A DNA stretch of 64,000 nt, taken from assembly GCA_000002435.2 (NCBI GenBank), contig CM018793.1. One strand, given 5' to 3'. Positions 1 to 64,000 of this stretch are shown piece by piece. The notes below the pieces were generated by a model. That model was not told where the DNA came from. It saw only the letters and a list, made by a program, of their open reading frames with translations, and made no database searches. The position numbers and the translations under genes were made by a program. The number at the start of each line of letters is the position of its first letter. Positions within the stretch are counted from its first letter, which is position 1. Source of the DNA: Giardia intestinalis. Its lineage: Eukaryota.

Positions 1-431
1 CTAAATATCACGGAAAAGAGAAATACAATGAATCTGTGAACTGTGGGAAGACTGCGAATAACACCTCGAATCCCGCAAGCAAGCGTCGCCTCGAACAAAT
101 TATAGATCATTGCAATCTCTTGTTCCTTAAGCCCGCAGCAGTCTGCGCCGACTTTTTGCCAGAGGGCAAAGGTCATCTTGTTCTGAAATTCGGTTGCACC
201 CGTCAGACAAAGGGCTGCGATGCTTGCAAAGTTATCTAATGAGAGCCGGGACTTACTGCTGATGTTGAACAGGGTGAGGAAGATGACCTCTTCACGAAGC
301 CGCATTCCAGGGAATTTTACCAGAGAGGCGAGTTGTTTGTTGCTTTTTCAAATTGCAATGGCTAAATATAAATGAACAAATACAATAGTAAAAGGCCAAA
401 TCATTTGCCGCTCAAATCTTTTTAATAAGAC

Positions 432-956
432 ATGTCCTTTTGGAACACGAGAAGCGACTTCCGGCTAAACCACAGCACCGCTCGACCTCTGCTGACACAT
501 GAAAAGGCCTTCTACCTAGACACGATTCATCCGGTAACACAAGATTACATTACGCCGACCAGGCTCTTCCCAGTTGTTAGGCATAAAGCCCGGACGACTG
601 CCGAAATGCGCCAAGAGATACTAGACGCTTGGGAGGAGGTGCGAGTGAAGAGCGCTGAAAAAGAACGAGAGCAGCGTTTGCTCGTTATGAAGGAAGAGGC
701 CAAGACCCGCAAGGATACTGCGCAGCGCAGGCGCGAGGAGGCCGAGCGGCAGAGACAAATTGCGCAACGCAATGCAAAGCAAATCAGGTGCGGACGCGTC
801 TTCTCTGAGATCTCAAGGGATCTTCGGGACTATACATTGGAGCAAATCTCTGCAGACCCAGAGCTCCAGGATCGCCTCCTTTCTATTCTACCAGGATTGC
901 TTGCCCAGAATGCGCAGCGTATCGCGTCCCTCAAAGAAATGCTTGGCGATAAGTAA
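432..956 (+). CDS. hypothetical basic/helical protein (174 aa)
   Basis: ATG at 432 preceded by AT-rich tract (ctttttaataagacATG); stop TAA embedded in AGTAAAC poly(A) motif (952-958); K/R/E-rich helical C-terminal half; no recognisable family. Confidence 0.45.
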   Translation: MSFWNTRSDFRLNHSTARPLLTHEKAFYLDTIHPVTQDYITPTRLFPVVRHKARTTAEMRQEILDAWEEVRVKSAEKEREQRLLVMKEEAKTRKDTAQRRREEAERQRQIAQRNAKQIRCGRVFSEISRDLRDYTLEQISADPELQDRLLSILPGLLAQNAQRIASLKEMLGDK

Positions 957-1023
957 ACGGTCTTTGGGCCTTACGCAAGGCCGTTGCTTTTAGATATTTA
1001 AAATTTCAGTTTCCTACATTCCC

Positions 1024-3537
1024 ATGGCGCGCAGGGAGGACGCCAACTTCAGAGTAGTCGTGCGGATACGGCCCCTCATAGACAGAGAAAAGAGCGCTGG
1101 AGATAGGATTATTGTCTCCGCGAATGATACTCAAGTAGTGATAAAAGAGCAAACAGGGAATCCTGCTATTGACGCATATGCACCTCAGCATCGCTTCACA
1201 TTTGACCGGGTTTTTGGTCCATCAACAACACAGGAAGAAATATTTGACAGCTACGTAAAGGATACCGTTGAACTAGTTCTCCAAGGCATCAACTCCACGA
1301 TCTTCACGTACGGCCAGACGTCGTCTGGAAAGACGTATACCATGGTCGGGGGTTCTAGTCCACAAACGCTTGGAATTGTTCCTAGAGCTGTTGTCAAAAT
1401 CTTTGATCTCATCGCCCTCCAAAGCGGAGACAAAACAGTTCCCTATTCTCGTGAGCTTGCTGAGGAGGAACACTTGCAGATCAATGCGCAGGATGGGGAC
1501 CTTTTAAGGGTTCGCAGAAAATATCTCCTCTGGGTCAGCTACATGCAGATATACAACGAATCTATCAATGATTTGCTAAGCCAGGACCCCACAAAGGACA
1601 TTAAAGTGCGTGAAAATTCAAAGAACGAAACCTTCTGTGACGGACTTACTGAACACATATGCAAAACCCCAGCTGATATCCTGCGGCTTGTCCAGCGTGG
1701 AAACTCGGTACGCTCAACAGAACTGACGCGTATGAACGAGCTCAGCTCACGCTCGCACGCAATACTTTCCATTGCTGTCGAGCAAGCAGTTCAGGTCAAG
1801 AATACGTCGGACAGGACCTCCGAGCCAACGGAAATCTTCAAGATGGCTAAGTTAAATTTGGTCGATTTGGCAGGCTCTGAGCGTGTTTCTCAGTCAAAGG
1901 TGGACGGGCAACGACTAGAAGAAGCCAAGCGAATTAACTCCAGCCTTACAGTCTTGGGCAATGTAATAAGCGCGCTAATAGCCCAATCACAGGGGAAGCG
2001 TAGCCATATTCCCTACAGGGACTCCAAGCTCACACGGGTCCTGCAGGACTCACTGGGCGGGAACTGCATATCCGTTCTGTGTACCAATATTAGCCCCGCC
2101 TCCAGTTGCTTCCAAGAGAGCCTTAATACGCTTAAATTTGCGGATCGGGCGAAGCAAATTAAAAACAAGGTCGGGGTTAATGAAACAGTTGATGATAACA
2201 CCCTTTTGAAAAGATATGAGACTGAGATAAGAACTTTGCGGAGCGAACTAGAAAGAAGACGGGTGTCAACATCTGGCGCATTCTCATTGGGCCAAGAGCA
2301 ACCAGCAAAACCCTTACAGTATTCCAAGCTTACTCCGACATTTTCCAATGCTGACGGCTTTAGTGATCCTGGTTATGGAATAATCTTGGCAACTCTCGAG
2401 CAGAGGACACGGGAGTCTCTTCAAGAAAAGAAGGAACGGCGCCTCCTTGAGGAGAAGATAGCAACGTTAGAGAGCCAGATAGGCTCCACTGGGCTAAAGG
2501 GTGCTCTTGAGCGCAACCTCTCCGCCTCAGAAGCGGATATTACAAAGACCAACAGTCTTCCGTGCAGCCCGCAGACAGCTCAGGCAAAGGCCAGAGATTA
2601 TACCCGTATGAAGCAGGAGTATGAGCGCCGGCTACATTTACTAGAAAAGGAGAGGAAGGCTGTCTCTGGAGGGTCACTAGCCCTCTACGAGAATGTGCTT
2701 ATGAAGCAGAAGGACCTGTTACTCGCTATTTCAGAGAGGCTATCTGATCGTGAAGAGGCAATTGAGACGTGCACAGAAGAGCTGACGCAGAGGCGCACTT
2801 ATGAGAGAGTGCTGAACTGTAAGGCCTCTATGCTAAAGGAGGCTCTTCGAATCCTTCAGGGAAAAGTACAAAAGATGCTTCCTGAAGCAGGACTACCAAC
2901 CTTTGTTTACGATGATGAGACCCTCAATGCAGGTGCTCTGGCTAAGATAAGTGGTGAGACAGGAGAAGAAGTGAGCTTTGATGAGCTCTCAGGTTCTGCT
3001 AGTAGTGATAGATTCTCGCGGTCCAAGAGCATTGGTAAGCTGGCAGTATTAATGGAAGCAAACCTCCAGGCTTTGAGGGAGGCTGATAGTAATCTAAGAA
3101 AGAACGACTCCGGGGCATATACTGATTTATTAGAAAAACAGTGTGATAGGATAGAGGAAAGTGTTGAAAAGTTGACCGAAGAGCTTGCTAGTCGAAGAGC
3201 TGAACTGACACGTCTCCAGAAGCTGATGACCCCCGATGGACAGGTAGAGCTAGTGAAGTTTAAAGCAACCGGTGACTACCCTGCCTTGCTGACTCATCTT
3301 TCTACTAACGCAGAGCTTCTTCCTCTACGCAACAAGATCACCGCTTATTCCAAGGAATCTACTGCTCTCCAGACAGTCATAGATAAAAAGATAGCCCCTT
3401 TGGTAACTGCTATGAAGCAGTATGCAGCACAAGAGAATCAGCAGAACCTTTGTGCATGTTACCAAAAGCTAACGACTCTGATTGATGCAACCGTCTCCGC
3501 CCTAAATGTGACTGCCGGGGACTATTCTGCAGAATAG
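1024..3537 (+). CDS. kinesin-like motor protein (N-terminal motor, coiled-coil tail)
   Basis: N-terminal kinesin motor signatures: P-loop GQTSSGKTYTM, switch I NELSSRSH, switch II LVDLAGSE, followed by heptad-rich tail; 837 aa. Confidence 0.9.
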   Translation: MARREDANFRVVVRIRPLIDREKSAGDRIIVSANDTQVVIKEQTGNPAIDAYAPQHRFTFDRVFGPSTTQEEIFDSYVKDTVELVLQGINSTIFTYGQTSSGKTYTMVGGSSPQTLGIVPRAVVKIFDLIALQSGDKTVPYSRELAEEEHLQINAQDGDLLRVRRKYLLWVSYMQIYNESINDLLSQDPTKDIKVRENSKNETFCDGLTEHICKTPADILRLVQRGNSVRSTELTRMNELSSRSHAILSIAVEQAVQVKNTSDRTSEPTEIFKMAKLNLVDLAGSERVSQSKVDGQRLEEAKRINSSLTVLGNVISALIAQSQGKRSHIPYRDSKLTRVLQDSLGGNCISVLCTNISPASSCFQESLNTLKFADRAKQIKNKVGVNETVDDNTLLKRYETEIRTLRSELERRRVSTSGAFSLGQEQPAKPLQYSKLTPTFSNADGFSDPGYGIILATLEQRTRESLQEKKERRLLEEKIATLESQIGSTGLKGALERNLSASEADITKTNSLPCSPQTAQAKARDYTRMKQEYERRLHLLEKERKAVSGGSLALYENVLMKQKDLLLAISERLSDREEAIETCTEELTQRRTYERVLNCKASMLKEALRILQGKVQKMLPEAGLPTFVYDDETLNAGALAKISGETGEEVSFDELSGSASSDRFSRSKSIGKLAVLMEANLQALREADSNLRKNDSGAYTDLLEKQCDRIEESVEKLTEELASRRAELTRLQKLMTPDGQVELVKFKATGDYPALLTHLSTNAELLPLRNKITAYSKESTALQTVIDKKIAPLVTAMKQYAAQENQQNLCACYQKLTTLIDATVSALNVTAGDYSAE

Positions 3538-3712
3538 CTGCTACACTCCTACACACAAACAAGGATCCCATTAATGAACCAAAGATAGTTCACTTGGAGT
3601 ATAGCTGAACTGACAGGCCCTTGGTTGCCCTTTATAACGTACCAAGAGGGGAATGTTAGAGGAGGAGTCCACAGAATAGGATAAAAAGTAGGCGGAGCAG
3701 TGTGGAGAAGGC

Positions 3713-5218
3713 TCAAATGAAATAAGACATCTCTCCTTCGCGTTTCCCACTGACAATGTTTATAGCTTCTACAAAGTCTTCATGCACAACGGCTTCTCCG
3801 TGGCGGCGAAGACATACTAGTCCAGCCTCCATACAGACGGCCTTGAGCATAGCTCCACTATATTCATTAGTGGACTTGGCTATTTCCTGCAAACCAACAG
3901 CACCTGGCCTGTCACATGTTTCGGGGTCATCACTTCTTCCTATGAGCTTAATTTTCTTGCTATGAATGCACAGGATATCATATCTTCCTTTCTCGTTGGG
4001 GTAGGTAAACTCTATCTTTCTATCGAACCTACCTGACCTGGTTAATGCAGGGTCAAGGATGTCCACCCTGTTTGTGCTGGCAAGAACCTTGATGCGCTCG
4101 TCACAATCAAACCCATCCAGACAGTTTAACAGGGTGAGCATGGTCCTGGTTGAGTCTCGATCGTAGCCACCTGTGTCGGAGCGACGCCCTCCAATAGCAT
4201 CTATCTCGTCAATGTAGATTATGCAACCAGCATCCATGTTCCCCTTGAGCGTGCGCTCCTTTTCAATGAGCGACTTAGCAAGATTGAATGTTTCAATAAC
4301 CATTGCAGAGCCATCCCCGATATACAACTGAACCAGCTGGGTGGCCGTCAATTGTAGGAAGGAGCAGTTTGCTTCGTGTGCTAGTGCACGGGCAAGAGCT
4401 GTCTTTCCAGTCCCTGGGACACCGTACAGAAGTACGCCTTTAGAGGGCTTGATGCCAATTTTCTTAAGAAGATCAGGACGCTGCAGTGGCAGCAAGAAGC
4501 TCTCTTTGATCTGAGATATTTGTTGATCAATACCACCAAGGTCTTCAAATTTGTCCATAGGACGTTCAGTGACCTCCATAGTCTTAACACGAGCATCAAC
4601 CGCTGACGGAAGCTTTTCATAAATAAAATATGTATCTTTGTTGACTGCCACCAGGTCTGTAGGGCGTAGCATCTTGCGTGGAACTGCCCCTGTTGAGGCT
4701 AAGAAGACATAGGTTTTGGAAGATGTTTTAATAATTACTCCCTCTGTTACTGTCGAGCTAGGCTTTGATCGAAGTGCCTGAGTAACCTCTCCATCAAGGC
4801 CCAGCGTGGCACGATCACTGTCTGCAAACTCCTCTTCTTTGAGCATGGCTTCCAAGGAGGAATCTGTGTTCTTTGCTGTACTTTCAGAGTCTCGATCTAT
4901 GAGACTTTTCAGCTGCCGCTCGTAGGTCTTCTTTGTGGTGGCAGTTACTTCATAGTTCAGATTCAAGTGATCCTCTGAGATCTCCACAAACTCTGAGACT
5001 GTTGCTACAAGGAGTGGCAAACGCTTTGAGTTCTCTAGGTCCCTTCTATTCTTTTCTAAAAGGCCCGTGGCCTCCCGGATAATGCTCTGGTAACGTTCAT
5101 GTTCACGTCTCAAAAACATGGCCTCGGACTTGATCGCTTCTATGCGCTGCGACAGCATAGCATCATCGAAGCTCTGTATCTCGGGATCGATGGGAATTTC
5201 GGGGAAGTCTTGAGACAT
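3713..5218 (-). CDS. 26S proteasome regulatory subunit, AAA ATPase of the Rpt family
   Basis: N-terminal coiled coil, OB-like segment LRPTDLVAVNKDTYFIYEKLP, ..DLGGIDQQISQIKE.., Walker A GVPGTGKT, Walker B IIYIDEIDAIG, Rpt-like YIGDG motif; ATG at 5216-5218 (minus) behind an A/T tract. Confidence 0.8.
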   Translation of the reverse strand: MSQDFPEIPIDPEIQSFDDAMLSQRIEAIKSEAMFLRREHERYQSIIREATGLLEKNRRDLENSKRLPLLVATVSEFVEISEDHLNLNYEVTATTKKTYERQLKSLIDRDSESTAKNTDSSLEAMLKEEEFADSDRATLGLDGEVTQALRSKPSSTVTEGVIIKTSSKTYVFLASTGAVPRKMLRPTDLVAVNKDTYFIYEKLPSAVDARVKTMEVTERPMDKFEDLGGIDQQISQIKESFLLPLQRPDLLKKIGIKPSKGVLLYGVPGTGKTALARALAHEANCSFLQLTATQLVQLYIGDGSAMVIETFNLAKSLIEKERTLKGNMDAGCIIYIDEIDAIGGRRSDTGGYDRDSTRTMLTLLNCLDGFDCDERIKVLASTNRVDILDPALTRSGRFDRKIEFTYPNEKGRYDILCIHSKKIKLIGRSDDPETCDRPGAVGLQEIAKSTNEYSGAMLKAVCMEAGLVCLRRHGEAVVHEDFVEAINIVSGKREGEMSYFI

Positions 5219-5259
5219 CCACTCCGGCCCTCTATTTTTATTTTGAAAGAGTCATCGGC

Positions 5260-5694
5260 TCACGCTACTCCTTTCATCCACATGTAATTTACTAGAATAT
5301 CAGGTTCTCTGCTAAGCGTGGTGACTGCCTGTTCTCGTGCGAGGACCTCAAGAAGAAGATTACGCAGGCGAGTGTACTGGTTTTTCAGTCGTCTGTAGCG
5401 GTCTTCTAGATCAAACGTAGACCTCTTCAGAGGAACAGATGCCGATCTCCCCACCCCCGTATGGTGCACGAGTCTTTGGTGTGCAGTGTAAGGCCGTTCT
5501 CTGAAGGAGGTGGAGCATATCAGACGCAAATTGTTCTCTGCGTCACATCTCCGGGCCTGATCAACATAGGTATCAAGCACAGGTCCAACTACTTGACTAA
5601 CAAGTGCATAAAGTGCACTGGAAGATGTGTGCACAGGAAAAGACAAGGAAGGAAGAAGCCCACAGTCAGACGCATCTCCCTCTGCTCCAATCAT
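5260..5694 (-). CDS. hypothetical small protein (144 aa) with C-terminal coiled coil
   Basis: ATG (minus, 5692-5694) preceded by the canonical Giardia-type initiator TTAAAAAATG; GC3-rich ORF; no homology recognised. Confidence 0.4.
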   Translation of the reverse strand: MIGAEGDASDCGLLPSLSFPVHTSSSALYALVSQVVGPVLDTYVDQARRCDAENNLRLICSTSFRERPYTAHQRLVHHTGVGRSASVPLKRSTFDLEDRYRRLKNQYTRLRNLLLEVLAREQAVTTLSREPDILVNYMWMKGVA

Positions 5695-5746
5695 TTTTTA
5701 ATTAGCCCCCTGGTATATAAACTTCCACGTTAGCCCGCCTCGTTTG

Positions 5747-8700
5747 ATGAAGCCGCGGAGTAGTAGATCAGATGTACATCCGAAGAAAGATCTGGTTTAC
5801 CCTAACCCCTTTTGGCCTCCAACGGGGGCCTGTTGTCTACAATCGCCCTTTTCTCTGGATTACCAGGACGCCATGCTTCTGTTGTTTAGGGCCTTGGAGA
5901 GAGCTGTTAATCTCCCCATACTCCGCATGGACGATATGGCGGCCTGCTATACAGTGGCTTTTCAACGTCTTTCACTTTTAAGCTTAGACCATGACAAACT
6001 CAATATCTCATTTACGGACCCCGATAGTGATGCAGATCTACGTATGAAGAAGTCGGCTTCTGATGCCATCTCTTCTGAGGGACCGATAAGCTTTTCCAAC
6101 GCCATTCCTCTCAGACGTTCCACATTACAGGTACTCACAAGTAACCCCTTGGATCTTCTTAACTTGGCCACACAGTTTTATGACTTTCTAAAGTTTCAAA
6201 CAAGACTCCACAGTGAAATTTTGGCACTAATCTATTGTATTCATCGCATCCAAACATGGTCAAACTCTAGCTCAGCACAGGAATCTAATGCATCGTTTCG
6301 CAAACGATCGCATGAGTATTTTAGCTCTTATCTTTCTACATCTTTACAAAACATCAACACTATGATACGGGATTGTCCGCTATTGGTTGATGCCTATCTG
6401 TCCAAAATGGTGTGCATTTCTCTATTACGGTGCTTAGAGCCACAGATTGATACGGGACATAAGGATATGCTAAAGGAATTATTGGGTGTGGCTAACTCAG
6501 GTATTGAAAACGGTAGTGTGCTGCTTGCCCTGTACGATCAGGTGGAATACTACTCTACCAATGAATTCACTGGAGTATACAGTGAGTCTTACCTAATGCA
6601 TCTTACCAATACAATGAAGTCCCTTACACACGGGCTTCTGCTTGGCTGGCACACACTGCGAGCATACAGAGTCAATCTCCTAAGGCAATTGGGAAGGTTT
6701 GATGATGCTTGTACCGAGGCCCGAGAACTCATTAAGCTAACCATTACGACCATGCAAGGCGAGAAGCACCTTTCTGCTTCTCTTTGTACTTGTGTGTCAG
6801 ATACTCTCACTCTTGAACCCTTAGATCCTATCATGTTTGTTGCCCAGCAAACTAATTTTGTCCCCGTGCATTCAAAAGGGTACAATGGATTTGTTCAGCT
6901 CCCACCTCCCTTTCAGTTAGAGTTGGATAATTCCTTATCTTCATTCAGTAGTCAAAATGCTATGGGCAATACAACGACAATCAAGTTTCCCTCACTAAGA
7001 GATATCTACATGTCCTCGCCAATTGGCACTAGTCTGCCACCTGAGCCAGAAAGCTCCAACTCTAATGACCCCGTCAACACCTCAATCAACGTACCCATAA
7101 ACGTAGACCAGTCCGCTTCTTTTACTGATAAGATGAGTAGTCGGCAGAAGACAAACGCCCAGGCTGCAAACACTAAGGCTAAAGATTTAAGCCACAAGGG
7201 CAGATCCCTGTCAGATACTAGTAATATGGGATGCCCAATCCATAGCGCAAGCTCTAAGCATCTAGACTATCGCTTGACTTACTTATTGGCAGTTTTGGAA
7301 GCAGGCTATGATGACGAAGCCTTCGAATACCTCATGTCTGGGGTTTTCCGCAGCAGGCTTTTCTCAAGGCTTAAGGCCAATTTGGATTACGGCACCATTT
7401 ATACCACTCCCAAGAAGTCCGATTATATTAGGTTTGAAGTTCAGAACGACGAAAAGTATCACTACCATACTACTGCCACCTCTGTCAATCCTTCGCCCGT
7501 GCACTACCCAACTTATTATAGGCATTACTCAGAGGGTCTGAATCACAAGTGTGTTGACGACTATTTTGCCAATGGCCCGCAACCTGTATGTAAGGACTGC
7601 ACGAAGAGGACATCTCATGGAGCGCGTCCGCATTTCGTTGTTAGGAATGATGGTGCCTACAATCAGTATACTATGCATAGCTTCCTAGCACGACACAACA
7701 AACTCTTGACCAATATACTGTATCAACGCGCCTACAAGCACATCAACCACATGTTTACAAGCAAGCACGGTACCATTCATAATAGGAAGCCACTCAGCAA
7801 ACTCTCACTTGGTCGCCTGAAGCCGTCGACAAACTTCGTTCACAATCTGAGGATGTCATTCGATCCCAAACTTCTTACTATTATCAATTGTTACTTTTCG
7901 AGTCAGATACGTGGACCTCTGTCTCGCATTCTCTTCTACGGGCCATACTACCAGTTTAGATGCACAAGCGATAAGCCCTATACATCCTTTGAAGACATCC
8001 AGGACGTGATTGATATAATATCATCTTCTAGTCACCACGCTGAACAGCTGCAAGCTCAAGCAATATGGTTTAATTACCATGCGCACAACAACCAAGTAGG
8101 CACCACCACACCTGTGTCTTACTCTATCATTGATTCCCCAGCAAGCATATTCCTATGCACATCAGAGACTAAGGCGACCAACTCACTATTGCGCACAACT
8201 CCACTGACCACTACGGTAACAACCTATACACTATTATTCTTACTTCTGAAGAGGAGGGCAACATGGGCTAATAAGCTTGCGCAGTCGATCTTTGCCGAAA
8301 GGATGCTCGGTTGCAATTGTGCGCGGTCCTCTATGCTTTTCAAGAGGTCCATGAATGTGATGGACCTAGCTATGGCATGGCCAAAGAAGTGTCTGCATCT
8401 TAAGATTATGCCTTCCATGTTGCTCACGGATTTGGGAGTACGGCCTGCAATACCGTCTACCAAGCTGCTACAACTGGCTTTCTCAACAAATCCGTACGTC
8501 GTTGAGTATCTGTTAGCAAAGGCGGTCTTGCCAAGCAAGGTGGCGTTATATGGCCTGACCCTTCTATTCGATGCCAGCGCCTGTGAAGACCCAGATTGCC
8601 TTCTGGTTGCCCAGTATCCCAACGAGGACCTTCAGCTTAGTACATACAGACATGCCGTGCGTGCGTGGCAGGATCGCTACTGCAGGTCATCAGAGGAGAA

Positions 8701-11700
8701 GCAAGGCACATATACTATCGACCCAAAAGCTGCCTCGTGCACAGAAGCCAGGGACAAGGACATGAGGAAAACTGCCTCGCGACTGCGCCTATCAGAACGT
8801 CGTAGGGCTCTTTTCCAGCTAGTGCAGGATCAGCGTAAGCTGGAGGCAGCAATCTACGCTTCAGAATTTGGTGGTTTATGGGGATCAAACGCTCTCTATT
8901 TGCAAATATATGCACTTGCAGAGAAGCTAGCGACGGAAGACGGTATAATGGCCGGTATTCCTTTCTCGTTTTATATTCGCTCTTTGCGGATAATCACTTT
9001 GGGGGCTTGTGATGAGTGTGGGAACAGCTTCCTCAATGGAAAGGGAGTGCAGCTATCCTCGCATGGATATCTGCATATAGCCTCATTAGACTTCTTGCTA
9101 CAGGCATATGTGCAGTATTTGCAATTCGAAGCGGCCAGCACTCTGAGATCTTTAGCAATTCATACGTCTATTACAGCAAAGTCATATCCCGCAGACATTA
9201 TAGATACCACGGATGCCTTGGACACTAAGGATATTAAGGACACAAGCACATCGCTACGAGAAGCATTCTTCAAGAGATGGAGGCTAATATGGAGGGCGAC
9301 GCTACTGCAATTCAAGGGATACCCGCCATACCTATCTCTTCGCTCAGCCCAAGCCATGAAGGAGCTATTTTATAACATGATATTCACTCACAGAAACGTA
9401 TCTACTCCCGATAAGCCTGGCATGCTCAGTTACGTTAACCCTCTGTTGTGTCTTCTAAACACAAATTCACAGTTCCTAGACATCATGACACTTGCATCTA
9501 CAGCCGCGAATGACAAGAATGGCTTACTGTCGCTTCTCCAGAGCTATCTGGTGGCATTCATGTCTGGCAATCAGAAGGAGCTATTTTCTGTCTCAGCTAT
9601 AGAATCTCAGCCAACAAATGTCTATTTCGATATGCCTATCTTTGTCGTATTCTTTTCGTTGACAATTATTTCCATTTTAGAGTTCAAGCCCTCTTTCGCA
9701 CCTGGCAGCCTTCTGTCGGAGTTCACCAGACTTACTACTTTCTCGCCTATTACCGACGCAACCACATCTGCAGGACTACTATTTTATTCTGCAAATGACT
9801 TAAGCCACCACTATATTAGTCCAATGAGCAAGACAAAGAAGCATATATCTTTAACACTATTGAATTGCATGGCTCTCGGTATGCTGTCCAGGAAGGAGGA
9901 CGCCTCTAACGCCCAGATAATAGGCAACAACGCCACGTCATCGAGCGCAGCAACATTCATAGCAAATCGTGATGCATACAAAGCGCTGCAAGGCTCGACT
10001 TGTGATACCCTTGACAAGTGGCTGTCTACTAAAGTCTTAGCCACAAGCAAAATATCATCTCTATCGTTTCAATCAGGATCTAATACCCAGCATGATGTGC
10101 GAGGAAAACGCAAACCTGCGCGTTATATGAAATCATTAAGCTACCAGCACAAGCGATCACCACCGCCGTCGCGTGCACTCGAGCCACATCATTCGCAGAA
10201 TATTGACGATATATTGCTGTCTTCGTTCTATATTGATGATGAGAATAGGCTTTATAGGAGCTTTCTTCGTAACCCCGGTCTTTCCTTGCGTCTTTCTAGG
10301 CTTCAGCGAACTCAGTACTTTGGACTGGCAACATTAAATACTATACTGGAGATGGAGGACATCATTGAGCGCATGTTTGTTACAGTTAACTATAGCGTCT
10401 CAGATCTTATTCTCATATACTTCATGGCACACTCTTTCGATCATACAAGTAGAAAGGCTAATCTGTCCTATATTTACGACTCGGACGCGGTTCTAAACTA
10501 CCGATGCCCAATATCTTCTTTTGGAACGGCCAACATGCCACCTATCTACTATCTTGTGGAGACGGGACAAGATGAAGTCTTTATGCTGCTTATGGAACGA
10601 GTGATATCAGCACTTTCTTATAGAAACCACCTTTCTACCTTAGAGGAGAACTCCACCTCTACCGCCAGCGATTGTCCTGTCCTTCCCGAAGAGTTTTGTG
10701 GATATTCCTTTTCACTGGCCGAAGATATGGTCCTGAAAGTAGACCATGAAGATAGTGACGTGGTGTTAGAGGCTGATTCTAATTCACCACTTCTAACGTA
10801 CTTGGCGGCACGACGAAAGGCCAGACTAGGACCATCCTCTGATCTAGATTTGGATGCGTTTGTTACCCCTAGTACAATCTCCTTCGGTGGAACTCACAAG
10901 ATAGCAATCTATGAGGCTCAAGCAAAGATCTTGAATATCCCCTTATCTAGAGCCGAGATTGATGCCCTCTATACCGCCAAAACGTTATCTAAACAAGAAA
11001 TTGAAACCTGCCTGAACCCCCTGTGGGCAAACATAGTTGGATCCACCAAGCTACTGCGCAGTAGTATTGATAGCTTGGTCCACTGCTGCTACAAAGGAGA
11101 GACGCTGCTTCATGCTGCATCTAAGAGGGATCACCTACATATTATTGAGCTAATTCTATTAATTTTTCCAGTAGATTGTTATGATCTATTACGCTCTTTT
11201 TATGCAGCTCTTCTGAATCACTCGTCGGGCGCTCTTCGTCTCTTTCTTCCCAGTCCACTTCATCCATCTCTTGAAGGTGTTAGAGATATAGCAGCAGATA
11301 TAAAAGAGGGCATTTCCACAATCACCACAGAGACTCCGGAGTGCAAGTACTTACTGAAGCACTCCATAGCCGCTGCCTCTGCTCTCTCTGATATGTCTAA
11401 TATTCTACTGAACTCGTTTTCGTACGATGTCAATCCGCTCTTGAAACTTGGCTCAGGCGAGTCTCCTTTCTCGCCTTTAGCCAACCATGAACAGCTAGCC
11501 GATAAGCTTCAAGAGTTCCAGCAGCTCGTCTCATCCAGTCAGTATTACTCCTTTCTTGCATGGGCACACCTTGTTAGGACATTGCGGCCATTCTGCTCTG
11601 GCACTACAGGCGGTGTCTCCTGCTTACACTGTCATCATGCTAAGTCGAGCCCCTGCAAGAAGAGCAATCTCCTTAAATATCTGTCGTTCGCGAAGACTCA

Positions 11701-14251
11701 CTCAGCTACGAGTGAAAAGACTGAGAAAAGGCACCAGCTATCTACCATGCAAAAATTGCTTGCCCAGCAATGCTACTTTTCCGGTCACTCTCTCCATGGA
11801 TGCATAGATTTACTGCTAAGCGCTAACATAGATATACGGATATGTGCCATGCAAAATATGGAACTATATAATATGCTCAGCACATTCAACAGAGCTTTTG
11901 TTATGGAACAACTGCCAATTAAAACGTCCGAGCAGCGGACAGAAATCTCTTACCCAGACCCCATAGTCTTGTTGAAATATCTTTCATATGTTTACCAAGT
12001 ATTTGGTACAAGAGGATTGCCGAGTAGCAATAATAATCTGAATAGTATAGTCTTTGATCGCTTCTGCACTCCTATGTCAACGCCCTTGATTATGGCAGCC
12101 CAGTATGGAAGTCCTGTTTGTCATATACTTTGCGCCATCATAAACTCTCTGACAAAGTCTACCACTGCTGAAAGGGTGCTCAGCAATCCAAGTACACTGA
12201 GCGCATACGTCAATCATAGAGATGCATATGGACTCACCGCCCTTCATCATGCAACTATTCTGTTCATTCGAGCATTTGTTTCCATCATCAAGCATAGCCT
12301 TTCACCTATCATCTCACTAGGTCTTAGCCTTACAGCCTCTTTCCCAGCCATACATAAACCAGAAACGGTAATCTTTGATCATGAATTTGCTTGTAGTATC
12401 TTGGCCCTGTCACGGGCAAATGTTAAGGCCCTAATGCTGGCTGGAGCTGACCCTGGAATACCCGATGCCACAGGAGTGCGCTGCTGTGATAGACTCATTG
12501 CTATGTTGCTAGAGATGAATATGATACTGTTTCCACCAGAGTATGTAGTTGAGCGCTTTCATAAGGATCAGCCGACTGACATACTTATGCATCTAATACT
12601 GTGGTCAGAGAAGCACCACAAGCCTTCGCGTAGTGATGCAACTTTGAACCCTGACTCTTCTTTGACCGTTCGCATACCAATCTTAATCGAGGCTAAACAC
12701 GTTAATTGGAGAGAGGAATTAGTGAAACTACAGCTCAGACAATTGCAAAGATCTGGACACCTTACAAAGGATGTGTTGTCTACTGATCGCACATCTCCAC
12801 CACTAGCCCTTGATCTACGTGTCCAGATTAGCGTTGAGGTGCACCCGAAAATCTCTTCTGTATCCTCTGCCATGCAGGTCATAATACAATCCAATTGTAC
12901 CCGTGTGATCTCCGAACTGTCTATCGTGCTATCAATATTCCTCGGGCTTCCCGAATATCAAGATCGCAACCAGGCCTTTTCTAATGATATCATTACCACA
13001 TCCACTACCACCTTCATTCCTACCCCTGCGGAGATTGTTCCTCTCCCTTTTTGTAGTGTTAGTGCAGAGGGCATTCAGCACTATCTCGAACTCTGGTCCT
13101 CAGTGCCGGTCTTGGAGATAACGAAGCAGCCACCCCTCTCTTCACCTATGCCACCTATGCCAATGCAAGAACTACTTCTTTGGGCATACAGTCTGTACTC
13201 TGTCTATGGTCTCCGGGACTGTAGGTTCATTGACGAGTTTCATTCTAAATGGGCCACGACAGGTAACGCTTTCATTCCGTGGGATACTCAGGTGTACAGT
13301 TCCGACGCATCTGCAGAGGAAACCGTTACTTGTTCATCAGCTACAATACCTGCAGTTGACCAGCTGCCGCCTCTACTGCACTCTCTCTCACTAGAGTCTG
13401 CTATCGGCAGACTAGCACTTGGGGACAGTAGGGTGGTATACACTCGGAAATATAATTTAAAATTTTACAATAATCAATCTAATTGTCAATATTTTTCTGT
13501 ACATAGATTTAGAAATCAGGTGTGGAGGCGGATATTGGGGAACTTAAGAGCTAAGCCTTCAATATGTAATGAAAGCGTACACATCCAACACATAGACTTA
13601 GACAAGACAGGGTCTGCCATAGTCGATACCATAACGATGTCCGTGTCGCACACACTACTTCAGAGCTCACTACTGGACTTTCCGAACCAGATGCTATCCA
13701 CTGCAGACATCTTCACTCTTCTCAAGGAGTCCTTAGTTATATGCTTCCATGAAGAGGAAGCGTGTATAGAGTCTGAAGGCCGTGACTCACTGTGCGCCAC
13801 TGTTACCTACAGAGATGTACTCGGTCTTTCTAGCTCAGCTGACGACTCCGTTCTTCTGGATCTTCGAACGATATTTCGTCGTGCTAGGGTGCTCTCTATT
13901 TTGGCTGACAACATCTGCCCGCGATCGACTCTTCTATTCTGTTCGCCCGATGATCTGTGCTTCCCATCTGCGTGGATGCTGTCTCAGTGTTTCGCGGGGT
14001 CGAAGGTGTTCCTTGAGTCACTTTACTCAAGCAACTGCAACAACGATCTAGCGGAGGGCATAGACGAACTGTACGCTCCAAAGATTCCTCTGTTGGACGC
14101 TATGATTGATAGAACACTCCAGTCTACCAAAATATGTTCCACCCTCTTTGACGGCAGAGTCACAGAGGAAGCGGAGCCCGTAGACAAAAGAACTGTACTG
14201 TTCACACCGAATCGGCTAGGCTTCGCTAGGCTGCAAAATAAACACATTTAG
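5747..14251 (+). CDS. giant hypothetical protein (about 2834 aa), largely alpha-helical, a few ankyrin-like GxTALHxA segments
   Basis: Uninterrupted 8.5 kb ORF; ORF-track start at 5744 is TTG, first ATG at 5747; no catalytic motif recognised. Confidence 0.6.
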   Translation: MKPRSSRSDVHPKKDLVYPNPFWPPTGACCLQSPFSLDYQDAMLLLFRALERAVNLPILRMDDMAACYTVAFQRLSLLSLDHDKLNISFTDPDSDADLRMKKSASDAISSEGPISFSNAIPLRRSTLQVLTSNPLDLLNLATQFYDFLKFQTRLHSEILALIYCIHRIQTWSNSSSAQESNASFRKRSHEYFSSYLSTSLQNINTMIRDCPLLVDAYLSKMVCISLLRCLEPQIDTGHKDMLKELLGVANSGIENGSVLLALYDQVEYYSTNEFTGVYSESYLMHLTNTMKSLTHGLLLGWHTLRAYRVNLLRQLGRFDDACTEARELIKLTITTMQGEKHLSASLCTCVSDTLTLEPLDPIMFVAQQTNFVPVHSKGYNGFVQLPPPFQLELDNSLSSFSSQNAMGNTTTIKFPSLRDIYMSSPIGTSLPPEPESSNSNDPVNTSINVPINVDQSASFTDKMSSRQKTNAQAANTKAKDLSHKGRSLSDTSNMGCPIHSASSKHLDYRLTYLLAVLEAGYDDEAFEYLMSGVFRSRLFSRLKANLDYGTIYTTPKKSDYIRFEVQNDEKYHYHTTATSVNPSPVHYPTYYRHYSEGLNHKCVDDYFANGPQPVCKDCTKRTSHGARPHFVVRNDGAYNQYTMHSFLARHNKLLTNILYQRAYKHINHMFTSKHGTIHNRKPLSKLSLGRLKPSTNFVHNLRMSFDPKLLTIINCYFSSQIRGPLSRILFYGPYYQFRCTSDKPYTSFEDIQDVIDIISSSSHHAEQLQAQAIWFNYHAHNNQVGTTTPVSYSIIDSPASIFLCTSETKATNSLLRTTPLTTTVTTYTLLFLLLKRRATWANKLAQSIFAERMLGCNCARSSMLFKRSMNVMDLAMAWPKKCLHLKIMPSMLLTDLGVRPAIPSTKLLQLAFSTNPYVVEYLLAKAVLPSKVALYGLTLLFDASACEDPDCLLVAQYPNEDLQLSTYRHAVRAWQDRYCRSSEEKQGTYTIDPKAASCTEARDKDMRKTASRLRLSERRRALFQLVQDQRKLEAAIYASEFGGLWGSNALYLQIYALAEKLATEDGIMAGIPFSFYIRSLRIITLGACDECGNSFLNGKGVQLSSHGYLHIASLDFLLQAYVQYLQFEAASTLRSLAIHTSITAKSYPADIIDTTDALDTKDIKDTSTSLREAFFKRWRLIWRATLLQFKGYPPYLSLRSAQAMKELFYNMIFTHRNVSTPDKPGMLSYVNPLLCLLNTNSQFLDIMTLASTAANDKNGLLSLLQSYLVAFMSGNQKELFSVSAIESQPTNVYFDMPIFVVFFSLTIISILEFKPSFAPGSLLSEFTRLTTFSPITDATTSAGLLFYSANDLSHHYISPMSKTKKHISLTLLNCMALGMLSRKEDASNAQIIGNNATSSSAATFIANRDAYKALQGSTCDTLDKWLSTKVLATSKISSLSFQSGSNTQHDVRGKRKPARYMKSLSYQHKRSPPPSRALEPHHSQNIDDILLSSFYIDDENRLYRSFLRNPGLSLRLSRLQRTQYFGLATLNTILEMEDIIERMFVTVNYSVSDLILIYFMAHSFDHTSRKANLSYIYDSDAVLNYRCPISSFGTANMPPIYYLVETGQDEVFMLLMERVISALSYRNHLSTLEENSTSTASDCPVLPEEFCGYSFSLAEDMVLKVDHEDSDVVLEADSNSPLLTYLAARRKARLGPSSDLDLDAFVTPSTISFGGTHKIAIYEAQAKILNIPLSRAEIDALYTAKTLSKQEIETCLNPLWANIVGSTKLLRSSIDSLVHCCYKGETLLHAASKRDHLHIIELILLIFPVDCYDLLRSFYAALLNHSSGALRLFLPSPLHPSLEGVRDIAADIKEGISTITTETPECKYLLKHSIAAASALSDMSNILLNSFSYDVNPLLKLGSGESPFSPLANHEQLADKLQEFQQLVSSSQYYSFLAWAHLVRTLRPFCSGTTGGVSCLHCHHAKSSPCKKSNLLKYLSFAKTHSATSEKTEKRHQLSTMQKLLAQQCYFSGHSLHGCIDLLLSANIDIRICAMQNMELYNMLSTFNRAFVMEQLPIKTSEQRTEISYPDPIVLLKYLSYVYQVFGTRGLPSSNNNLNSIVFDRFCTPMSTPLIMAAQYGSPVCHILCAIINSLTKSTTAERVLSNPSTLSAYVNHRDAYGLTALHHATILFIRAFVSIIKHSLSPIISLGLSLTASFPAIHKPETVIFDHEFACSILALSRANVKALMLAGADPGIPDATGVRCCDRLIAMLLEMNMILFPPEYVVERFHKDQPTDILMHLILWSEKHHKPSRSDATLNPDSSLTVRIPILIEAKHVNWREELVKLQLRQLQRSGHLTKDVLSTDRTSPPLALDLRVQISVEVHPKISSVSSAMQVIIQSNCTRVISELSIVLSIFLGLPEYQDRNQAFSNDIITTSTTTFIPTPAEIVPLPFCSVSAEGIQHYLELWSSVPVLEITKQPPLSSPMPPMPMQELLLWAYSLYSVYGLRDCRFIDEFHSKWATTGNAFIPWDTQVYSSDASAEETVTCSSATIPAVDQLPPLLHSLSLESAIGRLALGDSRVVYTRKYNLKFYNNQSNCQYFSVHRFRNQVWRRILGNLRAKPSICNESVHIQHIDLDKTGSAIVDTITMSVSHTLLQSSLLDFPNQMLSTADIFTLLKESLVICFHEEEACIESEGRDSLCATVTYRDVLGLSSSADDSVLLDLRTIFRRARVLSILADNICPRSTLLFCSPDDLCFPSAWMLSQCFAGSKVFLESLYSSNCNNDLAEGIDELYAPKIPLLDAMIDRTLQSTKICSTLFDGRVTEEAEPVDKRTVLFTPNRLGFARLQNKHI

Positions 14252-14271
14252 CCGGACATAGACACCGAAAC

Positions 14272-15231
14272 TTAGTTTTTGTACACCGAAGACGCATCTT
14301 GGTCCATCTGAGGGAACATGACTGCTTGATATGGCTGGCCGAAGCCAGCGCCAGGGGGCACACCCATTACCGGCTGACCACTGCCAGCAGCCGGGAGCCA
14401 ATACATTAACCACTGGTATGGTACCGATGGATGATTTAAGAATCCAGGGCCTGCAACTGGCGTCTGAAGAGACAGCTGTTGCCATGCAGTAGGCACAACT
14501 GGCCCCTGGCTTGGAGCTGGCGAGGTAGAGGCAGCAGCAGCAGCAGTTGCCGTTGCAGCGGTCGTGGGGGGAGAGAAGGCCGAAAGGCCCACTGGAAACA
14601 CCGGCTGCGAGACCATTTGGGAAGAGGAAAAAGGTGGTTGTTGTGTAAACGAGTTCGTCGCCGGCTGATCAGCTGAGTTGGCAGTACCGTCAGTCGCAAG
14701 GGCAGCAAGAGTCGGCTTCTGATCGGCCGGATGTTGCCTCGTTTTTGACACAATAGAAACCGCGTGACGCTTAGTAGGAAGCGTAATTTTCTTGCGGCTC
14801 AGAATACGCTGTATGTCACGGCTTCTGAGCATGTTGTTGTAAGTCATCATAATCTCCTGTCGAGGATACTTGGACTCAAATAGATTACGAATTGTAAGTT
14901 GAAAACCATCCTCTAAAATTGTTTGAGTCTCAATCCCCTGGATAATAGCGTCCTTAATTATTTTCTTGTCTTCTGCTGACATCTTAATACCGGATATGCG
15001 ACGCAGATGCGTTTCGTTATACCAATGATAGACACTTGCGCGGGTCATGCCCAAATCCTTAGCGATACTTGGCCAGTTAACACGCATTTTGGAAACATAA
15101 CTATGAAGCGTTACCGGATTTTTAATAAGCTGCTCCATCGAGTGCTGGGGATCTAGCGTGGCGATGACTTGTACAGCAAGGGCACGCAATACTGCACGAT
15201 GAACATCGTTATAATCATCCGGTACAAGCAT
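14272..15231 (-). CDS. putative helix-turn-helix DNA-binding protein with Q/P/A-rich C-terminal tail
   Basis: ORF-track start 15240 is TTG; first ATG at 15229-15231 behind TTGAATTGAAAAAAATG; segment WPSIAKDLGMTRASVYHWYNE resembles psq/CENP-B/pogo-type HTH; C-terminal Pro/Gln/Ala low complexity including a (GCA)5 run. Confidence 0.5.
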   Translation of the reverse strand: MLVPDDYNDVHRAVLRALAVQVIATLDPQHSMEQLIKNPVTLHSYVSKMRVNWPSIAKDLGMTRASVYHWYNETHLRRISGIKMSAEDKKIIKDAIIQGIETQTILEDGFQLTIRNLFESKYPRQEIMMTYNNMLRSRDIQRILSRKKITLPTKRHAVSIVSKTRQHPADQKPTLAALATDGTANSADQPATNSFTQQPPFSSSQMVSQPVFPVGLSAFSPPTTAATATAAAAASTSPAPSQGPVVPTAWQQLSLQTPVAGPGFLNHPSVPYQWLMYWLPAAGSGQPVMGVPPGAGFGQPYQAVMFPQMDQDASSVYKN

Positions 15232-15909
15232 TTTTTTCAATTCAAGACCGTTAATATATTTTGTGGTCTTTAACAGTCAATGTGCCCTAGAAGCCGCTAT
15301 CCCGTTAAAGCGCCTCTTTCAGTTTATAACCGAGCAAAAAGCTTCGTTCAGGCCCTCGAGTCATGTACTAATCATGTACTGTCATGTACTATTTGAGTTG
15401 TAATTCGTGCAGTCAAGAAGTCATGACCGGCTCAACCCTCTGCTGTAAATCTCGAAGCATATGTCACCGCGTCGTGTGGTCTTCTTGACCGAGCATCTAA
15501 ATATTTTCGATGACAAACCTTTAGCTAATTTATAAAGGGTTTCTGTTTAGGCAGTATCTTTGGCACGATTCTCCTCTTCGCCCTCTGGGCCCTGTCTATT
15601 TTCCCCTGTCAGAATGGTTTATGTATGGCATATCAAATTTTTGTCAAATTATATAGACCATTCAGCTTAGAATCTTGCTTAAGGAAGTGTGCTTCCGGTC
15701 TAGACGGTGAAGGTTTACTTCGCTAGTATTTACTAGTAATTTCTTTCGGTATAATCTTATGAGATCTCCTACTCTTGAAGAGTACATCTCTTACTTTCGT
15801 TCTTTGCAAAGTGCAAAAGCTTTTGCCTTTCTCTTATGACTGCAGAGGGCTGTAAGGATGGGATGGCCGAAGAGCTTTGAGGAGGTTTTTGGGGGACCTC
15901 GGGCTATGG

Positions 15910-18900
15910 CTATAGCCTCAGAAACAGGTCTGCGCAGCCATAGTCAAGATGCTGTCTTCTTCCGACTGTCCATTCCAGCACTGATACGCTCGACTTTGGA
16001 GGATGCGCCATGTTCTGCGGCTGCAGGCAGGCAGGAGATGAGGCCAATAGTTCATCCATGCTGGGCGCAAAAAGGTCTATAGCCAGTCCACTGTATAGTT
16101 TAGCTGAATCACATGTTAATTTATATGCCTGTCTAACTCTGTGTGCCACATGGAATAGACCTGCAAACAGAAACGAGGAGGCTACGCCAGCTCCAAACCG
16201 ATAATAGAGCGCCTCGAATAGCCCCTGAAAAGCGTCAGAAAGCGTCCTATCACATAAGTCTAAGATGTTGGGGAAGGCCATCGAAATTAGATGGTCCAGC
16301 AGAGGAGACCCTTGCTGAATAGGGACACACGATAGCATCATGCTCTCTGCCACCCGCATACCCATCAAGCGCATAGACCCGTCTCTCTCTGCAAGCGCAT
16401 GCGATGCAACTCCAACCGTACCCTCCAAGAGTGCCATGTATGTGGTGCACCTTGTTTCACAGCTCTCTCTACTGCTCTCAGGCAACATCTGTGTACTTGT
16501 TAGTGATACCATGTTAAATGCGTAGGTTATTGTGCGAAGTATTGACAATTTAATGGCCCGATCCGGTAGTGCGCCATATTGAACGAGCAGGAACGGGAGA
16601 GCAGCACCAACTCCAGCAGAGAGCAAGACTGCAGCAGCTGCATGACACAAGACTAGTCTTGTTGATCTAGAAACAGTACCTTCGGTGATAAAGAGTGCCC
16701 AAAAGAGATCGTGAAGTGGACACACCTTACTTGCCTGTACTACTGCTTCTACTGCTAATTGCTCCAAGACACGAACACTGACGCTCTCTAGTGCATCGGG
16801 AATCAGACGCAAGCATTGAAGGATGTCTGGTCCCATGTTCTCTACCAGACTAGAGTGCAGCTCAAATTTCGAGAGATGCTTGTGTGCCTGAGAACTGACT
16901 GTTTCGAACACCTTATATGTCGCACACAAGTAGCTACATGCATCTTTCTTATCTGCTTTCATCCGCTCAGAAATCATGGTCTCGTGGATCTGGGCACATA
17001 TAACAGGTAGAAACGACACCAGTGGCCGTATCTGAGTGTGCGAAAAGGAGATGCCAGAGTTCATGATATCTACTAGGAGCTCACACACGATACTGAACCG
17101 CAATGCATCTGTGTCTGGCCTGAGGAGTTGAAATTGAGAAGCTATGAGGACAAATGCCCTTTCAAATAGCTCAGCAACCCCACTAATAGTAACATCTTCT
17201 AGGCTCTTTGATTCCACCAATAAGCGCAAGTAGATGGACAAGGGACCCAGGTACTGCGCAAAATCATTGCTGCACAGGTACTGCCTGAATTGCGGTAAGA
17301 CGTGCTCAACTATGAGCACGCGCAATACACCAGGCGTAAGACTAGCTACACTGATGAGACCCTGATGAATATCATGTAACAGTGAAAGGAATCCGTGATC
17401 AGTCCGGTGAATGGCCAGGATCAGTCTCTCCAGTGATTGTAGGAGCTGGAGAAGGACTGGTTTGGATAATGATTGATGCTTAGTTGAAGAGAAGCGTCGG
17501 AGGGCAAGCATTATTATGGAAAGAAGCGTTTTATCTGATGCTAGGTTGTGCATTTGTCCCTGTCTGCGTCTTAGAAGCAGGAGAAAAGCATTGAAGATAA
17601 TCTCAGGGAACAGAAGCGCAAGGTCTTGGAACACAGATGTAAAATGAAAATAAACATCACCAGGATAGTCTGACTTAGGAAGTAGGCATAGCCCTAAGAT
17701 ATTAGCTCCTTTTCGTTCAAGAAATCCATACACTTTCTCTCTAAAAGACTCGGCAACTGGAGCTATTCTCAAAAAGGCATTGAGAAGGAAGCAAACAGAA
17801 CGGATTCCGTGGGCAGAAAAGACTTGATTAACACTGCTAAATTTGTTACCAAGAGTGTCAATAGCGGACGAGAAAAACGCACAAAGGCGGTAATCCAAAC
17901 CACATATAATGGTGTGTGCATGCACAGACCAGCATATGGCCTCAATGTAAACCAATCCGTGTCTTATTAATGAGTTTGGGTGGGAAGCCAGCGTCACGAA
18001 GTGCTCATGCATTACAGAGATAGCATCTGGCGTTTCCCCTAAGCACAGCAGAATTTTCAGTATCTCTTGTGCCTGAGGGAGAGTTTTATCTAACTTTTGA
18101 CAGAGACAGCTGCACAAAGTCAGGTAGTCAGTCCAGGCAATGGTTGTGACGCAGTTATGACTCTTCAGCATCCAAGTGGTGAAGAAGTGCAGGCCATCGA
18201 TAACAGTTTCGCATGAGAATGAGACAGACTTTGAGAATCCATCATCATCCTTTCTATTGTTCTTAATGAATGTGGTAGTTAGTTCTTGAACAAGCCAATC
18301 AATGAAAAATGGGTTATATGCCTGCTGCATGCGTAGAACAAAGCGGAAGAAGAACGAAGCGTAGAGGTCAATAGCCATCGATGAGTCCGGTCCGGTCTCT
18401 GCCTTAATGCCCTCAAGTTGCTCTTTAATGAAGGATAGAACAAGCGAGATAAACGTGGTCATTGGGGTTGTTGTTTCAAGGACAGTGAAAAGAGTCGCAG
18501 ACAACTTTCCAAAGGTAGCGATGCCAGCCTTACGGTCGAGCCGAGAGAATGCGGTCTTTAAGATGGAAAAGCGAGAAGACTGCCTTACGATATGGTGAAT
18601 GTATTCACGATACGGCAGTTTTTTGCTTATGATGGCAGATAAAAGATCAAGTTGACTATCTATCTTATCGCCAAGTGGGTGCCGGCAAAGTCTTGCTATC
18701 AGCTTCTTAAGAATTTGCATGTGGATATTTGTGCTGCACTCGGGAATATAATCTGCTAGGATGCTGCAGATATCTTTAGAGCTATTGCGGCGAATAAATT
18801 CATCATAAAGGGTGTTTGGGCCCAAGGAGCCATTTTTGGCTTGTAAAGCTGCATCTGTAACAAAAAACCTAACAAGTTTTCCATGGGTGCTACACTTAAG

Positions 18901-18933
18901 TGCTGGTTCGATTGTCGCTGGTCCCGGCAGCAT
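15910..18933 (-). CDS. large hypothetical alpha-helical protein (1007 aa), possibly HEAT/ARM-like
   Basis: 3 kb ORF; ATG at 18931-18933 (minus) behind TTTTTAAAATG; no motif recognised. Confidence 0.6.
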   Translation of the reverse strand: MLPGPATIEPALKCSTHGKLVRFFVTDAALQAKNGSLGPNTLYDEFIRRNSSKDICSILADYIPECSTNIHMQILKKLIARLCRHPLGDKIDSQLDLLSAIISKKLPYREYIHHIVRQSSRFSILKTAFSRLDRKAGIATFGKLSATLFTVLETTTPMTTFISLVLSFIKEQLEGIKAETGPDSSMAIDLYASFFFRFVLRMQQAYNPFFIDWLVQELTTTFIKNNRKDDDGFSKSVSFSCETVIDGLHFFTTWMLKSHNCVTTIAWTDYLTLCSCLCQKLDKTLPQAQEILKILLCLGETPDAISVMHEHFVTLASHPNSLIRHGLVYIEAICWSVHAHTIICGLDYRLCAFFSSAIDTLGNKFSSVNQVFSAHGIRSVCFLLNAFLRIAPVAESFREKVYGFLERKGANILGLCLLPKSDYPGDVYFHFTSVFQDLALLFPEIIFNAFLLLLRRRQGQMHNLASDKTLLSIIMLALRRFSSTKHQSLSKPVLLQLLQSLERLILAIHRTDHGFLSLLHDIHQGLISVASLTPGVLRVLIVEHVLPQFRQYLCSNDFAQYLGPLSIYLRLLVESKSLEDVTISGVAELFERAFVLIASQFQLLRPDTDALRFSIVCELLVDIMNSGISFSHTQIRPLVSFLPVICAQIHETMISERMKADKKDACSYLCATYKVFETVSSQAHKHLSKFELHSSLVENMGPDILQCLRLIPDALESVSVRVLEQLAVEAVVQASKVCPLHDLFWALFITEGTVSRSTRLVLCHAAAAVLLSAGVGAALPFLLVQYGALPDRAIKLSILRTITYAFNMVSLTSTQMLPESSRESCETRCTTYMALLEGTVGVASHALAERDGSMRLMGMRVAESMMLSCVPIQQGSPLLDHLISMAFPNILDLCDRTLSDAFQGLFEALYYRFGAGVASSFLFAGLFHVAHRVRQAYKLTCDSAKLYSGLAIDLFAPSMDELLASSPACLQPQNMAHPPKSSVSVLEWTVGRRQHLDYGCADLFLRL

Positions 18934-18964
18934 TTTAAAAAGAACTCCCTATCGCTCCCCAGGA

Positions 18965-21079
18965 ATGAGCTATGGGTTTATTATGGGACTTTGCATGGCC
19001 TGTACAATGCTCGGGGTCTCTATGAAGGTCAATGCAGTGGAAAAGATGATTGCAGAAGGCCCGTTGTCGCTATATGACGTCATCATATACAGGCCTAATA
19101 GTGGTCCGCTAATGCTCCTAGCCATCTATGTACTCCGAAGGCTGGGTCCCTACAGTCTGCTTCTTCATTTCCTTTGGCCGGTTACCCTTGATCTTGTCGT
19201 TGGAGCCTTGTATGAGCACACAGCAAAGAAGTTTTTTAGAGAGATGGCTCGGTTGCTTAACCGGTATCTCAAGGAGCCCGACAAGCAGCCCTATAAACGT
19301 AAGACTCTCTCCCTAGTAGTATCTTGCTTCACAGCTCCCGGGGTCTCTGTTTTGGTCTACATTCAGAGGAAGATGATGATCACGGAGCTTTTCCTTCTCA
19401 ATGTCTACTTCTACTTGCTGCAGGGCTCCCATGCTCCATACACGGCCTGCATCAGCACGGCCCTGGTAATGTTAGACTCTAATTACTTTCCGATAGCGGT
19501 GTTTACCTCCGTTTACTGCCTCTCATGGACGTTCCTTGTGCCACGAGCTTCTACGAGGCGCTACAGGAATTACATATTTAAGGTTGCTGGAAGACTTCTG
19601 CACATTGTTATTCTTCAACTGGTCCTTATTGCAGTGCTCATTGTCCCTTTTGCTCTGATGCATGATGATCCTGCAGAACTGTTAGGATTTATTGGTAGCA
19701 GGTTGCATGCCATGTTTGTTGTAAGACCAGAATCGGTGGCACATTCCGGAAACAATATGCACGACCCTCACTCCATACCCCTTCCTTCCTTCTGGGACAT
19801 TGTATGCTTCCTGAAGGCCATGACATCGGGCAGATTTGATGATCTAACAGATTACATAGAAGATAATAGTCTTTGGGTGTGGAGCGCAGTGACCGTCATA
19901 ATATTCGTTGGGATTAATCTTTCAATCATGTTCGCGTGGATGCGGCGACACGCAAGTGTAGAACCCATACATCAAGTCCTATTGTGTTTTAGTACACTAA
20001 TGAGTTTCGTTGTGTTTATCCCAGAGCGGAGTTTCACGATTATTTTGCCGGTGTTGACAGCAATATATTACATTTTATTGGATCTCATTTCCACAACCTC
20101 ACAAACGGCAACACAGAAGGGTCTGGAGCATGCTGTGGCAACGGAAAGGACGCATCTTGGTTTGCACCCTATTGCTACCCAGCGGGGGTTGATGAGACAA
20201 AGCAGGGTGACAGGAAGGTGCAGATGTACAGGGACAAGCACCAGCCTGAAGGACGTAGTCAACATTATTCCTACTAGCTTGGCATCTATCAGCGATACTC
20301 CATTTGCCTGTTTAAAGAACGAAAATTCAAGCTTTGACACTGGTACCAGCACCAACAACGATCCTCAAAAACAGCTTCATCAAAAGTGGTTGAAGAATTA
20401 TAACAATCTTCGCTACAAGCATCTTTCACAGAAGATTTTGGCAAATCGTAATCACATGATTACACACCCCTTCAATGACCTCTTCGTGACCAATGATCTG
20501 ATTCTCGGTAGCAACGTCTATAGAACTTTAAGCACAAGGGATAAGTGGAAGAGAGCAGATCAGACGTCGAAGAATAGAGCAGATGAAAGTCAATCAGCGC
20601 TCAAGTACATAAGGGACGAGAGAGCGGATAGTCTTTTCGGGAACGATGAGGCTCTATGCAGTTGTTTCTCTGGAACGCACCTGGCGTACTTCAACAAAAA
20701 CATCAGAAACGGAATAGACACGGCCGGGTCTCACTTCTTGGACTTTCTTGAAGAATACAGAGACAGGCTCTCTCACTTGCTTCCATTGATTCTCCAGATG
20801 CTTTTTGCCTTCTACAACATGTATTCATCCGTCCAGAACACGGGAATAGTGCGCAGGTATAGCCAAGTGTTTAACGTAGCGTCATTCCTTGCGCTTCGCA
20901 GGGCGTTCAAAGAGAACGAGAAAACCTTAATGTGGTCTCTGCCGTTCTTGTGCATTGATCTCTTTGGAGTGGAGTGGGTTCTGCTCAACAGAGGCGTCAA
21001 GATGATTCTGGCCCTCTTTATGATCATGTGCAACACGGCTCTTCTGGCATTTGTCGGCTTTAAGTTTCTGGAAATTTAA
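18965..21079 (+). CDS. multi-pass transmembrane protein, hypothetical
   Basis: ORF-track start 18812 is GTG; first ATG at 18965 (MSYGFIMGLCMACTML...), 31 bp from the divergent gene's ATG; at least 8 hydrophobic helices. Confidence 0.55.
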   Translation: MSYGFIMGLCMACTMLGVSMKVNAVEKMIAEGPLSLYDVIIYRPNSGPLMLLAIYVLRRLGPYSLLLHFLWPVTLDLVVGALYEHTAKKFFREMARLLNRYLKEPDKQPYKRKTLSLVVSCFTAPGVSVLVYIQRKMMITELFLLNVYFYLLQGSHAPYTACISTALVMLDSNYFPIAVFTSVYCLSWTFLVPRASTRRYRNYIFKVAGRLLHIVILQLVLIAVLIVPFALMHDDPAELLGFIGSRLHAMFVVRPESVAHSGNNMHDPHSIPLPSFWDIVCFLKAMTSGRFDDLTDYIEDNSLWVWSAVTVIIFVGINLSIMFAWMRRHASVEPIHQVLLCFSTLMSFVVFIPERSFTIILPVLTAIYYILLDLISTTSQTATQKGLEHAVATERTHLGLHPIATQRGLMRQSRVTGRCRCTGTSTSLKDVVNIIPTSLASISDTPFACLKNENSSFDTGTSTNNDPQKQLHQKWLKNYNNLRYKHLSQKILANRNHMITHPFNDLFVTNDLILGSNVYRTLSTRDKWKRADQTSKNRADESQSALKYIRDERADSLFGNDEALCSCFSGTHLAYFNKNIRNGIDTAGSHFLDFLEEYRDRLSHLLPLILQMLFAFYNMYSSVQNTGIVRRYSQVFNVASFLALRRAFKENEKTLMWSLPFLCIDLFGVEWVLLNRGVKMILALFMIMCNTALLAFVGFKFLEI

Positions 21080-21126
21080 TAAAATTAAATTGAATTCTTG
21101 CAAGCGAAAAGCGGCTCAGGCGAGCT

Positions 21127-21411
21127 ATGGCCAAGAGGACTAAAAAGGTTGGTCTCACCGGGAAGTACGGCACTCGCTATGGGAGGGCTGCCCGCAAGCA
21201 GCTCCTCAAGATAGAGACCAGCCAGAAGGCGAAGTACACATGCCCTTTCTGCGCCAAGGACAAGGTGCGTAGGACGGCCTGCGGGATCTGGACCTGCAGG
21301 TCCTGCTCCAAGACGATGGCCGGCGGCGCGTACAGCCTCCACACAGAGCCTGCCAACGCAGCCAGGGCCACGATCCGCCGCCTCCGTCTGGCCCGTGAAG
21401 ACGCACAGTAA
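21127..21411 (+). CDS. RPL37A: 60S ribosomal protein L37a (eL43)
   Basis: [19 protein letters not shown]...CPFC...CRSC C4 zinc ribbon typical of eL43; 94 aa; AGTAAAC poly(A) motif directly after the TAA stop. Confidence 0.95.
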
Positions 21412-21418
21412 AGTAAAC
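21412..21418 (+). terminator. Giardia-type polyadenylation signal AGTAAAC after RPL37A stop
   Basis: AGTRAAY consensus 1 nt after TAA. Confidence 0.6.
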
Positions 21419-21463
21419 AGAGTGGACCTGGCACTGCGGTTTGCAACTGTCTGCATAGCTCGT

Positions 21464-22033
21464 TTACTCGTCCTCGAGCCAGTTGCTGTCCCGGATGAAG
21501 GTCAACATCTCGAGCACAAGGGAGTCCGTACTGTGGATGCTTGCGTAGAGGAGGCGGTCCATGAGGGATGGAGGCTTCTCCACAAGAAGCACCTGAGACC
21601 GCCTGCCACGCTCGACCATCCTTTGGGTATACCCCTGCTTGAAGCGGTTTGTCTCTGGAGGACTCGTGTATGCCCCAGATTCTCGGAGGCGTCGTCGTGC
21701 ATCCTCGCGCTCCTGCTTGTTACGCGCCGTAGGATAGTTTCTTTTGCGCTCACTAGTCCATGTTTCACCTCCCTCTCGCTGCTGTGGGGTCAGGCGCCGC
21801 ACGGTCGCCGGTATGAGCTCGCTAGACATTTAATCCACTAATTTTGCTGCGTGCTCAAGCCTCCTGTTATACAGTTCCATCAGGGTGTCGTACTCCGAGT
21901 CTGCAAAAGGGTCGGTGTCTGGCACTGCTTGCGGGGGCTGCATCTGTGCAGGCGCAGGTGGGGCAGGTATATATTTCTGGCATCCATCGACCATGTAACA
22001 CAGCGGCTCGAAGGAGGCAGTCGGCCGATCCAT
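21464..22033 (-). CDS. hypothetical small basic protein gene interrupted by one in-frame TAA (ORFs 21833-22033, 67 aa, and 21464-21829, 121 aa, same frame)
   Basis: Upstream ORF begins at ATG 22031-22033 behind an AT-rich tract; TAA at 21830-21832 is followed directly by ATG 21827-21829 in the same frame; both parts GC3-rich and protein-like; combined 189 codons. Confidence 0.45.
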
Positions 22034-22045
22034 AGAAAATTAAAG
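22034..22045. promoter_or_regulatory. 12-bp AT-rich bidirectional promoter/initiator (agaaaattaaag) between divergent ATGs
   Basis: Minus ATG ends at 22033, plus ATG begins at 22046; only AT-rich 12-mer between them. Confidence 0.5.
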
Positions 22046-22429
22046 ATGCACGTTGAGGTTAGGGTCGGACAACCCGTGCCCGCCAGCCTCCAGAGTGCTT
22101 TCGATATTCAGATACGGCCCGCCCCAAACCTGGGCCTGGCAGTAGAGCAGGCGGCCGAGATCCAAAGCTTCCTGGAGTCTGCTCTCCCGCCGTGCGTGGC
22201 CATGGAAGAGCTGCGAGGATTCCAGACGGCGATTACCGTCTACATTATGCTCGTAGACGACGCCTCTACGGATGCGTTCGCAAACCTCCTGGGAAGCGTG
22301 CTGCGCGCACTCGAGCGGGCAGGAGTCCCCGTCCTGGGCATCCCCGTCGCGCAGCCGCTCTGGGGGTCCTTCACAGCCCTGACGCTCCCCGGCACAGACC
22401 TAGTCGTCAGTGTCCAGCGCGGGAAGTGA
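22046..22429 (+). CDS. hypothetical protein (127 aa)
   Basis: ATG behind aaaattaaagATG; protein-like composition (MHVEVRVGQPVPASLQSAFDIQIRPAPNLG...); ORF-track N-terminal extension from 21851 would overlap the divergent gene and is rejected. Confidence 0.5.
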   Translation: MHVEVRVGQPVPASLQSAFDIQIRPAPNLGLAVEQAAEIQSFLESALPPCVAMEELRGFQTAITVYIMLVDDASTDAFANLLGSVLRALERAGVPVLGIPVAQPLWGSFTALTLPGTDLVVSVQRGK

Positions 22430-22457
22430 ACTGCAGGGCTTGTTTACTGGGCGGGGC

Positions 22458-22637
22458 TTAGAGCTCGAGGGCTCCCTCCGGGCAGGCGGACACGCAGGCG
22501 CCGCACTCGACGCAGGCGTCGATGTTCGGGGTCAGGACCACCTTGGCGCCTTGGGGAAGCTCGAAGACAGAGACGGGGCACGCGTCGACGCAGGCGCCGG
22601 CGGCAGAGCACTTGGAGGCAGTGAGCTTGATGGGCAT
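22458..22637 (-). CDS. bacterial-type ferredoxin, 7Fe-like ([3Fe-4S] CxxAxxCxxxCP + [4Fe-4S] CxxCxxCxxxCP), 59 aa
   Basis: MPIKLTASKCSAAGACVDACP...CVECGACVSACPEGALEL; ATG behind AAAATG; AGTAAAC poly(A) motif (22442-22448, minus) 10 nt after the stop. Confidence 0.85.
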   Translation of the reverse strand: MPIKLTASKCSAAGACVDACPVSVFELPQGAKVVLTPNIDACVECGACVSACPEGALEL

Positions 22638-22805
22638 TTTAAAATCGCCATAAAAGTAAAAACTCCTTTTTGTGGCACCACAAATTTTAAGCACCCGGAC
22701 AGTTTGGCGATTTCGCAATATTGAGTGTATCGTGGGCCGGCTTTCATCATAGCCCATTAGGTACATAAAAACAGAGTTTTTACTTTTTGAACACGCTTTA
22801 TACTC

Positions 22806-23243
22806 ATGCGCGGAGTCCTCTCTGCTCTCCCCAGCACTTTCCACAGCCACTTTGTCCCACCATCCGTGGCACCGCTTCCTAGTGCTGGGCCTAAAAGTGC
22901 CTCGGAACCTTCTCTCCCCCTCGTTGGAGACCACCTGCATACTCTCGAACCATATGCACAGCAGCTCACAGCACAACAACAGAAGCGTCCTCGGTTCCGG
23001 CTGCTGGTGGCAAAGCTTCCCCGGGGAACGAGCCCTCTCCAGCTAACAACACCACTAGAGCAGGCCTTTCCATGTAGTGTGGATAATATTACACTACCCT
23101 CCAGTAAGCACGGAAAGCGCCCAAGGAATTTTGCCATAATCGACTTGCACTACAGAATCGATCTCTCTAAAGCTCAAGAGGTTTATAGACAGGCCAATCT
23201 AACCATTAAGATGAAGGCTGTGGACGTCAAGGAATCTGTGTAA
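22806..23243 (+). CDS. small RNA-binding protein with RRM-like domain
   Basis: RNP2-like LLVAKLP and RNP1-like RNFAIIDL in the correct spacing; the antisense ORF 22757-23137 is compositionally junk. Confidence 0.5.
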   Translation: MRGVLSALPSTFHSHFVPPSVAPLPSAGPKSASEPSLPLVGDHLHTLEPYAQQLTAQQQKRPRFRLLVAKLPRGTSPLQLTTPLEQAFPCSVDNITLPSSKHGKRPRNFAIIDLHYRIDLSKAQEVYRQANLTIKMKAVDVKESV

Positions 23244-24794
23244 TTCCTTTAGCTTTTGATCAACGCTCATTAAGTCGGCGTCCCCAGCATAGCTCCCGAA
23301 GCTATAGTCATACGTTAGTGATTGTTCCAACAAGGCGTTGACCTTGTCCAGAATCTGCCCCTCCGGCTTATCTGTAGTGACTGTGGGGCTGCTCAGCACC
23401 AACCCCGGCTCATCTGTATGATAGCTATCCCCATTGTTCTCGTCATTGTCGTGCACGCGCAGGATTGCTGGGGTTTCTCTCACGTCAATCCCATCTTTCT
23501 CTCGTGCAGTGGCGTACATTGACTGCAATTCTGTGCTCATCACCTCTGGGATCTCGCTAGAGATGATCAAGTCGCAGATTTTCAATATCTTCTGCTCATC
23601 TGTGCAGCCATCGTTAGAGTTGATGACGTTCTTGGATATCTCGATAATCAGGTCTATCATTTTCTGACACTTGGGGGCCATGTCCTTCAACAGGGCTGTC
23701 ATGGAATCAATTTCATTTCCAAATTTAGCGTTCAAGCTTGCGTTTTCTGCCTCCAAAGCGCCGATTTTCTCTGCTTGCTCATCTACCTTAGACCTTTCTT
23801 CCAAGATCTGCCCATTGATCCATGTGAGCTCATCATTTAAGCGATTGATCTCTGCTTTTAATTTATCTCTTTCCTTATATAGGCCTATACACGTTTGACA
23901 GGTGGCGTCTAGAGTCTTGCTGCCCTCGCCAAAATCGGTGTTCAACACTATTCTTTCAACCAAGCTGCTGATGGTCTGGCTCTTGTCTAGCCCGACACCA
24001 TAGGACGGTGCCCCACTGCCACTGGCATCCAATTGCTCCACATCGAGCGCGCTTGATATGATATCCTGGTGGTCTGCTGGAACCGGCGTCAGCGGTGATG
24101 TTTGAATGCTCTTGTCACCGCCTTCTGTGCTCACGGGACCAGAATAGGCAGTCTTTGCTTTCAGAGAAAGAGATGCGGAGTCGTGCTCTTCCTTCCAACG
24201 AAGCAGTTCTTCATACTTGTCCCTCAGTTGGCCATGCTCGACAAGGAAGTCGTTCTGAACGGCTTGTAAACTATTATTCAACTGCACGGCGGTAGCATTC
24301 TCCTCCAGTAGCTTGTGAACCTTGTCCTCTAAGTGATCCTTTCTCTCGGTTAGTTGCCGGATTTCTGTTAAAAGAAGTTCATTGCTATTTTTCTGTCTGT
24401 GCATCTCCAGCAGCTGGGCTCTCAGATGCTTCACTTCCTCTTGCCTCTCTGCTAGCGCATCCCTTGCAATTTTAGTGGCATTAGTAATTTCAGTTATAAG
24501 TTGCTTGCACGTAGCGTTCTTGACGCGAAGCTGCTGATTTTCAATCTCAAGATTTGCTATTTGCTTTCTTTCCTTGCAGCCGTTTAGAATGGCAAATAAC
24601 ACACGTTCATCCACTTTCAAATCAGATGCTCGTGCCTTAAGGGCCATTTTCAGTCTGACAATGTACTCTTCTTGGAATTTAAGCTCTCTAGTCTGCTCAG
24701 CTGCAGCCTGCTGTACCTTGAGGAGGTCTGTCTTCAAGGACGAAATCTGTGCTTCTTTTGCCACGATGTCCTTGCGCAGTGCCTGGACGTCCAT
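23199..24794 (-). CDS. coiled-coil protein (531 aa), hypothetical
   Basis: Heptad-rich throughout (LKVQQAAAEQTRELKFQEEYIVRLKMALK...); ATG behind CCAAGAAAATG; 3' end overlaps the convergent RRM gene by 45 bp. Confidence 0.7.
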   Translation of the reverse strand: MDVQALRKDIVAKEAQISSLKTDLLKVQQAAAEQTRELKFQEEYIVRLKMALKARASDLKVDERVLFAILNGCKERKQIANLEIENQQLRVKNATCKQLITEITNATKIARDALAERQEEVKHLRAQLLEMHRQKNSNELLLTEIRQLTERKDHLEDKVHKLLEENATAVQLNNSLQAVQNDFLVEHGQLRDKYEELLRWKEEHDSASLSLKAKTAYSGPVSTEGGDKSIQTSPLTPVPADHQDIISSALDVEQLDASGSGAPSYGVGLDKSQTISSLVERIVLNTDFGEGSKTLDATCQTCIGLYKERDKLKAEINRLNDELTWINGQILEERSKVDEQAEKIGALEAENASLNAKFGNEIDSMTALLKDMAPKCQKMIDLIIEISKNVINSNDGCTDEQKILKICDLIISSEIPEVMSTELQSMYATAREKDGIDVRETPAILRVHDNDENNGDSYHTDEPGLVLSSPTVTTDKPEGQILDKVNALLEQSLTYDYSFGSYAGDADLMSVDQKLKELHRFLDVHSLHLNG

Positions 24795-24858
24795 TTTCTT
24801 GGTGAAGAAAGAGTAAAGCCGAGTTTTTTACTAGAGTGCAATCTTACTACAAAAGCAG

Positions 24859-25230
24859 CTAGACGAGTATGATGTCTGTAGGGTCATCTGGGCGCTTGCA
24901 TCGCTGCCAGAAGCCTATCACTGATGTTGTAAGCACGAAGGTAGTCGCAATTGCCCCCATGGCGGCAACTAGAGTGTCTCTGCTAAAAACAGGCCCTGTC
25001 CACTTCACATTTAGTAAGTCAGGCACTTGGTACACAGTGGCGAATGGGACATCTACACATTTCTTTTCATTTCCATACAAAGGCAGGCAGTACTGCGTGC
25101 GGGTTGGAATCACAAGAGGCACGAACGTGTCCCAACAATAGTGTTCACCAGTGTAGTCAACCACGGGCACTCCAGTCCCGCAGGATTCGCAGTTTACACA
25201 GGCAACCAAAAGGAGTAGGCAGCCAAACAT
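24859..25230 (-). CDS. small Cys-rich secreted/type-I membrane protein (123 aa)
   Basis: N-terminal signal-like MFGCLLLLVACVNC, several Cys, C-terminal TM AAMGAIATTFVLTTSVIGFW followed by basic stop-transfer. Confidence 0.5.
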   Translation of the reverse strand: MFGCLLLLVACVNCESCGTGVPVVDYTGEHYCWDTFVPLVIPTRTQYCLPLYGNEKKCVDVPFATVYQVPDLLNVKWTGPVFSRDTLVAAMGAIATTFVLTTSVIGFWQRCKRPDDPTDIILV

Positions 25231-25344
25231 TCTCGACGCTCAGAAGGTTCTAAAATGGCCCCAAAATGCTTTATTTAGCTCATCGGCTGAAACGGTAAAC
25301 AAGTGAAGCTAGTACACAAATACAGCTTACATGCCGAAGCGCCA

Positions 25345-27084
25345 CTAGAACTCAAAGTCGCCAAATTCATCCTCCTGTATATTTTCATAGTTAAACCCGG
25401 CAATTGGCTGAGTGTCGTTGCTAATGGTGACTCCGAGGCTTAGATCACCGTAGTTATCAAGAGTATAGTCGCCCTGCGAAGGCTGGGCTTGCTGCGCGGG
25501 CTTAGTGCGCTCCAGCACGATTCCAGAGACAAAGTCGCCACCGGCCATGAACTCCGAGTTGAGACTGGGATGTGGTCTCGTTGAGATTGCGTCATCCGTA
25601 GCAGCGTGGATGCTGCTGATGTCTTTAATATCGTTTAGCTCTGATGCGGCATTGGTTAAAATGCTTGTTGTTCCCTCTGGCATGCCAATCAGCCGTGCTG
25701 CCGCTTTCCCCGCCACCAGGGCCGAGTCCACAGCAGCGCTTTCTCCCATTGCACTGAGGTTGCTGTCGCCAGTCAAGATAGAGTCGGCACTCGGCCCAGG
25801 CTTCTGAACCATTGAACCAGGACCAAACCCAGAGTGAATCGTGCTATCTGCGGGTGTGATGGTGCTGTCGTACGCCTGCATATCTCGGCCTACTGCGTCC
25901 AGCAAGTTTAGTGTGGCTTGGCGGGTTGGTCCGCCCGTTGATTCGGTGATCGCGCTGCTTAACGACTCAGTATAGCCAGAGCCCGCCTTACTGAGGGTAT
26001 CGTCCTGCTGGAGTTTTGCTAACGACTTTATCCCTCTACTAGAAGAGCTGCCAGATGCAGATACATCGCTGTCCTCAACTAGAAGGGCGCTTTGAAGATA
26101 TGCATGACTGCTGTTGTCATACATACACGGATCAGGAACAACGAGCTCGGTCACAAGATGCTCGCTGTGTGCAGCTGACTCTGCATTCTCCTGCGCCTTC
26201 GTAGGAGACATAGTCAGATCTCTATTAAGCTTCCCCTGGATCTCAGCGGCTCTACGGGCATGCGCAGCTGTGTCGGGCGAAAGCATGGAATTTCGCGCCA
26301 AACTTCTATCTGCATATTTGAACGAGAAGTCAGTCATCCTGCTGGGGCTTTGCCTACTGCTTGAGGTTTCGTCTGGACCAAGGGAAACCCCCGGGGCCAT
26401 GCTGGCGTTCGAGATGGTGAGATTGGCTTCCTGAGACTGATCATCTCCAAATGGATTATCTTGCTTGAGAGTGAACGCAGACCCCTTTACCGGCTGAGTC
26501 GGGATAATTTTCTCACAGTCATCGTGGCGCCTAGGTGAGGCGGTGTTTCGGGCGGGGCTCGTGTACTCAGAAATAGGCTCCATGCTCATATCGGAGAATG
26601 CAGCACCAATATCGGAATGGCCTGGAGAGTGCGTGCCGGGAGAAGACATAAATTCATAACTGTCCACCTCTGGCAAATCACTAAACGGTCTTCCAGATTC
26701 TAATTCAAGGACCTTCAAGGTGTTCACCATTCCTTTGTCTGTGAGCCACTTCACCAGATATGCAAGGACCTTGAGATCCTCGTCACAAATAAAGTTCGCT
26801 GCCTGTAGCAGGGGATCTACCTCGTTCAGTTCCCGGTGATGAAGGATGCCCCAAACCTGTGCGTACATGAAGGCCTTAACCTTAGCTAGCACCCCAGCAG
26901 TGTCTAGCGCTGCAAAAACGCCGCGCTTAAGATCCGGGGACTCATCAAGACTCATTGGCTTTTTGGTCCTTGGGTTTTTGATTTCTTCAGGTTCTTCGGT
27001 TCCTTCGCTTAATGAGAGTGAGTGATCAACCCATCTGGTATGCGCGGTATTACAAGAGAACATGCAGAGAGAAATTCGCTCCAT
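25345..27084 (-). CDS. Ser-rich hypothetical protein (start 27084 or, more likely, internal ATG 26955)
   Basis: ATG at 27084 would overlap the upstream Rad51-like CDS by 76 bp; the ATG at 26953-26955 (MSLDESPDLKRG...) lies 54 bp after that gene's stop; ordered N-terminal domain then a long S/T/P-rich region. Confidence 0.6.
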   Translation of the reverse strand: MERISLCMFSCNTAHTRWVDHSLSLSEGTEEPEEIKNPRTKKPMSLDESPDLKRGVFAALDTAGVLAKVKAFMYAQVWGILHHRELNEVDPLLQAANFICDEDLKVLAYLVKWLTDKGMVNTLKVLELESGRPFSDLPEVDSYEFMSSPGTHSPGHSDIGAAFSDMSMEPISEYTSPARNTASPRRHDDCEKIIPTQPVKGSAFTLKQDNPFGDDQSQEANLTISNASMAPGVSLGPDETSSSRQSPSRMTDFSFKYADRSLARNSMLSPDTAAHARRAAEIQGKLNRDLTMSPTKAQENAESAAHSEHLVTELVVPDPCMYDNSSHAYLQSALLVEDSDVSASGSSSSRGIKSLAKLQQDDTLSKAGSGYTESLSSAITESTGGPTRQATLNLLDAVGRDMQAYDSTITPADSTIHSGFGPGSMVQKPGPSADSILTGDSNLSAMGESAAVDSALVAGKAAARLIGMPEGTTSILTNAASELNDIKDISSIHAATDDAISTRPHPSLNSEFMAGGDFVSGIVLERTKPAQQAQPSQGDYTLDNYGDLSLGVTISNDTQPIAGFNYENIQEDEFGDFEF

Positions 27085-28307
27085 AGAAGATGCAAGATTG
27101 TCTCCTTCTGGGTCAAGGCCAAGACGATCCTGGTAGAAACGTGAGAGCCCCAGCTGATCCCCAGGCTGGGTGTAACCAGTCTATTAGAGGACATTACCAC
27201 GTCGCGTGAAAACGTGCGGTCACTTTTGTAAGATATTTGCACGGTTTCTGGGAAGAGTAGAGAAGTGAACGGTACCACCATAGACTCCGAAATGAGAGTG
27301 GACTGAGAATCGTTAGGGTCACCATGGATTAGTAGCTGATTGCTAACTCTATCTTCTCCACAATCACTGACACCCGGGATTACTGGCGTATAGACATAGA
27401 GCTGATCAGTTGGAAGAGTGTTAGTAGGAAGCCGGGGAAGAGCATTGGGAATAGATTGCCCCGGGAACTGATGTCTTCTAGAATGCTGCTGTGCAGATGA
27501 GGCTAATTGAGGAGTTGCAATGTAATCTCCCACGTGATTAGTCAACAGCACGGCGAGGTTCTTCAAACACGCAATGTTGAGCAAAGCCTGTCCCATCTCA
27601 TACCCCGGATTATTGAGCTGAGACTCACTGGAGTTTGGCTTAGTGTAGAGAATGCGCAGGAAGCCAATACTGTCTACGCAGATAAGCTTCAATGCAGGAC
27701 ACTGTCTGCACAACTCCCAGACTTGGCCCGATGATTCAAAGAGCTTTACAAGGCCAGTAGGGGATAGTTCACGCAAGAAGTACAGTCTCTTCAGAACCAT
27801 CGTTGTATTCACTTGAGTGTCAGTGAGAAAGGGGGAAAGATAGGTCAGGAGATCAACGAGGGTGCTGAGGACGTCTTCTACCGATGTTACTATTAAGGCT
27901 ATGTAATGCTCCGTCGTCAAGAGCACCACGGAGATGACGTACAGCAGTATGCGCGTCTTACCCGTGCCAGATTCCCCTGCAATCTCAGTTATGTGCTGCT
28001 CTCGTATAACGTTTGCCAAGACCAGATCAAATGGTGACATAGTCTTTAGGTGCTTAAAGTTGGGAATAAACAAACTAGACTCCGGCCTTAACCCTGATCC
28101 TGCCGAGGCGAACAATCTAACAATGCCGCACGCATCACAGATTTTAGACTTAATTTCTTCAATCTCTCGGACTGATTTATTCTGTTTGACGGCCAATTCA
28201 TAGCTGTCAGAATTTAGAAAGTTTGCAATTGTGAGACCACCAAGCTTTGTCAAGAAAGATGCGCGTAGGGCCTCGCCAAAATCTAATTCATATTTGTGCC
28301 TATTCAT
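27009..28307 (-). CDS. RecA/Rad51-family paralog-like P-loop ATPase (XRCC3/Rad51C-like architecture)
   Basis: N-terminal HhH-like segment, ITEIAGESGTGKT Walker A, LICVDSIGF Walker B, LLTNHV (cf. INQVT) strand; ORF-track start 28322 is TTG, real ATG 28305-28307 behind TTATTAAAATG. Confidence 0.7.
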   Translation of the reverse strand: MNRHKYELDFGEALRASFLTKLGGLTIANFLNSDSYELAVKQNKSVREIEEIKSKICDACGIVRLFASAGSGLRPESSLFIPNFKHLKTMSPFDLVLANVIREQHITEIAGESGTGKTRILLYVISVVLLTTEHYIALIVTSVEDVLSTLVDLLTYLSPFLTDTQVNTTMVLKRLYFLRELSPTGLVKLFESSGQVWELCRQCPALKLICVDSIGFLRILYTKPNSSESQLNNPGYEMGQALLNIACLKNLAVLLTNHVGDYIATPQLASSAQQHSRRHQFPGQSIPNALPRLPTNTLPTDQLYVYTPVIPGVSDCGEDRVSNQLLIHGDPNDSQSTLISESMVVPFTSLLFPETVQISYKSDRTFSRDVVMSSNRLVTPSLGISWGSHVSTRIVLALTQKETILHLLWSEFLSACSLVIPRIPDGLITHSH

Positions 28308-28377
28308 TTTAATAAATGACAAGCTTTGTGTCGTCCTTTTAAGAATTAAAAAACACCCTCCCAGCGCTTACCCAGAT

Positions 28378-29505
28378 ATGGTAAACTTTGAGGATTGCTC
28401 GTTCAGCAATCCAGTCACAGTTTCGGCCAAGAAGAATACCTACCTACAAGATAAAGCCAAGATAGAGCTGTCCCTTTCTTGTAACTCTGACGGCACCCTG
28501 ACTCTAGAATCCAGGGGCAGGCAGCGAACCAAAATTTCTAAGGTAGTTGCAAGCAAGGTGGGATTCTTGAGGGCTGAAGGAAGTGACGCCAGCGGCGTCT
28601 TGCAGATTGCCACCCACTTGAAGATTATATTCACGGACAACAAAATCGTGGATAGCGGCTACGACCTCCTGTCCATTAAGTTTAATTTTGCAGGCTTCAC
28701 ACCAGACATTAATAACATGAAATACTTACTGAGCGTTCTGAAGGACTTGCCAACGGACAAATCTACTTTGCCGGGGAACCGGCAATCCACTTCCTCAGAC
28801 ATGACGACAGCCGCTGTAAACTCTGCGGTCACTAGATTGCCCTTGGCACAAGATCAGTCCATCTACACCTTCTTGATGGAGAGAAATGTGCAATGTGAAA
28901 CGCTCCCTTCTTGCACCATTATGGCTGCAGACGATGAGTCGGCCGGCTACGATGAGAGTTGTGAGATGAACGCACTGTATGTCGAGCTGGCCAATTATGA
29001 GCCGGTGCGATTGAGTGGAGCCAATTCCTCACAAAACGAAGGCTATCTCTGTGCAGATCCTGACCCAGATCTCAGTAACATAGGCTTTAGACTCATATTT
29101 CCCAAGGCTAGCATAGTAGAATGCGCACAAGGAGGTGACAGAGGTTCACTCACAAAAGCCGACAGTGATGAAGGAGAGAATCCTTGGCTTAAGCTGGTAA
29201 GACTCGCAGAGAATACTTCCTTCAAGGGAGCTCCAGAGTTAGTATCGGAGTCTGGCCCTATCTACCCTGATCTGGAGCAGGAGCCTAGCTCTCAAGAAGA
29301 AATGCCCGTTGAAGATGCATCCTTATCGACCTCCTTGCCCGTTAGTAATATGGTGAGGGCTAGCAAACCAAACACTCAAGCCACCTTCAGGCAAGAGTCT
29401 ATCAAGTCAACTGATGGTAACAATAGTGAGCAGCAGGAACCTGACAGAGCCTTGGTGTCCTACTTCTCGAGTGGTAAGAACTTACAATCCTTTTATAAAC
29501 ATTAG
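28378..29505 (+). CDS. hypothetical protein (about 375 aa)
   Basis: ORF-track start 28231 is GTG; first ATG 28378 (MVNFEDCSF...) lies 70 bp from the divergent Rad51-like ATG with AT-rich spacer. Confidence 0.5.
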   Translation: MVNFEDCSFSNPVTVSAKKNTYLQDKAKIELSLSCNSDGTLTLESRGRQRTKISKVVASKVGFLRAEGSDASGVLQIATHLKIIFTDNKIVDSGYDLLSIKFNFAGFTPDINNMKYLLSVLKDLPTDKSTLPGNRQSTSSDMTTAAVNSAVTRLPLAQDQSIYTFLMERNVQCETLPSCTIMAADDESAGYDESCEMNALYVELANYEPVRLSGANSSQNEGYLCADPDPDLSNIGFRLIFPKASIVECAQGGDRGSLTKADSDEGENPWLKLVRLAENTSFKGAPELVSESGPIYPDLEQEPSSQEEMPVEDASLSTSLPVSNMVRASKPNTQATFRQESIKSTDGNNSEQQEPDRALVSYFSSGKNLQSFYKH

Positions 29506-29532
29506 TACGAGGACTTTGGTCCGCACTAACCG

Positions 29533-30084
29533 TTATTCTGTCTTGCTCGTTAACATATCCTGGACCACTTGGCACAGCGGCTCAAAATCGCGCTCGACGT
29601 TTTCTCCAACAAGATCTCCGTCCACATTATAATACTCGCCTATACTCTTCTCTAGGAGTAAATTCTCCTTGTGCTTGACCGTATACAGTCCTGTCCGGGG
29701 GCAGAGGCGTCCGGAAATTCGCACCGTCCGACCCTTCGCATCAGTGAGTACGAAGATGGTGCTGTCCTTAGCCTCCAGAACCTTGTGGATTAGATAGAGA
29801 GACCAAAACAGAAGTAGACCAACGACAATCGATATGCGGCGAGTCTCTAATGGCACTTTCAAGACCGTCGGAATTCCAATAAATACGCCGGCTGCCAGGA
29901 CCGAAGACCAGCCAAAGGCCAGGGCTGGAACTCTAGGATCGTACTTGGAACGAATATTATGGCGTGCAAAGAGCTCCACAATTGCAGAAGTTAAAACACG
30001 GACAACTTCAAGATTGTTATCGAGGTTGACGTGTGTCCGGTCGACGCTCAATGTGGACTTGCAGAACGAGGGCTTGGGCGGCAT
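29533..30084 (-). CDS. two-TM membrane protein resembling signal peptidase complex subunit 2 (SPCS2/Spc25)
   Basis: Cytosolic N-terminus, two adjacent TM helices, then KDSTIFVLTDAKG...YTVK...IGEYYNVDGDLV matching the SPCS2 C-terminal pattern KSIFLV..KD..YTLK..FFD..G.LV; real ATG 30082-30084 behind GAAACTGAAAATG (ORF-track start is TTG). Confidence 0.45.
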   Translation of the reverse strand: MPPKPSFCKSTLSVDRTHVNLDNNLEVVRVLTSAIVELFARHNIRSKYDPRVPALAFGWSSVLAAGVFIGIPTVLKVPLETRRISIVVGLLLFWSLYLIHKVLEAKDSTIFVLTDAKGRTVRISGRLCPRTGLYTVKHKENLLLEKSIGEYYNVDGDLVGENVERDFEPLCQVVQDMLTSKTE

Positions 30085-30170
30085 TTTCAGTTTCAAAACA
30101 ATTTATCCTTTAGTACAGCCATTTTCATCTGTAATTTCTAATGATTTATTTTTTGAAGTGCAATTTATTG

Positions 30171-30896
30171 ATGCCCCGCTCGAAGAGGTCTAAGACAGTG
30201 GTCCTTGCAAAAGTGGAGAAGAAAACACGAGAGGCCAAGCAGGAGATTATCAAGCAGATTAGGGAGGCATTCGACACATACGACACCGTCTATGTGATTG
30301 ACTCTCATAACATGACTAGCTCGTCATGGCAGCAGCTTCGCACGAGCATGAAGGGGTATGCGCGTATTTTTATGGGTAAGAATCAGCTTATGCGATATGC
30401 CCTCGGTAAAACTGAGGAGGAGAGCTATCGGACTAAGACGTGGCAGCTGGGACGCCTCCTCAAAGGCATGACCGGCCTTCTCTTCACTAGCGCGCCGGAG
30501 GAGAAGGTGCGGTCAGCCCTTGCGTCTGTTGCGCGGCCTTGTTTGGCCAGGGGCGGGGACGTTGCCACCAAAACGATCGTAATCCCACAGGGCCCTCTGG
30601 ATAGAGACAAGTATTCATTTGCGTTAGAGCCAGAACTGCGTAAGCTTGGACTACCAACGAGTCTGCAGAACACAGTCATCCATGTCCTCTGCGACCATGT
30701 GCTGTGCAAGGAGGGCGATGTTTTGACATCTGCTCAGGCAAGACTTCTGAAGCATTTCGATCATGTGTTGTCAGAGTCTAGTGTCACGCTCCGGGGCGTC
30801 TGGCACAAGGAAACAGAGGATCTTGACGTCCTAGACCCCAACTGTCTCTACCTTCTGGACACGGCTCCTGCAGAAGAGGATGAGCAGAGCGATTGA
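30171..30896 (+). CDS. MRT4: mRNA turnover protein 4 / ribosome assembly factor Mrt4 (P0/uL10-like)
   Basis: MPRSKRSKTVVLAKVEKKTRE...DTVYVIDSHNM...GKNQLM..ALG...PELRKLGLPT...CKEGDVLTSAQARLLKHF aligns along the whole length with the Mrt4 family (MPKSKRDK...); upstream in-frame ATG at 30141 possible. Confidence 0.85.
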   Translation: MPRSKRSKTVVLAKVEKKTREAKQEIIKQIREAFDTYDTVYVIDSHNMTSSSWQQLRTSMKGYARIFMGKNQLMRYALGKTEEESYRTKTWQLGRLLKGMTGLLFTSAPEEKVRSALASVARPCLARGGDVATKTIVIPQGPLDRDKYSFALEPELRKLGLPTSLQNTVIHVLCDHVLCKEGDVLTSAQARLLKHFDHVLSESSVTLRGVWHKETEDLDVLDPNCLYLLDTAPAEEDEQSD

Positions 30897-31047
30897 TCTG
30901 CGCTCCCCTCTCTGGGGCATCTTGCCAGACCACAGAAACCACATAAAGAGTAAATGCTGTGACCCTTTTGGAACCTTTCGTCTGCGCATGGCTTACTGAA
31001 GAAGCGGCAGACTGCAACCGGATGAAAAAATAGTTTTCTGCGCGGGA

Positions 31048-34000
31048 ATGTCCGGCTCAGATAACAGGAGGCTACAGAGCGAGGTGACTAAACTGGTGCG
31101 GATTCTTCAGGAGCTTGGTTATCCAGCAAGATCCCTGGGCCCCCTTCAAGACAATCTTTTGCCCCCGAACAGGTTCGAATTCACCTCACTTGCCTTGTTG
31201 ACCCTAATCCGATGGCTAGAAACAGATTCCCTTCCAATCTACACTTCGTTTCTTTGCGAGTATGTCGTAGACCCGAGAACGATTCCGGATCAGACGGTTA
31301 TTTACTTAATGTACAACGCTCTCATCGATATCCTTCACTATGAGCCGAAGCTGTCTGCAGAGGCCTTTCTAGATAAGATAGGCGGTACCATAACTGGTGA
31401 GCTGCGAGATCTCCATTACTATCGCGTACGAACGGTGAGAATCTTTGCTAAACTCTTACATGATCTTCAGCTAAGATGGATTAGGCACTCCTCAGAACGT
31501 ATGCGCGGAACAGACGGTTTTATCGTTTTGCTCCCTCCGTCCTTGAAGCCGCAAATGCCTTATGTAGCTCAACGCTGGACCTCTCACCCGGCGGTCATCA
31601 TGCATCAGCCAGAGAATGCAGCATATCGAGGCATTGTTTCGGAGACTCCGGCAGATATGCCTAGAATTCATCGCGCCCCATCTTTTCCTGGCCTACAACC
31701 TCACTATTATCCTGATCCAGCACATAATGCATCACATCAAATTAACCATCTCGTTGATATTACTCGCAATGCCGTAGCTGCTCACTCCCATCCCTCGTCT
31801 TTTGACGTGGCTGTTGGCATGGACAAGCTCCCCGGTGACATTCAAAGACGCCTCCACAGTCAGTTTTCTAGTCAGTCAAGGAAGCATAAGAGACACCATT
31901 CAAGCAGATCTTCATCACGGAAGAACGAGTTGGCTAGGAGAGAAGCCAGAACTCGCTCTAGCCAGGCAGGCCGTCATCGTAGACGTGCATCGTCAACCTC
32001 TTCTACCTCGGTCTATTCGTACAGCAGTAGCTATTCCTCAACCAAATACTACGATGATTCAGACGCATATTCTACCTACTCTGATTCAGTAGTGGAAGAA
32101 GCAGATGAAGAAAGGCGCACAACATCAAGAAAGAGATCTCACTCACAGGGGAGGATGTCAACAAGGACGAACCATAAAGTTAGCAGCTCACAACGAAGGT
32201 CAAAGAGGGAGTCTACCAGTCACTCAAAAAGGTCTCGTGGCCAATCTGCCCGACACCGACGCAGGCCTTCCTCCGCCACAAGATCTAGGTCAGCAAAGTC
32301 AAAACCTGCAGACAAGGTGCACAGTGATTCCTTTATTGCAAAGGACGCGCACCAAAGAAGCATTTATGAGCCCAAAGAAAAGCCTCTTTCTCCCAGAAAT
32401 CTTAATGCATCGAATCAAGCTTCAGTCAATGTTCCGTCTGGACACCAAACCCTTAATACTGGCATGGATTCAAAAAGTCAAGAGGAATATATGTCAGATC
32501 GTGAGCTACTTCTTCAATTGGGCAGAGCCACAGCCAAAAAGTATGTGACTTCCGGCGGAGAATTCTACGACACGACTAGGCAAACACCCACTTCCTTGCA
32601 GCAAATGTCTGAGTTTCCTGCCTCAAACTCTGACCCTACTCAGTTGCATGTAGATCTATCGCGTTACTCTGTTAAAGACAAGAGTATTCTTGCAAACACA
32701 GCAATTGATAATGCAGATCTTCAGATCAATCATCTCAATGCCGTTCCGCTGCCACCGCGCGCTGGGCCCTTCTCTGCCGGTCCGCCAACTCTTCCTGCAG
32801 TCCCGGTAACCAGCTCCTATCCACCGAGCTGCCATCCGTCCATTAATCCGGTATATAATGAACCTTCCTATAACATACAAGCAGCGTGTCCTGCCACACC
32901 TCTTTACATTAATCCTCAAAGAGAAACTGGAGCAGAATCTGTTGGAACGAGCGCTGCTAATATGCCCACGTATAATTTCCCGAAGGATGGAGTATACGTC
33001 CCTGGATATCCTTATATTGTTCCGACTGAATTTGGTGATGCGCCCTCAAGAGAGCCCTACAGTGATGCAGAAGCTTCTGCTCTGCCAGCGTCGTTTGTTA
33101 TGGCACAGAGACATGTCGAAAGCACCCCAATCATGAGTAACGGACAAGACCTGAGGCCACTCCTAGATAAGCACCCAGACCCTATGATGGAGTACATGAT
33201 AGAAGCAGAGATCAGACGTGCAGAATCAGACCCGCGGCAATTAGAGGAAATAAACAATCTAGCACAAGAAGACAATTATCGGAAGAGCGTTACATCAAGA
33301 ACAACCACTCTTCCATTGCCCTCCACGTCGACATCAGTAGCTCTGAACAGCGACCATCCCACCTCAGTTCCTGCTACTTCTCTGCCAACACCATCCTATT
33401 CTGGCTCTGCGCACATGGGAAGGATAGATTCTCGCACCAATGAGCTTCTGCCAGCCCCATCAGTAACCAACAGCAACACTGTCGTTAGCGCTCGTGACGG
33501 AGCGTCCAGCCTGCCTCCGCCAACGACCACAAACTCAGGTATCTCCACAGCTCCCCTGAGATATCCTACGAGTACTACTGTTGAGACGCTCGATGATTAC
33601 ACTGGGCTCGTGAAGCATGCCCTCCAGAACACCCCATCCACTGCACCGTCACATCCAACCACCTCTGGATCCCACACTTCTCAGAGTTTTTATGACAACT
33701 TGACTAGCTATTCTGGGAAAGAGCTATCTAGTAGCTTTAGGGAGCGTATAAACAAACTAACCAGGGAATCCAGTTCAACGCCAGAGACGGCGTCCGTTTC
33801 AGCTAGAGAAGCGATTCCAACAAGAACAGTGGCCTCTTTGAATAACAGAATACTGGTAACCAATGGCCTCCCTGGAGTATCCTCCACTCCCACAGCGACA
33901 GCAGCAGTTCCATTAATGGTCAACAAATATGGACAGGTCCAGGTCAATCCAGATATAGTCTTTCCGGAGATACCGGCTTCAGAGCGCCACAAACCAGAGT

Positions 34001-35931
34001 ACAGAGCAGCTATTGAAGCAGAGGCCCTGCGACAAACACATGCTATCGTCCCAGATACAGCCAAGTATCACTCGGTAGGCGATCTTACTGAAGACGATCT
34101 TAAAAAGAGTGGCATTGCGTACATCAGGGAGTCGTCTACCACTTCTGGCTCTTCCAGTATCCCAGAGTGTGTGATTGGACACTTGGTAGGAGGAGGAAGT
34201 CGCTCTACCCTGTCGATGACCAAACCCACAGTTAACATAGAAGCTCCAGAGGTGGCTCTACAAGAGACGTTGACTGCTGGCGACAAATCATTCCACAAGA
34301 CCAGTAGACAAGATTATCCAGATCCTTACTCTGTGCCAAAACCGTTCAATAATCTACCCACTGCTAATGTCTCTGCTGTGCCGTCCACATCTCGCTCGTT
34401 GTACACACATAGTGTCAGCATTCCAGAGTCCATCCCGTTAGGTGGAAATATTAAGACTGCCATCGAAGCGATAACTGATCGAGTTGAACACGTACAGTCA
34501 GAGCTTACAGCGGCAACGGCGGCAACTGCAGCAATAATTGGATCACACAATGGTGTTGGTGGTAGCAGTAGTAGTAGTGCAAGCGTTGCCTCAATCCGAC
34601 AGCCTTATGACTTGTCCAAGACTAGCACTGGTGCACGGGGATCCAGACGTGATGATACACCAGTGACGAGTGGTCCGAGGGGAGATAGCGTGCTGAGTAG
34701 TATGAACACAATGTCCACAAAAAGCGTTCGCTTTGCTGGCCAGGACACAACGGACTCCCACGATTTATCAGAGCACTTGTCATCTGTCCGTGACGACTTT
34801 TTAAATTTAGAGCAGGTATCTAAGTCGCCATCTGACAGGGTATCTACATCTATGCACCAAATGACGAAAGAATCTAGTTCAACTACCCTGCCACTGCCCT
34901 CCACAAATACGACAAATCCAGAGAAGACACTAACATCCAACCTGCCTGTGGCGTCAAGCACTTCCCAAAACCACAGCTATGACATAGATAGTAAGCAGGC
35001 CCTCATAGAATCTGCTCAATCTCTTGGCAGAACAGCCAGTGCTCTGCAGAGACTCCAGGCCAGTGGGGTCTCCCACTCCACGCCAGCAACCTCATCTCCA
35101 AAGGAGTATATTGGACGCCGGTTCGACTCTACGCCCGAGACTACTGGTGGCTCTCTTCCTCCTCCCGAAAGCGCGTCATCAGTGTCCAACCCTATTGGTA
35201 CTGTGATGTCTGGAACCGGAAGCGTATTGATTCCCCCGTCTAGCACAACTAACACGGGTGCGACAGGATCAAGTGCTCGTCCAAATCTGTATCTTCCTAG
35301 CCTTGGTCAGTCTACTGAGATGATTTCCTCTGTGGAAAATCCCAATCTTGTACTGAATAATAGTACACTAGTTCTATCCGATGGCATAGCAAATTCCCTA
35401 GGACGACGACTTAATGCCGAGATGCACACAGAACCGAAGCATCATATTCCCCAGTATCCTCCTATGGGCCCTCCAGCCTCCAATGTTCCTCCAGCCATTG
35501 ATAAAGCAGCAGATGAACTAGGTGCCAAGCCAGGAGCCACGTCACAAACTAGTATCATATCCGGGTCTGCTGGGGGCTCCGGAACATCTAAGAGCTCTGG
35601 TGGATCAGGTAGCTCAACAAACACTATAAAACACTTATCTCACGGATTAAGCGATGATGCAAATGGCTTGGGAACCCTATCAGTTAATGCGCATCGAACA
35701 AGTACAGAAAGCCCCCCTAGTAATGGATTAGAAGCCAGTAGGATACCTTTGAGCGGAAGCCGCCTCCGAGAGCTTAAGGCGCAGGGAGAAAAGCTTATCA
35801 GGGCTGCAAATGAAATCGAGACAGCGTTTGTTCCTCCCTATCTTAATCAGGGGTCGTCTACAGGAACCACAGTGATTGGGCCAAGCAGCCTTGGAAGCAC
35901 GAGTGCAAATAATACGACATACTCCAGTTAG
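31048..35931 (+). CDS. very large S/T/P-rich protein (1627 aa) with ordered N-terminal domain and an RS/basic dipeptide-rich segment
   Basis: About 200 aa non-repetitive N-terminus, then RKHKRHHSSRSSSRK...RHRRRASSTSS...SKRSRGQSARHRRRPSSATRSRS, then about 1200 aa Ser/Thr/Pro low complexity. Confidence 0.65.
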   Translation: MSGSDNRRLQSEVTKLVRILQELGYPARSLGPLQDNLLPPNRFEFTSLALLTLIRWLETDSLPIYTSFLCEYVVDPRTIPDQTVIYLMYNALIDILHYEPKLSAEAFLDKIGGTITGELRDLHYYRVRTVRIFAKLLHDLQLRWIRHSSERMRGTDGFIVLLPPSLKPQMPYVAQRWTSHPAVIMHQPENAAYRGIVSETPADMPRIHRAPSFPGLQPHYYPDPAHNASHQINHLVDITRNAVAAHSHPSSFDVAVGMDKLPGDIQRRLHSQFSSQSRKHKRHHSSRSSSRKNELARREARTRSSQAGRHRRRASSTSSTSVYSYSSSYSSTKYYDDSDAYSTYSDSVVEEADEERRTTSRKRSHSQGRMSTRTNHKVSSSQRRSKRESTSHSKRSRGQSARHRRRPSSATRSRSAKSKPADKVHSDSFIAKDAHQRSIYEPKEKPLSPRNLNASNQASVNVPSGHQTLNTGMDSKSQEEYMSDRELLLQLGRATAKKYVTSGGEFYDTTRQTPTSLQQMSEFPASNSDPTQLHVDLSRYSVKDKSILANTAIDNADLQINHLNAVPLPPRAGPFSAGPPTLPAVPVTSSYPPSCHPSINPVYNEPSYNIQAACPATPLYINPQRETGAESVGTSAANMPTYNFPKDGVYVPGYPYIVPTEFGDAPSREPYSDAEASALPASFVMAQRHVESTPIMSNGQDLRPLLDKHPDPMMEYMIEAEIRRAESDPRQLEEINNLAQEDNYRKSVTSRTTTLPLPSTSTSVALNSDHPTSVPATSLPTPSYSGSAHMGRIDSRTNELLPAPSVTNSNTVVSARDGASSLPPPTTTNSGISTAPLRYPTSTTVETLDDYTGLVKHALQNTPSTAPSHPTTSGSHTSQSFYDNLTSYSGKELSSSFRERINKLTRESSSTPETASVSAREAIPTRTVASLNNRILVTNGLPGVSSTPTATAAVPLMVNKYGQVQVNPDIVFPEIPASERHKPEYRAAIEAEALRQTHAIVPDTAKYHSVGDLTEDDLKKSGIAYIRESSTTSGSSSIPECVIGHLVGGGSRSTLSMTKPTVNIEAPEVALQETLTAGDKSFHKTSRQDYPDPYSVPKPFNNLPTANVSAVPSTSRSLYTHSVSIPESIPLGGNIKTAIEAITDRVEHVQSELTAATAATAAIIGSHNGVGGSSSSSASVASIRQPYDLSKTSTGARGSRRDDTPVTSGPRGDSVLSSMNTMSTKSVRFAGQDTTDSHDLSEHLSSVRDDFLNLEQVSKSPSDRVSTSMHQMTKESSSTTLPLPSTNTTNPEKTLTSNLPVASSTSQNHSYDIDSKQALIESAQSLGRTASALQRLQASGVSHSTPATSSPKEYIGRRFDSTPETTGGSLPPPESASSVSNPIGTVMSGTGSVLIPPSSTTNTGATGSSARPNLYLPSLGQSTEMISSVENPNLVLNNSTLVLSDGIANSLGRRLNAEMHTEPKHHIPQYPPMGPPASNVPPAIDKAADELGAKPGATSQTSIISGSAGGSGTSKSSGGSGSSTNTIKHLSHGLSDDANGLGTLSVNAHRTSTESPPSNGLEASRIPLSGSRLRELKAQGEKLIRAANEIETAFVPPYLNQGSSTGTTVIGPSSLGSTSANNTTYSS

Positions 35932-35956
35932 ATGCGCGACTTGTAAACTTAGAAAG

Positions 35957-37939
35957 CTACCATGTTTGTATCCTTCGCTCGTAAGAGCTACGTCGATCTG
36001 CTTCTTTAAGCCTCAGCCTATCTTGATAACAATCTATCCAACAACAAAAGGCGAGGTGTTGAATAAATTGATTGAGGCGAAGATCAAGCAGATTCTTATG
36101 TCTAGTCCACTTGTCCGTATAAAATTGTCCCGTCTCAAAGATTTCCTGCGCAAATTTTGCAACTAATCTGTTGCAGTCTCTAGCAGCCAGCGCCTCAGAC
36201 CATGCCCTGAATGCTCGCCGTTGAAGAAGATGGTTAACTAGCAAAAAGCCCGCATCATAGTAGGCATGTGCATACCGTGAAATAATATGCTGATTAGCTG
36301 CGCACGCAATAAGAGACTGCCGCTTGTAAATCCGCTGACCCTTGAACTTAAAATGAGGAGCTGTTGTGTCCTTGATTGTGTACCGAGACCAATCTATGTC
36401 CGACTGAGAGTCTGTATCGCCAAGTAGATTCAGGGATGTCTGTTCATAGTCTAAGTCCGATGTGGTAGGACTCGAAGGCGCCGAAGGCGGTGATGAGGGC
36501 CCTTCTTGTGAAGCAGGCATAAGCTGAGTGACAGTCTTTGGGGTCTTGAAGGCAGTAGGAGATGCTTTGGGTGGCTGAGAACCAGCCTGAGCAAGAGGTG
36601 AGAGAGGTAGTGTATTCGGTTTAGTTGAATCTGTGAGAATCGCAGACTGCACATTGGTATTTTGAGATGGGTTTGATGGTCCAGTAAGACTCACTTCCTG
36701 GGGTAAGACCGGCTTCCATGACACGTTTCGAGGTAGTTGACAAGATGCATAAGGGTACAAAATCTGCCAGGGAGAGCTCCTTTGAAAGAGGACCTCAATA
36801 CATGTGGTAATTAATTCCCGCTCTGCACCATTTGCGCCCCAGTCAGCCCCAGGAAGGACGGAGGCATAGTTGTCACACAAATCTACTGCTATAAGGAGAA
36901 ATGACAACTTCTTCTTTGCATTTTCATCCTTCGAACACCTTTCAACAATTGCCTTGTGCACGTGCCACGTTTCATTAAACTTTGAGATGAACTTCACGGA
37001 CTTCTTATGTGTCTCTAAAATTTCCTCCATGGACCTCAGCAGGTATACAAGTCTAGCGTGGTATCTGCTTTTGATAAAAAGGGCGTCAGCCAGATCAGTC
37101 AAGGGTACAGATCCATTGTCTTTTGGGACCTGAAATACTTTTTCTAGAATTCTATACCGGAGTAGCCCTAAGATTAGGCACGCGGAAGAAGCAAATAAAT
37201 GCCGTACATAGTCATTCCATGTCAGCGTTTGCTGCACCTCTGGAAAGTTATTGGACGTAAGCAAATTGTCCTGGATGAAGGACAGGCATTGCTCTAAATT
37301 GTTATCTTTGATCATCTGCTCTACTGCAGTATACATCTGCTGAATTTCTGCCCCTACAAGAGTCCTTCTTTTGCACTTTTTAGAAGGCACAACAGCATTT
37401 GTGAAGTAGCAGAGCAGATGAAATTCCCAGCCAAAGCTGCTTGCCTCACCTGATGCGTGTTTTAGAAGTTCAATGAAAAGCTTATCGTAGAAAGGAAACT
37501 CGATGGCTAGCGCGTTGCCTTTGGCTGCCTGAGATAGCAGATGCTTCGTATAGGCATAGATGGAGAAGGGCATCATGAGACAGTAAAACGAAAACAGCGC
37601 CATCGTGTGAGCAGAAATGATGGAAGCGTCTTCCTCCATGGAGCTTTGACGAAGCGTAGCGCATAGCTTCCGCGCACTGATGGGGATCACTTGTAGCCGT
37701 GGAACAAGATACTTAAGAATCTCCTCTATTCCATACGGCGCATATCTAAATAAATCAAGAATCAGATAGAAGTATGTGTGACAGATTTGGCTCTTGTTCT
37801 GTTCTGGAAGAGTAGTCGAGCTGTTAGCCCGTTGATAGGCAATTATTAGCCTCCAGTCGTTTGGCTTACCATTGAGCTGTTCGAATTTAGTGTCATAGTT
37901 GCGGTTAGGGTCGGGAGCTATTGAAAAGAAGATGTTCAT
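35957..37939 (-). CDS. hypothetical protein (about 660 aa)
   Basis: ORF-track start 37990 is TTG; first ATG 37937-37939 behind TTTAAAAATG; helical N-terminal two thirds, P/S-rich C-terminus. Confidence 0.6.
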   Translation of the reverse strand: MNIFFSIAPDPNRNYDTKFEQLNGKPNDWRLIIAYQRANSSTTLPEQNKSQICHTYFYLILDLFRYAPYGIEEILKYLVPRLQVIPISARKLCATLRQSSMEEDASIISAHTMALFSFYCLMMPFSIYAYTKHLLSQAAKGNALAIEFPFYDKLFIELLKHASGEASSFGWEFHLLCYFTNAVVPSKKCKRRTLVGAEIQQMYTAVEQMIKDNNLEQCLSFIQDNLLTSNNFPEVQQTLTWNDYVRHLFASSACLILGLLRYRILEKVFQVPKDNGSVPLTDLADALFIKSRYHARLVYLLRSMEEILETHKKSVKFISKFNETWHVHKAIVERCSKDENAKKKLSFLLIAVDLCDNYASVLPGADWGANGAERELITTCIEVLFQRSSPWQILYPYASCQLPRNVSWKPVLPQEVSLTGPSNPSQNTNVQSAILTDSTKPNTLPLSPLAQAGSQPPKASPTAFKTPKTVTQLMPASQEGPSSPPSAPSSPTTSDLDYEQTSLNLLGDTDSQSDIDWSRYTIKDTTAPHFKFKGQRIYKRQSLIACAANQHIISRYAHAYYDAGFLLVNHLLQRRAFRAWSEALAARDCNRLVAKFAQEIFETGQFYTDKWTRHKNLLDLRLNQFIQHLAFCCWIDCYQDRLRLKEADRRSSYERRIQTW

Positions 37940-38221
37940 TTTTAAAACAGTTTGGTCAGTTTTTAGCAAGGCACGGAATTGCAAGGCCAATATCTCAAGT
38001 TAATAGGAGTGCAACTTTCTAATACTGTAAGCTCCATTTAACTTTTTGAGCATGGATTCCCGGCTCAGGGAACTTTGCCGCCATAGAGATTTAATAATAA
38101 ATAACTGGGATTATAGAGGCATGCGCGGATTGCTAAACGTTATGTTGGTGAACGCCCTCGGTACCATGAGAGCCGAAACAGCAAGGATTTCAAAATTTGT
38201 TTACCTCACAACCGATAGCGA

Positions 38222-40777
38222 ATGGTTGCACCGACCTCTCAGGGCCAACAAGAGGCCGAGAGCTCCACTAGCGTGGTAGAAATAACAACCGGGACTACTG
38301 TTCATCATATTACCATCCCAGCCAGACCTAGGGCTGCCAAGTCGCCGCCTTTGAGATCGGCAGTTGAAAACTTGATGAAGGGGGGTATCTTTTCAACAGC
38401 CCAGCATACAGGCTCAGAAGAGGCAGCTACAAGGGGTCTATCTAGGGGATCGGGAGCTAAATCGTCCCTGGGAGACAATGGAAGATCTTGTACCAGGAAA
38501 AAGCGGTCCAGAAGCACGATCTTGAATATGAGGAAGGAGCTTGACGATATCCTAGCGCCACTAGGACCCCCTGAGGGCTCTTCTGTTGCAAGCCCGAGAT
38601 CAGGCCAAAATATACGATCGGTTTCTCCTCTGGTTGCAGTTAATAACATAGATGATACCGACACTGCAGCAATGGGTGGGAGGACTAAACTGATGATGGC
38701 TGCTATTGTAGATGACGTACTCGCTGTACAGAAATACATCACTGAACAAGGGCAGCGCACTCCAGACGGAAGGACAGCTCTCATGCTTGCAGCTGAACAT
38801 GGATCAATTGCGTGTATCGATCAGTTGATCCCCTGGGAGTCCGGTCTGGTTAGCAATAATGGGTGGACAGCAATAATGTATGCCATCGCGGCACAGAAGT
38901 TGCAGGCAGTGGAGCTCCTGGCTAGAAAGCCAAAGGAGCTGACCTCGACAACAGCAGACGGACGAACTCCGCTTATCCTGGCCGCTGAGATTGGCAGCGA
39001 GGAAGTTGTACAGCTATTTCTGGAGTCCAGACTCATTGGAATGACAACAGCTGACGGCAGAACAGCACTTATGCAAGCCGCGTGGAATAGGCATTTAGAT
39101 TGTGTTCGTTGGTTAGCAAAAAAGGAGGGTGGAATACAAGACTCAGAAGGGAAAACGGCTCTTATGCTGGCCATTGAGGGGAGATCTATCAATAGGCAAC
39201 AACACGATAAGGCCAGGACACAGGATTTCGTTAATCTGCTGGCTAGTGAAATGGGCAAAACCACAGCCGACGGAACTACGGCACTAATGTGTGCTGTGCT
39301 GAACAATGAAGAGGATAGTATCCCTCTGCTCAAGAGTGAGCTCATGAAGAGGCAAAGGAGTGGACGCACTGCATTGATTCTGGCCGCCAGACAAGGCACA
39401 CTTACAAGTCTTCATGATTTGCTGCCTGAAGCTGGAAGTAGGGACGGCTCTGGAAAACCAGCTTTATATTATGCACTGGAAGGGCGAAACATGACTCATG
39501 TGAGGGAGTTATCTGCAGAGTATAATATGACGATTGATGACGATGTGTCCATGCTCATGTCGGCAATAATTTTCGGCAATGAAGAGGCAGCCCTTCTCAT
39601 ACTGAAGGAGCTACAAAAGCAATCACTTACTACCCCAGCCAAAGGTCCTTTGCCCCCGTTGCATGTTCCAGTTACCGAAAGAGAGCAGAAGACAGCCCTG
39701 ATTCTTGCCGTCGAGGCAGGAAGTCTCGCACTGGTGAAGGAGTTATCCCTTACAGAGCATTCTTTTCAAGATGTTAAGGGGACCACGGCTCTGATGTACG
39801 CTGCAGAACGAGAGTTTTGTGATGCAATTAAGATTCTCTTGCCTTTGGAGGAGCACATGAAAAACGTTGCAGGCCACACAGCACTCATTCAGATGGCCAT
39901 GAATAACAACATCCTTGCCGTATCCTTCCTTCTCTCAGAGGCCTGTGACACTGACAATTCTGGAATGACAGCGCTTATGCACGCAGCACATTTGGGGCAC
40001 CATAATATAGTGAGCATTCTTCTCAGTAGCAACGAGGTCGGGATGGTCGACACCCATGGGATGACGGCCCTCATGCACGCTGCCATGAACGGCCATACAC
40101 AGTGCGTCTCTCTCTTGGCCCCGAAGGAGCACCATTACGCGCGGATGTACCGCTTATTGAAGGATAGCAATACTGGCATGACTGATGAGCAGGTGTGGTC
40201 CCACCAAAGTTTCTATTCCGGCCGGACGGCATTAATTATAGCGGCCATGTATAATTCGCTGGACTGTGTCAAGCAACTAATTCCTTGGGAAGCCTGGGTT
40301 CTCAATGAATACAATCGACTTCCCTCTACAGTGATAAATATAGGAACTTATTCTAACGACATTCAGGACGCTCTTACCATTCGAGGCATTCATAGATTAA
40401 TGAAAATGTATTATGCAAGACGGCGTAATGAGCTGGGGTCCTGCAACATCTGCCTCAACAAGATCTCTAGCATGAAGTGCTACCCGTGTAATCACACTGT
40501 TTGTTGCGAGGAGTGTGCTGAGAGGCTAATGACAACAAAAAAGCCATGTCCCCTTTGCAGACGGCCAATCCTGTTCTGGATCACAGAGTGTTATGATTTG
40601 GCCACTATGTCATTTACTCTAGCCCCAAATTTCGAATGGATCGACCTCCCAAGCGACGACGACGATGACGACAGTGATAGAAAACATTCCAAAGATGAGG
40701 ATACTGATGACGAGCTGTATGTCAATATACACTTGGACCACGAGATAGAAGTCTCATCGTATTCATGGTTTCACTAG
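38222..40777 (+). CDS. ankyrin-repeat protein with C-terminal C3HC4 RING finger (putative E3 ubiquitin ligase; Giardia 21.1-like family)
   Basis: About 15 ankyrin repeats (GRTALMLAAEHG, GWTAIMYAIA, GMTALMHAA...); CNICLNKISSMKCYPCNHTVCCEECAERLMTTKKPCPLCRRPI RING; acidic C-terminal tail. Confidence 0.85.
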   Translation: MVAPTSQGQQEAESSTSVVEITTGTTVHHITIPARPRAAKSPPLRSAVENLMKGGIFSTAQHTGSEEAATRGLSRGSGAKSSLGDNGRSCTRKKRSRSTILNMRKELDDILAPLGPPEGSSVASPRSGQNIRSVSPLVAVNNIDDTDTAAMGGRTKLMMAAIVDDVLAVQKYITEQGQRTPDGRTALMLAAEHGSIACIDQLIPWESGLVSNNGWTAIMYAIAAQKLQAVELLARKPKELTSTTADGRTPLILAAEIGSEEVVQLFLESRLIGMTTADGRTALMQAAWNRHLDCVRWLAKKEGGIQDSEGKTALMLAIEGRSINRQQHDKARTQDFVNLLASEMGKTTADGTTALMCAVLNNEEDSIPLLKSELMKRQRSGRTALILAARQGTLTSLHDLLPEAGSRDGSGKPALYYALEGRNMTHVRELSAEYNMTIDDDVSMLMSAIIFGNEEAALLILKELQKQSLTTPAKGPLPPLHVPVTEREQKTALILAVEAGSLALVKELSLTEHSFQDVKGTTALMYAAEREFCDAIKILLPLEEHMKNVAGHTALIQMAMNNNILAVSFLLSEACDTDNSGMTALMHAAHLGHHNIVSILLSSNEVGMVDTHGMTALMHAAMNGHTQCVSLLAPKEHHYARMYRLLKDSNTGMTDEQVWSHQSFYSGRTALIIAAMYNSLDCVKQLIPWEAWVLNEYNRLPSTVINIGTYSNDIQDALTIRGIHRLMKMYYARRRNELGSCNICLNKISSMKCYPCNHTVCCEECAERLMTTKKPCPLCRRPILFWITECYDLATMSFTLAPNFEWIDLPSDDDDDDSDRKHSKDEDTDDELYVNIHLDHEIEVSSYSWFH

Positions 40778-41013
40778 ACTCTCTCAGCTCCAAGACATGG
40801 ATACAATGCTTAGAATATTTCAGCTAGAACCCCAAGATCGCTTCTTAAGTGTAGTAACAATTTCGGCCCTAAAAGTCTGAACCTGCTGAACATAGCTATC
40901 ATCTAATGGTAACAGCTCATTTTGAAATCTAGACACTTCTCCAAATACTCCAAACATTGAATATTTTACAACCAACGCAGAGAGTGTGTCATACCATGGC
41001 GGGTACAAAACCC

Positions 41014-44000
41014 TTACTTGCGAAGAAGAATGTTTGCCCAGAGCCTCCCAACGGACCGAAGGTCTTTGCTCAAGAACTCTATGTCTTTGAGCCACGAGTC
41101 CACCGGTACTTCTAGAACATTTCCAATAACTACTAGAGCCTGCTCGATTAGATCCAACGGGGGCGAGAATACATGTAGAGATTTGGCATATTCTGTTGGT
41201 GGAAGAAGATCCATATAGGGCGTAATGCGAATGAGGTACGACTCGTCTGTGTATAACGAGTACGTAAGAATTTGTTCCTCATGTCTCTTTTCTGCATAAT
41301 TGAGGAGGGACAAGTAGATAGCATTGGACTTATTCGACAGCTGATCAGATTGAGCCACAATTGCAGCATAGAGGAGGCACACCCGCATAGAAAAATCACA
41401 TACAGTGTCCTTCTTAATAGGATGCTCCATTTCAGACAGCAGATGGACATAGCTGCTCACAAGCGCCTTCTTACAGATGGCGCGCAAGAAGTTTATGTAG
41501 ACCGTACGGATTATCCTGCAAGTAGACTGTGGGATATTAATGAGAACACCGGATTCTCTCATCAGAATCCACCCAGAGGCAGCAGTGTAGTTCATTATCG
41601 GCGATCTGTCATTGTACACGCCTGCGAGCCACTGCTGGGACGAAATGACGCCATCCTCTGTGTATGCAACATGGTTGAAGTAGGAACAGGCTGCCCCTAA
41701 AAGCAGGCCTAGAATTTGTGCGTCTGACAACAGGCCGTGAGAGCCTTTTTGGAGCATGGCTAGAAAGATGAATACTTGCCTTAGAACCAGGATAGACCGT
41801 GAGCTGCAGTAGTAGGTGCTGGAAACCTCATTGGTCGTGAGCTTATAGCAAAGATCTGAGAGAGACTGGGGAGGTATCTTATAGTGCGACAACTCAAAGT
41901 ATTGAATACAGGAAAAAAGAAGCCTGAAGAGCTTTTTATGGTTTGACACGTTACTCCTAAACGTGTACAACGTATGTTCTAGCTTCTCGGGCCTCTCTGC
42001 CTCCAACTTTTCATCTGAGACACTTCCATTCAAAATGATATTAGCCCAATAAGAGGCCATAGCCTCGTTGGTCATCTTCTTGAAGTTCTTGCTTACCTTG
42101 GCTGGAAAAAGCGTTCCAGTTGTGTAATCCTGGTAATCTTCGCATCCTTGAGAAAAGAAGCTATGAGGGTACTGGCTATACACATCTTCATTGATTTTCA
42201 TTATAAAATGCTCTGTGTCGACTATTTTTGATCTAGAAATAATAATGGACTTTAAAAACGCCTTTTCACTGGCAGAAAGCTCCTCGATGGTCTTGTAATT
42301 CTTCTCCGGTATCTGAGGCGTTGGGCAGGCAAGATACTGTCCTCGTACCTTTACGCGCTGGCCTATCTTAGCTTGTCGGACCATGTCGTCTGCACTGAAG
42401 CTGTCACGAACGAGCGAGTAGGACAGATGCCCCCCATCGTCTGTTATAGAATCCCGCGCACAAAACGTACCGGACAAGAAGGCGTCGACGGCATTATCAA
42501 TACTCTGCTCTATATGAGTGACCGATGAACGAAGGTCTGACAAATAGTTGTTAATGTTCATCGTCTCCTTCCTGCTCCTGTCGTCATACTTGTTCAGCAA
42601 AGGATTTCTGAGAGATGCGTTGTTCCTCTTTCCTATTAGATGACCAAAGAAGTAGTGGATTGTCTCCAAATGAATATCCTGGTCTCGAACAAAGAGTTGG
42701 TGCTGTATCTGTCTCATGAACATTTCTTTCAGATACAGTCTGATCAGCTTTTTCTGCGAGTTCGTGATAGCATCTGTGTTCAGAAGATCGATGGACAGGG
42801 CCAGAAGCTGCTGATGGGTCTCTTGCACTAAAAACCTAGATTTATACTGTAGCGGTGGCTTTATATCACCAGAGGGGGTATAATTGATCTCGTGTGCTGG
42901 CAAATAGAGAGCTATAATGTTGGGTATGTGCATTATCGTGTATGGATTCGAAGTAACCGTGTCGACTATCTCCTTGGTCTCAACTGCGTCACGCTTCAAT
43001 GCAAACACATTTGTTATCAAGTCTTCTGCCATCTTGTCGCTCCGGCACGGCTTTGCAAGACAGAAAAAGGTGTTATAGACATATTCCATGAAGCCGATGC
43101 GCGAACGCTGGTACTTTTCCAAGAGGATATGTGATATGTAATGCGACACGCTTATCTCTGCGTCCCTTAGGCACCGGATGAATAGTTTTTTGTACCCCTG
43201 AAGATCTCCGTCAGAGTGGGGCAGAGACAGTAGGGAGATAACTGTTTCAGTCACCGAATTGTATATCTCTGTAGAGAAGATAGGCGTTTTTATAAACCAG
43301 GCGTAGTAGACACGAATCAGAATGTCTTTCATTTGAGTCGTATCTGTCGCCACTGCTACTTCATTTTGATATGCAGCTGCATCAGTAAGAAAGAATAACT
43401 GCTGATTGCCCGCTCCCGTCTGTGTGATGTATATATTAAAGAGGTGTCTTGAGCGCTTATTGAACAAGATCTCGCAAAACCTGGCCGCCATCTTGGGTCG
43501 CACAACGGGTTCAAATGTTATTGTGCAGGTCACCAAATTGGCTAGGGGAGCGAAAATCCATATCTTTTGATACACCTTAACCGGTAGAAATACATTGAGG
43601 AAGGTAAGGAAACGTGTCAGTAGCGTCACTGAAAGATATTTCACATTAAGGACAGTAATTACTTCCAGCAGATTTTCTGTCCACTTCGTAAAAGTTGATT
43701 CTTGGCACAGCATATATAAGCACTTCCGCGATGTCACAGTGGACTCCAGAACCTTGAGGAACCTGCTGCGCACGGTGCAATTGATGAAGATTGTCATGAT
43801 TATGTTGAACACAGCGACAACGGAAAGAGCATGTATAAGTACATTGCTGGTGTATCCGGAAGAGGTAGAGACGTAGTTTGGCTCGGAGTTAAACTCATAG
43901 ATGAGACCCAGCAAATAGATCACACAAAGTGGGGGAATGCAGAGCTTTGCGTAGAAGGTTGCATGTACGGGGGAAAAGGCAAATGAAGTAAACAGGAGGC

Positions 44001-44322
44001 AGAGAAAGATGGGCTGGAAAATGTCGATAAAAAGAAATATCGTTCTAATATAGTAGTAAAACATCTCGGAGATAAAGACCCCAGCATTCTGCAGTAAGTT
44101 TAGAAACATGTATGTAATAATTGGAAGGTAGCTCAGTGTCACGATCGCAAAGAGCAGGGCGCTAGAGTAGGGATAGTGCACGGAGTCTTCGGAGCGTCTT
44201 GTGCGAAAGCTTAAAATTTGTCTTATCACCCGCGCATACCCAGCGATGTAAAATGCTAATGAGATGAATATCCACTCCTCAACTACCAGGCGCGCTATGC
44301 CGTGCGGCTCCAGCTCTGCCAT
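41014..44322 (-). CDS. large membrane protein (1102 aa): N-terminal multi-TM domain plus large soluble domain, hypothetical
   Basis: Six or more hydrophobic helices in the first ~300 aa, remainder hydrophilic; no motif recognised. Confidence 0.65.
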   Translation of the reverse strand: MAELEPHGIARLVVEEWIFISLAFYIAGYARVIRQILSFRTRRSEDSVHYPYSSALLFAIVTLSYLPIITYMFLNLLQNAGVFISEMFYYYIRTIFLFIDIFQPIFLCLLFTSFAFSPVHATFYAKLCIPPLCVIYLLGLIYEFNSEPNYVSTSSGYTSNVLIHALSVVAVFNIIMTIFINCTVRSRFLKVLESTVTSRKCLYMLCQESTFTKWTENLLEVITVLNVKYLSVTLLTRFLTFLNVFLPVKVYQKIWIFAPLANLVTCTITFEPVVRPKMAARFCEILFNKRSRHLFNIYITQTGAGNQQLFFLTDAAAYQNEVAVATDTTQMKDILIRVYYAWFIKTPIFSTEIYNSVTETVISLLSLPHSDGDLQGYKKLFIRCLRDAEISVSHYISHILLEKYQRSRIGFMEYVYNTFFCLAKPCRSDKMAEDLITNVFALKRDAVETKEIVDTVTSNPYTIMHIPNIIALYLPAHEINYTPSGDIKPPLQYKSRFLVQETHQQLLALSIDLLNTDAITNSQKKLIRLYLKEMFMRQIQHQLFVRDQDIHLETIHYFFGHLIGKRNNASLRNPLLNKYDDRSRKETMNINNYLSDLRSSVTHIEQSIDNAVDAFLSGTFCARDSITDDGGHLSYSLVRDSFSADDMVRQAKIGQRVKVRGQYLACPTPQIPEKNYKTIEELSASEKAFLKSIIISRSKIVDTEHFIMKINEDVYSQYPHSFFSQGCEDYQDYTTGTLFPAKVSKNFKKMTNEAMASYWANIILNGSVSDEKLEAERPEKLEHTLYTFRSNVSNHKKLFRLLFSCIQYFELSHYKIPPQSLSDLCYKLTTNEVSSTYYCSSRSILVLRQVFIFLAMLQKGSHGLLSDAQILGLLLGAACSYFNHVAYTEDGVISSQQWLAGVYNDRSPIMNYTAASGWILMRESGVLINIPQSTCRIIRTVYINFLRAICKKALVSSYVHLLSEMEHPIKKDTVCDFSMRVCLLYAAIVAQSDQLSNKSNAIYLSLLNYAEKRHEEQILTYSLYTDESYLIRITPYMDLLPPTEYAKSLHVFSPPLDLIEQALVVIGNVLEVPVDSWLKDIEFLSKDLRSVGRLWANILLRK

Positions 44323-44489
44323 GCGCCTGCCAATAAATAATCGGCCAAAAAAGAGGACACAATAGATTAAAAAGTAATGTAAGTCAGGAAAAATGCATAA
44401 AAATTATGAAATGCCATGAACGCTAAAACATCATAGGCACCTTTCCGAGGAGCTAGAAGCTAGAGGAATGCACGGCTTGCACAGCCGGG

Positions 44490-45827
44490 TTATACGATGT
44501 TGCGCTTAAACTCCAAGCCATTGCGCAGCACCGAAATGAGATTGTTCAGCTTTCCTCGGTCAAATCTATTGTACTTATGTATAACATACTCGCTCTCTTT
44601 CACGGTGAGTACTCGCCCAGACACACCGTCTATGGTTGTTATATCTCCATATGTGGCGTCTATCAATTCAACAAAGTGGAATGCATACTCGCAAAGAGCT
44701 CTAGGGCTCACTTTTGCGAAATTTTTGGGCAGTAACGCACACTCCTCCAACGGCGCTTGTACCATTAGCGTGAACTCCCCAGCCTTCAGTTTGGCCACAA
44801 CAGTTTCTCGCTTGATTCTCTCGGCGGTTCTGGTGTTTCTTAAAACATTGGTAATGTGAAAGCATGAAAACGGCAACAGCATGCAACCAACAGCACCATG
44901 CATCAAGCAAGAGAGTACATGAATGGGGACGGAATTGATGAGCCAAAGTGCCATAAACTTAACAGATATCTTCTTAGACCAGGCTAGGCTCAGCACAGGG
45001 AGACCAGGAAGCGTTAGGACTCGATAAATGGTTAGAGCATTAATGAGCGCAGTGTTAATGAGTGCCACGGATGTAAAAAAGAGAAACCCGTTGAACCACA
45101 GAAGATTGTTTCTGCCTATGCAGCTATTAGTCCAGATGCAGTGGTGATCAAAGTCCAGCACACACCTTGAGCAAACGCCGCAGTGATGAGAACGAGGCGG
45201 TCGAGGAACCATGCATGTAGAGCATACTTTTCTGGGGTACAAAAAGGTGTCATATGCACTGTCGGACTCCAGGTCCGAAGCCTCCTTTCGGGCGTCAACC
45301 TCCGGGTCTGTCACACCAACAGAATTGTTAGCACCAGTGCTAGATTTATCTGGTGCCACGGTTCCAGGATCCAGCAGGCATGCCAGCGCAAAGGAGGTTG
45401 CTGATAAAATATTAAAGGCAGGTACACTGACCATACGAACCTTACCAACTATACTAACCTTACTAGGGCTAGACGAGTAGGGGGATAAATTTAAAAGCGC
45501 TCGGGTCCATTGATACGCGCCTTCCTCTCCACTTCTTTCTGGGATGATTACTGTTAGAGGTCCTAGAATAGTTTTGAAAAAAGAATACATGGACATGATG
45601 AAGAGCAGCCAATAGAAACATACGACAAAGCAGTTGCGTCGCTGAAATAAGAGCTGGTCAAGGTTCAGAACACACACACCCTTCCTATTTCTCTCTAAAC
45701 ACAAAAGACATTGCCTCAACCTATAGAGGCGCGACGTACGCGGTGCTGCAGCTGCAATGTTGCCAATAAGCACCCCGAACGCAAGAGATAACGGCGCTGC
45801 TATGACTAGAAAGACCAATATGGCCAT
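44490..45827 (-). CDS. DHHC-CRD protein S-palmitoyltransferase
   Basis: CSTCMVPRPPRSHHCGVCSRCVLDFDHHCIWTNSCIGRNN (DHHC cysteine-rich domain) flanked by TM helices. Confidence 0.9.
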   Translation of the reverse strand: MAILVFLVIAAPLSLAFGVLIGNIAAAAPRTSRLYRLRQCLLCLERNRKGVCVLNLDQLLFQRRNCFVVCFYWLLFIMSMYSFFKTILGPLTVIIPERSGEEGAYQWTRALLNLSPYSSSPSKVSIVGKVRMVSVPAFNILSATSFALACLLDPGTVAPDKSSTGANNSVGVTDPEVDARKEASDLESDSAYDTFLYPRKVCSTCMVPRPPRSHHCGVCSRCVLDFDHHCIWTNSCIGRNNLLWFNGFLFFTSVALINTALINALTIYRVLTLPGLPVLSLAWSKKISVKFMALWLINSVPIHVLSCLMHGAVGCMLLPFSCFHITNVLRNTRTAERIKRETVVAKLKAGEFTLMVQAPLEECALLPKNFAKVSPRALCEYAFHFVELIDATYGDITTIDGVSGRVLTVKESEYVIHKYNRFDRGKLNNLISVLRNGLEFKRNIV

Positions 45828-45857
45828 CGAATTTTATACATTTATAAAAAGTAGAGA
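45828..45857. promoter_or_regulatory. 30-bp AT-rich bidirectional promoter between the DHHC gene and the coiled-coil gene
   Basis: cgaattttatacatttataaaaagtagaga lies between divergent ATGs at 45827 (minus) and 45858 (plus). Confidence 0.5.
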
Positions 45858-48800
45858 ATGCCTCCAGATCCGAGCATGATCACAAAGCTTTTGCAGCAGG
45901 CCGAAGTGGCCTCGGCCCAGCTAGGAAGCACACAATCAAAGCTAAGTCTCAATAAAGCCACTAAGGTCTCAAAGCGGGCCACAACCACGATCACAACCAC
46001 GGCCACAGCAGTCCCCCCACCGGTGCTTCCAGAAGAGGAGGAGCACGGCGATGTCATGACATCAACGATGGAGCACCTTCTGCGAAACCGGGGATATGAG
46101 TATCTCACTGAACAGAATGAGTTAGCCCAAAAGAGCAAAGAGGACGCCCGCATTCTAGTTGAGCAAGGGGCGAAGGAGTTTTTCTATGGCAAAGATCTTC
46201 CGCCGATCAGCTTAACGCAAGACCCGGAACGCTACGTCAACAAGGTTTTATCAGATAACTCAGCGTTTTACTCGAACATCAGAGAGTCGTCTATCACCAA
46301 CAAAGGCAACACTAAACCAGGCTGCACTTTAGAGAACACTGTAAGGAAATGCAGCTCTGTTTTATCTGATGCATCGAGCAACCCTGACACAGTCTCAGCG
46401 AGCGGCACAACAGGATCTACTCATACAGGAAGGGCTTCTAAAGAACCAGGCGCAGTCAGGCAACGCAATCATCGCACACTCGCTACGTCTCTTAATATCG
46501 TACAGAAACTGCTTAACGAACCAGTCACTCGAAAGCAGTCTATATTTACACTTTCTCAGCGCCACTTCCTCACAGCAGACTTCCTCATGGGCGACATAAT
46601 CGATGCTTTAGCATCTGACTCCCGTGAGATGCGAGGTGCAATGGAGATGGCCAGGAAGATCTACACCTCAGCTTATTCAGATAACAAGTGTGGAGACTTT
46701 CTGCTGTCGGCGGAAATAGTACGCCTGAAGCAGGAGTTACACGAAACAAAAATAGCATTAGAAAAGCAGAGACAACGGGCAATTGTCTTGCTCACAGCCA
46801 TGGATGACCGGCGCAAGCTGGACCAAAAGAGAGCAGAAGAAACCGTCAAGAAGGTGGAGGAGCAGAGGGCCATAGAGGTCAATGCTGCAATGCAGCGGAC
46901 TCGTGACTACGGTGAGCAGGTGCGTATACTGCGGGCTGTCATTGAAGCAATTAAAAATGACCAGCAAGTGAAGGAAGTAGAGACCCTCAAGCAGAACCTG
47001 GATTCCTCGCGTGCGCTTACCAGGGAGTTGGAAGGCAAAAACGTGCAGCTCATGGAATCTCTTCAAACACTGCAGGCAGCGTACAGCGATCTTCAGATGG
47101 AGCATCAAGAGGCTGGAGCTGTAATAATGCAGCTGAGAGCAGAGCTAAAGGCTGCTAACAACGAGAGGGAGTACTGTAAGGGTTGTTCGAGTAGGATCAT
47201 AGAGAGGTCCAAATACGTCGGTTCTGAGATAACTAATCGCGTAGAGAGGCTGGAAGCTGTCAGTGCCATACTCTCTGGACTGCAGGTCAATAAGGAAAAG
47301 CTTCAGATGTCTATTGATAACCCAGGAGTGTCAGAGTATCTCTACGAAAAAGAGAAAGTAGTGTCTTCCTTCTTCGATGATTTAAGGGCAGCGGAGAAAG
47401 AGAAGCTGCACCTCCTGCAGCAGGAGCCGCCTGATGCTCAAGCCGAGCATCCCGAAGGACAGAACAAAGGGGCCTCTGTCGTCGACAGAGTAGACGAGTC
47501 GTATTACCTTATTGATCTCAGCAAGTTGGCACGCTCACTCTGTCTTATAGAAATGCGCCTGGAAGCGGCGCCAAAGCTTCAGCAGTTAGACGATGAAATA
47601 ACTGCTCTGCGGTACGAAAACAACAGGCTCAAGAACGTTGAGCAAGAGCTCACCGAGCTAAGGAAGGTATACCGATCTGTTATTTCTCGCACCCAGGCTA
47701 TAGAGCCCAAGGCTTCGGGTGCTGACACAGAAGCGGACCCCAAGGGGGACTCTACAAAGGAAACTCAGGGCGCTTCAGCCGGAAAGATAGAGGGGTCGCA
47801 CTTAGCATCAGCTCAGAACCAAGGTATCTACGAGAACTCTGTGACTCTTCTGCGCGAGCAGCCCTTGCAACTGCTTATATCTAAAAATTTCAAGATACAG
47901 CTAGTAGAAAGAGAAGACAGAGACAAGGAGGGATCAGAGCTTACAACAACACCAAACTACGTCTCCGCGGTTATTTTGAGCTTTCTCCGACACCTCTGCA
48001 TGTCCTCTTTCACATCAGATACGTCGATGTGCCGCCAGCTGACCGGGCGGTGCATGCCAAAAGCCGATGGCACACCCTATCCAACGACTTATCCCATACA
48101 GGCACTCTTTACGGGCTGGGTTCATGCGCAGTATCACATCGTTCCAGAAGATAGGAGGCAGTTTGAGGTCGAGCTACTTGTCAACAAGGTTTCTTGCTGT
48201 CTACAAGCCTTTCAATCTCTCACATCAGACATCTTTATTGAAGACGAGTCAATGCTGCTCTCCCTCGGCTCCCTACTATTAAACACCTCCATCAGCGCAG
48301 ACGAGGTGAGTTTCTTGATATACATTACCATTCTAACACACGGTGGCCTTCCAGACGCCCACCCTGTGCTTCTCCCTCACCTGGAGAAAGACGTAAAGAT
48401 AACCACAGCGTACATCTCCCTAAAACGAGCAATTAATATTATTCTTGCTACTGTCTCCAAAACTATTCAGAAGGGCTTTATCGAGTTCTTTATCCATCAA
48501 GGCCGGTCGACATCGCTGATAAAAGACGTCACGCTGGCCGACATCTCCTCTGGGAGGGTCTTCGTGGTCGACGTATACGAAAACCTGGATGGGGATGACC
48601 TTTATGACGCGGACATTCGTGAGATTTTTGCAGCCAACAAGGACTACTTCAGCGATACTGGAGCGGCGTCCTCCGCTACCGTTGGACTTTCCTCAAGTGT
48701 GGCATCACCCATCAAGAACCTACGGAACCGTGACGATCTAACACGAGTCTCCATCATTAACGCAAACTTCTTTTTGCTGTCCATGCTCAAGGCCTACCGG

Positions 48801-49664
48801 ACAGAGGTTATGACGCGCCTTGAAGCTACCAGACTGATGTATGCGGGAAGTCTTCTGGAGACCTCTACATTGTTGCGCTCTTCTAAGATGACCGCTCTTC
48901 CGGACACCATGAAATTCAGGATTGTGAGGGAGATAATAAGGATGATTAACCCCATCTGTGACGATAGCATGATTGATGCTGCTTATTTGGATGTCATTTG
49001 GAGGAGCCCGAGCGCCAACTGGAGCATCCTTGTCGACGCGTGCAAAACACGTGGCGTGTTTGCAAGCGCATTGAAGTTCCCGCCCATCGAGGTCATGATG
49101 CCTTTGGTGGGAGGCTACTATACAGGTGCTACAAACCCTGGGCTGTCATCTAACCCGGGTGTTGCTCCAGCAAGCATAGCGGCGTATGCAAATGACTACG
49201 ATACTATACTAAGCCAAGCAAGAAGCCTTTTTGACAAAGCAAAAGTGGCCCTTCTGCACCTGTCCAGCGCAATGGGAACGGAATCGGCTGTTTGCACCAG
49301 GTCCATTATTCAGGAAGTATCAAACATAGAGAGGACAGCGCTTACGTTTGACAATTTAGGCCTTGTCATTAGTGCCCTCAAAGCAACCCTGCTCTATGCA
49401 GTAGAGCTATCCTTCTCCGTCATTTCTGCCTGTGGAAGAGACTATGGAATAGAGTCTCTGTCTGTGCGTAAATCCCTTGCAGAAGGCAAGGGCGTGTCTC
49501 TTCGCAAGGTGGCCCGACAGCCGACAGAGATATGGATCGACAGCCTTTATTACCTCACAGGGGCCCTTGCAGCCTCCTTGGGGTGGGAGACGGACTCCGG
49601 CATGTGCGTGGCGAGCATGTCTATGAAACGGAAGCTATCATCTCGTGGAGAGTCGCGGGCGTAG
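45858..49664 (+). CDS. large coiled-coil protein (1268 aa), hypothetical
   Basis: Long heptad regions (aa ~280-640) then a helical globular C-terminal half. Confidence 0.7.
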   Translation: MPPDPSMITKLLQQAEVASAQLGSTQSKLSLNKATKVSKRATTTITTTATAVPPPVLPEEEEHGDVMTSTMEHLLRNRGYEYLTEQNELAQKSKEDARILVEQGAKEFFYGKDLPPISLTQDPERYVNKVLSDNSAFYSNIRESSITNKGNTKPGCTLENTVRKCSSVLSDASSNPDTVSASGTTGSTHTGRASKEPGAVRQRNHRTLATSLNIVQKLLNEPVTRKQSIFTLSQRHFLTADFLMGDIIDALASDSREMRGAMEMARKIYTSAYSDNKCGDFLLSAEIVRLKQELHETKIALEKQRQRAIVLLTAMDDRRKLDQKRAEETVKKVEEQRAIEVNAAMQRTRDYGEQVRILRAVIEAIKNDQQVKEVETLKQNLDSSRALTRELEGKNVQLMESLQTLQAAYSDLQMEHQEAGAVIMQLRAELKAANNEREYCKGCSSRIIERSKYVGSEITNRVERLEAVSAILSGLQVNKEKLQMSIDNPGVSEYLYEKEKVVSSFFDDLRAAEKEKLHLLQQEPPDAQAEHPEGQNKGASVVDRVDESYYLIDLSKLARSLCLIEMRLEAAPKLQQLDDEITALRYENNRLKNVEQELTELRKVYRSVISRTQAIEPKASGADTEADPKGDSTKETQGASAGKIEGSHLASAQNQGIYENSVTLLREQPLQLLISKNFKIQLVEREDRDKEGSELTTTPNYVSAVILSFLRHLCMSSFTSDTSMCRQLTGRCMPKADGTPYPTTYPIQALFTGWVHAQYHIVPEDRRQFEVELLVNKVSCCLQAFQSLTSDIFIEDESMLLSLGSLLLNTSISADEVSFLIYITILTHGGLPDAHPVLLPHLEKDVKITTAYISLKRAINIILATVSKTIQKGFIEFFIHQGRSTSLIKDVTLADISSGRVFVVDVYENLDGDDLYDADIREIFAANKDYFSDTGAASSATVGLSSSVASPIKNLRNRDDLTRVSIINANFFLLSMLKAYRTEVMTRLEATRLMYAGSLLETSTLLRSSKMTALPDTMKFRIVREIIRMINPICDDSMIDAAYLDVIWRSPSANWSILVDACKTRGVFASALKFPPIEVMMPLVGGYYTGATNPGLSSNPGVAPASIAAYANDYDTILSQARSLFDKAKVALLHLSSAMGTESAVCTRSIIQEVSNIERTALTFDNLGLVISALKATLLYAVELSFSVISACGRDYGIESLSVRKSLAEGKGVSLRKVARQPTEIWIDSLYYLTGALAASLGWETDSGMCVASMSMKRKLSSRGESRA

Positions 49665-49682
49665 CGGGGACGGTTTACTTGC

Positions 49683-50411
49683 CTAGTCAGCGAGGGACAT
49701 GGTACGGATGTCCTGGACATGGTCGAGCTGTTCTTTTTTCCACAGGTCAGGCGTAAGAATGGAGTAGGAGCTTTTCAGGGCGTTGTAAACGGCCCCCACC
49801 GAGTTCATCAGCGTTCTTGAGTGGCCACTCTGCCTCGTGAAGACATCGGATACGCCCGCGAACTCAAGGACTTTTGCAACCGTGGGGGACGCCACAATGC
49901 CTGCGCCGCGGGGCGCGGGAATAAGACGGACCCGGACGGAGCCGCACTTACCTGAGAGCTTCGACGACACCGTATGAGGATCTCCAAGCTTTCCGCCCCA
50001 GAAGCCGCGCCTGACGGGAACGATGTTGAGCCTGGCGTTCTTTGCCGCCTTCTTGATGGCATTCGCCACCTCCTTGGAGACACCTGCTCCATAGCCGATG
50101 AATCCGTCACGGTTCCCGACTATCACATGAGCACGGAACCTCGTACGCTGCCCGGCTGTGGTCTGCTTCTGGACAGACATGATATTGCACACCTCCTCCG
50201 CAAGCTCGCTCTTCGGAAAGAAGTAGTCAATGATCTCTGTCTCCTTGATGGGGAGAGAATACTTGAAAATGTCATAAAGGGACTCTATCTTTCCTGCCTT
50301 CACCAAGCGGCCGAGTTTCGTGGACGGATGCCACTCTTCCTCCTCCATCTGACGAGGTCCGCGCTCACCGCGCTCTGGTCGTTCTGGCCTGGGAGCACTT
50401 TCAGCCTGCAT
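49683..50411 (-). CDS. RPS2: 40S ribosomal protein S2 (uS5)
   Basis: R/G/E-rich N-terminus, then TKLGRLVKAGKIESLYDIFKYSLPIKETEIIDYFFP...HVIVGNRDGFIGYGAGVSKEVANAIKKAAKNARLNIVPVRRGFWG...GSVRVRLIPAPRGAGIVASPTVAKVLEFAGV..: full-length uS5 match; AGTAAAC poly(A) motif (49673-49679, minus) 4 nt after the stop. Confidence 0.95.
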   Translation of the reverse strand: MQAESAPRPERPERGERGPRQMEEEEWHPSTKLGRLVKAGKIESLYDIFKYSLPIKETEIIDYFFPKSELAEEVCNIMSVQKQTTAGQRTRFRAHVIVGNRDGFIGYGAGVSKEVANAIKKAAKNARLNIVPVRRGFWGGKLGDPHTVSSKLSGKCGSVRVRLIPAPRGAGIVASPTVAKVLEFAGVSDVFTRQSGHSRTLMNSVGAVYNALKSSYSILTPDLWKKEQLDHVQDIRTMSLAD

Positions 50412-50539
50412 GCTACGCCATGGACGTTAGTTTTGGGCTACAAAGTCAAATCAAAATTAGAACGTTTTTTTAATCGCTGGTCAGAAAAGTGGACGAAATT
50501 TGAAAAGTGTGCACCTCTAATTTCAGTGTAATAATTGCA

Positions 50540-52177
50540 ATGAGCACAAGGGACCGAGAGGCGGAGGAGGCTCTTTACAAGGACGTGTTTGGGGAGTCTG
50601 AGCTCCTGGACTTGTGCTCGGACAACAGGGCTCTGCAGGAGGGGTCTGTGCACGCGTCTCCCGGGGCATCTCCTCAATCTGGGGACGGGCGATCCGAAGC
50701 GTCTGGTTCAGTCCTCTCCGACGACTCCTTTTTTGATGACGAAGATGTCGATAAGACGGAAGAACAGAATATTCGCAATCAAAAGGCACGAGGTCTTTCC
50801 TGGGCCGTTGAACGGGCAGAGGACGATGAGTTTCGAAAAAGACTGGATGAGCTAGCCCGGGAAGAAGCTATCAATGTATTATCTTTGGGGACAGAACCCA
50901 ATCTAAAAAGGACCGTATTAAGCCAATTGGGTCCTTCTAGTCAACTGGAGTTAAAGCGGCTCTCACCACTCACAGTTTCTGATTGTCCTATGCACAAGGT
51001 AACGTCGATTCACGTGCACCCCAATGGAAGACTAGCGATTGTCTCTTCGCTGGACAATAGGCTCCGTCTCTTCGAGATAGACGACCCTACAAACCCACTT
51101 GTCAGCTCCTTCCTATTCACGCAGGTTACCCCCACATCTGCCTTCTTTTCAGACAACTACCGGTGGCTGGTGATTACTGGCAATACAAACTTTTATCACC
51201 TTTTTGATTTAGAGACGGGGACTGATGTCAAGCGCAGGCTTCCCTTGCGAAAGCGGCACCTCAAAGATGCTAGCTTGGACTATTATCTCAAAGGGAGGAA
51301 CCGTGAAGTCCTAGTTCTCTCCATGCAGAGCTCCATTCCAGGATGGCCAGGGAGTTCGCTTATATTTTTCAGCGAGTGCAGTGGTGCTGCAAATTATAGC
51401 AGGGTGAACAATTTGGCACACAGAAATGTTGACCCTGGGAAAACAAACGGCATAAAGGCAGGCTATGGGCCCCCAGACGCACAATCGGAGACCAGAGAGA
51501 CAGACAGATACACCTTTGTTTATGGCTTACACTTAGAGACCAACTCATATGCCTATAAGCTGCAATTCCCCTTTGCTACAACGGGTCTTATACGACTCAT
51601 AAGTCCGTCTAACATGTCCCTGGCGCGGATATCGGGCCACACAAATGAGCACCCTATCCTGGTGGTTTCGGGGCGGGGACATGGTAACATTGCCTTGGTC
51701 GAGTTCGATGCATCGAATTTCTACTCGGTGAAGGATCCTATAATCTTCGGTGACGACTCCTTCAATATCACGGCTATGGCGGCCAGCCAAGTGCATATTG
51801 CTACGGGCGATGAGCACGGCTTCATCAACATCTATCGCATCTCAGACGTTTACTCAGCTAGTTCCACCAATAGTTCCTTAGAGCAGGACGCCTCCTCCAT
51901 CTATCGGCGGCCTCTGCGCGTTGCCCCATTATACGTCATTAAGAACATCGTCACTGAGATTATTTCCATGGAATTCAATCCGACCGGAGAAATACTAGTG
52001 GTGGCTTCTCAAGCCAACGAGACTCGCTTTATCAATCTTCACACTGGCAAGGTCTTCGACATTCAAAAGCCCCCCAGTGGTGCGTGCACGTTCGCCTTCA
52101 CTCCGGATCTCAGTAGGGTCTTTTGCGGGAGCCGACGGGGTGTGGTGGACACTTATGAACTAGTGGCTTCAAGTTGA
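50540..52177 (+). CDS. WD40/beta-propeller repeat protein (possibly U3 snoRNP UTP18-like)
   Basis: ORF-track start 50507 is GTG; ATG 50540 behind ATAATTGCAATG; acidic/Ser-rich N-terminus then WD-like blades (VHPNGRLAIVSSLDNRLRLFEI, IATGDEHGFINIYRI, LVVASQANETRFINL). Confidence 0.55.
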   Translation: MSTRDREAEEALYKDVFGESELLDLCSDNRALQEGSVHASPGASPQSGDGRSEASGSVLSDDSFFDDEDVDKTEEQNIRNQKARGLSWAVERAEDDEFRKRLDELAREEAINVLSLGTEPNLKRTVLSQLGPSSQLELKRLSPLTVSDCPMHKVTSIHVHPNGRLAIVSSLDNRLRLFEIDDPTNPLVSSFLFTQVTPTSAFFSDNYRWLVITGNTNFYHLFDLETGTDVKRRLPLRKRHLKDASLDYYLKGRNREVLVLSMQSSIPGWPGSSLIFFSECSGAANYSRVNNLAHRNVDPGKTNGIKAGYGPPDAQSETRETDRYTFVYGLHLETNSYAYKLQFPFATTGLIRLISPSNMSLARISGHTNEHPILVVSGRGHGNIALVEFDASNFYSVKDPIIFGDDSFNITAMAASQVHIATGDEHGFINIYRISDVYSASSTNSSLEQDASSIYRRPLRVAPLYVIKNIVTEIISMEFNPTGEILVVASQANETRFINLHTGKVFDIQKPPSGACTFAFTPDLSRVFCGSRRGVVDTYELVASS

Positions 52178-52264
52178 TTTTCTTAGAGAGGTGACAGAGA
52201 AGGTGAATCTAACAGTGGTTTTACAGAGCGAAAAGACAGACGAGTAAATAGGTACACAAGTGAA

Positions 52265-52690
52265 TTAGAGGAGAGTGAGCGTGGCCCCGGCAAAGCCGAT
52301 TAGCATGTTGAGCAGCGCCTCGTTGACACTATATGGCCTGTCTGCAATGAAAAGGGAGGCTTGCTTGGCGAGTCCAACAATGAAGATGAATGCACCCGTG
52401 AGGCGCATAAAATTATGTGGGCCAAGGGCAGGCTTGCGAGGGATGATACAAGCTCGCAGAAGAGTCCAGACAAAAAGAAGAATAGTTGCTGAAAGAAACA
52501 GAGTCGTTAGTAATGGATTGGGGAAGCTGTGAATCATCAGGCTGTTGCGTAGTATCTTTGGGAAGAGCGGCACCTCCTCTCCACGAGCAAAGTAGTCAAT
52601 GCGAAGGTTAGTCACCATAAGTGCGTATGGGTTCGCTGTTTGCTTTTTTCCAGGAAAACAAACCAATTTACAATGAAAGCTGGGGTGCAT
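52265..52690 (-). CDS. small three-TM membrane protein, hypothetical (start at 52690 or internal ATG 52618)
   Basis: ORF-track start is GTG; two candidate ATGs; three hydrophobic helices; no family assigned. Confidence 0.4.
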   Translation of the reverse strand: MHPSFHCKLVCFPGKKQTANPYALMVTNLRIDYFARGEEVPLFPKILRNSLMIHSFPNPLLTTLFLSATILLFVWTLLRACIIPRKPALGPHNFMRLTGAFIFIVGLAKQASLFIADRPYSVNEALLNMLIGFAGATLTLL

Positions 52691-52732
52691 GCCACACACA
52701 AGCCATACGAGACACGGTGGAAGGCAGCATAA

Positions 52733-53074
52733 TTAGACATGCTTATAGCGTAGATATTCTGTTAAGAAAACCATAAGACGCTTTGTGAAGAGTAAGCACA
52801 CACAGAAAACTGCCAAAACTACTAGAAGGACCATATTCCGCTTATCGGACCGCCGCTTGGCCGCTGTATCTTCGAAGTATTTCTCTAGTTCAGTAAGATC
52901 CTTCTCCCTCCTATCCATGAGCCGCTTTACAGTGTAGATACTCATCGTGAGATATTCCTTAAGATCCGAGTTCTCGGCCAGGACATTGAAAGAGCGCGTA
53001 GCTTGGCGATGAACATTTGCGTACAGCTGAGTGTTCGTCAGCTCCGACGGGACATCGCGCTTCTGTTGTTGCAT
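52733..53074 (-). CDS. tail-anchored coiled-coil protein, SNARE-like (113 aa)
   Basis: Heptad segment (..IYTVKRLMDRREKDLTELEKYFEDTAAKRRSDKRN) resembling a synaptobrevin-type SNARE motif, immediately followed by C-terminal TM MVLLVVLAVFCVCLLF; ATG behind AAAATTTACAAATG. Confidence 0.45.
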   Translation of the reverse strand: MQQQKRDVPSELTNTQLYANVHRQATRSFNVLAENSDLKEYLTMSIYTVKRLMDRREKDLTELEKYFEDTAAKRRSDKRNMVLLVVLAVFCVCLLFTKRLMVFLTEYLRYKHV

Positions 53075-53099
53075 TTGTAAATTTTGTCCTCATTAAAAA
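53075..53099. promoter_or_regulatory. 25-bp AT-rich bidirectional promoter (ttgtaaattttgtcctcattaaaaa)
   Basis: Lies between divergent ATGs at 53074 (minus) and 53100 (plus). Confidence 0.5.
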
Positions 53100-54038
53100 A
53101 TGTTCGAAGAATTGAAGGAAGAGCGGGAAAAGTTCGCAGCGAAGATACAGTCTTTACAGAGGGCCAGACATGAAAGCTTAGTCCGCTCGTTCTATTCTCT
53201 CCAGCCTCAAAAGTCCCAATCCCTATCGCGACTTTATAGCCAGACAATTGAGCCGGTATTATGCAGTAAAAGCGGTGATGAGACAAGAGCAACCAACCAG
53301 GTCGATCTCCTTGCCGAGTCAATTACTGATCCAGAGAAGATATATGGTGAGAAGCTCGATAGCATTGCTAATATTACTAATGTATCACAGGATAAAGCGA
53401 GCAGCACAGTGCCTCCGGCGACCACAGCCGATAATTCATCAGAAACATATTGTTCCCCTACCACATACAATGTAATACGTAGCGGATACCAGCTGTGTGA
53501 CAGCGATAGCTCTTTCGGCAACTACAACACGATTGATGTTCTCAACCATTTAGCTGTTCACAGCCAGGCGACAAACGAAGAAAGAGACGAAGAAGTAAGT
53601 ATCCCGGCGGCTGTGCACACCCCAGTGACGCGGCACACAGAAACTGTAGCTCACCGTGTGAACGTGACCAAGAATGCCGTATCTGCGAACAAGATAGACT
53701 ATCGGCAGGCTGGGACACACACCCCTAGCAGAGATCCATCAACACAAAGTCACAAGCAAGCTAACAAGGGAACAATGACGCACAGCCTGTGTCTCAAGTC
53801 AGTCGCTATACAGGTCCATAGCCAGCCACCAAAGGCCTCCGACCACAGACAAGATGTTAAAAAGAAATTAACAGTTTCAGCCTTCGTGCACCCCATTAGA
53901 AAACAGCCCAAAATAGAGTACCACCCCGGTGCCATATCAAGCCTGGTGCATCCTGCGTATAGCTCTTCTGTGCTCCAATCATACACAGAAATATATAAAA
54001 GCCTCAGCAACACTAGCAAAGCGATACTGAGCAGCTAG
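53100..54038 (+). CDS. hypothetical protein (312 aa), N-terminal coiled coil, S/T-rich
   Basis: ATG behind TCATTAAAAAATG; 3' end overlaps the convergent gene's stop by 4 bp. Confidence 0.5.
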   Translation: MFEELKEEREKFAAKIQSLQRARHESLVRSFYSLQPQKSQSLSRLYSQTIEPVLCSKSGDETRATNQVDLLAESITDPEKIYGEKLDSIANITNVSQDKASSTVPPATTADNSSETYCSPTTYNVIRSGYQLCDSDSSFGNYNTIDVLNHLAVHSQATNEERDEEVSIPAAVHTPVTRHTETVAHRVNVTKNAVSANKIDYRQAGTHTPSRDPSTQSHKQANKGTMTHSLCLKSVAIQVHSQPPKASDHRQDVKKKLTVSAFVHPIRKQPKIEYHPGAISSLVHPAYSSSVLQSYTEIYKSLSNTSKAILSS

Positions 54039-56812
54039 TAGTCCATATTCGTCAGTACATCCTCCAGGGCATTGATGAGTTGCCGTGCACCAAGGCTTGC
54101 CAGGCCAAGTGGGGTTCTGTGAGTTTCCATGTATGATATCGCCTCATTCACCATCTTCTCTATCTGCTCACTAGATTGGCACAGCGTCGTTCCTAGCAAG
54201 GCGTGATGTTGTATTAACGGGTTTGTTAGCTTAGTCTCGCTATAGTTAACGACTGTCTGCCTGTGTACCTGCTGAGTCGTGGAGACGTCCAGAGAGCCGG
54301 GATTCAGAGACACCTCTTTGGCAGTTGAGTCTCTTGCACTGTACCCGACCCCTGGTGCAAAGATCAACGAGCTCAACGGCATAGCGCTTTCTGTGTTATA
54401 ATTGATAAGCCCCTCCTGCACCACAAACTTATAGATCTTATGGATTGTGTCAACTGGTACAGGAAGGATGTCATACAGTACAAAACATTTGAACGGACGC
54501 TTCTGCGTGGTTAGATAGTAATGTATTATCGTATTTCTAAACAGGATATAGTCTTGTTCTCGTAACTTCCCATTAGACAGCTCCGATGCGAAGTAGCCCT
54601 TTTCTAGCGGATACATGATAGTTACATCTTCGAACCACTTGTTCGGTGTCACCTGGAACAAGCTTGAATAGCTAGAATGAGTACGGGGGGCTGGGCTTTT
54701 AAAGTCAAGCATGCACTCTATCTCTCCATCCAGTACCTGTCTGGCCACAATAAGCCCTGACCCGGTGTGTCCATACGCCCTACCGTCATCGGCAACCCCC
54801 GTGAATTGCGGACCAAACAAGAGGGTGTCTAGGACAGGTGGGTACTTATATTTATGGCACTTAAACTCGTCCATTATCTGTGAAACAGGGACCAGATTTC
54901 CCTGTTCATCGGGTATCTTCAAATATTTGCGCAACTCTAGCTGATTATCACTACACCGAATTATGGATAACAGTATCTTTTCGGTATCACTGTCAAAATT
55001 ACTATTATAAATATAGCTAAATGCTGTCAATAGAAAGTGCTCTTTCAAGACCTCACACTTTCGTCCCAAGAAGCGCGGGTTGCTCAAAGTCATAGTGCAC
55101 TGAGCATCGTCTAGTGCTGCCTTTGTCTGATGATCTATTAACTGGCTCAGCACTGGCGAGTCCTCCTTAGCACCTGCCAAGAGAGCATGTGGCAGGTGTC
55201 CGTTCTGCCACTTAGATGGGTCTGAGGTTGGACTGAACAGAATATCGACAACATCCTTGGTCGAAAGGACACCGTGAAATGATAACATCCTATGTTCGTT
55301 TGGAGCATCTCTAAAAGATAATGTGCCAAAAGAGAGTGTGACATTTATTTTTTCATAGTTATATGTCTCTGCATCTCTCTCGTTTATGCCTGATTGACTG
55401 TCAGCTGGACTAAGGGTATATCCTATGTTTTTCTTTAAAAGATTCAAGGAGGACTCGTACTTCTCAGGATGGGCTCGCATGTTAGTGTAGAAGTAACTAA
55501 GATTGGGGCTCGTAAACTCAATATCTCGAAAAACAAATCTACATCCTCCACAGTGGCATTCGTAGTATTTGCAAGAATTATCTGAGGGCTGTGATAAGGG
55601 CGCAGCCGCCACATTCGCTGACTCCTCGAGGGCAGCTATGGGAACGTAGGTTATGTTTTGCTCGGTATAGTCTGATAGCTCACATAGCTCATTGTAGTTT
55701 AACGAATCCAAAAGCCACTGGAGCGACAGAAAGACAACTTCAAGACACACAGACCTGGGTGAAACAGATTCATGGGTGTCTGATTGTGCGGAGGCATCTG
55801 AAGAGAAGGTGTCCAGAGCATCTATAAAGTTCTGTGCATCAATGGAGTTGTCAAAAGAGAGTAGGGCGCGGGACCCTAGAAGGGGGACTACCTCACTTGC
55901 AGTAGGCTTTACCCCCTTGGCCTCTGCAACAAGCTGCTTCTGTTCCACTGTGTCGTACGAAGGAGGAGACCGTAACATGTGCACCAAGTACTGGTCTTCT
56001 ACAAATTCCAATATGCGGAAGGAGATTCGTGAAATGGCGAGATTGTCCTGCAATCGTCCTCGTCTAGGCTGAACAATTACTTTTCGCAGCTTATCGTCGC
56101 CACTCGGAAACCATGGAGCACACAACACAAGTGGGACAGCTGAGGTAAATACTTTGCCGAGCTGGTTGCAGGAACTAAGTGAGTCATCATCCTGCTTTTG
56201 TGTCGTATCCCGATCCTCATCGTGATAGTAAATTTCGTCAGCGTGAACTGAAAAGGAATGCTTGCCTACTACTGCTACTGAAGATGGCGCAAAATAGGAC
56301 GAGATTTTGAACTTGTTACACGCCTCCCCAAGCAATCTTTTTAACTCTACTGGCATGTGAGGATCAAAGATCAAGATATATTGCTTGCCAATCCTCTCTT
56401 CATTAATAGCTGCATAACACTTCGCATAGAGCGATAGGAACTCGTCAGTTGCCATGGAGGAGATGTGCTGGTAAACAGCGTCATACCTGAGCATGATCGA
56501 TGCCTCCGATGAATGAGAGATAATCATCCGCAGAATAAGGTGAAGCGTCTTATTGCGTGTTTTAGTATTGCTTAGGAGATAATGGGGGATCTTTGTTTGA
56601 GGCTGCACCCCTGCCTTCAACCCAAGAAGGGTGTCTGCACGCTCAAAAAAACACGAAAAGATACCTGAGAGCTTGTTGGAACAGTAAGCGTCCGTAAGTT
56701 TCCGACCGTCTTCAAAGAATGAGTGCGGAAGTTGCTGAATAAATGAATGAATATATGGCTGTAATAGCGTCTCCAGATAATCTTGAGACCAAGTGGCCTT
56801 GAGAAAAACCAT
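54035..56812 (-). CDS. large hypothetical protein (925 aa)
   Basis: ATG 56810-56812 behind AAATTAAAATAAATTATCATG; no motif recognised. Confidence 0.65.
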   Translation of the reverse strand: MVFLKATWSQDYLETLLQPYIHSFIQQLPHSFFEDGRKLTDAYCSNKLSGIFSCFFERADTLLGLKAGVQPQTKIPHYLLSNTKTRNKTLHLILRMIISHSSEASIMLRYDAVYQHISSMATDEFLSLYAKCYAAINEERIGKQYILIFDPHMPVELKRLLGEACNKFKISSYFAPSSVAVVGKHSFSVHADEIYYHDEDRDTTQKQDDDSLSSCNQLGKVFTSAVPLVLCAPWFPSGDDKLRKVIVQPRRGRLQDNLAISRISFRILEFVEDQYLVHMLRSPPSYDTVEQKQLVAEAKGVKPTASEVVPLLGSRALLSFDNSIDAQNFIDALDTFSSDASAQSDTHESVSPRSVCLEVVFLSLQWLLDSLNYNELCELSDYTEQNITYVPIAALEESANVAAAPLSQPSDNSCKYYECHCGGCRFVFRDIEFTSPNLSYFYTNMRAHPEKYESSLNLLKKNIGYTLSPADSQSGINERDAETYNYEKINVTLSFGTLSFRDAPNEHRMLSFHGVLSTKDVVDILFSPTSDPSKWQNGHLPHALLAGAKEDSPVLSQLIDHQTKAALDDAQCTMTLSNPRFLGRKCEVLKEHFLLTAFSYIYNSNFDSDTEKILLSIIRCSDNQLELRKYLKIPDEQGNLVPVSQIMDEFKCHKYKYPPVLDTLLFGPQFTGVADDGRAYGHTGSGLIVARQVLDGEIECMLDFKSPAPRTHSSYSSLFQVTPNKWFEDVTIMYPLEKGYFASELSNGKLREQDYILFRNTIIHYYLTTQKRPFKCFVLYDILPVPVDTIHKIYKFVVQEGLINYNTESAMPLSSLIFAPGVGYSARDSTAKEVSLNPGSLDVSTTQQVHRQTVVNYSETKLTNPLIQHHALLGTTLCQSSEQIEKMVNEAISYMETHRTPLGLASLGARQLINALEDVLTNMDY

Positions 56813-57051
56813 GATAATTTATTTTAATTTCAGTAAGCCAACGGTGATTGCTACATGCCCCTCTGTTGCACAAATGCAGGCCGAAACAGTGTTCCTCGGG
56901 CAATGGACACGAAGAGCCCTTTTAATTTTAAAGTAATCTTCTGTGAGCACTCTGAATCATAGTCAAAGTGTGCTGGCATACAGATCCTACGAGATAAAGT
57001 GTGTTGAGAACCAATATTATTGATATTAGATTACTTAACTTAAAAAGCCGA

Positions 57052-57411
57052 ATGGAGGCCTTTGTTGATGTTCGAATGCTCGGTTTGTGGGCGTCGTCTA
57101 AGGCGGCTACATGTACTAACGAGATCTCAGAGTGCCAGGATGTCATGCACTTCCTGCTGGCAGCAGAGGAGCTACTGCTATCAGGAAAGAGTGAGCGGAA
57201 GGTTCTCGTGCACTTAGGTTGCGACGTCTACGAGCCTGGTCTTTGCGACTTAAATGGGTGGATAAAGATCCACCTCGGCGCAGGGATTGTGGTTGAGATG
57301 ACCTATGCAGAGGCCAAGAAGTATTTGACACGGCGGATTCGTGATCTTACCGATGAGATAGACGAACTTCATAAGACCATGGCTGATTGCGCAGCTTTAT
57401 GTTCTAATTGA
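57052..57411 (+). CDS. prefoldin alpha-type subunit-like protein (119 aa)
   Basis: ORF-track start 57001 is GTG; ATG 57052 behind TTAAAAAGCCGAATG; helix-hairpin-helix pattern with central VLVHLGCDVY...IHLGAGIVVEMTYAEAKKYLTRRIRDLTDEIDEL resembling the PFD5/UXT beta-hairpin and C-terminal helix. Confidence 0.5.
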   Translation: MEAFVDVRMLGLWASSKAATCTNEISECQDVMHFLLAAEELLLSGKSERKVLVHLGCDVYEPGLCDLNGWIKIHLGAGIVVEMTYAEAKKYLTRRIRDLTDEIDELHKTMADCAALCSN

Positions 57412-58044
57412 GACCTATCCTGTCTTATTCACTGTCTACACCTCAAGATAGCCACTTATCATTCTAGCAGCTAGAGTTCTCAACTCTCCAGTGTTATGTC
57501 CTTGTTGGATCGCCCATAACTATCTGGTGCGTTGTACCGTAGTTTTCGATGCACGTATGCAATGCAGTATCCGATTGTATCTCTATTCGGCAAACGTGAG
57601 ATGTACTTGGATTTACCCTTGAGGCAGAGTATTCATCTTATTAGACGCAACAGTGCTGCCGACCAAGCCACTGCTAGGCAGAGCACACGGCCTGTATCTG
57701 CTCATCTCGTGCTCTAGCCAGCCACCCTGCGTGAGCATCTGGAGACATGCCTGGACATATGTGTGGTATTCTGCGGTGTGTACGGTCCCGTGTCCACGCA
57801 GTAGGCCAGCCAGAGAGCGTGTGCAGGCACGCCATGTGGCACCACGTCCTTTGTGGAGCGCTGGAGGAATACACAGGTGAGGGTCTACCATCAAGATGCG
57901 GACACGTTGCTTCCTGACATGGAAGGTCAATGAGGCTATCCAGATGGCCCAGCTATGGTAGAAGGCTAGCAGATGTGATCGTATTGGCCATCAGCACTGT
58001 CACTAACACCAACATGCATGACTAATGGACCTAGCAGGGCCGCA

Positions 58045-59610
58045 ATGTTGCTACTAGTTCTCTGCTTTTTGATGAGCGCCCTCGCCGCGCAACGCACTAA
58101 ACAACCCACATCCGACTGCGGAGTCGCAAACTGCGCCCAGTGCAACGCGGACGGCAGGACGTGTGATCAGTGCAGCGAGGGGTACAACCTCAACCAGGAG
58201 AAGACCCAGTGCACCAAGGCGTGCGCGGTCGCAAACTGCGCCCAGTGCAACGCGGACGGCAGGACGTGTGATCAGTGCAGCGAGGGGTACAACCTCAACC
58301 AGGAGAAGACCCAGTGCACCAAGGCGTGCGCGGTCGCAAACTGCGCCCAGTGCAACGCGGACGGCAGGACGTGTGATCAGTGCAGCGAGGGGTACAACCT
58401 CAACCAGGAGAAGACCCAGTGCACCAAGGCGTGCGCGGTCGCAAACTGCGCCCAGTGCAACGCGGACGGCAGGACGTGTGATCAGTGCAGCGAGGGGTAC
58501 AACCTCAACCAGGAGAAGACCCAGTGCACCAAGGCGTGCGCGGTCGCAAACTGCGCCCAGTGCAACGCGGACGGCAGGACGTGTGATCAGTGCAGCGAGG
58601 GGTACAACCTCAACCAGGAGAAGACCCAGTGCACCAAGAACCCAGAAGCGCGATGCAATACTCCCAACTGTAAGACCTGTGACAGCCCCAAAACAGACAG
58701 TGAAATCTGCACTGAATGTAATAATGGCAACTACCTCACCCCGACAAAGCAGTGCACGCAGAGCTGCGGAACAATAGGAAGCTACTACAACGGAGACAAA
58801 GTGTGCGAGCCCTGTGATCCTAGCTGTGCTGCGTGCATCACAAAGGGACCAGCGAAGTGCACGCTGTGTCCTCCCGGGAAGAGGCTCCAGTACACAGATG
58901 AAGGAGCCACTCAGAACGGCGGATCCTGCGTAGATGAGTGCAAGCCTGAAGGAGGAGCTAGCGGATGCGAGACCTGCGGAGCCACCATCGGAGGGACAAA
59001 GTATTGCTCGAAGTGCAGCACATCCACGGAGGTCCCCGTCAACGGGGTCTGTACAGCAGACAATGCCCGCGCAGCTGCGTGCAAGGTGAAAGATGGCAAG
59101 GGAGGGTGCACTACGTGTGAGAGTGGATACTTCCTCCAAGACGGCGGTTGCTACAAACTCGGTAGACAGCCCGGTGAGCAGATATGCACAGCAGCCAGTA
59201 GCGCTGGTAAGTGCGAGACGTGCGCCAATAGTCTTCAGCCCAATAATGGAGCATGCCCCTCGTGTCACTCGACCTGTAAGACATGTCGTGATGCTAATTC
59301 TGCAAATGCTTGTACAACGTGTGCAGCTGGGTACTATATGGTCGGATCAGCAGCTGGACCATGCACTTCGTGTGACAGCAACAGTGGAAGTGTCAAGGGA
59401 GTTGCTGGCTGCATGAGCTGCGCTCCTCCATCGTCTAGTACTGGCTCCGTCCTTTGCTACCTCATGAACGGTGACAGTGCCGGCGGAAGCACGAACAAGA
59501 GCGGCCTTAGCACAGGCGCCATCGCAGGCATTTCTGTCGCAGTCATCGTTGTCGTGGGGGGTCTTGTCGGCTTCCTCTGCTGGTGGTTCCTCTGCAGGGG
59601 CAAGGCGTAG
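58045..59610 (+). CDS. VSP: variant-specific surface protein (VSP)
   Basis: Signal peptide MLLLVLCFLMSALAA, about 11% Cys in CXXC motifs, GGCY motif, C-terminal TM plus invariant CRGKA tail; AGTAAAC poly(A) motif at 59625-59631; an upstream in-frame ATG at 58018 is possible. Confidence 0.9.
   Translation: MLLLVLCFLMSALAAQRTKQPTSDCGVANCAQCNADGRTCDQCSEGYNLNQEKTQCTKACAVANCAQCNADGRTCDQCSEGYNLNQEKTQCTKACAVANCAQCNADGRTCDQCSEGYNLNQEKTQCTKACAVANCAQCNADGRTCDQCSEGYNLNQEKTQCTKACAVANCAQCNADGRTCDQCSEGYNLNQEKTQCTKNPEARCNTPNCKTCDSPKTDSEICTECNNGNYLTPTKQCTQSCGTIGSYYNGDKVCEPCDPSCAACITKGPAKCTLCPPGKRLQYTDEGATQNGGSCVDECKPEGGASGCETCGATIGGTKYCSKCSTSTEVPVNGVCTADNARAAACKVKDGKGGCTTCESGYFLQDGGCYKLGRQPGEQICTAASSAGKCETCANSLQPNNGACPSCHSTCKTCRDANSANACTTCAAGYYMVGSAAGPCTSCDSNSGSVKGVAGCMSCAPPSSSTGSVLCYLMNGDSAGGSTNKSGLSTGAIAGISVAVIVVVGGLVGFLCWWFLCRGKA
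58114..58638 (+). repeat. 5 x 105-bp perfect or near-perfect tandem repeat inside the VSP CDS (35-aa unit ACAVANCAQCNADGRTCDQCSEGYNLNQEKTQCTK)
   Basis: Copies at 58114, 58219, 58324, 58429, 58534; copies 2-5 identical at nucleotide level, copy 1 differs only in its first ~10 nt. Confidence 0.9.
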
Positions 59611-59624
59611 ATGTGTACTTAGGT

Positions 59625-59631
59625 AGTAAAC
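59625..59631 (+). terminator. Giardia-type polyadenylation signal AGTAAAC after VSP stop
   Basis: AGTRAAY 15 nt after TAG. Confidence 0.6.
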
Positions 59632-60664
59632 GCGTCATTGTGTGTGGCTTATATAAATGTGCTGCTGGGGCTATCTGAGCGTGGCCCAGAGGTCGTGCGG
59701 GTGAGCCCGCTCCTTCCTGGCCAGTCCAGGAACGATGGCTGGTTTTGGATGATATAATAGGGATCTCCCTTCACTTGTATACCAGGAGTCTTTTGCGTCC
59801 CTCAGTTGTTCCGCAGAGGTGTGCTCAGTTCGAGTGTGCGCGTCGCTCAGCCCAGGATTCAACTTACTTGTCCATCTGCATTGTCCACCATTGGTGCCAC
59901 TTCTTGGTCTACCGCTCTGATGCCGGAGGGTCCCAGTAGTTGATGACCCTGGACTGACGCCTCGACAGACCGAAGCATCAGCCCAAGTGTGCTGTGCAGT
60001 GCAGATGGACCAGCCCACACGTCACTGAGCCAGACGCACTGCACAGGGTGAGCGTCGACACGGTCTCGTACTGGATGACGGACCACCTGCAAGAGCGCAC
60101 TGCGATCCATGAGCAGAGGACCATACTTCTCCCCCGATACCAACGCATAGGAGCTGTCCGCCGGCATCCACGAACGCGTACTATGACTCCAAGATAGAGG
60201 CGCACGGGGAGCATACCCTCCGATCATACTCGGAACCGATGATCGCTTCATGGGGAGACAAAGAGGTGCCCCGAGGAACGGGATAGGCACCCGAGGTCGT
60301 GGCGTGCGATCTTCGTCACGGAGCACCAGGGCCACGTGGAGGCCAGGCTGCTGTGACCGACGGTAGCCCCGAGACAACAGGTGCTCACTAGATATCAGAC
60401 GATGGTTGACCCCGACGGGCCAGAGGATGGGAGGAATCTAGAGGCACCGCGAGGAGCGGCAGGTCCCGGGGGAGACAGGATATAGGAGTTCTCCCGCCGG
60501 GATCGAGGGCATCCGACTCTCGGATTTCTGATCTCAGCTATTGTATGAGCGAGAGGCTTGCCCAGGGCGGCAATGGCTCGCATGAAAAGACCACTCCGGT
60601 AGCAGGCGACAACCCCGCCTCATTAAAATTTACTCTTCCCTAACCTCGTCTCTCTAGATATCTG

Positions 60665-61219
60665 ATGGTAGGCCCATTTGACAGTCTTGCAGATGCATTA
60701 ATACGACAGATGAACCTCCAGTTGGAGGACATGCGGCACAATGGAGAATACTCTCTCCTTCTAAGGATCATTCGGGGCCAGACCTCATTAACAGACAGAG
60801 TTGCCAAGAACCAAGAAGCACTATCTGTTGCCCGGAAGAAAGCAGGGGCAATTTTGACTGTATCACGACCTAAGCCACAAACTGACCCTGGATTTATTCA
60901 GAGAACGCAAAAAGCCCTTGAAGAAACACAGGACGCTATCCAGGAGACTCAGCGAAATATAGAGCGTCTCGAAGCCCAGCTAAAAGATGTTACTGCCAAG
61001 ACTGCAAACAAGGATGAATTACGACGTGCTGCATTGACTCTAGCAGACAGAGAAAATGCGGGTAGGGAGGAGCTCGTTGAACTTTATCACAGCATATCGG
61101 GAGTACACTGGGATCAGCCCGACTTGGGATATGTGCTTAGCGAGGAGATTGCAAAACCCATCCGTTTCAGCTCCTGTGTCGATGCCACCAACCAGCTCTG
61201 GGAAATGATTAACATGTAG
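60665..61219 (+). CDS. hypothetical coiled-coil protein (184 aa)
   Basis: Central heptad region (QKALEETQDAIQETQRNIERLEAQLKDVTAK) plus small C-terminal globular part; family uncertain. Confidence 0.45.
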   Translation: MVGPFDSLADALIRQMNLQLEDMRHNGEYSLLLRIIRGQTSLTDRVAKNQEALSVARKKAGAILTVSRPKPQTDPGFIQRTQKALEETQDAIQETQRNIERLEAQLKDVTAKTANKDELRRAALTLADRENAGREELVELYHSISGVHWDQPDLGYVLSEEIAKPIRFSSCVDATNQLWEMINM

Positions 61220-61250
61220 TGACTACATTCACTTCTTACTATGGCTCCGG

Positions 61251-63101
61251 TCATCTTGCCTTTTTCCATCTACTATCTTTGGTAGGAATGCGTACGGGTT
61301 CTGCTAGTTTCCCTTTGCCACGCCCCTTTCCGATTCCTCTGCGAGGCATCATGGGCTTTCTCACTGGGCCCAGCCCTTGTTTCATTGCCCTTGCTGCCCG
61401 TGCATCCGCTCTTCGCATCCGCTCTGTCTTGTGTGACCCGATTGCAAAACTTCCCTGGTAAGTAGAGCGTATTCCCTCTGCATTGGGAAGTAAATAAGAG
61501 GGGACGAATTTCAGGTGCATTGTCATCTGACGTTGTCTTTCTATGAGGGGGTTCGTTTTGATCCGTTTAATCAGGGCCATATCTTTGCTCTGCTGGCTGA
61601 AGTACTTTCGTAAGGAATCTGAAGCCAAAATCTCTGCCTTTATCTCAGAAAGCCGATATTCCTTAATGGCGGAGGGTGTTAGTCCATGCAGCACATCCAC
61701 AACACGGTAGCGGAAGCTCTCCAGGGCTTGGATATTGAACTGAAATGGTGCGAGGAGCTCTTTTCCAAACTCTTCGCGCTGCGCCCGCAATACGTCAAGG
61801 ACGACATCACGATTATCCTTACTATCTTCATGGATAATAGTTATAGCGTGCCCGCAAGGATTGGCGCCACGCGCTGTGCGGCCTATTCTATGGATATAGT
61901 TTATGCTAGACACTGGGCAGTCGAAGTTTAGCACTACATCGACTCTCGTGAAGTCCAGCCCTCTGAAAATTCCGGCCTCCTTTGAGGCTGATGGCGCTGA
62001 TGCTTGCTTCTCTGCTGGGGTGCTAGGGTCATGCTCGGCAGCTTTTGTTGCCATGCTCGAACTATCTGCCTCTTGCACACCTTCAGTTTCCTTATTATCA
62101 GAAGCTTTAGTACCATCTTTGGTATCACTTTTGGTATCATCCTTGGCACTATCCCTGATACTGTCATCAACCGCAATAAGAACATACTCTGCTCCAAGGT
62201 TGTAGCCTTCAATGACTGCTTGCCGAGTCGAGACAGGAAGCTCTGGATTATAAAGAAATGCCTTCTGGCCGAATCGGTACAAGAACAATTTAAGCTTGTA
62301 CGCTGTAGTGACAGAGTTGACAAAGATCACAATGTATCCGCGAAGAATTTGCAGCTTGACAAGGGCATATATTAGCATGTATTTTTTCTCTGTTGTGTCT
62401 AGAGATATTAGATGTTGGACTGGCTGTGTAAGGAGCTTTTGCTCCGTCTCCTCTAGCTTGATAAGCTTTGGCGATCGTAAATGTAGATTGACTATGTTCT
62501 CCAGTTTTTGGTCAAGGGTTGCTGAAAGAAAGAACTTCTGAGCTGACGCGGGCAAATATTCGAGGAGAGCCTCTAGATCGGGACCGTAGTCCATGTCAAA
62601 GATCAAGTCTGCCTCATCGCATACAAACTGGACGATGTTCTTGAGAGAGATCTTGCTGTCTTTGATAAGGTTCATAACCAAAGATGGAGTGGAGATGAGG
62701 ATCTCTGGCATAGACCGCAGAGTAATTGCTTCTGCAGAAGAATTTTCTCCAAGATAAATCGCTGCGCAGGTGACAGTAAATGCGTTGCTTGAAAACTCCT
62801 TTATTATGGCAAGTAGGACCTCCTCGAGCTGGCGACAGAGCTCACGTGTGGGGACCACTATGAGGGCCGTTATGGCGGCCATTGGCTTAACACTCCTAGA
62901 GCGCCCCTGAAGAATGCGATGAAGAATGGCGGTGAGATATATGACAGTCTTCCCGCTACCCGTAAAACTCTGGCAGAGGATATCATTGTGTGCTAAGGCC
63001 TCGGGTATTGCAAGTTTTTGTATAGGTAGTGCCTCATATAAGCCAAGGTTTCGCAGTGCATCGCAGAGTCTAGGATCAATACCGAAGCTCTCCCAATCCA
63101 T
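61251..63101 (-). CDS. DEAD-box ATP-dependent RNA helicase
   Basis: Q-motif region, motif I SFTGSGKT, Ia PTRELCRQ, II DEAD (VCDEADLIFD), III SAT, VI HRIGRTARG, basic K/R-rich C-terminus; ATG behind AATTTAAAAAATG. Confidence 0.9.
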   Translation of the reverse strand: MDWESFGIDPRLCDALRNLGLYEALPIQKLAIPEALAHNDILCQSFTGSGKTVIYLTAILHRILQGRSRSVKPMAAITALIVVPTRELCRQLEEVLLAIIKEFSSNAFTVTCAAIYLGENSSAEAITLRSMPEILISTPSLVMNLIKDSKISLKNIVQFVCDEADLIFDMDYGPDLEALLEYLPASAQKFFLSATLDQKLENIVNLHLRSPKLIKLEETEQKLLTQPVQHLISLDTTEKKYMLIYALVKLQILRGYIVIFVNSVTTAYKLKLFLYRFGQKAFLYNPELPVSTRQAVIEGYNLGAEYVLIAVDDSIRDSAKDDTKSDTKDGTKASDNKETEGVQEADSSSMATKAAEHDPSTPAEKQASAPSASKEAGIFRGLDFTRVDVVLNFDCPVSSINYIHRIGRTARGANPCGHAITIIHEDSKDNRDVVLDVLRAQREEFGKELLAPFQFNIQALESFRYRVVDVLHGLTPSAIKEYRLSEIKAEILASDSLRKYFSQQSKDMALIKRIKTNPLIERQRQMTMHLKFVPSYLLPNAEGIRSTYQGSFAIGSHKTERMRRADARAARAMKQGLGPVRKPMMPRRGIGKGRGKGKLAEPVRIPTKDSRWKKAR

Positions 63102-63383
63102 TTTTTAAATTTCAATTATTACAAACTCATACTCATTAGAAAGCTTCTGAATGTAGGAGTCTGCGCTTTCTCCGGCCAATATATTTATGTTCCGCCAGTC
63201 TAAAAAGCAGCTCGCATGCAGTTTCTGATGGATAGGATGTGGCTTTCTGTGATCGGGGCCACAGAATCGAAACGACAATCAAGAGTGTCATACAGTATTA
63301 CCATTCGCTCATCATTATGTTGGATTAATTGGCCTGTAGAGAAGCATTATCACGAATGAATCACCTTGCTTCATCATTTGGAA

Positions 63384-63977
63384 TTACTTTACAGGGCCAC
63401 TTGCATCATCCTTGTTGCTCATTTTCTTTTCAAAAAGTGCATATAAATTGCTTATGCTTTCAATCTGTTTCATCAATATAGAATTTCTAATAAGAATGTT
63501 ATCATATCTTGATAACTCGGCTGTAAGCTTATTAAAGACCATCACATCCTCTGGTATTAGTGGATCCGGTGATATCAGTGAAGCAGATTTATCGGCGGTC
63601 TCTGCCTCTACCTCCAGGGTGTCATGTAAAAGAGCTACAGAACCAGTGGCTCTTGAGCAGTTTTCAGCGTTCTGGATCGTATCCTTTGGCGGCTTCCTGC
63701 ACAGCTGATAGCTAGATTTGCATGGCTTACAGCAGCACATAAAGCACCTGACACACAGTGGGCAAAGCCTCACAAAAAGGGGGACAAAAATGATGAGTAG
63801 GATGATTGACATGATAAGCAAAAGAATTCGCCCAACCCTCGTCGTAAAAAACAGCCTTACAATTTCAAAGAAGCCCTTCCCCTTCAGCTTTTCAAAGAAC
63901 TCTATTACGTCCCGGAAAACTGTGTTTTTCCACGACGGAACTTCAGGATCAGCAAAAACAAAGTCGTCGAGACACAT
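63384..63977 (-). CDS. hypothetical membrane protein with Cys-rich juxtamembrane segment (197 aa)
   Basis: TM helix ILLLIMSIILLIIFVPLFV followed by CPLCVRCFMCCCKPC; N-terminus close to the window edge. Confidence 0.4.
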   Translation of the reverse strand: MCLDDFVFADPEVPSWKNTVFRDVIEFFEKLKGKGFFEIVRLFFTTRVGRILLLIMSIILLIIFVPLFVRLCPLCVRCFMCCCKPCKSSYQLCRKPPKDTIQNAENCSRATGSVALLHDTLEVEAETADKSASLISPDPLIPEDVMVFNKLTAELSRYDNILIRNSILMKQIESISNLYALFEKKMSNKDDASGPVK

Positions 63978-64000
63978 GTAAAGCTTGTTATCTTCACGCG

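Follow-up and report, generated by a model that had tools for sequence, protein, structure and literature searches.

Introduction

Promoters in Giardia are commonly viewed as minimal, with only a small number of cis-elements and transcription factors described. The usual core consists of an AT-rich initiator located at the start codon and a second element further upstream, between about -20 and -50, and functionally defined promoters are usually shorter than 70 bp. The consensus of the transcription factor GlMyb2 is C(T/A)ACAG. In promoters targeted by GlMyb2, two to seven sites are found in the 150-200 bp upstream, and the autoregulated glmyb2 promoter is included among them (PMC9547401). Genes for Giardia snRNAs and snoRNAs share a conserved motif of 12 nt for 3' processing, [T/A/C]C[C/A]TT[T/C][A/T/C][C/T/A]T[C/T/A]AA, and validated Giardia snRNAs are nearly identical among WB, P15 and GS (PMC3510501). 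For Giardia mRNAs, a study by long-read and 3'-end sequencing gives AGURAA as the poly(A) signal and 59 nt as the median 3' UTR length (PMC9014877).

Here we describe a gap between two genes in a 64,000-nt stretch of DNA, the whole of which is referred to as the window. The gap contains a tandem repeat that recalls the GlMyb2 promoters in its arrangement and differs from them in its motif. A first-pass annotation, made from the sequence of the window, had offered two readings of the interval, namely a candidate snRNA/snoRNA gene or a cis-regulatory repeat for the downstream HTH-protein gene.

The gap separates two tandem minus-strand genes

The window derives from Giardia duodenalis assemblage A, isolate WB. 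Inspection of its gene content places a 678-bp gap at 15232-15909, between the stop codon of GL50803_5522 (TAG, 15912-15910) and the ATG of GL50803_13948, with both genes on the minus strand:

15910-18933, minus strand: GL50803_5522 (GL50803_005522 / KAE8305559.1), 1007 aa, hypothetical protein, exact-sequence match
14272-15231, minus strand: GL50803_13948 (KAE8305558.1), 319 aa, exact match, ATG at 15231-15229

The accessions KAE8305558.1 and KAE8305559.1 are consecutive, which suggests that no annotated protein-coding gene lies between the two. The gap starts at 15232 when measured from the ATG; the start at 15241 given in the first-pass annotation came from an upstream TTG. That annotation had described the interval as the longest gene-free one apart from the VSP flanks and as unusually long and AT-rich. 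At 678 bp, the gap is indeed the longest in the window between ORFs of at least 120 aa. The next two measure 606 bp and, at the edge of the window, 431 bp, and most gaps are below 300 bp. It is not an extreme on the scale of the genome, however. The published mean and median intergenic sizes for WB are 470 and 81 bp, respectively (PMC7641422), such that the length of the gap is well above the genome median yet not exceptional for WB. The AT-richness is only mild, with a GC content of 41.9% for the gap versus 48.1% for the window. The second-longest ORF-free gap (57412-58017, 606 bp) falls in the region treated as VSP flank in the first-pass annotation.

Searches for coding sequence within the spacer revealed no conserved small ORF. 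Comparison of the lineage spacers by tblastx returned matches in every frame over the same DNA blocks, and this absence of a frame preference argues that no small ORF is conserved. A 41-aa minus-strand ORF at 15662-15787 was considered and rejected, its ATG being lost in P15. Intron signals (GTATGT and CTRAC..AG) were sought by eye, and that reading was likewise rejected. No occurrence of the identifiers of the flanking genes was found in the literature texts searched. On the far side of GL50803_13948, a 2834-aa plus-strand ORF (5747-14251) converges with this gene. Their stop codons are 20 bp apart (14251-14272), so the 3' UTRs of the 2834-aa ORF and of GL50803_13948 must overlap on opposite strands.

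The upstream part of the spacer is a mapped 3' UTR

Published data assign two validated cleavage sites to GL50803_5522, with 3' UTR lengths of 189 and 206 nt (sheet 'Doubles' of Supplemental Table S1 in PMC9014877), and nanopore reads for both flanking genes are given in Table S2 of the same study, whose tables cover mRNA 3' ends and the lengths of poly(A) tails. Placement of these ends in the window yields the following features:

15704-15909, minus strand: 3' UTR of GL50803_5522, from published UTR lengths, with window coordinates computed from the stop codon
15728-15734, minus strand: proximal poly(A) signal AGTAAAT, starting +176 after the stop and 13 nt before the 189-nt end
15713-15719, minus strand: distal poly(A) signal AGTAAAC, starting +191 after the stop and 15 nt before the 206-nt end

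A pattern scan identifies AGTAAAT and AGTAAAC as the only two AGTRAAY signals in the WB spacer, and in both cases the AGURAA hexamer precedes a mapped cleavage site by the expected ~10-20 nt. The published UTR ends therefore coincide with two AGTAAAY signals, which identifies 15704-15909 as mapped 3' UTR. That is to say, about 30% of the spacer is an already published and rather long 3' UTR. A poly(A) signal is found at the aligned position in all five lineages compared below, as AGTAAAY or, in the lineage L011, as AATAAAC.

A triple direct repeat lies upstream of GL50803_13948

The part of the spacer closer to GL50803_13948 contains a direct repeat:

15361-15390, minus strand: triple direct repeat, TCATGTACT three times on the plus strand, which is AGTACATGA three times on the gene strand; candidate transcription-factor site cluster

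The three direct copies pointed out in the first-pass annotation are present and exact (15361-15369, 15372-15380 and 15382-15390), at -158/-148/-137 from the GL50803_13948 ATG and with start-to-start spacings of 10 and 11 bp. No other 9-mer in the 64-kb window has three non-overlapping copies within 40 nt, and when the window was simulated 300 times with a first-order Markov model, only 1 run produced a 9-mer triple of this kind, which places the repeat beyond chance. The fourth, partial copy claimed in addition fares less well. TCATGAC is present at 15421-15427, but the match is short and is not conserved even in assemblage E. Among the features to which the first-pass annotation drew attention, only the triple repeat exceeds chance.

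Two further exact copies of TCATGTACT occur in the window. Both are inside ORFs, and no regulon is therefore visible. The copies can be described by the general motif RTAYRTGR, of which GTACATGA is the WB form, and each WB copy contains ATGA, an ATG that overlaps a TGA. No literature match was found for the motif in a Giardia context. None of the described Giardia elements matches it, and the spacer contains neither a GlMyb2 CWACAG site nor a conserved W-box. At -137 to -158, the copies lie further out than is typical of functionally defined Giardia promoters.

The repeat is conserved within a drifting spacer

To place the repeat in an evolutionary context, the spacer was compared across five lineages (n=5), all of which have the same gene order. 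Four-fold degenerate site identity in the GL50803_13948 coding sequence served as the neutral yardstick:

Assemblage A (WB; window / L001): protein identity 100%; spacer 678 bp
Assemblage E (P15; L006): protein identity to WB 89%; spacer 680 bp; A-E four-fold-site identity 0.73, spacer identity 0.77
Assemblage B (cluster contains GL50581_564; L009): protein identity to WB 78%; spacer 572 bp; A-B four-fold-site identity 0.54, spacer identity 0.53
L010 (run ERR3333380): protein identity to WB 67%; spacer 686 bp; A-L010 four-fold-site identity 0.43, spacer identity 0.50
L011 (runs SRR17450160 / ERR3333381): protein identity to WB 67%; spacer 634 bp; A-L011 four-fold-site identity 0.42, spacer identity 0.48

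L010 and L011 are taken here to be, probably, the dog assemblages C and D. The spacer is long in all five lineages (572-686 bp), although most of its sequence drifts. Spacer identity is close to four-fold-site identity in each comparison, the alignment of the distant lineages being uncertain outside conserved blocks, and this agreement indicates that most of the spacer evolves near-neutrally. Three conserved islands are found within it: the ~45 nt immediately preceding the ATG, the region of the triple repeat, and a block around 15599-15641. The identity of the repeat window between A and both distant lineages (L010 and L011) is 0.80, and the spacer segments that neighbor the repeat drop to 0.17-0.45. 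The copies themselves are arranged as follows:

Assemblages A and E: -158/-148/-137, gene strand; CATG core in all copies
L010: -161/-151/-140, gene strand; GTACATGA, ATATGTGA, ATACATGA
L011: -155/-145/-134, gene strand; GTACGTGA, GTACGTGA, GTATATGG
Assemblage B: first copy lost; two ACGTG cores remain, gene strand, at a spacing of 13 nt

Inspection of these copies reveals that orientation, distance from the ATG (within 3-4 nt) and the 10/11-bp spacing are kept in four lineages (A, E, L010 and L011). The repeat is thus conserved across assemblages, being kept in E and represented in B by two retained cores. This conservation covers lineages of G. duodenalis, the contig P0006 having been left out as its upstream stretch is too short. 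The ATG within the WB copies is not conserved, with GTG found in L011, in B and in one L010 copy, which argues against upstream ORFs. Copies within one lineage tend to share a core variant, CATG in A and E and CGTG in L011 and B. The sharing of one variant per lineage suggests homogenization among the copies or co-evolution with a putative binding factor.

GL50803_13948 has a conserved putative core promoter and encodes a putative DNA-binding protein

The island next to the ATG includes two elements:

15250-15273, minus strand: promoter-proximal element TTAAAGACCACAAAATATATTAAC, at about -42 to -19, nearly invariant in the five lineages
15232-15242, minus strand: AT-rich initiator-like AATTGAAAAAAA, abutting the ATG, conserved in the five lineages

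The sequence AATTGAAAAAAATG, immediately before the ATG, hardly varies among the five lineages. As an AT-rich initiator at the start codon is usual in Giardia, the AT-rich sequence at the ATG is a putative initiator.

The product of GL50803_13948 is conserved to very different extents along its length. Over the first ~160 residues, identity among the five lineages is almost 100%, and the C-terminal half is of low complexity and variable. An exhaustive HMMER search with GL50803_13948 returned 62 relatives at E<=0.001. The named relatives are all Giardia paralogues (GL50803_5908, GL50803_38275, GL50581_3964 and GL50581_1998), and the others are nameless. Pfam returned only sub-threshold HTH_23 and Myb matches. 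The AlphaFold model is confident at residues 1-154 (pLDDT 76-92) and comprises nine helices, and a Foldseek comparison of this structure with the PDB returned nothing significant. It is plausible that GL50803_13948 is a putative HTH/Myb-like DNA-binding protein. Its family may be restricted to diplomonads and may be characterized by an all-helical, Myb/HTH-like N-terminal domain of ~150 residues that is almost 100% identical across assemblages.

Word-based searches found no orthologue of GL50803_13948 beyond G. duodenalis, for example in G. muris. The best non-duodenalis match in the exhaustive search, P0035, was rejected as an orthologue because it is the orthologue of the paralogue GL50803_5908. 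No RTAYRTGR repeat was found upstream of GL50803_5908 or upstream of its orthologue in a different Giardia lineage (run ERR3333382). The spacers of the two are likewise long, at 455 bp for GL50803_5908 (L014 1546-2000) and 433 bp for the orthologue (L015 1568-2000), and they have conserved blocks of their own in common, such as GGCGTTTCTTAAT and GACACGAC..TTTTTAATAA..ATAAATAAAATG. In L010 and L011, the sequence upstream of the GL50803_13948 orthologue includes a related GGCGTTTA string.

Searches for a small RNA and properties of the central block

The reading of the interval as a candidate snRNA/snoRNA gene was not borne out, as Rfam, validated-RNA, 3'-motif and structure tests were all negative. 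Rfam covariance models applied to the whole 64-kb window revealed no family at its gathering score. A permissive Rfam scan (E<=10, 14000-17500) yielded nothing credible, and no snRNA model matched in the spacer. The best permissive match, and the only one within the spacer, was to SNORD59 (15771-15812, plus strand), which scored 18.9 bits where the cut-off is 45, at E=2.9. A C/D box snoRNA was rejected here, the SNORD59 match being sub-threshold and the C box degenerate (UGAAGA versus RUGAUGA). The conserved CUGA (D box) in CATTCTGACAG sits outside, not inside, the AATGGT/ACCATT stem. A tRNA scan found none.

Giardia snRNAs are too divergent for Rfam to provide a decisive test, and validated Giardia sequences were therefore compared instead. 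The query set consisted of the experimentally validated WB U1, U2, U4, U6 and RNase MRP sequences (supplement of PMC3510501), searched with blastn-short, and only chance words of 9-13 nt were found in the window. The 12-nt 3' processing motif is absent from both strands of 15232-15909, with four matches elsewhere in the window (18424, 28308, 29488 and 63098). The conserved blocks of the spacer have no match in the ncRNA locus catalogue of PMC3510501, and none was found in the literature searched. Sliding RNAalifold across the five lineages, an analysis of limited power, gave on both strands a consensus energy no better than -2.1 kcal/mol and an SCI <=0.28.

Two short strings had been put forward in the first-pass annotation as spliceosomal features. 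The U2-like string GCAGTATCTTTGG is present at 15551-15563 and becomes GCAGCATCGTTG in P15, and the branch-site role suggested for it is not supported. The Sm-like string AAATTTTTGT is present at 15635-15644, which is 1-2 bases off the position first given. It is altered to AAAATTTCAT in the assemblage E isolate P15 and is unrecognizable in B and L010, and an Sm role is likewise not supported. Both strings are short matches without statistical support. The spacer as a whole is 53% identical between A and B, unlike true snRNAs with their near-identity.

The third island, in the middle of the spacer, and the structure next to it have the following coordinates:

15599-15618, minus strand: central block ACCATTCTGACAGGGGAAAA with a CTGWCAG palindrome at about -380 from the ATG
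15612-15663, plus strand: extended hairpin, assemblage-A-specific, with AAATTTTTGT ('Sm-like') in the loop

ACCATTCTGACAGGGGAAAA is the most conserved 20-mer of the mid-spacer, with a mean column conservation of 0.86. CTGWCAG is found at -353 to -394 in four of the five lineages and lies within ACCATTCTGACAGRG. A conserved partner, AATGGT, is located ~45 nt upstream of the CTGWCAG block as part of a short AATGGT/ACCATT inverted repeat, and ~85-105 nt separate the block from the mapped poly(A) sites of GL50803_5522 upstream of it. Only in WB does the pair extend into a 19-bp plus-strand hairpin. This hairpin stands out in folding on the plus strand alone, with z-scores of -3.4 and -4.0. Against a free energy of -20.4 kcal/mol in A, the values are -15.5 in B, -12.4 in E and -6.6 in L010, and a deletion removes the segment from L011. 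Since the hairpin is weaker in the other lineages and deleted in one, it was treated as lineage-specific.

Discussion

We consider it reasonably probable that the gap is an ordinary spacer between tandem minus-strand genes and that the repeat is a helically phased transcription-factor site cluster driving GL50803_13948. Three parts make up the spacer. The first 189-206 nt after the GL50803_5522 stop are the mapped 3' UTR, ending at two AGUAAA-type signals; the last ~180 nt before the GL50803_13948 ATG would be the promoter, composed of the initiator, the -42 to -19 element and three GTACATGA copies; and the ~290 nt between them drift almost neutrally except for the CTGWCAG block. Transcription of GL50803_13948 would be controlled by one sequence-specific DNA-binding protein, or an oligomer, on one helix face. 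The copies are one helical turn apart and share an orientation, which makes a single factor on one face of the helix the most likely occupant. The combination of fixed ATG distance, orientation, phasing and conservation over a saturated background is best fitted by a single-factor site cluster. All three copies are <200 bp upstream of the ATG and are conserved in orthologous promoters. The proposal of a cis-regulatory repeat for the downstream gene accordingly gains support from the comparison of sequence, spacing, orientation and ATG distance, although the binding of a protein to the repeat and its regulatory effect are what we infer.

The repeat could alternatively be a functionless product of slippage or local duplication, conserved only through shared ancestry. 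Tandem copies with a 10-11 bp period are an expected product of slippage, homogenization could explain why copies within a lineage have the same core variant, and assemblage B has lost a copy. We regard this origin as distinctly improbable, given that the repeat window is 0.80 identical between A and the distant lineages where four-fold sites are only 0.42-0.43 identical and neighboring spacer segments only 0.17-0.45, and given that ATG distance within 3-4 nt, orientation and 10/11 spacing are all kept in four lineages. Similarly low is the likelihood that the repeat acts in RNA, as part of an extended 5' leader of GL50803_13948 or of a transcript that a bidirectional promoter sends out in the divergent or antisense direction. 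Such a role would be in keeping with the ATGA inside each WB copy, and Giardia promoters are reported to be bidirectional and to produce sterile antisense RNA (PMC1885649). The ATG in question is nonetheless replaced by GTG in L011, B and one L010 copy, the conserved AT-rich initiator abutting the annotated ATG points to a short leader, and no conserved RNA structure was found across the repeat.

Other functions at the level of DNA might also be proposed for the conserved islands, for example that of an insulator or terminator, nucleosome positioning or a replication-related site. The maintenance of spacer length at 572-686 bp in all five lineages despite drift is consistent with such functions, as is the location of the CTGWCAG palindrome and the AATGGT/ACCATT inverted repeat ~85-105 nt past the poly(A) sites. 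No feature specific to these roles was found in the spacer, however, and the distance of the repeat is fixed to the ATG and not to the 3' end of the upstream gene. A promoter element fits this arrangement better, and we judge the other DNA-level roles quite unlikely. An unannotated non-coding RNA gene in the spacer, be it an snRNA, an snoRNA or another small RNA, is very improbable indeed. The gap is long for a compact genome, and the plus-strand hairpin at 15612-15663 is stable (z-scores of -3.4 and -4.0). Giardia ncRNA genes are usually intergenic (PMC3510501), and the long-read study saw unannotated transcripts elsewhere in the genome (PMC9014877). Set against these points, the spacer contains no Rfam match, no similarity to validated RNAs, no 3' processing motif and no tRNA; consensus folding reaches at best -2.1 kcal/mol with an SCI <=0.28 on either strand; the hairpin loses stability in E, B and L010, and L011 has a deletion in its place; neither the U2-like nor the Sm-like string is kept in assemblage E; and the spacer is 53% identical between A and B, whereas validated snRNAs are near-identical among WB, P15 and GS.

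The site cluster proposed for the GL50803_13948 promoter is of interest in that the repeat survives between lineages with saturated silent sites, which makes it a concrete and cheaply testable candidate regulatory element. The gene that follows it encodes a putative DNA-binding domain that is extremely constrained. The analysis also removes a false lead, as the interval hides no spliceosomal RNA and about a third of what appeared "empty" is mapped 3' UTR. Its wider significance is limited by the single promoter and the absence of a visible regulon. A more speculative and rather doubtful proposal is that the repeat is the recognition site of a putative new Giardia transcription factor, possibly GL50803_13948 itself or a paralogue. 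Were this true, the locus would function as a switch under autoregulation or cross-regulation, and its promoter module would be unusually distal for Giardia.

Comparison with known systems places the locus as follows. In other eukaryotes, ACGT-core and E-box-like elements (TACGTG / CACGTG) are bound by bZIP or bHLH factors. The repeat resembles these elements in assemblage B and L011, where its core is TACGTG or CACGTG, but the core is TACATG in A and E, and membership in this class cannot be claimed. Giardia snRNA and snoRNA genes (PMC3510501) share with the spacer an intergenic location and AT-rich sequence nearby, and differ from it in that the spacer is without the 3' motif, sequence similarity or conserved structure and has low cross-assemblage conservation. 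With respect to Giardia mRNA 3' UTRs (PMC9014877), GL50803_5522 is itself among the two-site genes, with AGUAAA 13-15 nt before each site, and its UTR of 189-206 nt is ~3 times the median of 59 nt.

The GlMyb2 consensus, taken as CWACAG, is absent from both strands of the WB spacer. GL50803_13948 was not found in the searched text and supplements of the GlMyb2 target paper (PMC9547401). The motif described here, RTAYRTGR, differs from that of the GlMyb2 promoters, as does its strictly tandem arrangement with 10/11-bp phasing. In organization, the locus nevertheless resembles the GlMyb2 encystation promoters (cwp1-3 and glmyb2), which likewise hold a short motif in several copies within ~150-200 bp of the ATG on its upstream side, and glmyb2 provides the example of a transcription-factor gene with sites in its own promoter (PMC9547401).

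Follow-up and report, generated by a model that had tools for sequence, protein, structure and literature searches.

The stretch analysed here, a 64-kb window of the Giardia duodenalis WB genome, carries on its minus strand two short open reading frames, ORF1 (GL50803_5514) and ORF2 (GL50803_5515), which are separated by no spacer at all: the TAA of ORF1 is followed directly by the ATG of ORF2 in the same frame (Table 1). An earlier note on this DNA had pointed out the ORF pair and its TAAATG junction, and both were confirmed on the minus strand. The 12-bp divergent promoter described there is likewise correct, as is the assignment to Giardia. GL50803_5513 begins at 22046 on the plus strand, divergent from ORF1, and the AT-rich spacer between its start and the ORF1 ATG resembles the initiator variant ATTTTAATTTT, which is listed for Giardia by Tolba et al. 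(PMC3792122). In the WB reference annotation, ORF1 (XP_001706009.1 / KAE8305563.1) and ORF2 (XP_001706010.1 / KAE8305562.1) are already present as separate hypothetical genes. In public assemblies, the exact 67-aa ORF1 product was called in 90 blocks and the exact 121-aa ORF2 product was found on 186 contigs. Given this recurrence and the WB annotation, the TAA of ORF1 is neither an error nor a rare allele.

Table 1. Positions of the two genes, their junction and the associated signals and motifs in the 64-kb window.
Feature	Position	Strand	Remark
Divergent initiator spacer, 12 bp, AT-rich	22034..22045	.	Minus-strand reading CTTTAATTTTCT
ORF1, GL50803_5514	22033..21830	-	67 aa plus TAA; stop at 21832-21830
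AT-rich block GCAAAATTAGT in the ORF1 tail	21837..21847	-	Candidate weak internal initiator, unproven
Stop-start junction TAAATG	21832-21827	-	ORF1 TAA directly followed by ORF2 ATG, same frame
ORF2, GL50803_5515	21829..21464	-	121 aa plus TAA; ATG at 21829-21827
PEP-type motif, ORF2 residues 23-50, TWTSERKRNYPTARNKQ...	21680..21763	-	Matches Pfam PF10453 NUFIP1
C-terminal conserved module, ORF2 residues 76-120, ...PPSLMDRLLYASIHSTDSLVLEMLTFIRDSNWL	21470..21604	-	Matches the NUFIP1-family C-terminal module by hhalign
Poly(A) signal AGTAAA, dual-use, overlapping the ORF2 stop	21463..21468	-	Only AGTRAA in the ORF1-ORF2 unit

When ORFs of at least 60 aa were considered mechanically, four other stop-start junctions appeared in the window. 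Three of them involve ORFs that lie in alternative frames within large genes, and one is located upstream of the ferredoxin start, so that all four are spurious and the junction of ORF1 and ORF2 is the only one between two conserved genes within the 64 kb. On a crude ORF map, the tandem gene spacers elsewhere in the window measure 41-678 nt, and the 0 nt between ORF1 and ORF2 is an outlier by comparison.

We then compared the junction among Giardia lineages. The TAAATG form (offset 0) is found in assemblages A and E (P15) and in lineage L004-6, a TGATG form (offset -1) in several independent genomes of assemblage B, and an ATGA form (offset -4) in the deeper lineage L002, in which codon 2 of ORF2 now encodes Ser by AGC instead of TCN and thereby supplies the A of the overlapping TGA. 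In each lineage examined within the G. duodenalis complex, the ORF1 stop therefore either directly adjoins or overlaps the ORF2 start, whereas the remaining spacers of the locus differ in length. In assemblage B and L002 the two ORFs lie in different frames, and a fusion product of ORF1 and ORF2 thus cannot be conserved. A single slippage deletion in TAAATG could give the TGATG form and would by construction preserve both signals; this form therefore proves that the ORFs are independent, not that coupling is selected.

The dN/dS values range from 0.09 to 0.25 for ORF1, with one saturated pair at 0.61, and from 0.04 to 0.19 for ORF2, in a comparison in which synonymous sites are near saturation (dS mostly above 1). 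On these values both ORFs are evidently coding and under purifying selection. The chance of about 0.003 given previously for 122 stop-free codons is arithmetically right, (61/64)^122 = 0.003, and the protein-like character claimed for both halves is backed more strongly by dN/dS than by that estimate. No excess synonymous constraint was detected near the junction (4/15 vs 24/99, p = 0.53), so that the GCAAAATTAGT block does not qualify as a specially conserved element. Taken together, the comparisons indicate that ORF1 and ORF2 are two separate conserved genes, that is, separate cistrons without a spacer, and the retention of three junction forms across lineages suggests one mRNA translated by stop and restart.

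The protein encoded by ORF2 carries a PEP-type motif matching PF10453, the PEP / NUFIP1 domain with the Snu13/15.5K-binding motif W..ER+.N[FY]PT. The match of WB ORF2 (E 6e-4, 20.0 bits) falls just below the gathering score of 23.3, and the profile is matched by 7/7 ORF2 orthologues with a best E of 3.7e-7. Further exhaustive HMMER profile searches with ORF2 led to NUFIP1-domain proteins of Hexamita, Trichomonas, Tritrichomonas and Histomonas, and ORF2 alone covers the full length of the small stand-alone NUFIP1 proteins of metamonads. When residues 76-120 were aligned against the C-terminal module in the NUFIP1-family alignment, a helical module with the pattern ..SLL.KLL..[ED]I....S..LQC.R[YF][IF]V..NF, hhalign gave a probability of 97.7% and an E of 1.4e-12. 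Residues 317-352 of Rsa1 are the Hit1-binding site (PMC4176330), and we infer that the C-terminal module of ORF2 corresponds to this Hit1/ZNHIT3-binding site of Rsa1/NUFIP1. No sequence match was obtained to the solved Rsa1/NUFIP1 fragments in PDB, whether ORF2 or canonical NUFIP1 was the query. A GFP fusion of GL50803_5515 was recorded as "nuclei, very rare and faint" in trophozoites and as "interior of cyst" (PMC5450421 and supplement). From the presence of both the PEP motif and the C-terminal module, ORF2 is a complete minimal NUFIP1/Rsa1 homologue, previously unrecognised (the assemblage B copy carries a spurious "SMC" annotation), and is predicted to act as a minimal box C/D snoRNP assembly factor.

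For ORF1 the attempt at family assignment gave no Pfam match. An AF2 model (mean pLDDT 73, pTM 0.29) places strands at residues 11-15 and 18-22 and a helix at 46-66, so that the modelled protein would consist of a beta-hairpin, a Pro-rich linker and a C-terminal helix. The possibility that ORF1 is a detached piece of NUFIP1, such as the acidic/aromatic tail of outgroup NUFIP1s, was rejected, with an hhalign probability of about 0. ORF1 is evidently a real, selected, orphan small protein, and may be a functional partner of ORF2. In L007, a distant, Giardia-like outgroup, a probable ORF1 homologue stands alone about 0.8 kb from the NUFIP1 gene, each with its own AT/T-rich start, and the NUFIP1 genes of L007 and of a further outgroup, L010, have no ORF1-like N-terminus. 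The C-terminal tail of ORF1 is longer in G. duodenalis (..EHAAKLVD) than in L007 (..SGDK).

These data bear directly on the proposal, made in the earlier note, that the locus is one 189-aa gene, either broken by a nonsense change that is a sequencing error or one allele of a polyploid genome, or read through at a programmed stop codon. Such a gene would agree with the arrangement in WB, P15 and L004, in which both ORFs share a frame with a single TAA between them. A nonsense change is nevertheless refuted by the presence of the stop in every assembly and lineage examined, and the differing frames in assemblage B and L002 refute both it and readthrough. In addition, ORF2 alone already has the full length of a small metamonad NUFIP1, ORF1 is unlike any NUFIP1 part, the outgroup NUFIP1 genes start without it, and no uninterrupted orthologue or homologue spanning ORF1 and ORF2 was found in collections of 5.8 billion and 1.84 billion proteins. 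We therefore give a single gene almost no credence. Two independent genes with separate promoters, the arrangement that the note had named as speaking against its proposals, are probably what L007 has; this disproves the single gene and has no bearing on coupling in G. duodenalis.

To describe the transcript, the signals flanking the two ORFs were inspected. AGTRAA, the poly(A) signal (AGTRAA/AGURAA) defined in PMC9014877, occurs once per ORF1-ORF2 unit, always at the ORF2 stop, in 5/5 lineages; between the ORF1 start and the ORF2 stop no other copy was found in any lineage, nor was a conserved near-match that could serve ORF1 as an alternative hexamer. An ATTAAA straddles the junction in 3 lineages only. 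The signal at the ORF2 stop is used in vivo, since the entries for ORF2 in Table S1 of PMC3610916 give mapped 3'UTRs of 11, 9, 10 and 8 nt in WB, AS175, P15 and GS, respectively. About 40% of Giardia genes have no AGURAA (PMC9014877), and the absence of the hexamer after ORF1 is thus not decisive. The neighbouring ferredoxin, a stand-alone small gene, has ATTTTAAAATG at its start and an AGTAAA of its own.

Published RNA levels (PMC5450421 supplements) showed that GL50803_5514 rises from 589 FPKM in vitro to 2253 in vivo (3.83x) and GL50803_5515 from 257 to 1036 (4.04x), and that the convergent RPL37a changes 0.10x in the same comparison. The ratio of 5514 to 5515 stays constant in these data, at 2.17 in vivo and 2.29 in vitro, which shows that the two mRNAs are co-regulated. 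The ORF1 RNA is not the scarcer of the two, and nothing therefore points to an ORF2-only transcript as the main species. The pair has the appearance of a single transcription unit, and both ORFs may lie on the same mRNA molecule.

Next, the region upstream of ORF2 was assessed for an initiator of its own. In Giardia, transcription starts promiscuously at AT-rich tracts, and TSS-seq has revealed about 8000 transcription regions with AT-rich initiators almost everywhere (PMC3792122). The 20 nt before the ORF2 ATG are 70% A+T (gene starts, 64%; internal ATGs, 51%) and rank in the top 16% of internal ATGs; the GCAAAATTAGT block lies 8-18 nt upstream of the ATG. In a weight-matrix scan the site upstream of ORF1 outscored that upstream of ORF2 in 5/5 lineages. 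The best initiator-like 11-mers upstream of ORF2 scored from -6.9 to -2.0, which is matched by 19-43% of internal ATGs, and the lowest score (-6.9) is that of assemblage B, where the ATG-proximal TTAAATG has been lost. Giardia leaders measure 0-14 nt with an optimum for translation of 1-5 nt, and recruitment declines once they exceed about 9 nt (PMC3388326, summarising Li and Wang 2004).

The best-supported mechanism is, in our estimate with a probability of about 45%, a dicistronic mRNA with termination-reinitiation; a promoter nested in ORF1 is a close rival, and sequence alone cannot separate the two. The 12-bp AT-rich initiator preceding ORF1 would mark the start of transcription, and the transcript would end at the single AGTAAA overlapping the ORF2 stop codon. 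The near-leaderless 5' end would load ribosomes for translation of the 67-codon ORF1, and after its TAA a fraction of them would restart at the abutting AUG, so that ORF2 would be translated by reinitiation. Offsets of 0, -1 and -4 are classic coupling configurations and count in favour of this mechanism. Moreover, every lineage has 2-6 further AUGs inside ORF1, and given these and the short leaders of Giardia, an AUG 204 nt from the cap could be reached only by restart after termination. The GFP fusion relied for its expression on the 200-250 nt upstream, a stretch that includes the whole of ORF1, and was scored "very rare and faint" (PMC5450421), despite a GL50803_5515 mRNA level above the median; this would fit inefficient reinitiation. 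What counts against a simple dicistron is that the FPKM ratio of ORF1 to ORF2 is 2.2 and not 1, which needs a length-normalisation artefact or some ORF1-only transcripts, and also that the A+T content before the ORF2 ATG equals that of real gene starts in an organism whose initiation is promiscuous at AT-rich tracts. For efficient eukaryotic reinitiation, 67 codons is long. We found no conserved RNA structure upstream of the junction (RNAalifold -3.9 kcal/mol, covariation term -0.12) and no stable structure at it by single-sequence folding (z-score 0.31). Given these results and the lack of excess synonymous constraint, we see no indication of a dedicated restart element of the kind that caliciviruses and victoriviruses have. 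The termination-reinitiation bicistron, also offered in the earlier note, thus stands as the reading that best fits the anatomy of the locus, with the nested promoter nearly as likely.

Under that close rival, two transcription units would overlap: a weak AT-rich ORF2 initiator (GCAAAATTAG...GATTAAATG) within the last ORF1 codons would give a near-leaderless monocistronic mRNA, and ORF1 transcripts running through ORF2 would carry it as an untranslated 3'UTR. The zero spacer would then be the end-point of compaction after two once-separate genes had been joined. We consider this arrangement as a whole nearly as probable as the dicistron. The A+T content like that of gene starts, the resemblance of GATTAAATG to initiator variants such as AAATTAAAATG, the near-ubiquity of AT-rich initiators in the TSS-seq regions (PMC3792122) and the optimality of a 1-5 nt leader all argue for a nested promoter, as does L007, where the probable ORF1 homologue and the NUFIP1 gene are separate and have their own starts, which implies that ORF2 was formerly served by a promoter of its own; the ORF1 tail, longer in G. 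duodenalis, may consist of onetime promoter DNA taken into the reading frame. Nested start sites are also a known solution in other compact eukaryotic genomes, namely those of microsporidia and nucleomorphs. Against it, the putative initiator scores within the coding background in all lineages, and the 3' end of ORF1 shows no excess synonymous conservation. The ORF2 RNA stands at about 0.45x that of ORF1, where read-through plus a nested promoter predicts at least as much ORF2 as ORF1; the roughly 4-fold induction at a constant ratio would need two equally co-regulated promoters; and ORF1 has neither an AGTRAA nor any conserved alternative. Other routes to ORF2 on a dicistronic mRNA seem improbable. 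Leaky scanning would have to pass the extra ORF1 AUGs, and long leaders are poorly translated in Giardia. Internal ribosome entry has a precedent in the IRES that Giardiavirus uses in Giardia cells (PMC3066225), yet no stable or conserved RNA structure surrounds the junction. A small intron removing the stop was suggested by a CTGACCCCACAG motif resembling a Giardia intron 3' end 37 nt into ORF2 (21782-21793). This candidate was rejected, because the motif is explained by the conserved LTPQ coding sequence and there is no conserved GTATGT 5' splice site (assemblage B has a single GTATGT, which does not share the frame of the CAG); nor could an intron account for three different junction frames.

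Termination-reinitiation has well-known viral counterparts, in which the stop overlaps or abuts the downstream AUG, such as calicivirus VP1/VP2, influenza B M1/BM2 (UAAUG) and the victorivirus/hypovirus AUGA/UAAUG junctions (reviewed and exemplified in PMC3542737 and PMC6631646). ORF1 and ORF2 show the same AUGA, UGAUG and UAAAUG forms, and by this likeness the downstream product would be expected to fall below the upstream one. The viral systems, however, need an upstream cis element, which may be a TURBS complementary to 18S rRNA, a hairpin or a pseudoknot, whereas the Giardia junction showed neither a conserved structure nor additional nucleotide constraint; they also concern viral genes, and the present pair is cellular, with near-leaderless mRNAs and a restart that is proposed. 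The junction geometry is identical to that of prokaryotic translational coupling (ATGA/TAATG), in which overlap forms interconvert in evolution and which typically links the subunits of one complex. It differs in having no Shine-Dalgarno-type element, a capped and polyadenylated eukaryotic mRNA, and two cistrons only. In microsporidia and nucleomorphs, vanishing spacers let the upstream mRNA run through the downstream gene, with signals embedded in coding sequence, and translation of the downstream gene presumably uses a separate, nested transcript; in contrast to these compact genomes, the stop-start geometry is specifically retained here and the RNA levels are tightly proportional. Dicistronic loci of green algae and fungi also place two conserved ORFs on one polyadenylated transcript. 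They mostly rely on leaky scanning past a weak upstream AUG and have spacers between the ORFs, whereas in Giardia scanning is implausible and the ORFs abut.

A functional likeness is that to NUFIP1/Rsa1 and its small partner ZNHIT3/Hit1, since ORF2 shares the PEP motif and the C-terminal module of the family. With 121 aa it is short beside a 477-aa NUFIP1 family member (P0025) and has none of the N-terminal regions of typical NUFIP1s. Rsa1, with 381 aa, is also far longer. The level of Rsa1/NUFIP1 is dependent on a small partner that binds in stoichiometric amounts to its C-terminal region (PMC4176330), and this gives a reason why ORF2 might be coupled to a small co-expressed protein. ORF1, however, lacks a zf-HIT domain and does not detectably resemble Hit1/ZNHIT3, and any interaction with ORF2 is purely hypothetical. 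The fullest version of the restart mechanism is one that we put forward tentatively and hold to be somewhat doubtful: a NUFIP1/Rsa1 factor would be made solely by element-free restart of non-scanning ribosomes, its stoichiometry would be fixed with that of ORF1 as a Hit1/ZNHIT3 analogue, and the ancestor of the G. duodenalis complex would have joined two once-separate neighbours end to end.

Whatever the mechanism, GL50803_5515 can be re-annotated from "hypothetical protein" or "SMC" to a predicted minimal NUFIP1/Rsa1-type box C/D snoRNP assembly factor, and GL50803_5514 is evidently a real, selected small protein and its candidate partner. If the nested promoter is right, the locus would be an extreme but ordinary case of genome compaction in Giardia. 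If ORF2 is truly made by restart, Giardia would provide a minimal natural system in which to study element-free reinitiation by eukaryotic ribosomes, working here without an eIF4G-type scanning machinery, and would bear on the rise of operon-like coupling in eukaryotes under genome compaction.

The earlier note had described a 67-codon ORF (ORF1, GL50803_5514) whose stop codon is followed directly by the ATG of a 121-codon ORF (ORF2, GL50803_5515), and this stop-start arrangement was confirmed exactly by reading the minus strand and listing its ORFs. While the junction has no spacer, tandem spacers elsewhere in the window measure 41-678 nt on a crude map. An exact-sequence look-up identified the window as Giardia duodenalis WB (assemblage A) and showed that both reference annotations list GL50803_5513, 5514 and 5515 separately, each as a "hypothetical protein"; annotation of the pair as two genes is already known. 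What is new is that the junction is conserved and interconverting, that the pair has the signal layout of a single unit and is co-regulated, and that ORF2 has a NUFIP1/Rsa1 identity.

Features of the ORF1/ORF2 locus and related sites in the window
Feature	Coordinates	Strand	Description
ORF1 (GL50803_5514)	22033..21830	-	67 aa; TAA at 21832-21830
ORF2 (GL50803_5515)	21829..21464	-	121 aa; same frame as ORF1, zero spacer after ORF1 TAA
CTGACCCCACAG	21782-21793	-	37 nt into ORF2
AT-rich 12-bp spacer	22034-22045		between ORF1 and divergent GL50803_5513
GL50803_5513	22046-22429	+	127 aa; divergent from ORF1
Ferredoxin gene	22443-22647	-	2x[4Fe-4S], 59 aa; ATG 22637-22635; AGTAAA 22448-22443, 10 nt past stop
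Mechanical junctions	8571-8765/8762, 32858-33136/33133, 59093-59416/59413	+	alternative-frame ORFs inside large genes 5747-14251, 31048-35931, 58018-59610
Mechanical junction	23137-22757/22757	-	upstream of true ferredoxin start
Convergent ORF	53100-54038	+	312 aa
Convergent ORF	54035-56812	-	925 aa
CTAG	54035-54038		palindromic, common to both convergent ORFs

To compare the junction, orthologous DNA of other lineages was set against WB. TAAATG is found in assemblage E (P15; GLP15_3066/3065) and in lineage L004-L006. Assemblage B (GS GL50581_559/560, BAH15c1 and other assemblies) has GAC-TGATG, with one base common to stop and start and the frames differing, and the deeper lineage L002, where ORF2 identity is only 64%, has AAA-ATGA-GC, a 4-nt overlap with the ORFs out of frame. 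Since the frames differ in assemblage B and L002, a conserved fusion protein, from either an undamaged allele or readthrough, is impossible; neither a search of 5.8 billion proteins nor an exhaustive profile search against 1.84 billion representatives turned up a homologue spanning both ORFs. The exact ORF1 product was seen in 90 blocks from public assemblies and that of ORF2 on 186 contigs, which rules out both a sequencing error and a rare allele as the source of the TAA. These results refute two proposals of the earlier note, a nonsense or allelic change in a 189-aa gene and stop-codon readthrough. For its third, a termination-reinitiation bicistron, the geometry stood and the reading as a whole is plausible only. 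Both ORFs evolve as coding sequence, with dN/dS in ORF1 at 0.09-0.25, apart from one saturated pair at 0.61, and in ORF2 at 0.04-0.19, in comparisons where dS is mostly >1. In L002 (779-784), the second ORF2 codon is Ser AGC, while other lineages use Ser TCN; this family switch supplies the A of the ORF1 TGA stop and may be a compensatory change keeping the overlap.

The Giardia poly(A) signal AGURAA usually lies 13-15 nt before the cleavage site, is depleted in ORFs, sometimes overlaps the stop codon and is used by only about 60% of genes (PMC9014877). Exactly one AGTRAA is present in the ORF1-ORF2 unit, overlapping the ORF2 stop in 5/5 lineages, and ORF1 has neither an AGTRAA nor a conserved alternative hexamer. 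A strand-specific RNA-seq table (PMC3610916 Table S1) gives 5515 3'UTRs of 11, 9, 10 and 8 nt in WB, AS175, P15 and GS. In published Cuffdiff tables (PMC5450421), the FPKM of 5514 was 2253 in vivo and 589 in vitro (fold change 3.83) and that of 5515 was 1036 and 257 (4.04), compared with 748 and 7385 (0.10) for the convergent neighbour RPL37a. The resulting 5514:5515 ratio (2.17 in vivo, 2.29 in vitro) is about 2.2:1 and not 1:1, which may come from length normalisation distorting the value of a 204-nt feature or from some RNAs that carry ORF1 only.

Giardia mRNA leaders are 0-14 nt long, 1 nt being optimal, and recruitment drops beyond ~9 nt, according to the summary of Li and Wang (2004) in PMC3388326. 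Every lineage has 2-6 further AUGs within ORF1, which makes leaky scanning implausible for ORF2 and leaves either restart after termination or a separate short mRNA. We rank termination-reinitiation first, with a probability of roughly 0.45: one dicistronic mRNA would carry both ORFs, and ribosomes terminating at the ORF1 stop would restart at the abutting ORF2 ATG. The junction geometry is the same as in viral termination-reinitiation (calicivirus, influenza B, victorivirus) and bacterial translational coupling, but a cis element of the kind that defines the viral systems was looked for here, as conserved RNA structure and as extra synonymous constraint, and not found, and we therefore do not describe the locus as a demonstrated member of the stop-restart class; it possibly works like a stop-restart dicistron.

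Ranked a close second, and likewise tentative, is a nested initiator giving ORF2 its own short mRNA, which would resemble the overlapping transcription of compact eukaryotic genomes. A+T makes up 70% of the 20 nt preceding the ORF2 ATG (gene starts average 64% and internal ATGs 51%, with 16% of the internal ATGs at 65% or more), and transcription initiation at AT-rich 11-mers is widespread in Giardia (PMC3792122). However, a weight matrix built from published initiator variants scored the site upstream of ORF2 at -5.5, -5.5, -6.9, -2.0 and -2.1, which 19-43% of internal ATGs equal, and the ORF1 site outscores it in each lineage; near-junction synonymous sites lack extra conservation (4/15 vs 24/99, p = 0.53), and ORF2 RNA levels do not exceed those of ORF1 RNA (PMC5450421 FPKM). 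Weighing this together with the absence of a conserved RNA structure as a virus-like restart signal at the junction, we place termination-reinitiation above the nested promoter, and both could contribute.

The PF10453 domain (NUFIP1/PEP motif) was matched by 7/7 ORF2 orthologues (best E 3.7e-7), the WB protein itself scoring 20 bits, slightly below the 23.3 cut-off. An exhaustive search linked ORF2 to small stand-alone NUFIP1-domain proteins (135-220 aa) of Hexamita, Trichomonas, Tritrichomonas and Histomonas, as well as to longer NUFIP1 proteins, and residues 76-120 resemble the C-terminal module of the family (hhalign probability 97.7%, E 1.4e-12). By these two sequence criteria, the PF10453 and C-terminal module matches, ORF2 is a minimal yet complete NUFIP1/Rsa1-type protein. 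In yeast, Rsa1's functional C-terminal portion comprises the Snu13-binding PEP site and a Hit1-binding site, and how much Rsa1/NUFIP1 is present depends on its small partner Hit1/ZNHIT3 (PMC4176330). For a published 5515-GFP fusion, the score given was "nuclei, very rare and faint" (PMC5450421 supplement), and we found no paper naming a Giardia NUFIP1. The assemblage B orthologues ESU44529.1 and KWX14017.1 are spuriously named 'Chromosome segregation protein SMC'. Within ORF2, CTGACCCCACAG looks like the motif in which Giardia introns combine branch point and 3' splice site, and is conserved in assemblages A, E and B (CTAACTCCTCAG in L004). It encodes a conserved LTPQ and has no conserved GTATGT upstream, so its likeness to an intron 3' end is probably coincidence.

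Four more mechanical stop-start junctions between ORFs of at least 60 aa (ATGA or 1-nt overlaps) occur in the window and were rejected as real gene pairs from their positions. The ferredoxin gene is a textbook stand-alone small Giardia gene with the top-ranked initiator variant ATTTTAAAATG at its start; gene callers lengthen it to 160-173 aa by adding an in-frame ORF upstream, which probably does not code for protein. The values 9 and 239 for GL50803_5513 in a UTR-length table (PMC9014877), read as proximal and distal 3'UTR lengths, imply a long form that would cover the whole convergent ferredoxin gene (22458-22637, minus strand), 28 nt away, in antisense. Extreme 3'-end compaction is also seen where the stops of two convergent ORFs overlap by 4 nt, CTAG providing a TAG per strand.

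ORF1 matches no Pfam family and shows no resemblance to NUFIP1 proteins. AlphaFold2 models (six orthologues) predict a beta-hairpin (11-22) and a helix (46-66), both confident and joined by a Pro-rich linker, without a globular core (mean pLDDT 73, pTM 0.29). In the more distant, Giardia-like outgroup contig L007 (SRR31929897), the NUFIP1 orthologue (3001-3513, plus strand) keeps the convergent RPL37a downstream and has no abutting ORF upstream. On the same strand, some 0.8 kb upstream and beyond an opposite-strand B9-C2 gene, lies a called 53-aa gene (2047-2208; MNVIERPLRYRGANGIIRTIPPCSPREDDVQEESGSDFNHLLDAYNKKLSGDK) in which the motifs of ORF1 follow one another as they do there (E.PL.Y..G..IPP ... 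SDF..L...YNKKL). Of 296 ORFs, it matches the ORF1 profile best (E 0.011; tblastn against a tiny database gives E 0.003), and given these weak statistics we regard its homology to ORF1 as probable only. No AGTRAA was found near the stop of this gene or of L007 NUFIP1, a sign that the lineage may use another poly(A) signal. Neither ORF1 nor the junction was seen in L010, a second, GC-rich outgroup. If the L007 homology holds, ORF1 is an old independent gene and near neighbour of NUFIP1 that came to lie directly against it in the ancestor shared by the G. duodenalis complex and L002; the new view of the pair is thus of probably two once-separate neighbouring genes.

Follow-up and report, generated by a model that had tools for sequence, protein, structure and literature searches.

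The minus strand of the window, as we call the whole 64,000-nucleotide stretch of Giardia intestinalis DNA analysed here, carries an unbroken open reading frame from an ATG at 28307 to a stop at 27009–27011 (ORF listing). The product is a 100% match to GL50803_0015939 / XP_037902302.1 of G. intestinalis WB, annotated in databases as a "hypothetical protein". Its first methionine is unchanged in an alignment of five Giardia lineages, and orthologs are found in four further Giardia lineages, at 64–87% identity, and in G. muris; the UniRef labels for these orthologs are Rad51-like. The gene and its neighbours are arranged as follows:

25345–26955, minus strand: downstream gene from its conserved start (MSLDESPDLKRGVF...), 536 aa, a neighbour and not part of the paralog
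26956–27008, minus strand: intergenic spacer of 53 nt, from the five-lineage DNA alignment
27009–28307, minus strand: Rad51-paralog CDS, 432 aa plus a TAA stop at 27009–27011, from the ORF listing and the sequence
27082–27084, minus strand: ATG 27084, within the Leu-Trp codons (CTA TGG) of the conserved LLWSEF of the paralog
28308–28377, no strand: divergent intergenic region of 70 bp between the paralog and the opposite-strand gene, from the sequence and gene calls on orthologous contigs
28378–29505, strand opposite to the paralog: divergently placed neighbour, 375 aa

An AT-rich TTATTAAA lies directly 5′ of the paralog ATG in the sequence and, from general knowledge of Giardia promoters, may act as an initiator. 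A bacterial promoter and terminator scan of the locus was set aside as irrelevant, the host being a eukaryote.

Two starts had been considered for the downstream gene in the initial annotation, ATG 27084 and ATG 26955, the first of which would make it overlap the paralog. The paralog CDS does contain ATG 27084, 76 nt in from its 3′ end (27084 − 27009 + 1), but the five-lineage comparison and the GenBank annotation of P15, where the 536-aa gene begins at the conserved ATG, both point to ATG 26955. This codon and the N-terminus MSL[DE]ESPDLKRGVF are conserved in all five lineages, as is the A-rich CCAAAAAGCCA element just ahead of it. A Pfam search with the 536-aa protein gave no match and no recognisable domain. 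The spacer, ~21 nt in P15 and L009, contains in this sequence a 32-nt insertion unseen in the other four lineages of the DNA alignment. It is only because of this insertion, whose length is not divisible by three, that ATG 27084 is in frame with the downstream gene in this assemblage-A sequence and that a 43-codon extension, unique to this lineage, arises. At the position of ATG 27084, P15, GS and L009 have no open frame with the downstream gene; in-frame stops fall 15–27 nt upstream of the conserved ATG in these three of the four other lineages, with no in-frame ATG upstream of it. The genes might nevertheless truly overlap, with translation of the downstream gene from ATG 27084 yielding a 579-aa product: the frame is open from this point in the window, and prokaryote-style gene callers on assemblage-A contigs pick an upstream start (572 aa). 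The confinement of the extension to one lineage, the stops in the three others and the conservation of the shorter N-terminus with its A-rich element make this very improbable. Furthermore, the triplet itself reads simply as conserved Leu-Trp codons of the paralog, and synonymous divergence in the C-terminal region of the paralog is not depressed (pS 0.57 vs P15). On this comparative sequence evidence, ATG 27084 is not a start codon and the apparent overlap is an artefact of ORF extension.

The initial annotation read the ORF at 27009–28307 as a Rad51-paralog-like ATPase, and this is borne out by sequence profiles, by an AlphaFold model and by fold searches. Searched alone, the Giardia sequence scores 12.7 bits with Pfam Rad51 (PF08423), below the 22-bit gathering cut-off, and its sub-threshold Pfam matches (AAA_25, 1.6e-4; KaiC, 0.06; Rad51, 0.076) cover residues ~91–134 only, which could suit an unrelated P-loop ATPase of the KaiC, DnaB or AAA_25-like kind that resembles Rad51 around Walker A only. 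However, the PDB matches obtained with the single sequence (Rad57, 5.5e-6; XRCC3, 5.3e-5) and with profiles are specific to the Rad51 family and span residues 19–275 and 365–417. A profile of five Giardia sequences finds Rad57 at 6.4e-9 and XRCC3 at 8.4e-7, and a ten-sequence fornicate profile finds RAD51C at 6e-21, Rad57 at 7e-20, RAD51B at 4.5e-18 and XRCC3 at 1.6e-16, while the NCBIfam RadA model matches residues 19–259 (2.4e-7). Five of ten clade members match Pfam Rad51, the best being the Dysnectes relative (3.3e-15), and through them the Giardia protein belongs to the Rad51 superfamily by transitive homology. The AF2 model was unusable with an alignment of five Giardia orthologs (pLDDT 33.5) and usable with 23 sequences (pLDDT 72, pTM 0.71); in it, four N-terminal helices form a domain ahead of a RecA core. 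Queried with the alignment of 23 sequences, a word-indexed homolog search gave no more than 8 matches, its candidate list probably being swamped by low-complexity words. The best Foldseek matches are RAD51-paralog, RadA, RAD51 and DMC1 chains (E 1e-12 to 1e-10), with KaiC/DnaB-type folds scoring clearly below them; the structure comparison gives no separation among paralog classes. With a Rad51-type N-domain in the AF2 model as well, the reading as an unrelated P-loop ATPase is effectively refuted, and the KaiC/DnaB-like families that the initial annotation had named as the alternative give way to Rad51.

According to the same profiles, model and fold searches, a linker joins a four-helix N-domain to an ATPase core of RecA type, with these features in order from the N-terminus:

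28128–28280, minus strand: N-terminal four-helix domain, Rad51/RadA-type HhH-like, residues 10–60
28038–28127, minus strand: interdomain linker, variable and of low model confidence, residues 61–90
27519–28037, minus strand: RecA-type ATPase core, first part, residues 91–263
27954–27977, minus strand: Walker A / P-loop GESGTGKT, residues 111–118, read from the sequence
27669–27692, minus strand: Walker B strand LKLICVDS, residues 206–213
27525–27554, minus strand: strand AVLLTNHVGD, the equivalent of RAD51 'VVITNQV', residues 252–261, from alignments
27204–27518, minus strand: lineage-specific insertion at the L2-loop position, residues 264–368, ~105 aa
27012–27203, minus strand: C-terminal part of the ATPase core, including DVVMSSNRLVTPSLGISWGSHVSTRIVL and the LLWSEF strand, residues 369–432

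The HhH-like N-domain, the Walker B strand and the 'INQVT-like' strand (LLTNHVGD, residues 254–261) of the initial annotation are thus all located. The helices of the N-domain lie at 10–22, 27–32, 35–41 and 46–60, with pLDDT 75–87 across residues 21–60. Profile alignment places the region collinearly with RadA (residues 19–259 vs 21–251), and collinear alignments also span the N-domains of RAD51B, RAD51C, RAD51D and Rad57. As judged from the AF2 model, these alignments and full-length Foldseek matches, a predicted N-domain of HhH type is present, at residues 10–60, and its absence, which would have told against the initial annotation, can be set aside. The linker (pLDDT < 50 at residues 66–80) is the most variable region, with dN/dS up to 0.5–0.8 against distant lineages, and holds an LFxPxFK stretch conserved within Giardia. 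FASA (residues 66–69) was dismissed as an FxxA-type polymerisation motif, being unconserved even among assemblages.

The RecA-fold core combines a Walker A of the form GxxxxGK[ST] with a Walker B of the form hhhhD. GESGTGKT had been called divergent, which it is not: it is a canonical, exact match to the Walker A consensus. Across 23 homologs, G111, G116, K117 and T118 vary little or not at all, and in Walker B D212 is invariant and S213 nearly so; a strand is predicted at 206–212. With both motifs intact, the protein most likely binds ATP. Ser142 stands in the alignment where 'DTEG' normally supplies the catalytic Glu, and an acidic residue is found two positions on (TSVED instead of TEG); owing to this displacement, ATP hydrolysis may be weak. 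In the NHV strand, N257 is invariant, and residue 258, usually Gln, is His in G. intestinalis but Gln in G. muris; NHV is present in some XRCC3 and RAD51C sequences too. The C-terminal part of the core (pLDDT 81–89) matches Rad57 383–407 and XRCC3 267–292, and the motif of its DVVMSSNRLVTPSLGISWGSHVSTRIVL region is of XRCC3/Rad57 type.

The insertion at the L2 position holds a conserved QFPGQSIPxxLPRLP, kept in G. muris and in homologs P0036 and P0037, and is missing from RAD51C and most XRCC3 sequences. Its dN/dS is 0.15 and most of it has low pLDDT. A Pfam search with the insertion alone gave no meaningful match; the M-factor and Rpr2 matches seen when the insertion or the N-domain was searched alone are due to chance. 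Judged by alignment, this conserved diplomonad insertion of ~105 aa takes the place, in the paralog, of the DNA-binding loop L2 found in true recombinases; for this reason the protein would not itself be expected to carry out strand exchange. A third, highly divergent Rad51/Dmc1-like recombinase forming DNA filaments of its own would have the N-domain and ATPase architecture common to RAD51, DMC1 and RadA, and fold matches to these proteins nearly equal those to the paralogs. Nevertheless, the DMC1 equivalog (TIGR02238, 15.7 vs a cut-off of 447.7) and RadA (PRK04301, 30.3 vs 259) models fall far short, RAD51 and DMC1 rank under the paralogs in every sequence search, the insertion is unrelated to recombinase L2 and the catalytic Glu position is unconserved. 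We give a third recombinase very little chance, and agree with the initial annotation that the protein is of paralog rather than Dmc1 type.

The gene and its family were previously on record and so are not new: Salas-Leiva et al. (2021; PMC8516963, Supplementary Data 2) list GL50803_15939, GL50581_554 and GMRT_14514 in the Rad51C row of their inventory, which rests on HMM searches and phylogeny. The description "little-characterised" is apt in that our literature search found no functional study of GL50803_0015939, the identifier being absent from main texts and present in supplementary tables only, but overlooks this listing and the UniRef labels.

Which subfamily does the paralog resemble most? 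The Giardia protein scores 98 bits with the XRCC3 HMM, 90 with Rad57 and 58 with RAD51C (152, 103 and 74 for the Dysnectes protein), and for every clade member the RAD51C HMM lies ~40 bits under the XRCC3 HMM. The RAD51C P-loop G.PG.GK[ST] occurs in 113/118 RAD51C sequences and the RAD51C motif P.LG[DE].W, also written P-[ASTC]-L-G-[DE]-x-W, in 104/118; neither is found in any of nine fornicate proteins (GESGTGKT and PSLGISW in Giardia), and the metamonad (oxymonad) RAD51C carries both. The signature P.LG[LIMFYH].[WF] is present in all nine fornicate proteins and in 34 of 36 XRCC3/Rad57 reference sequences, although these were taken from the best matches of the Giardia profile and so carry an ascertainment bias. 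The XRCC3 'SGR...P.LG' motif is found in 14/20 XRCC3 and 7/9 fornicate sequences. The GE-x3-GK[ST] P-loop (32/36 XRCC3/Rad57-type and 8/9 fornicate sequences) is ancestral and weakly diagnostic, because human RAD51 has it too. In neighbour-joining (NJ) trees, built on simple distances with human RAD51 as the single outgroup, the fornicate clade joins XRCC3/Rad57 in 86–96% of bootstraps and RAD51C in 2–7%; support for the former is 193/200, 88–96/100 with other distances and 173/200 after removal of both motif regions.

In the reverse test, the ten-sequence fornicate profile gives 78.5 bits for human RAD51C, 74.9 for Rad57 and 53–64 for XRCC3. We dropped the ranking of PDB profile scores as a subfamily test, the order of classes having flipped between the five-sequence and ten-sequence profiles, and the hhalign scores (XRCC3 255, RAD51C 197) are not comparable, the profiles being unequal in depth and N-domain coverage. 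The top rank of human RAD51C among PDB chains in that test would nonetheless fit a Giardia RAD51C ortholog, the leftover of a CX3 or BCDX2-type complex whose partners were lost, as would the published label and the best-scoring family-named relative outside the fornicate clade, Monocercomonoides RAD51C (E 2.2e-7). We consider this unlikely, given the lack of both near-universal RAD51C signatures in 9/9 fornicate sequences, yet not in oxymonad RAD51C, the shortfall of the RAD51C HMM across the clade and the low NJ support for RAD51C even without the motif columns. With the caveats above, the paralog appears closer to XRCC3/Rad57 than to RAD51C by HMM score, by signature motif and in the NJ trees, a placement that contradicts the published Rad51C label.

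The paralog is under purifying selection, with a dN/dS of ~0.09 vs P15. In public RNA-seq data (PMC8700996 Table S1), its log2 CPM is 4.5–4.8 in trophozoites, 7.3–8.6 in cysts and 4.65–4.86 after excystation, a 6–18-fold rise in cysts that is paralleled by the course of Dmc1A (GL50803_13104) and that, so far as we found, has gone unremarked in earlier literature. The ORF is a genuine Giardia gene, conserved and induced in cysts, whose product is an accessory, non-recombinase protein of the Rad51 family. Fornicata lack Rad51A and BCDX2 and have two Dmc1 genes, and the Giardia inventory lists no second Rad51 paralog (PMC8516963, Supplementary Data 2).

From its family membership and co-expression with Dmc1A, we infer that the protein most likely binds ATP and serves Dmc1 filaments as a mediator or end-cap. 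It would dock on the recombinase filament, which in Giardia would be that of Dmc1, through a Rad51-like protomer interface and help to nucleate, stabilise or cap it, as other Rad51 paralogs do; the need for it would peak in the cyst, when its transcript rises alongside that of Dmc1A. Taken as a whole, it is probable that this is the sole recognisable non-recombinase Rad51-family member in Giardia, XRCC3/Rad57-like and a putative Dmc1-filament mediator, beside a neighbour that does not overlap it. Known Rad51 paralogs act as heterodimers or larger complexes. More tentatively, and with some doubt on our part, Giardia may keep a single paralog that is of XRCC3/Rad57 and not RAD51C type and that is partnerless, acting as a homo-oligomer or by pairing directly with Dmc1; it would chaperone or cap filaments of Dmc1 instead of Rad51, mostly in the cyst, with QFPGQxxPxxLPxLP of the insertion as a lineage-specific interaction surface. 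If true, such a paralog together with Dmc1 would make a minimal paralog-recombinase system.

Double-strand breaks are repaired in Giardia despite the lack of Rad51, in whose place Dmc1A and Dmc1B are used, and of most accessory factors for recombination. Nuclear genetic exchange ('diplomixis') has been proposed for the cyst, where the parasite may exchange DNA between its nuclei. A single paralog whose transcript rises in cysts alongside that of Dmc1A is an obvious candidate for the mediator that Dmc1 filament assembly would otherwise lack and, as a simple system, lets one ask what a paralog can do by itself. The value of the present analysis is incremental: it allows a better name than "hypothetical protein", gives reason to revisit the Rad51C label of the literature, advises against carrying the apparent gene overlap forward and draws attention to the cyst induction.

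Among known systems, Giardia Dmc1A and Dmc1B and archaeal RadA share superfamily and domain order with the paralog, and Dmc1A is co-induced with it in cysts. The paralog is far more divergent than these true recombinases, with ~15% identity in structural alignments; it falls short of the equivalog models by hundreds of bits, and the L2 loop is unconserved. RAD51C (human 8faz_C; Alvinella 8gja_A) has the same N-domain and core architecture, but the Giardia protein lacks its G.PG.GKT P-loop and PALG[DE]SW motif. S. cerevisiae Rad57, of the Rad55-Rad57 mediator (PDB 9q2c_B), is the best PDB match of both the single sequence and the Giardia profile; N-domain and core are collinear, both proteins have the NxVGD and PxLG[LI]xW motifs, and Rad57 has an insertion of ~105 aa at the identical L2 position (Rad57 gap 278–382, Giardia gap 263–376), although sequence similarity between the two insertions is undetectable. 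Rad57 differs in lacking the XRCC3-type SGR motif (0/16) and in needing Rad55, for which the published inventory has no Giardia counterpart (PMC8516963). XRCC3 of animals and plants (PDB 8gja_B, 9omy_X) shares with the paralog the two-domain architecture, the GE..xGKT Walker A and a '[MV][ST]SG[RK]xVxP[AS]LG[LI]xW' motif preceding the last core strands; its HMM gives the top score (98 bits) and the NJ trees group the two, although human XRCC3 reaches just 53 bits with the fornicate profile. Unlike XRCC3, the Giardia protein has the 105-aa insertion at the L2 position, TSVED for TEG and His for Gln in NQV. XRCC3 pairs with RAD51C in the CX3 complex, whereas the Giardia inventory holds no RAD51C beside the paralog (PMC8516963), and the client of XRCC3 is RAD51, whereas that of the Giardia paralog would be Dmc1.

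The Rad51-paralog gene is intact in the window, according to both the ORF listing and the sequence, and lies among the following neighbours, the last two with coordinates converted from orthologous contigs:

25345–26955, minus strand: downstream gene, 536 amino acids, rich in Ser, Thr and Asp, no Pfam match
27009–28307, minus strand: the paralog, GL50803_0015939 (GL50803_15939), from the ATG at 28307 to the TAA at 27009–27011, 432 amino acids
28378–29505, plus strand: divergent gene, 375 amino acids, no Pfam match, ATG at 28378 by gene calls on orthologous contigs
29533–30084, minus strand: 183 amino acids, orthologs weakly matched by the Pfam family SPC25 (signal peptidase complex subunit 2)
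30171–30896, plus strand: ribosomal L10/P0-type gene (PF00466, PF17777)

The product is identical at every residue to a ‘hypothetical protein’ of G. intestinalis WB (XP_037902302.1), which marks the window as assemblage A. The ORF listing begins at a TTG 15 nt further upstream; the first methionine of MNRHKYELDF, which is the annotated start, is invariant in an alignment of five Giardia lineages. The orthologs of P15 (assemblage E) and GS (assemblage B) share 87% and 74% identity with the protein, those of two lineages known from read-archive assemblies only share 70% and 64%, and a profile recovered the G. muris ortholog (E 1.7e-91). The gene is flanked by the same neighbours on all five G. 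intestinalis-group contigs, so the locus is syntenic. Against P15, dN/dS by the Nei-Gojobori method is 0.09 overall; the core has the same value (0.09), the N-domain lies below it (0.06) and an insertion within the core above it (0.15). The paralog is thus a protein-coding gene under purifying selection over its entire length. It shares an upstream region of 70 bp (28308–28377) with the divergent gene, with TTATTAAA immediately before the paralog's ATG. A 424-amino-acid ORF starting at a GTG (28231–29505) would overlap the 5′ end of the paralog, and was rejected as an extension artefact of the divergent gene, which starts at its ATG in the gene calls on orthologous contigs.

The initial annotation had also considered, as a possible start of the downstream gene, an ATG (27084) that lies 76 nt inside the paralog. 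The position is correct, but this triplet falls within CTA TGG, the Leu-Trp codons of the paralog's conserved LLWSEF, and a five-lineage DNA alignment and frame analysis identify the ATG at 26955 as the conserved start. In every lineage this ATG is preceded by an A-rich CCAAAAA element, and the N-terminus that it opens, MSL[DE]ESPDLKRGVFAALDTAGVL (MSLDESPDLKRGVFAALDTAGVL... in the window), is strongly conserved across Giardia lineages. In P15, GS and L009 (a further Giardia contig) there is an in-frame stop 15–27 nt upstream of the conserved ATG and no upstream in-frame ATG, and GenBank annotates the P15 gene from the conserved ATG as 536 amino acids. The downstream frame is open back to 27084 because of a 32-nt insertion with GAAGGAACC/GAAGAACC-like repeats in the 53-nt spacer of this assemblage-A sequence (26956–27008). 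The DNA alignment shows this insertion in none of the four other Giardia lineages, P15 and GS among them. It yields a spurious N-terminal extension of 43 codons, part of which is taken up by gene callers on assemblage-A contigs to give 572 amino acids. The two genes do not overlap in the window. In GS the stop codon of the paralog is displaced downstream, adding NLPNQKTNEPR at the C-terminus, so that the coding sequence covers the conserved ATG by 14 nt (5274–5287 of the GS contig L006); this small overlap is genuine, but trivial and of another kind than the one proposed.

Pfam matches of the single protein sequence are all sub-threshold and confined to the surroundings of the P-loop (AAA_25 1.6e-4, KaiC 0.06, Rad51 0.076), which explains the ‘hypothetical’ label. 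The family call is unambiguous in more sensitive comparisons. A phmmer search of PDB sequences matched yeast Rad57 (5.5e-6) and XRCC3 (5.3e-5) over two collinear stretches, residues 93–262 and 375–401. A five-sequence Giardia profile improved these values to 6.4e-9 and 8.4e-7, and a ten-sequence fornicate profile reached 6e-21 for RAD51C, 7e-20 for Rad57, 4.5e-18 for RAD51B, 1.6e-16 for XRCC3 and 1e-14 for RadA. The NCBIfam RadA alignment spans residues 19–259, N-domain included. In an AlphaFold2 model based on 23 homologs (mean pLDDT 72, pTM 0.71), four N-terminal helices (10–60) are followed by a linker of low confidence and a RecA-type core, where pLDDT is around 90. The paralog is therefore a member of the Rad51 family in both sequence and fold, as first read, with the Walker motifs and N-terminal helices in place. 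It is not itself a recombinase: the Dmc1 and RadA equivalog models fall hundreds of bits short of their cut-offs.

The principal elements of the ATPase core are:

residues 111–118: Walker A, GESGTGKT
residues 206–213: Walker B, LKLICVDS
‘NQV’ strand: LLTNHVGD, with N257 invariant in the alignments
residues 264–368: insertion that separates the NHV strand from the DVVMSSNRLVTPSLGISW segment, at the position of the recombinase L2 loop

The Walker A had been described as divergent; it fits GxxxxGK[ST] exactly and so is not. The glutamine of the ‘NQV’ strand is replaced by histidine in G. intestinalis, unchanged in G. muris, and the NHV variant is seen in other paralogs too. The glutamate of the usual Rad51-family ‘DTEG’ aligns with Ser142 (TSVED, residues 141–145, window ~27873–27887). 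It is also missing in the other diplomonad-like members of the fornicate clade (G. muris, P0035 and P0037), with an acidic residue kept two positions later; variants among Giardia and diplomonad-like members of the clade are TSVED, TVIDD, TTAEN and TSLDN, whilst the free-living fornicate Dysnectes retains TEG. The change could reflect either a shifted catalytic residue or loss of hydrolysis. As judged from the sequence, the nucleotide-binding motifs are intact and the protein would be expected to bind ATP, and might hydrolyse it only weakly.

Assignment to a subfamily is less straightforward. Salas-Leiva et al. (2021; PMC8516963, Supplementary Data 2) list GL50803_15939, GL50581_554 and GMRT_14514 in their ‘Rad51C’ row, with no Giardia entry under XRCC3, XRCC2, Rad51B or Rad51D, and human RAD51C is the top PDB match of our ten-sequence profile. 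A full-library profile search returned 50 matches at E < 1e-3: a fornicate clade (Giardia species, G. muris, Dysnectes brevis and three further proteins), about 36 XRCC3- or Rad57-like proteins and about six RAD51C-like, including Monocercomonoides RAD51C. Labels of the reference sets were tested against the PDB (339 bits on human RAD51C for the RAD51C-like set; 296 and 251 bits on XRCC3 for the XRCC3-like set), and the RAD51C set was expanded with 118 sequences, mostly named. With XRCC3/Rad57 sets picked from the Giardia-profile matches, the Giardia paralog scores 98 bits for XRCC3, 90 for Rad57 and 58 for RAD51C, and the Dysnectes relative 152, 103 and 74. Two RAD51C signatures, G.PG.GK[ST] (113/118 RAD51C) and P.LG[DE].W (104/118), occur in none of nine fornicate proteins, all of which carry the XRCC3/Rad57 signature P.LG[LIMFYH].[WF] (34/36 reference sequences); the XRCC3 motif [ST][SG][GND][RK]xxxPxLG (14/20 XRCC3, 0/118 RAD51C) is present in seven. 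Neighbour-joining trees, which are distance-based and have human RAD51 (identical to PDB 5jzc_A) as single outgroup, place the fornicate clade within XRCC3/Rad57 in 193 of 200 bootstraps against four for RAD51C; support is 88–96% with another distance or the P-loop deleted, and 173/200 with both motif regions deleted. An XRCC3/Rad57 affinity is thus more probable than the published RAD51C label, though not settled. One further search match, P0038 (an ENA metagenome protein of 456 amino acids), is made up of a ~50-residue Rad51-type P-loop segment (IHWHSLDSALGGGILSGEVVELFGPSGCGKTKLGLRVSKLV...) repeated in tandem about eight times; this is either an exon in tandem repeat or an artefact of assembly or gene calling.

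We found no main text in the searchable literature that mentions the gene id, and in UniRef the orthologs from P15, GS and DHA2 go under the name ‘DNA recombination and repair protein Rad51-like C-terminal domain-containing protein’. Functional studies of homologous recombination in Giardia have dealt with Mre11, Rad50, DMC1B and Rad52, and not with the paralog. The gene was therefore already on record as an inventory entry whilst being functionally uncharacterised, so that the description ‘little-characterised’ holds for function only and there is little novelty; its induction in cysts and the new reading of its subfamily are modest additions. In Table S1 of an encystation RNA-seq map (PMC8700996), the text of which makes no mention of gene 15939, its log2 CPM is 4.5–4.8 in trophozoites, ~5.5 by 31.5 h of encystation, 8.64, 7.86 and 7.30 in three cyst replicates, and 4.65 and 4.86 after excystation. 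The transcript thus peaks in cysts. Dmc1A (GL50803_13104, labelled RAD51 in that study) follows a parallel course, from 5.4–5.8 through 7.1–7.8 to 9.3, 7.9 and 7.4 in cysts and then ~5.5.

Fornicata have two Dmc1 paralogs but neither BCDX2 nor Rad51A, the latter through loss (PMC8516963). The only clients available to the paralog in Giardia would be Dmc1B, reported to take part in the repair of DNA in trophozoites, and Dmc1A, whose induction falls in encystation and cysts; the cyst peak points to the Dmc1A phase. According to PDB entry descriptions, Rad51 paralog complexes sit on RAD51 filaments: XRCC3-RAD51C-RAD51D-XRCC2 complexes are said to cap them, and there are Rad55-Rad57-Rad51 entries. 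By analogy, the protein would bind ATP and might dock on a Dmc1 filament via its Rad51-like protomer surfaces, perhaps without a partner paralog, and act as a mediator or cap, promoting or stabilising presynaptic filaments without strand exchange of its own. Such a single paralog working for Dmc1 would, if demonstrated, be moderately interesting.

The insertion at the L2 site has no Pfam match and is mostly modelled at low confidence. Its QFPGQSIPxxLPRLP motif is kept in G. muris and in the fornicate-like proteins P0036 and P0037. These two G+C-rich relatives (539 and 702 amino acids, from JGI and Logan assemblies) share the FPGQ motif and the ‘HVLWSR’ C-terminus, and have several hundred additional low-complexity residues, rich in Ala, Gly, Pro and Arg, at the L2 site. 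Yeast Rad57 has an insertion there too, comparable in length to that of the paralog but with no detected similarity to it in sequence.

Follow-up and report, generated by a model that had tools for sequence, protein, structure and literature searches.

The 633-bp gap upstream of a Giardia VSP gene is non-coding and probably a composite of three parts

The VSP gene examined here raises the question of what occupies the long stretch of DNA in front of it; in particular, whether the stretch has a job of its own or is the flank that such genes usually have. We analysed a window of 64,000 nucleotides from Giardia intestinalis (GCA_000002435.2, contig CM018793.1), in which 633 bp (57412–58044) lie between the stop codon of a prefoldin-like gene and the VSP ATG at 58045. 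The prefoldin-like gene (57052–57411, plus strand; 119 aa) bounds the gap on the left, and Pfam PF02996 is recorded for exactly this protein. Other gaps between open reading frames (ORFs) of the window are mostly 5–282 bp in length. An earlier note, made from the sequence alone, had given 12–130 bp for upstream regions elsewhere, which holds for most gaps but not for several of 236–282 bp or for one of 678 bp at 15232–15909. This second long spacer has a GC content of 0.42, contains many AT-rich 10-mers and no ORF of 50 codons or more, and is flanked by two minus-strand genes. An apparent gap of 1293 bp elsewhere in the window was discarded as an artefact of ORF picking, as it is filled by a 437-codon ORF (27009–28322, minus strand). 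That ORF matches AAA_25 weakly, lacks an ATG close to its 5′ end and shares 76 nt with the start of a neighbouring 579-aa gene; a re-examination of its start codon or gene structure may be warranted.

The GC content of the gap is 0.515 overall, compared with 0.481 for the window, and is unevenly distributed: it is 0.43 in 57412–57650 (239 bp) and 0.566 (around 0.57) in 57651–58044, the right two thirds, with 0.542 in the last 227 bp. The gap had been described as GC-rich, which is true of its VSP-side part and not of the left 239 bp, and the idea of a single uniform GC-rich block has to be given up in favour of three parts that differ in origin. The length of the gap and the GC content of its right part are true outliers within the window; its ORFs and a short motif near the ATG are not. 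The larger claim, that the VSP gene sits within atypical sequence, stood: a gene-poor island of approximately 3 kb (57641–60627) has a GC content of 0.58, compared with 0.48 and 0.46 on either side, and lies between core genes, with a 184-aa gene (60665–61219, plus strand; identified as an ORF) as its right bound. Another GC-rich stretch of the window, 21085–22940 (ORF GC of 0.55–0.64), contains an ORF with a 4Fe–4S ferredoxin domain at 22458–22940 and three small ORFs without a significant Pfam match, one of which has a sub-threshold NUFIP1 match.

We consider it likely that the 633 bp are the extended non-coding region that usually precedes a Giardia VSP gene, in this case a composite of three parts. 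The first (57412–57640, 229 bp) would be the remnant of the ordinary spacer that follows the prefoldin gene, the second (57641–57817, 177 bp) the edge of the GC-rich and fast-changing VSP island, and the third (57818–58044) a VSP-linked flank that was copied or moved with the gene. Comparisons with other isolates and assemblages establish the three boundaries of this composite and the sharing of its flank.

The gene itself (58045–59610, plus strand) encodes 521 aa from 58045 and is annotated as 530 aa from 58018. The protein matches XP_001705986.1 of Giardia lamblia ATCC 50803 at 100% identity, which identifies the window as strain WB (assemblage A1), and PF03302 is recorded for the identical protein P0005. 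It has the marks of VSP-gene membership: a C-terminal transmembrane domain that ends in CRGKA (...GGLVGFLCWWFLCRGKA), a Cys-rich CXXC ectodomain (24 CXXC motifs, 13.6% Cys and one GGCY), the PyAATGTT element and an extended polyadenylation signal. This signal, ACTTAGGTAGTAAACGC (59617–59633, plus strand), begins 6 nt past the stop codon; the published motif, ACTTAGGTAGT[AG]AA[CT]GC, occurs 0–15 bp after VSP stop codons (PMC3091692). Inside the gene, a perfect 105-bp tandem repeat (35 aa) of repeat family D1 is present in 4.9 copies (58123–58638, plus strand; Tandem Repeats Finder, 100% matches, score 1032). Exact look-ups of the VSP, in both its 530-aa and its 521-aa form, and of the WB paralogue P0011 returned no contig record. 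The exact 530-aa protein is known only from the old WB annotation and is on no contig, so that other assemblies may contain a different number of copies of the repeat.

The part of the gap that adjoins the gene, 57818–58044 (plus strand, 227 bp), accompanies a related VSP at another locus as well. In isolate DH (A2, GCA_000498715.1), the corresponding sequence (L029, 818–1044) is 96.0% identical (218/227), compared with 80.8% for 169 bases of the adjoining coding DNA and 42.9%, a random level, for the 100 nt to the left of 57818. The homology starts exactly at 57818, and the neighbouring genes in DH differ from those of the window. Only one protein was returned when the first 70 residues of the VSP were used as the query, a truncated DH VSP of 110 aa. 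This protein (L029 1018–1350, AHGT01000077.1) joins the N and C termini of a VSP related to the one in the window, with the middle missing. More than 20 independent WB-type Logan contigs that approach from the left stop at 57851, around one k-mer (31 nt) past 57818, the behaviour expected of a de Bruijn assembler that meets sequence with a further copy in another context. From these alignments and breaks, we conclude that 57818–58044 is shared between loci together with the 5′ end of the VSP, and the flank would have been copied or moved along with the gene. The contig breaks and the DH copy together suggest that the flank is also repeated within WB, although allelic variation, which is higher near VSPs (PMC7000408), could be an alternative cause of the breaks. 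The difference between 96% identity in the flank and 81% in the coding DNA could mean that the flank is under selection, or has undergone gene conversion, and is not neutral filler. This contrast and the sharp boundary at 57818 make the flank a defined fragment for tests of VSP promoters or switching.

The closest full-length homologues of the VSP are two VSPs of P15 (assemblage E), which share approximately 65% protein identity with it and lie in other genomic contexts. Upstream of one of them (P0006; L028 5938–6052), a proximal core that is conserved between assemblages A and E (57984–58044, plus strand) aligns at 76.5% by blastn and 73% in a global alignment; upstream of the other (P0007), only the last 23–28 nt match. 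The upstream sequence common to this VSP subgroup thus amounts to 227 bp in DH, around 60 bp for P0006 and around 23–28 bp for P0007. The earlier note had looked to conservation with other VSP flanks as a touchstone, and it is present, over 227 bp at 96% with DH and over approximately 60 bp at 73–77% with P15. All four loci (WB, DH and two of P15) can be aligned over roughly the final 28 nt, with the conserved block CTAA(T/C)GG.C..AGCAGG.CC.CAATGTTG, and the CAATGTT at 58043–58049 (plus strand), a VSP initiator or Kozak-like element, is invariant among them. PyAATGTT is present in 135/136 WB VSPs (bioRxiv 10.1101/2022.03.07.483299). In P15, the upstream in-frame ATG that corresponds to 58018 is followed by a stop (ATG TCG TGA), which makes 58045, the start assumed in the earlier note, most likely the true VSP start in place of the annotated 58018.

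The working promoter would probably consist of the last few tens of bases and the CAATGTT at the ATG. We place it there because this part is conserved across assemblages and because Giardia promoters are short; conservation and published work on other VSPs point to promoter activity of the proximal region. The remainder of the gap would most likely be tolerated filler, with a GC content that comes from its origin in VSP- or retroelement-type sequence and not from a job of its own, and this remainder may also be the site of the histone acetylation that has been reported upstream of active vsp genes.

Within the proximal core lies the motif cactaacacc (58002–58011, plus strand), which had been noted as standing next to the VSP ATG. 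It is present, 7 nt 5′ of the annotated in-frame ATG at 58018 but 34 nt 5′ of the probable ATG at 58045. The hexamer ACTAAC occurs 22 times in the window, compared with 23.3 expected. At 58002, the fused branch-point and splice-site sequence CTRACACACAG is not matched, even if one mismatch is tolerated (the local sequence is CACTAACACCAACATG), and the 3′ motif of cis-spliced introns, [AC]CT[AG]AC[AC]CACAG, is absent at cactaacacc. From the would-be branch A at 58006, the first AG (58031–58032) is 25 nt downstream. The aligned position in P15 reads CACTGGAGCC, so that the motif is not conserved there. Judged by these counts and alignments, the ACTAAC motif is a chance occurrence and no intron signal, as the earlier note had itself suspected. 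An exact match to the Giardia branch-point and 3′ splice-site consensus, CTGACACACAG, is found at 63748–63758 (plus strand), antisense inside a 795-aa gene that runs off the window; this is also probably chance.

A different answer is that the spacer is a working regulatory module: a source of antisense, promoter-associated or small RNA, or a passage for prefoldin read-through into the VSP, which would feed RNAi-type silencing or switching. Among the contigs from public runs, six short ones, of different sequencing runs, begin at 56782–56813 and extend without interruption across the prefoldin gene as far as 57851, which is 440 nt or more beyond its stop codon; a literature search on six of the run accessions found no paper. 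To the right of the island, short contigs start at 60633–60639, just past AT-rich 10-mers at 60620–60625. These short Logan contigs look like transcript assemblies, so 57412–57851 is probably transcribed, from one strand or the other. The plus strand of the 633 bp that follow the prefoldin stop does not contain AGTRAA, the polyadenylation signal. AT-rich 10-mers of the initiator-like type, several of which are present in ordinary promoter gaps, are also missing from it. The lack of the 10-mer argues weakly against generic promoters firing inside the gap and, together with the missing AGTRAA, would fit prefoldin read-through better than promoters inside the gap. A regulatory role is also consistent with the higher identity of the flank (96%) than of the adjoining coding DNA (81%) and with reports of acetylation upstream of active vsp genes, which is linked to activation, and of control by RNAi or miRNA (PMC8957917). 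Against such a role, Rfam 15 yielded no match at the gathering threshold in the whole window, nor at E ≤ 10 in 57300–58200; a tRNA scan found none; and the gap folds no more stably than shuffled sequences on either strand (z = +1.2 and +0.4). Pervasive sterile transcription is normal in Giardia (PMC3792122), such that transcription alone does not amount to function, and the conservation shrinks to approximately 28–60 nt between assemblages. We regard a regulatory module as unlikely, and return to the composite and its two left-hand parts.

The first part, 57412–57640 (plus strand, GC of around 0.43), has the character of an ordinary locus-specific spacer or prefoldin 3′ region. WB-type Logan contigs that encode exactly this prefoldin match it at 100%; an A2-like contig (L023), which is 98.6% identical to the window over 10.7 kb, matches it at 97.4%, with 6 mismatches in 229. 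In two distant lineages (L024 and L025), it cannot be aligned past approximately 60 nt. A candidate element around 190–230 nt past the prefoldin stop that seemed conserved across assemblages (CGTGAGAT...GGATT..., MAFFT) was rejected as chance (blastn E = 0.064 in a tiny search space). From 57641, identity to L023 drops to approximately 69% (12 mismatches in 39 nt), after which L023 ends. This jump in divergence coincides with the rise in GC content, and together they mark the second part, 57641–57817 (plus strand), as the left edge of the GC-rich VSP island. In lineages with prefoldin orthologues of 74–81% identity (L024 and L025–L027), the assemblies break 199–260 nt past the prefoldin stop, and this is the case for every Giardia lineage sampled; in each of these lineages, the site after prefoldin may carry repeats or be variable.

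At the other end of the island, downstream of the VSP, is a GC-rich repeated element, here called block X (59951–60627, plus strand). It is homologous to P15 sequence (L028 5042–5871; 62% over 832 alignment columns, E = 6 × 10−52) that lies directly upstream of the homologous VSP and beside a decayed ORF. This ORF has C2H2 fingers (Pfam E = 9 × 10−6) and a weak match to the reverse transcriptase of LINE-1 ORF2 (E = 4 × 10−4 to 1 × 10−3). Block X itself reaches only a tblastn E of 0.002 against an adjoining 198-aa ORF of P15, which has no Pfam or PDB match. On this indirect basis, block X is probably part of a retroelement relic. WB-type Logan contigs that come from the right begin at 60495/60496, as expected at the edge of a repeat. 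The same element thus occurs on opposite sides of related VSPs, downstream in the window and upstream in P15. Position 60627 is the exact end of the homology to P15. In one contig (L020, from SRR2642194), which is 99.8% identical beyond this point, the sequence left of 60627 is unrelated, with positions 1–15 of the contig lying opposite 60612–60626 of the window; these 15 nt have no source within the window, and the contig may derive from an isolate or molecule without the island, or be a chimera.

Part of the gap, chiefly 57641–57817, might likewise be a decayed mobile element or other gene fragment, such as a relic of GilD, a type of non-LTR retrotransposon. Its GC content and ORF-rich texture resemble those of block X, with its homology to sequence beside the decayed reverse-transcriptase gene of P15; this segment contains, at 57736, the break of a WB-type contig (L022); and retrotransposon relics have been reported around VSPs (bioRxiv 10.1101/2022.03.07.483299, PMC7000408, PMC3091692). 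The segment has no match, however, among the VSP flanks, VSP proteins and P15 retroelement sequence compared. At neither the nucleotide nor the translated level did we find similarity to the P15 retroelement locus, block X or the rest of the window, the sequences covered by the comparison; the best tblastx E values are only 0.005–0.015 over 19–51 residues, and Pfam gave a single insignificant match. Repeats common to the blocks upstream and downstream of the VSP, or to these and the rest of the window, do not exceed chance. An imperfect 17-nt inverted repeat (57650–57666 and 57984–58000) has an estimated 0.2 or so occurrences by chance. A relic in this part of the gap seems decidedly doubtful.

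A further proposal combines two of the above observations: the 227-bp flank would be a selected, portable cis-regulatory cassette, and prefoldin read-through would supply constitutive VSP RNA to RNAi-type silencing. The cassette is suggested by the contrast between a flank that has stayed at 96% identity and adjoining coding DNA that has fallen to 81%, and read-through into the VSP would be possible given that no plus-strand AGTRAA follows the prefoldin gene within the gap. We judge this combination quite improbable; if true, the locus would be a natural test case for VSP transcription without the usual type of promoter. To our knowledge, Giardia VSPs have no known pairing element, intron promoter or regulatory ncRNA, and none was found at the VSP locus of the window.

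The gap (57412–58044) is non-coding, in agreement with the earlier note. Overlapping ORFs of 43–105 codons are present on both strands (the note had reported those of 60–105 codons), and their overlap in the GC-rich part is expected where stop codons are rare. The longest, of 105 codons, is equalled in 11% of composition-matched first-order Markov simulations. When codon usage was scored as log-odds, with 17 long genes of the window as the training set, the ORFs of the gap reached −0.155 to +0.029 bits per codon, compared with 0.07–0.21 for eight real genes, small ones included. The 105-aa product has no homologue among 1.84 billion representative proteins (HMMER), its sole Pfam match is insignificant (AHH, E = 0.16) and an exact-protein look-up returned no record. 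A blastx comparison with 124 proteins, of which 119 belong to the VSP family, revealed no VSP remnant in either flank of the VSP (best E = 0.27–1.0). That the gap conceals a small protein-coding gene missed by annotation, or a VSP pseudogene, as its four ORFs of at least 60 codons (1.4 expected; reached in 3% of simulations, P ≈ 0.03) and the many such small ORFs in the first WB annotation (PMC7000408) might suggest, is therefore scarcely credible in view of the non-coding codon usage, the missing homologues, the lack of anything similar among the VSP-family proteins, the expected overlap of ORFs where stops are scarce and the fact that the Logan-contig gene caller predicted no gene in its portion of the gap. 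For annotation, the overlapping small ORFs at 57491–57930 should not be called genes.

The composite reading agrees with what has been published on VSP loci, namely that their upstream regions are long, GC-richer and gene-poor (PMC2996952, PMC7000408, PMC3091692, bioRxiv 10.1101/2022.03.07.483299). VSP intergenic regions have a median length of 1280 nt, compared with 79 nt genome-wide, and the 2 kb upstream of VSPs have a GC content of 53.9%, compared with 45.2% for ordinary genes, the values given for VSPs running from 50.6% to 53.9%; groups of VSPs have upstream sequence in common, and retrotransposon relics flank VSPs (bioRxiv 10.1101/2022.03.07.483299). Adam et al. (2010) described vsps with near-identical upstream and divergent coding regions (PMC2996952), and Xu et al. 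(2020) found the surroundings of VSPs to be gene-poor and more variable (PMC7000408). In the P15 genome, Jerlstrom-Hultqvist et al. (2010) reported GC-rich islands of VSP and reverse-transcriptase (RT) genes at synteny breaks, and few conserved upstream motifs (PMC3091692).

Three known systems offer comparisons. By analogy only, the 5′ flank recalls the ups regions of Plasmodium falciparum var genes, in which grouped 5′ flanks are copied with variant-antigen genes (PMC8957917); there is no homology, however, and control in Giardia is thought to be largely post-transcriptional. The GC-rich VSP/RT/HCMP islands (PMC3091692, PMC7000408) are closer: the 3-kb gene-poor island has a GC content of 0.58 between core genes, is tied to sequence related to a decayed reverse-transcriptase locus and has related VSPs in different contexts in DH and P15, and the assemblies of every lineage break after prefoldin. 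It differs from those islands in that we infer its insertion at this site, the interval from the prefoldin gene to the 184-aa gene being seen in assemblage A only. Closest are the extended vsp upstream regions (PMC2996952, bioRxiv 10.1101/2022.03.07.483299), with which the gap shares its length (a gene-free spacer of 633 bp, set against the 79-nt median), its raised GC content (0.515 overall, though not raised in the left 239 bp), the absence of a TATA-like or AT-rich element, the CAATGTT at the start and an upstream sequence that is common to a VSP subgroup while the coding sequence diverges. The gap is shorter than the published median of 1280 nt, and its left third is the ordinary spacer of a neighbouring housekeeping gene. 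The finding fits published descriptions of VSPs, is in that sense already known and matters little beyond the locus: the stretch differs in no respect of kind from those regions and provides a real but ordinary example of what has been published for the VSP loci of Giardia.
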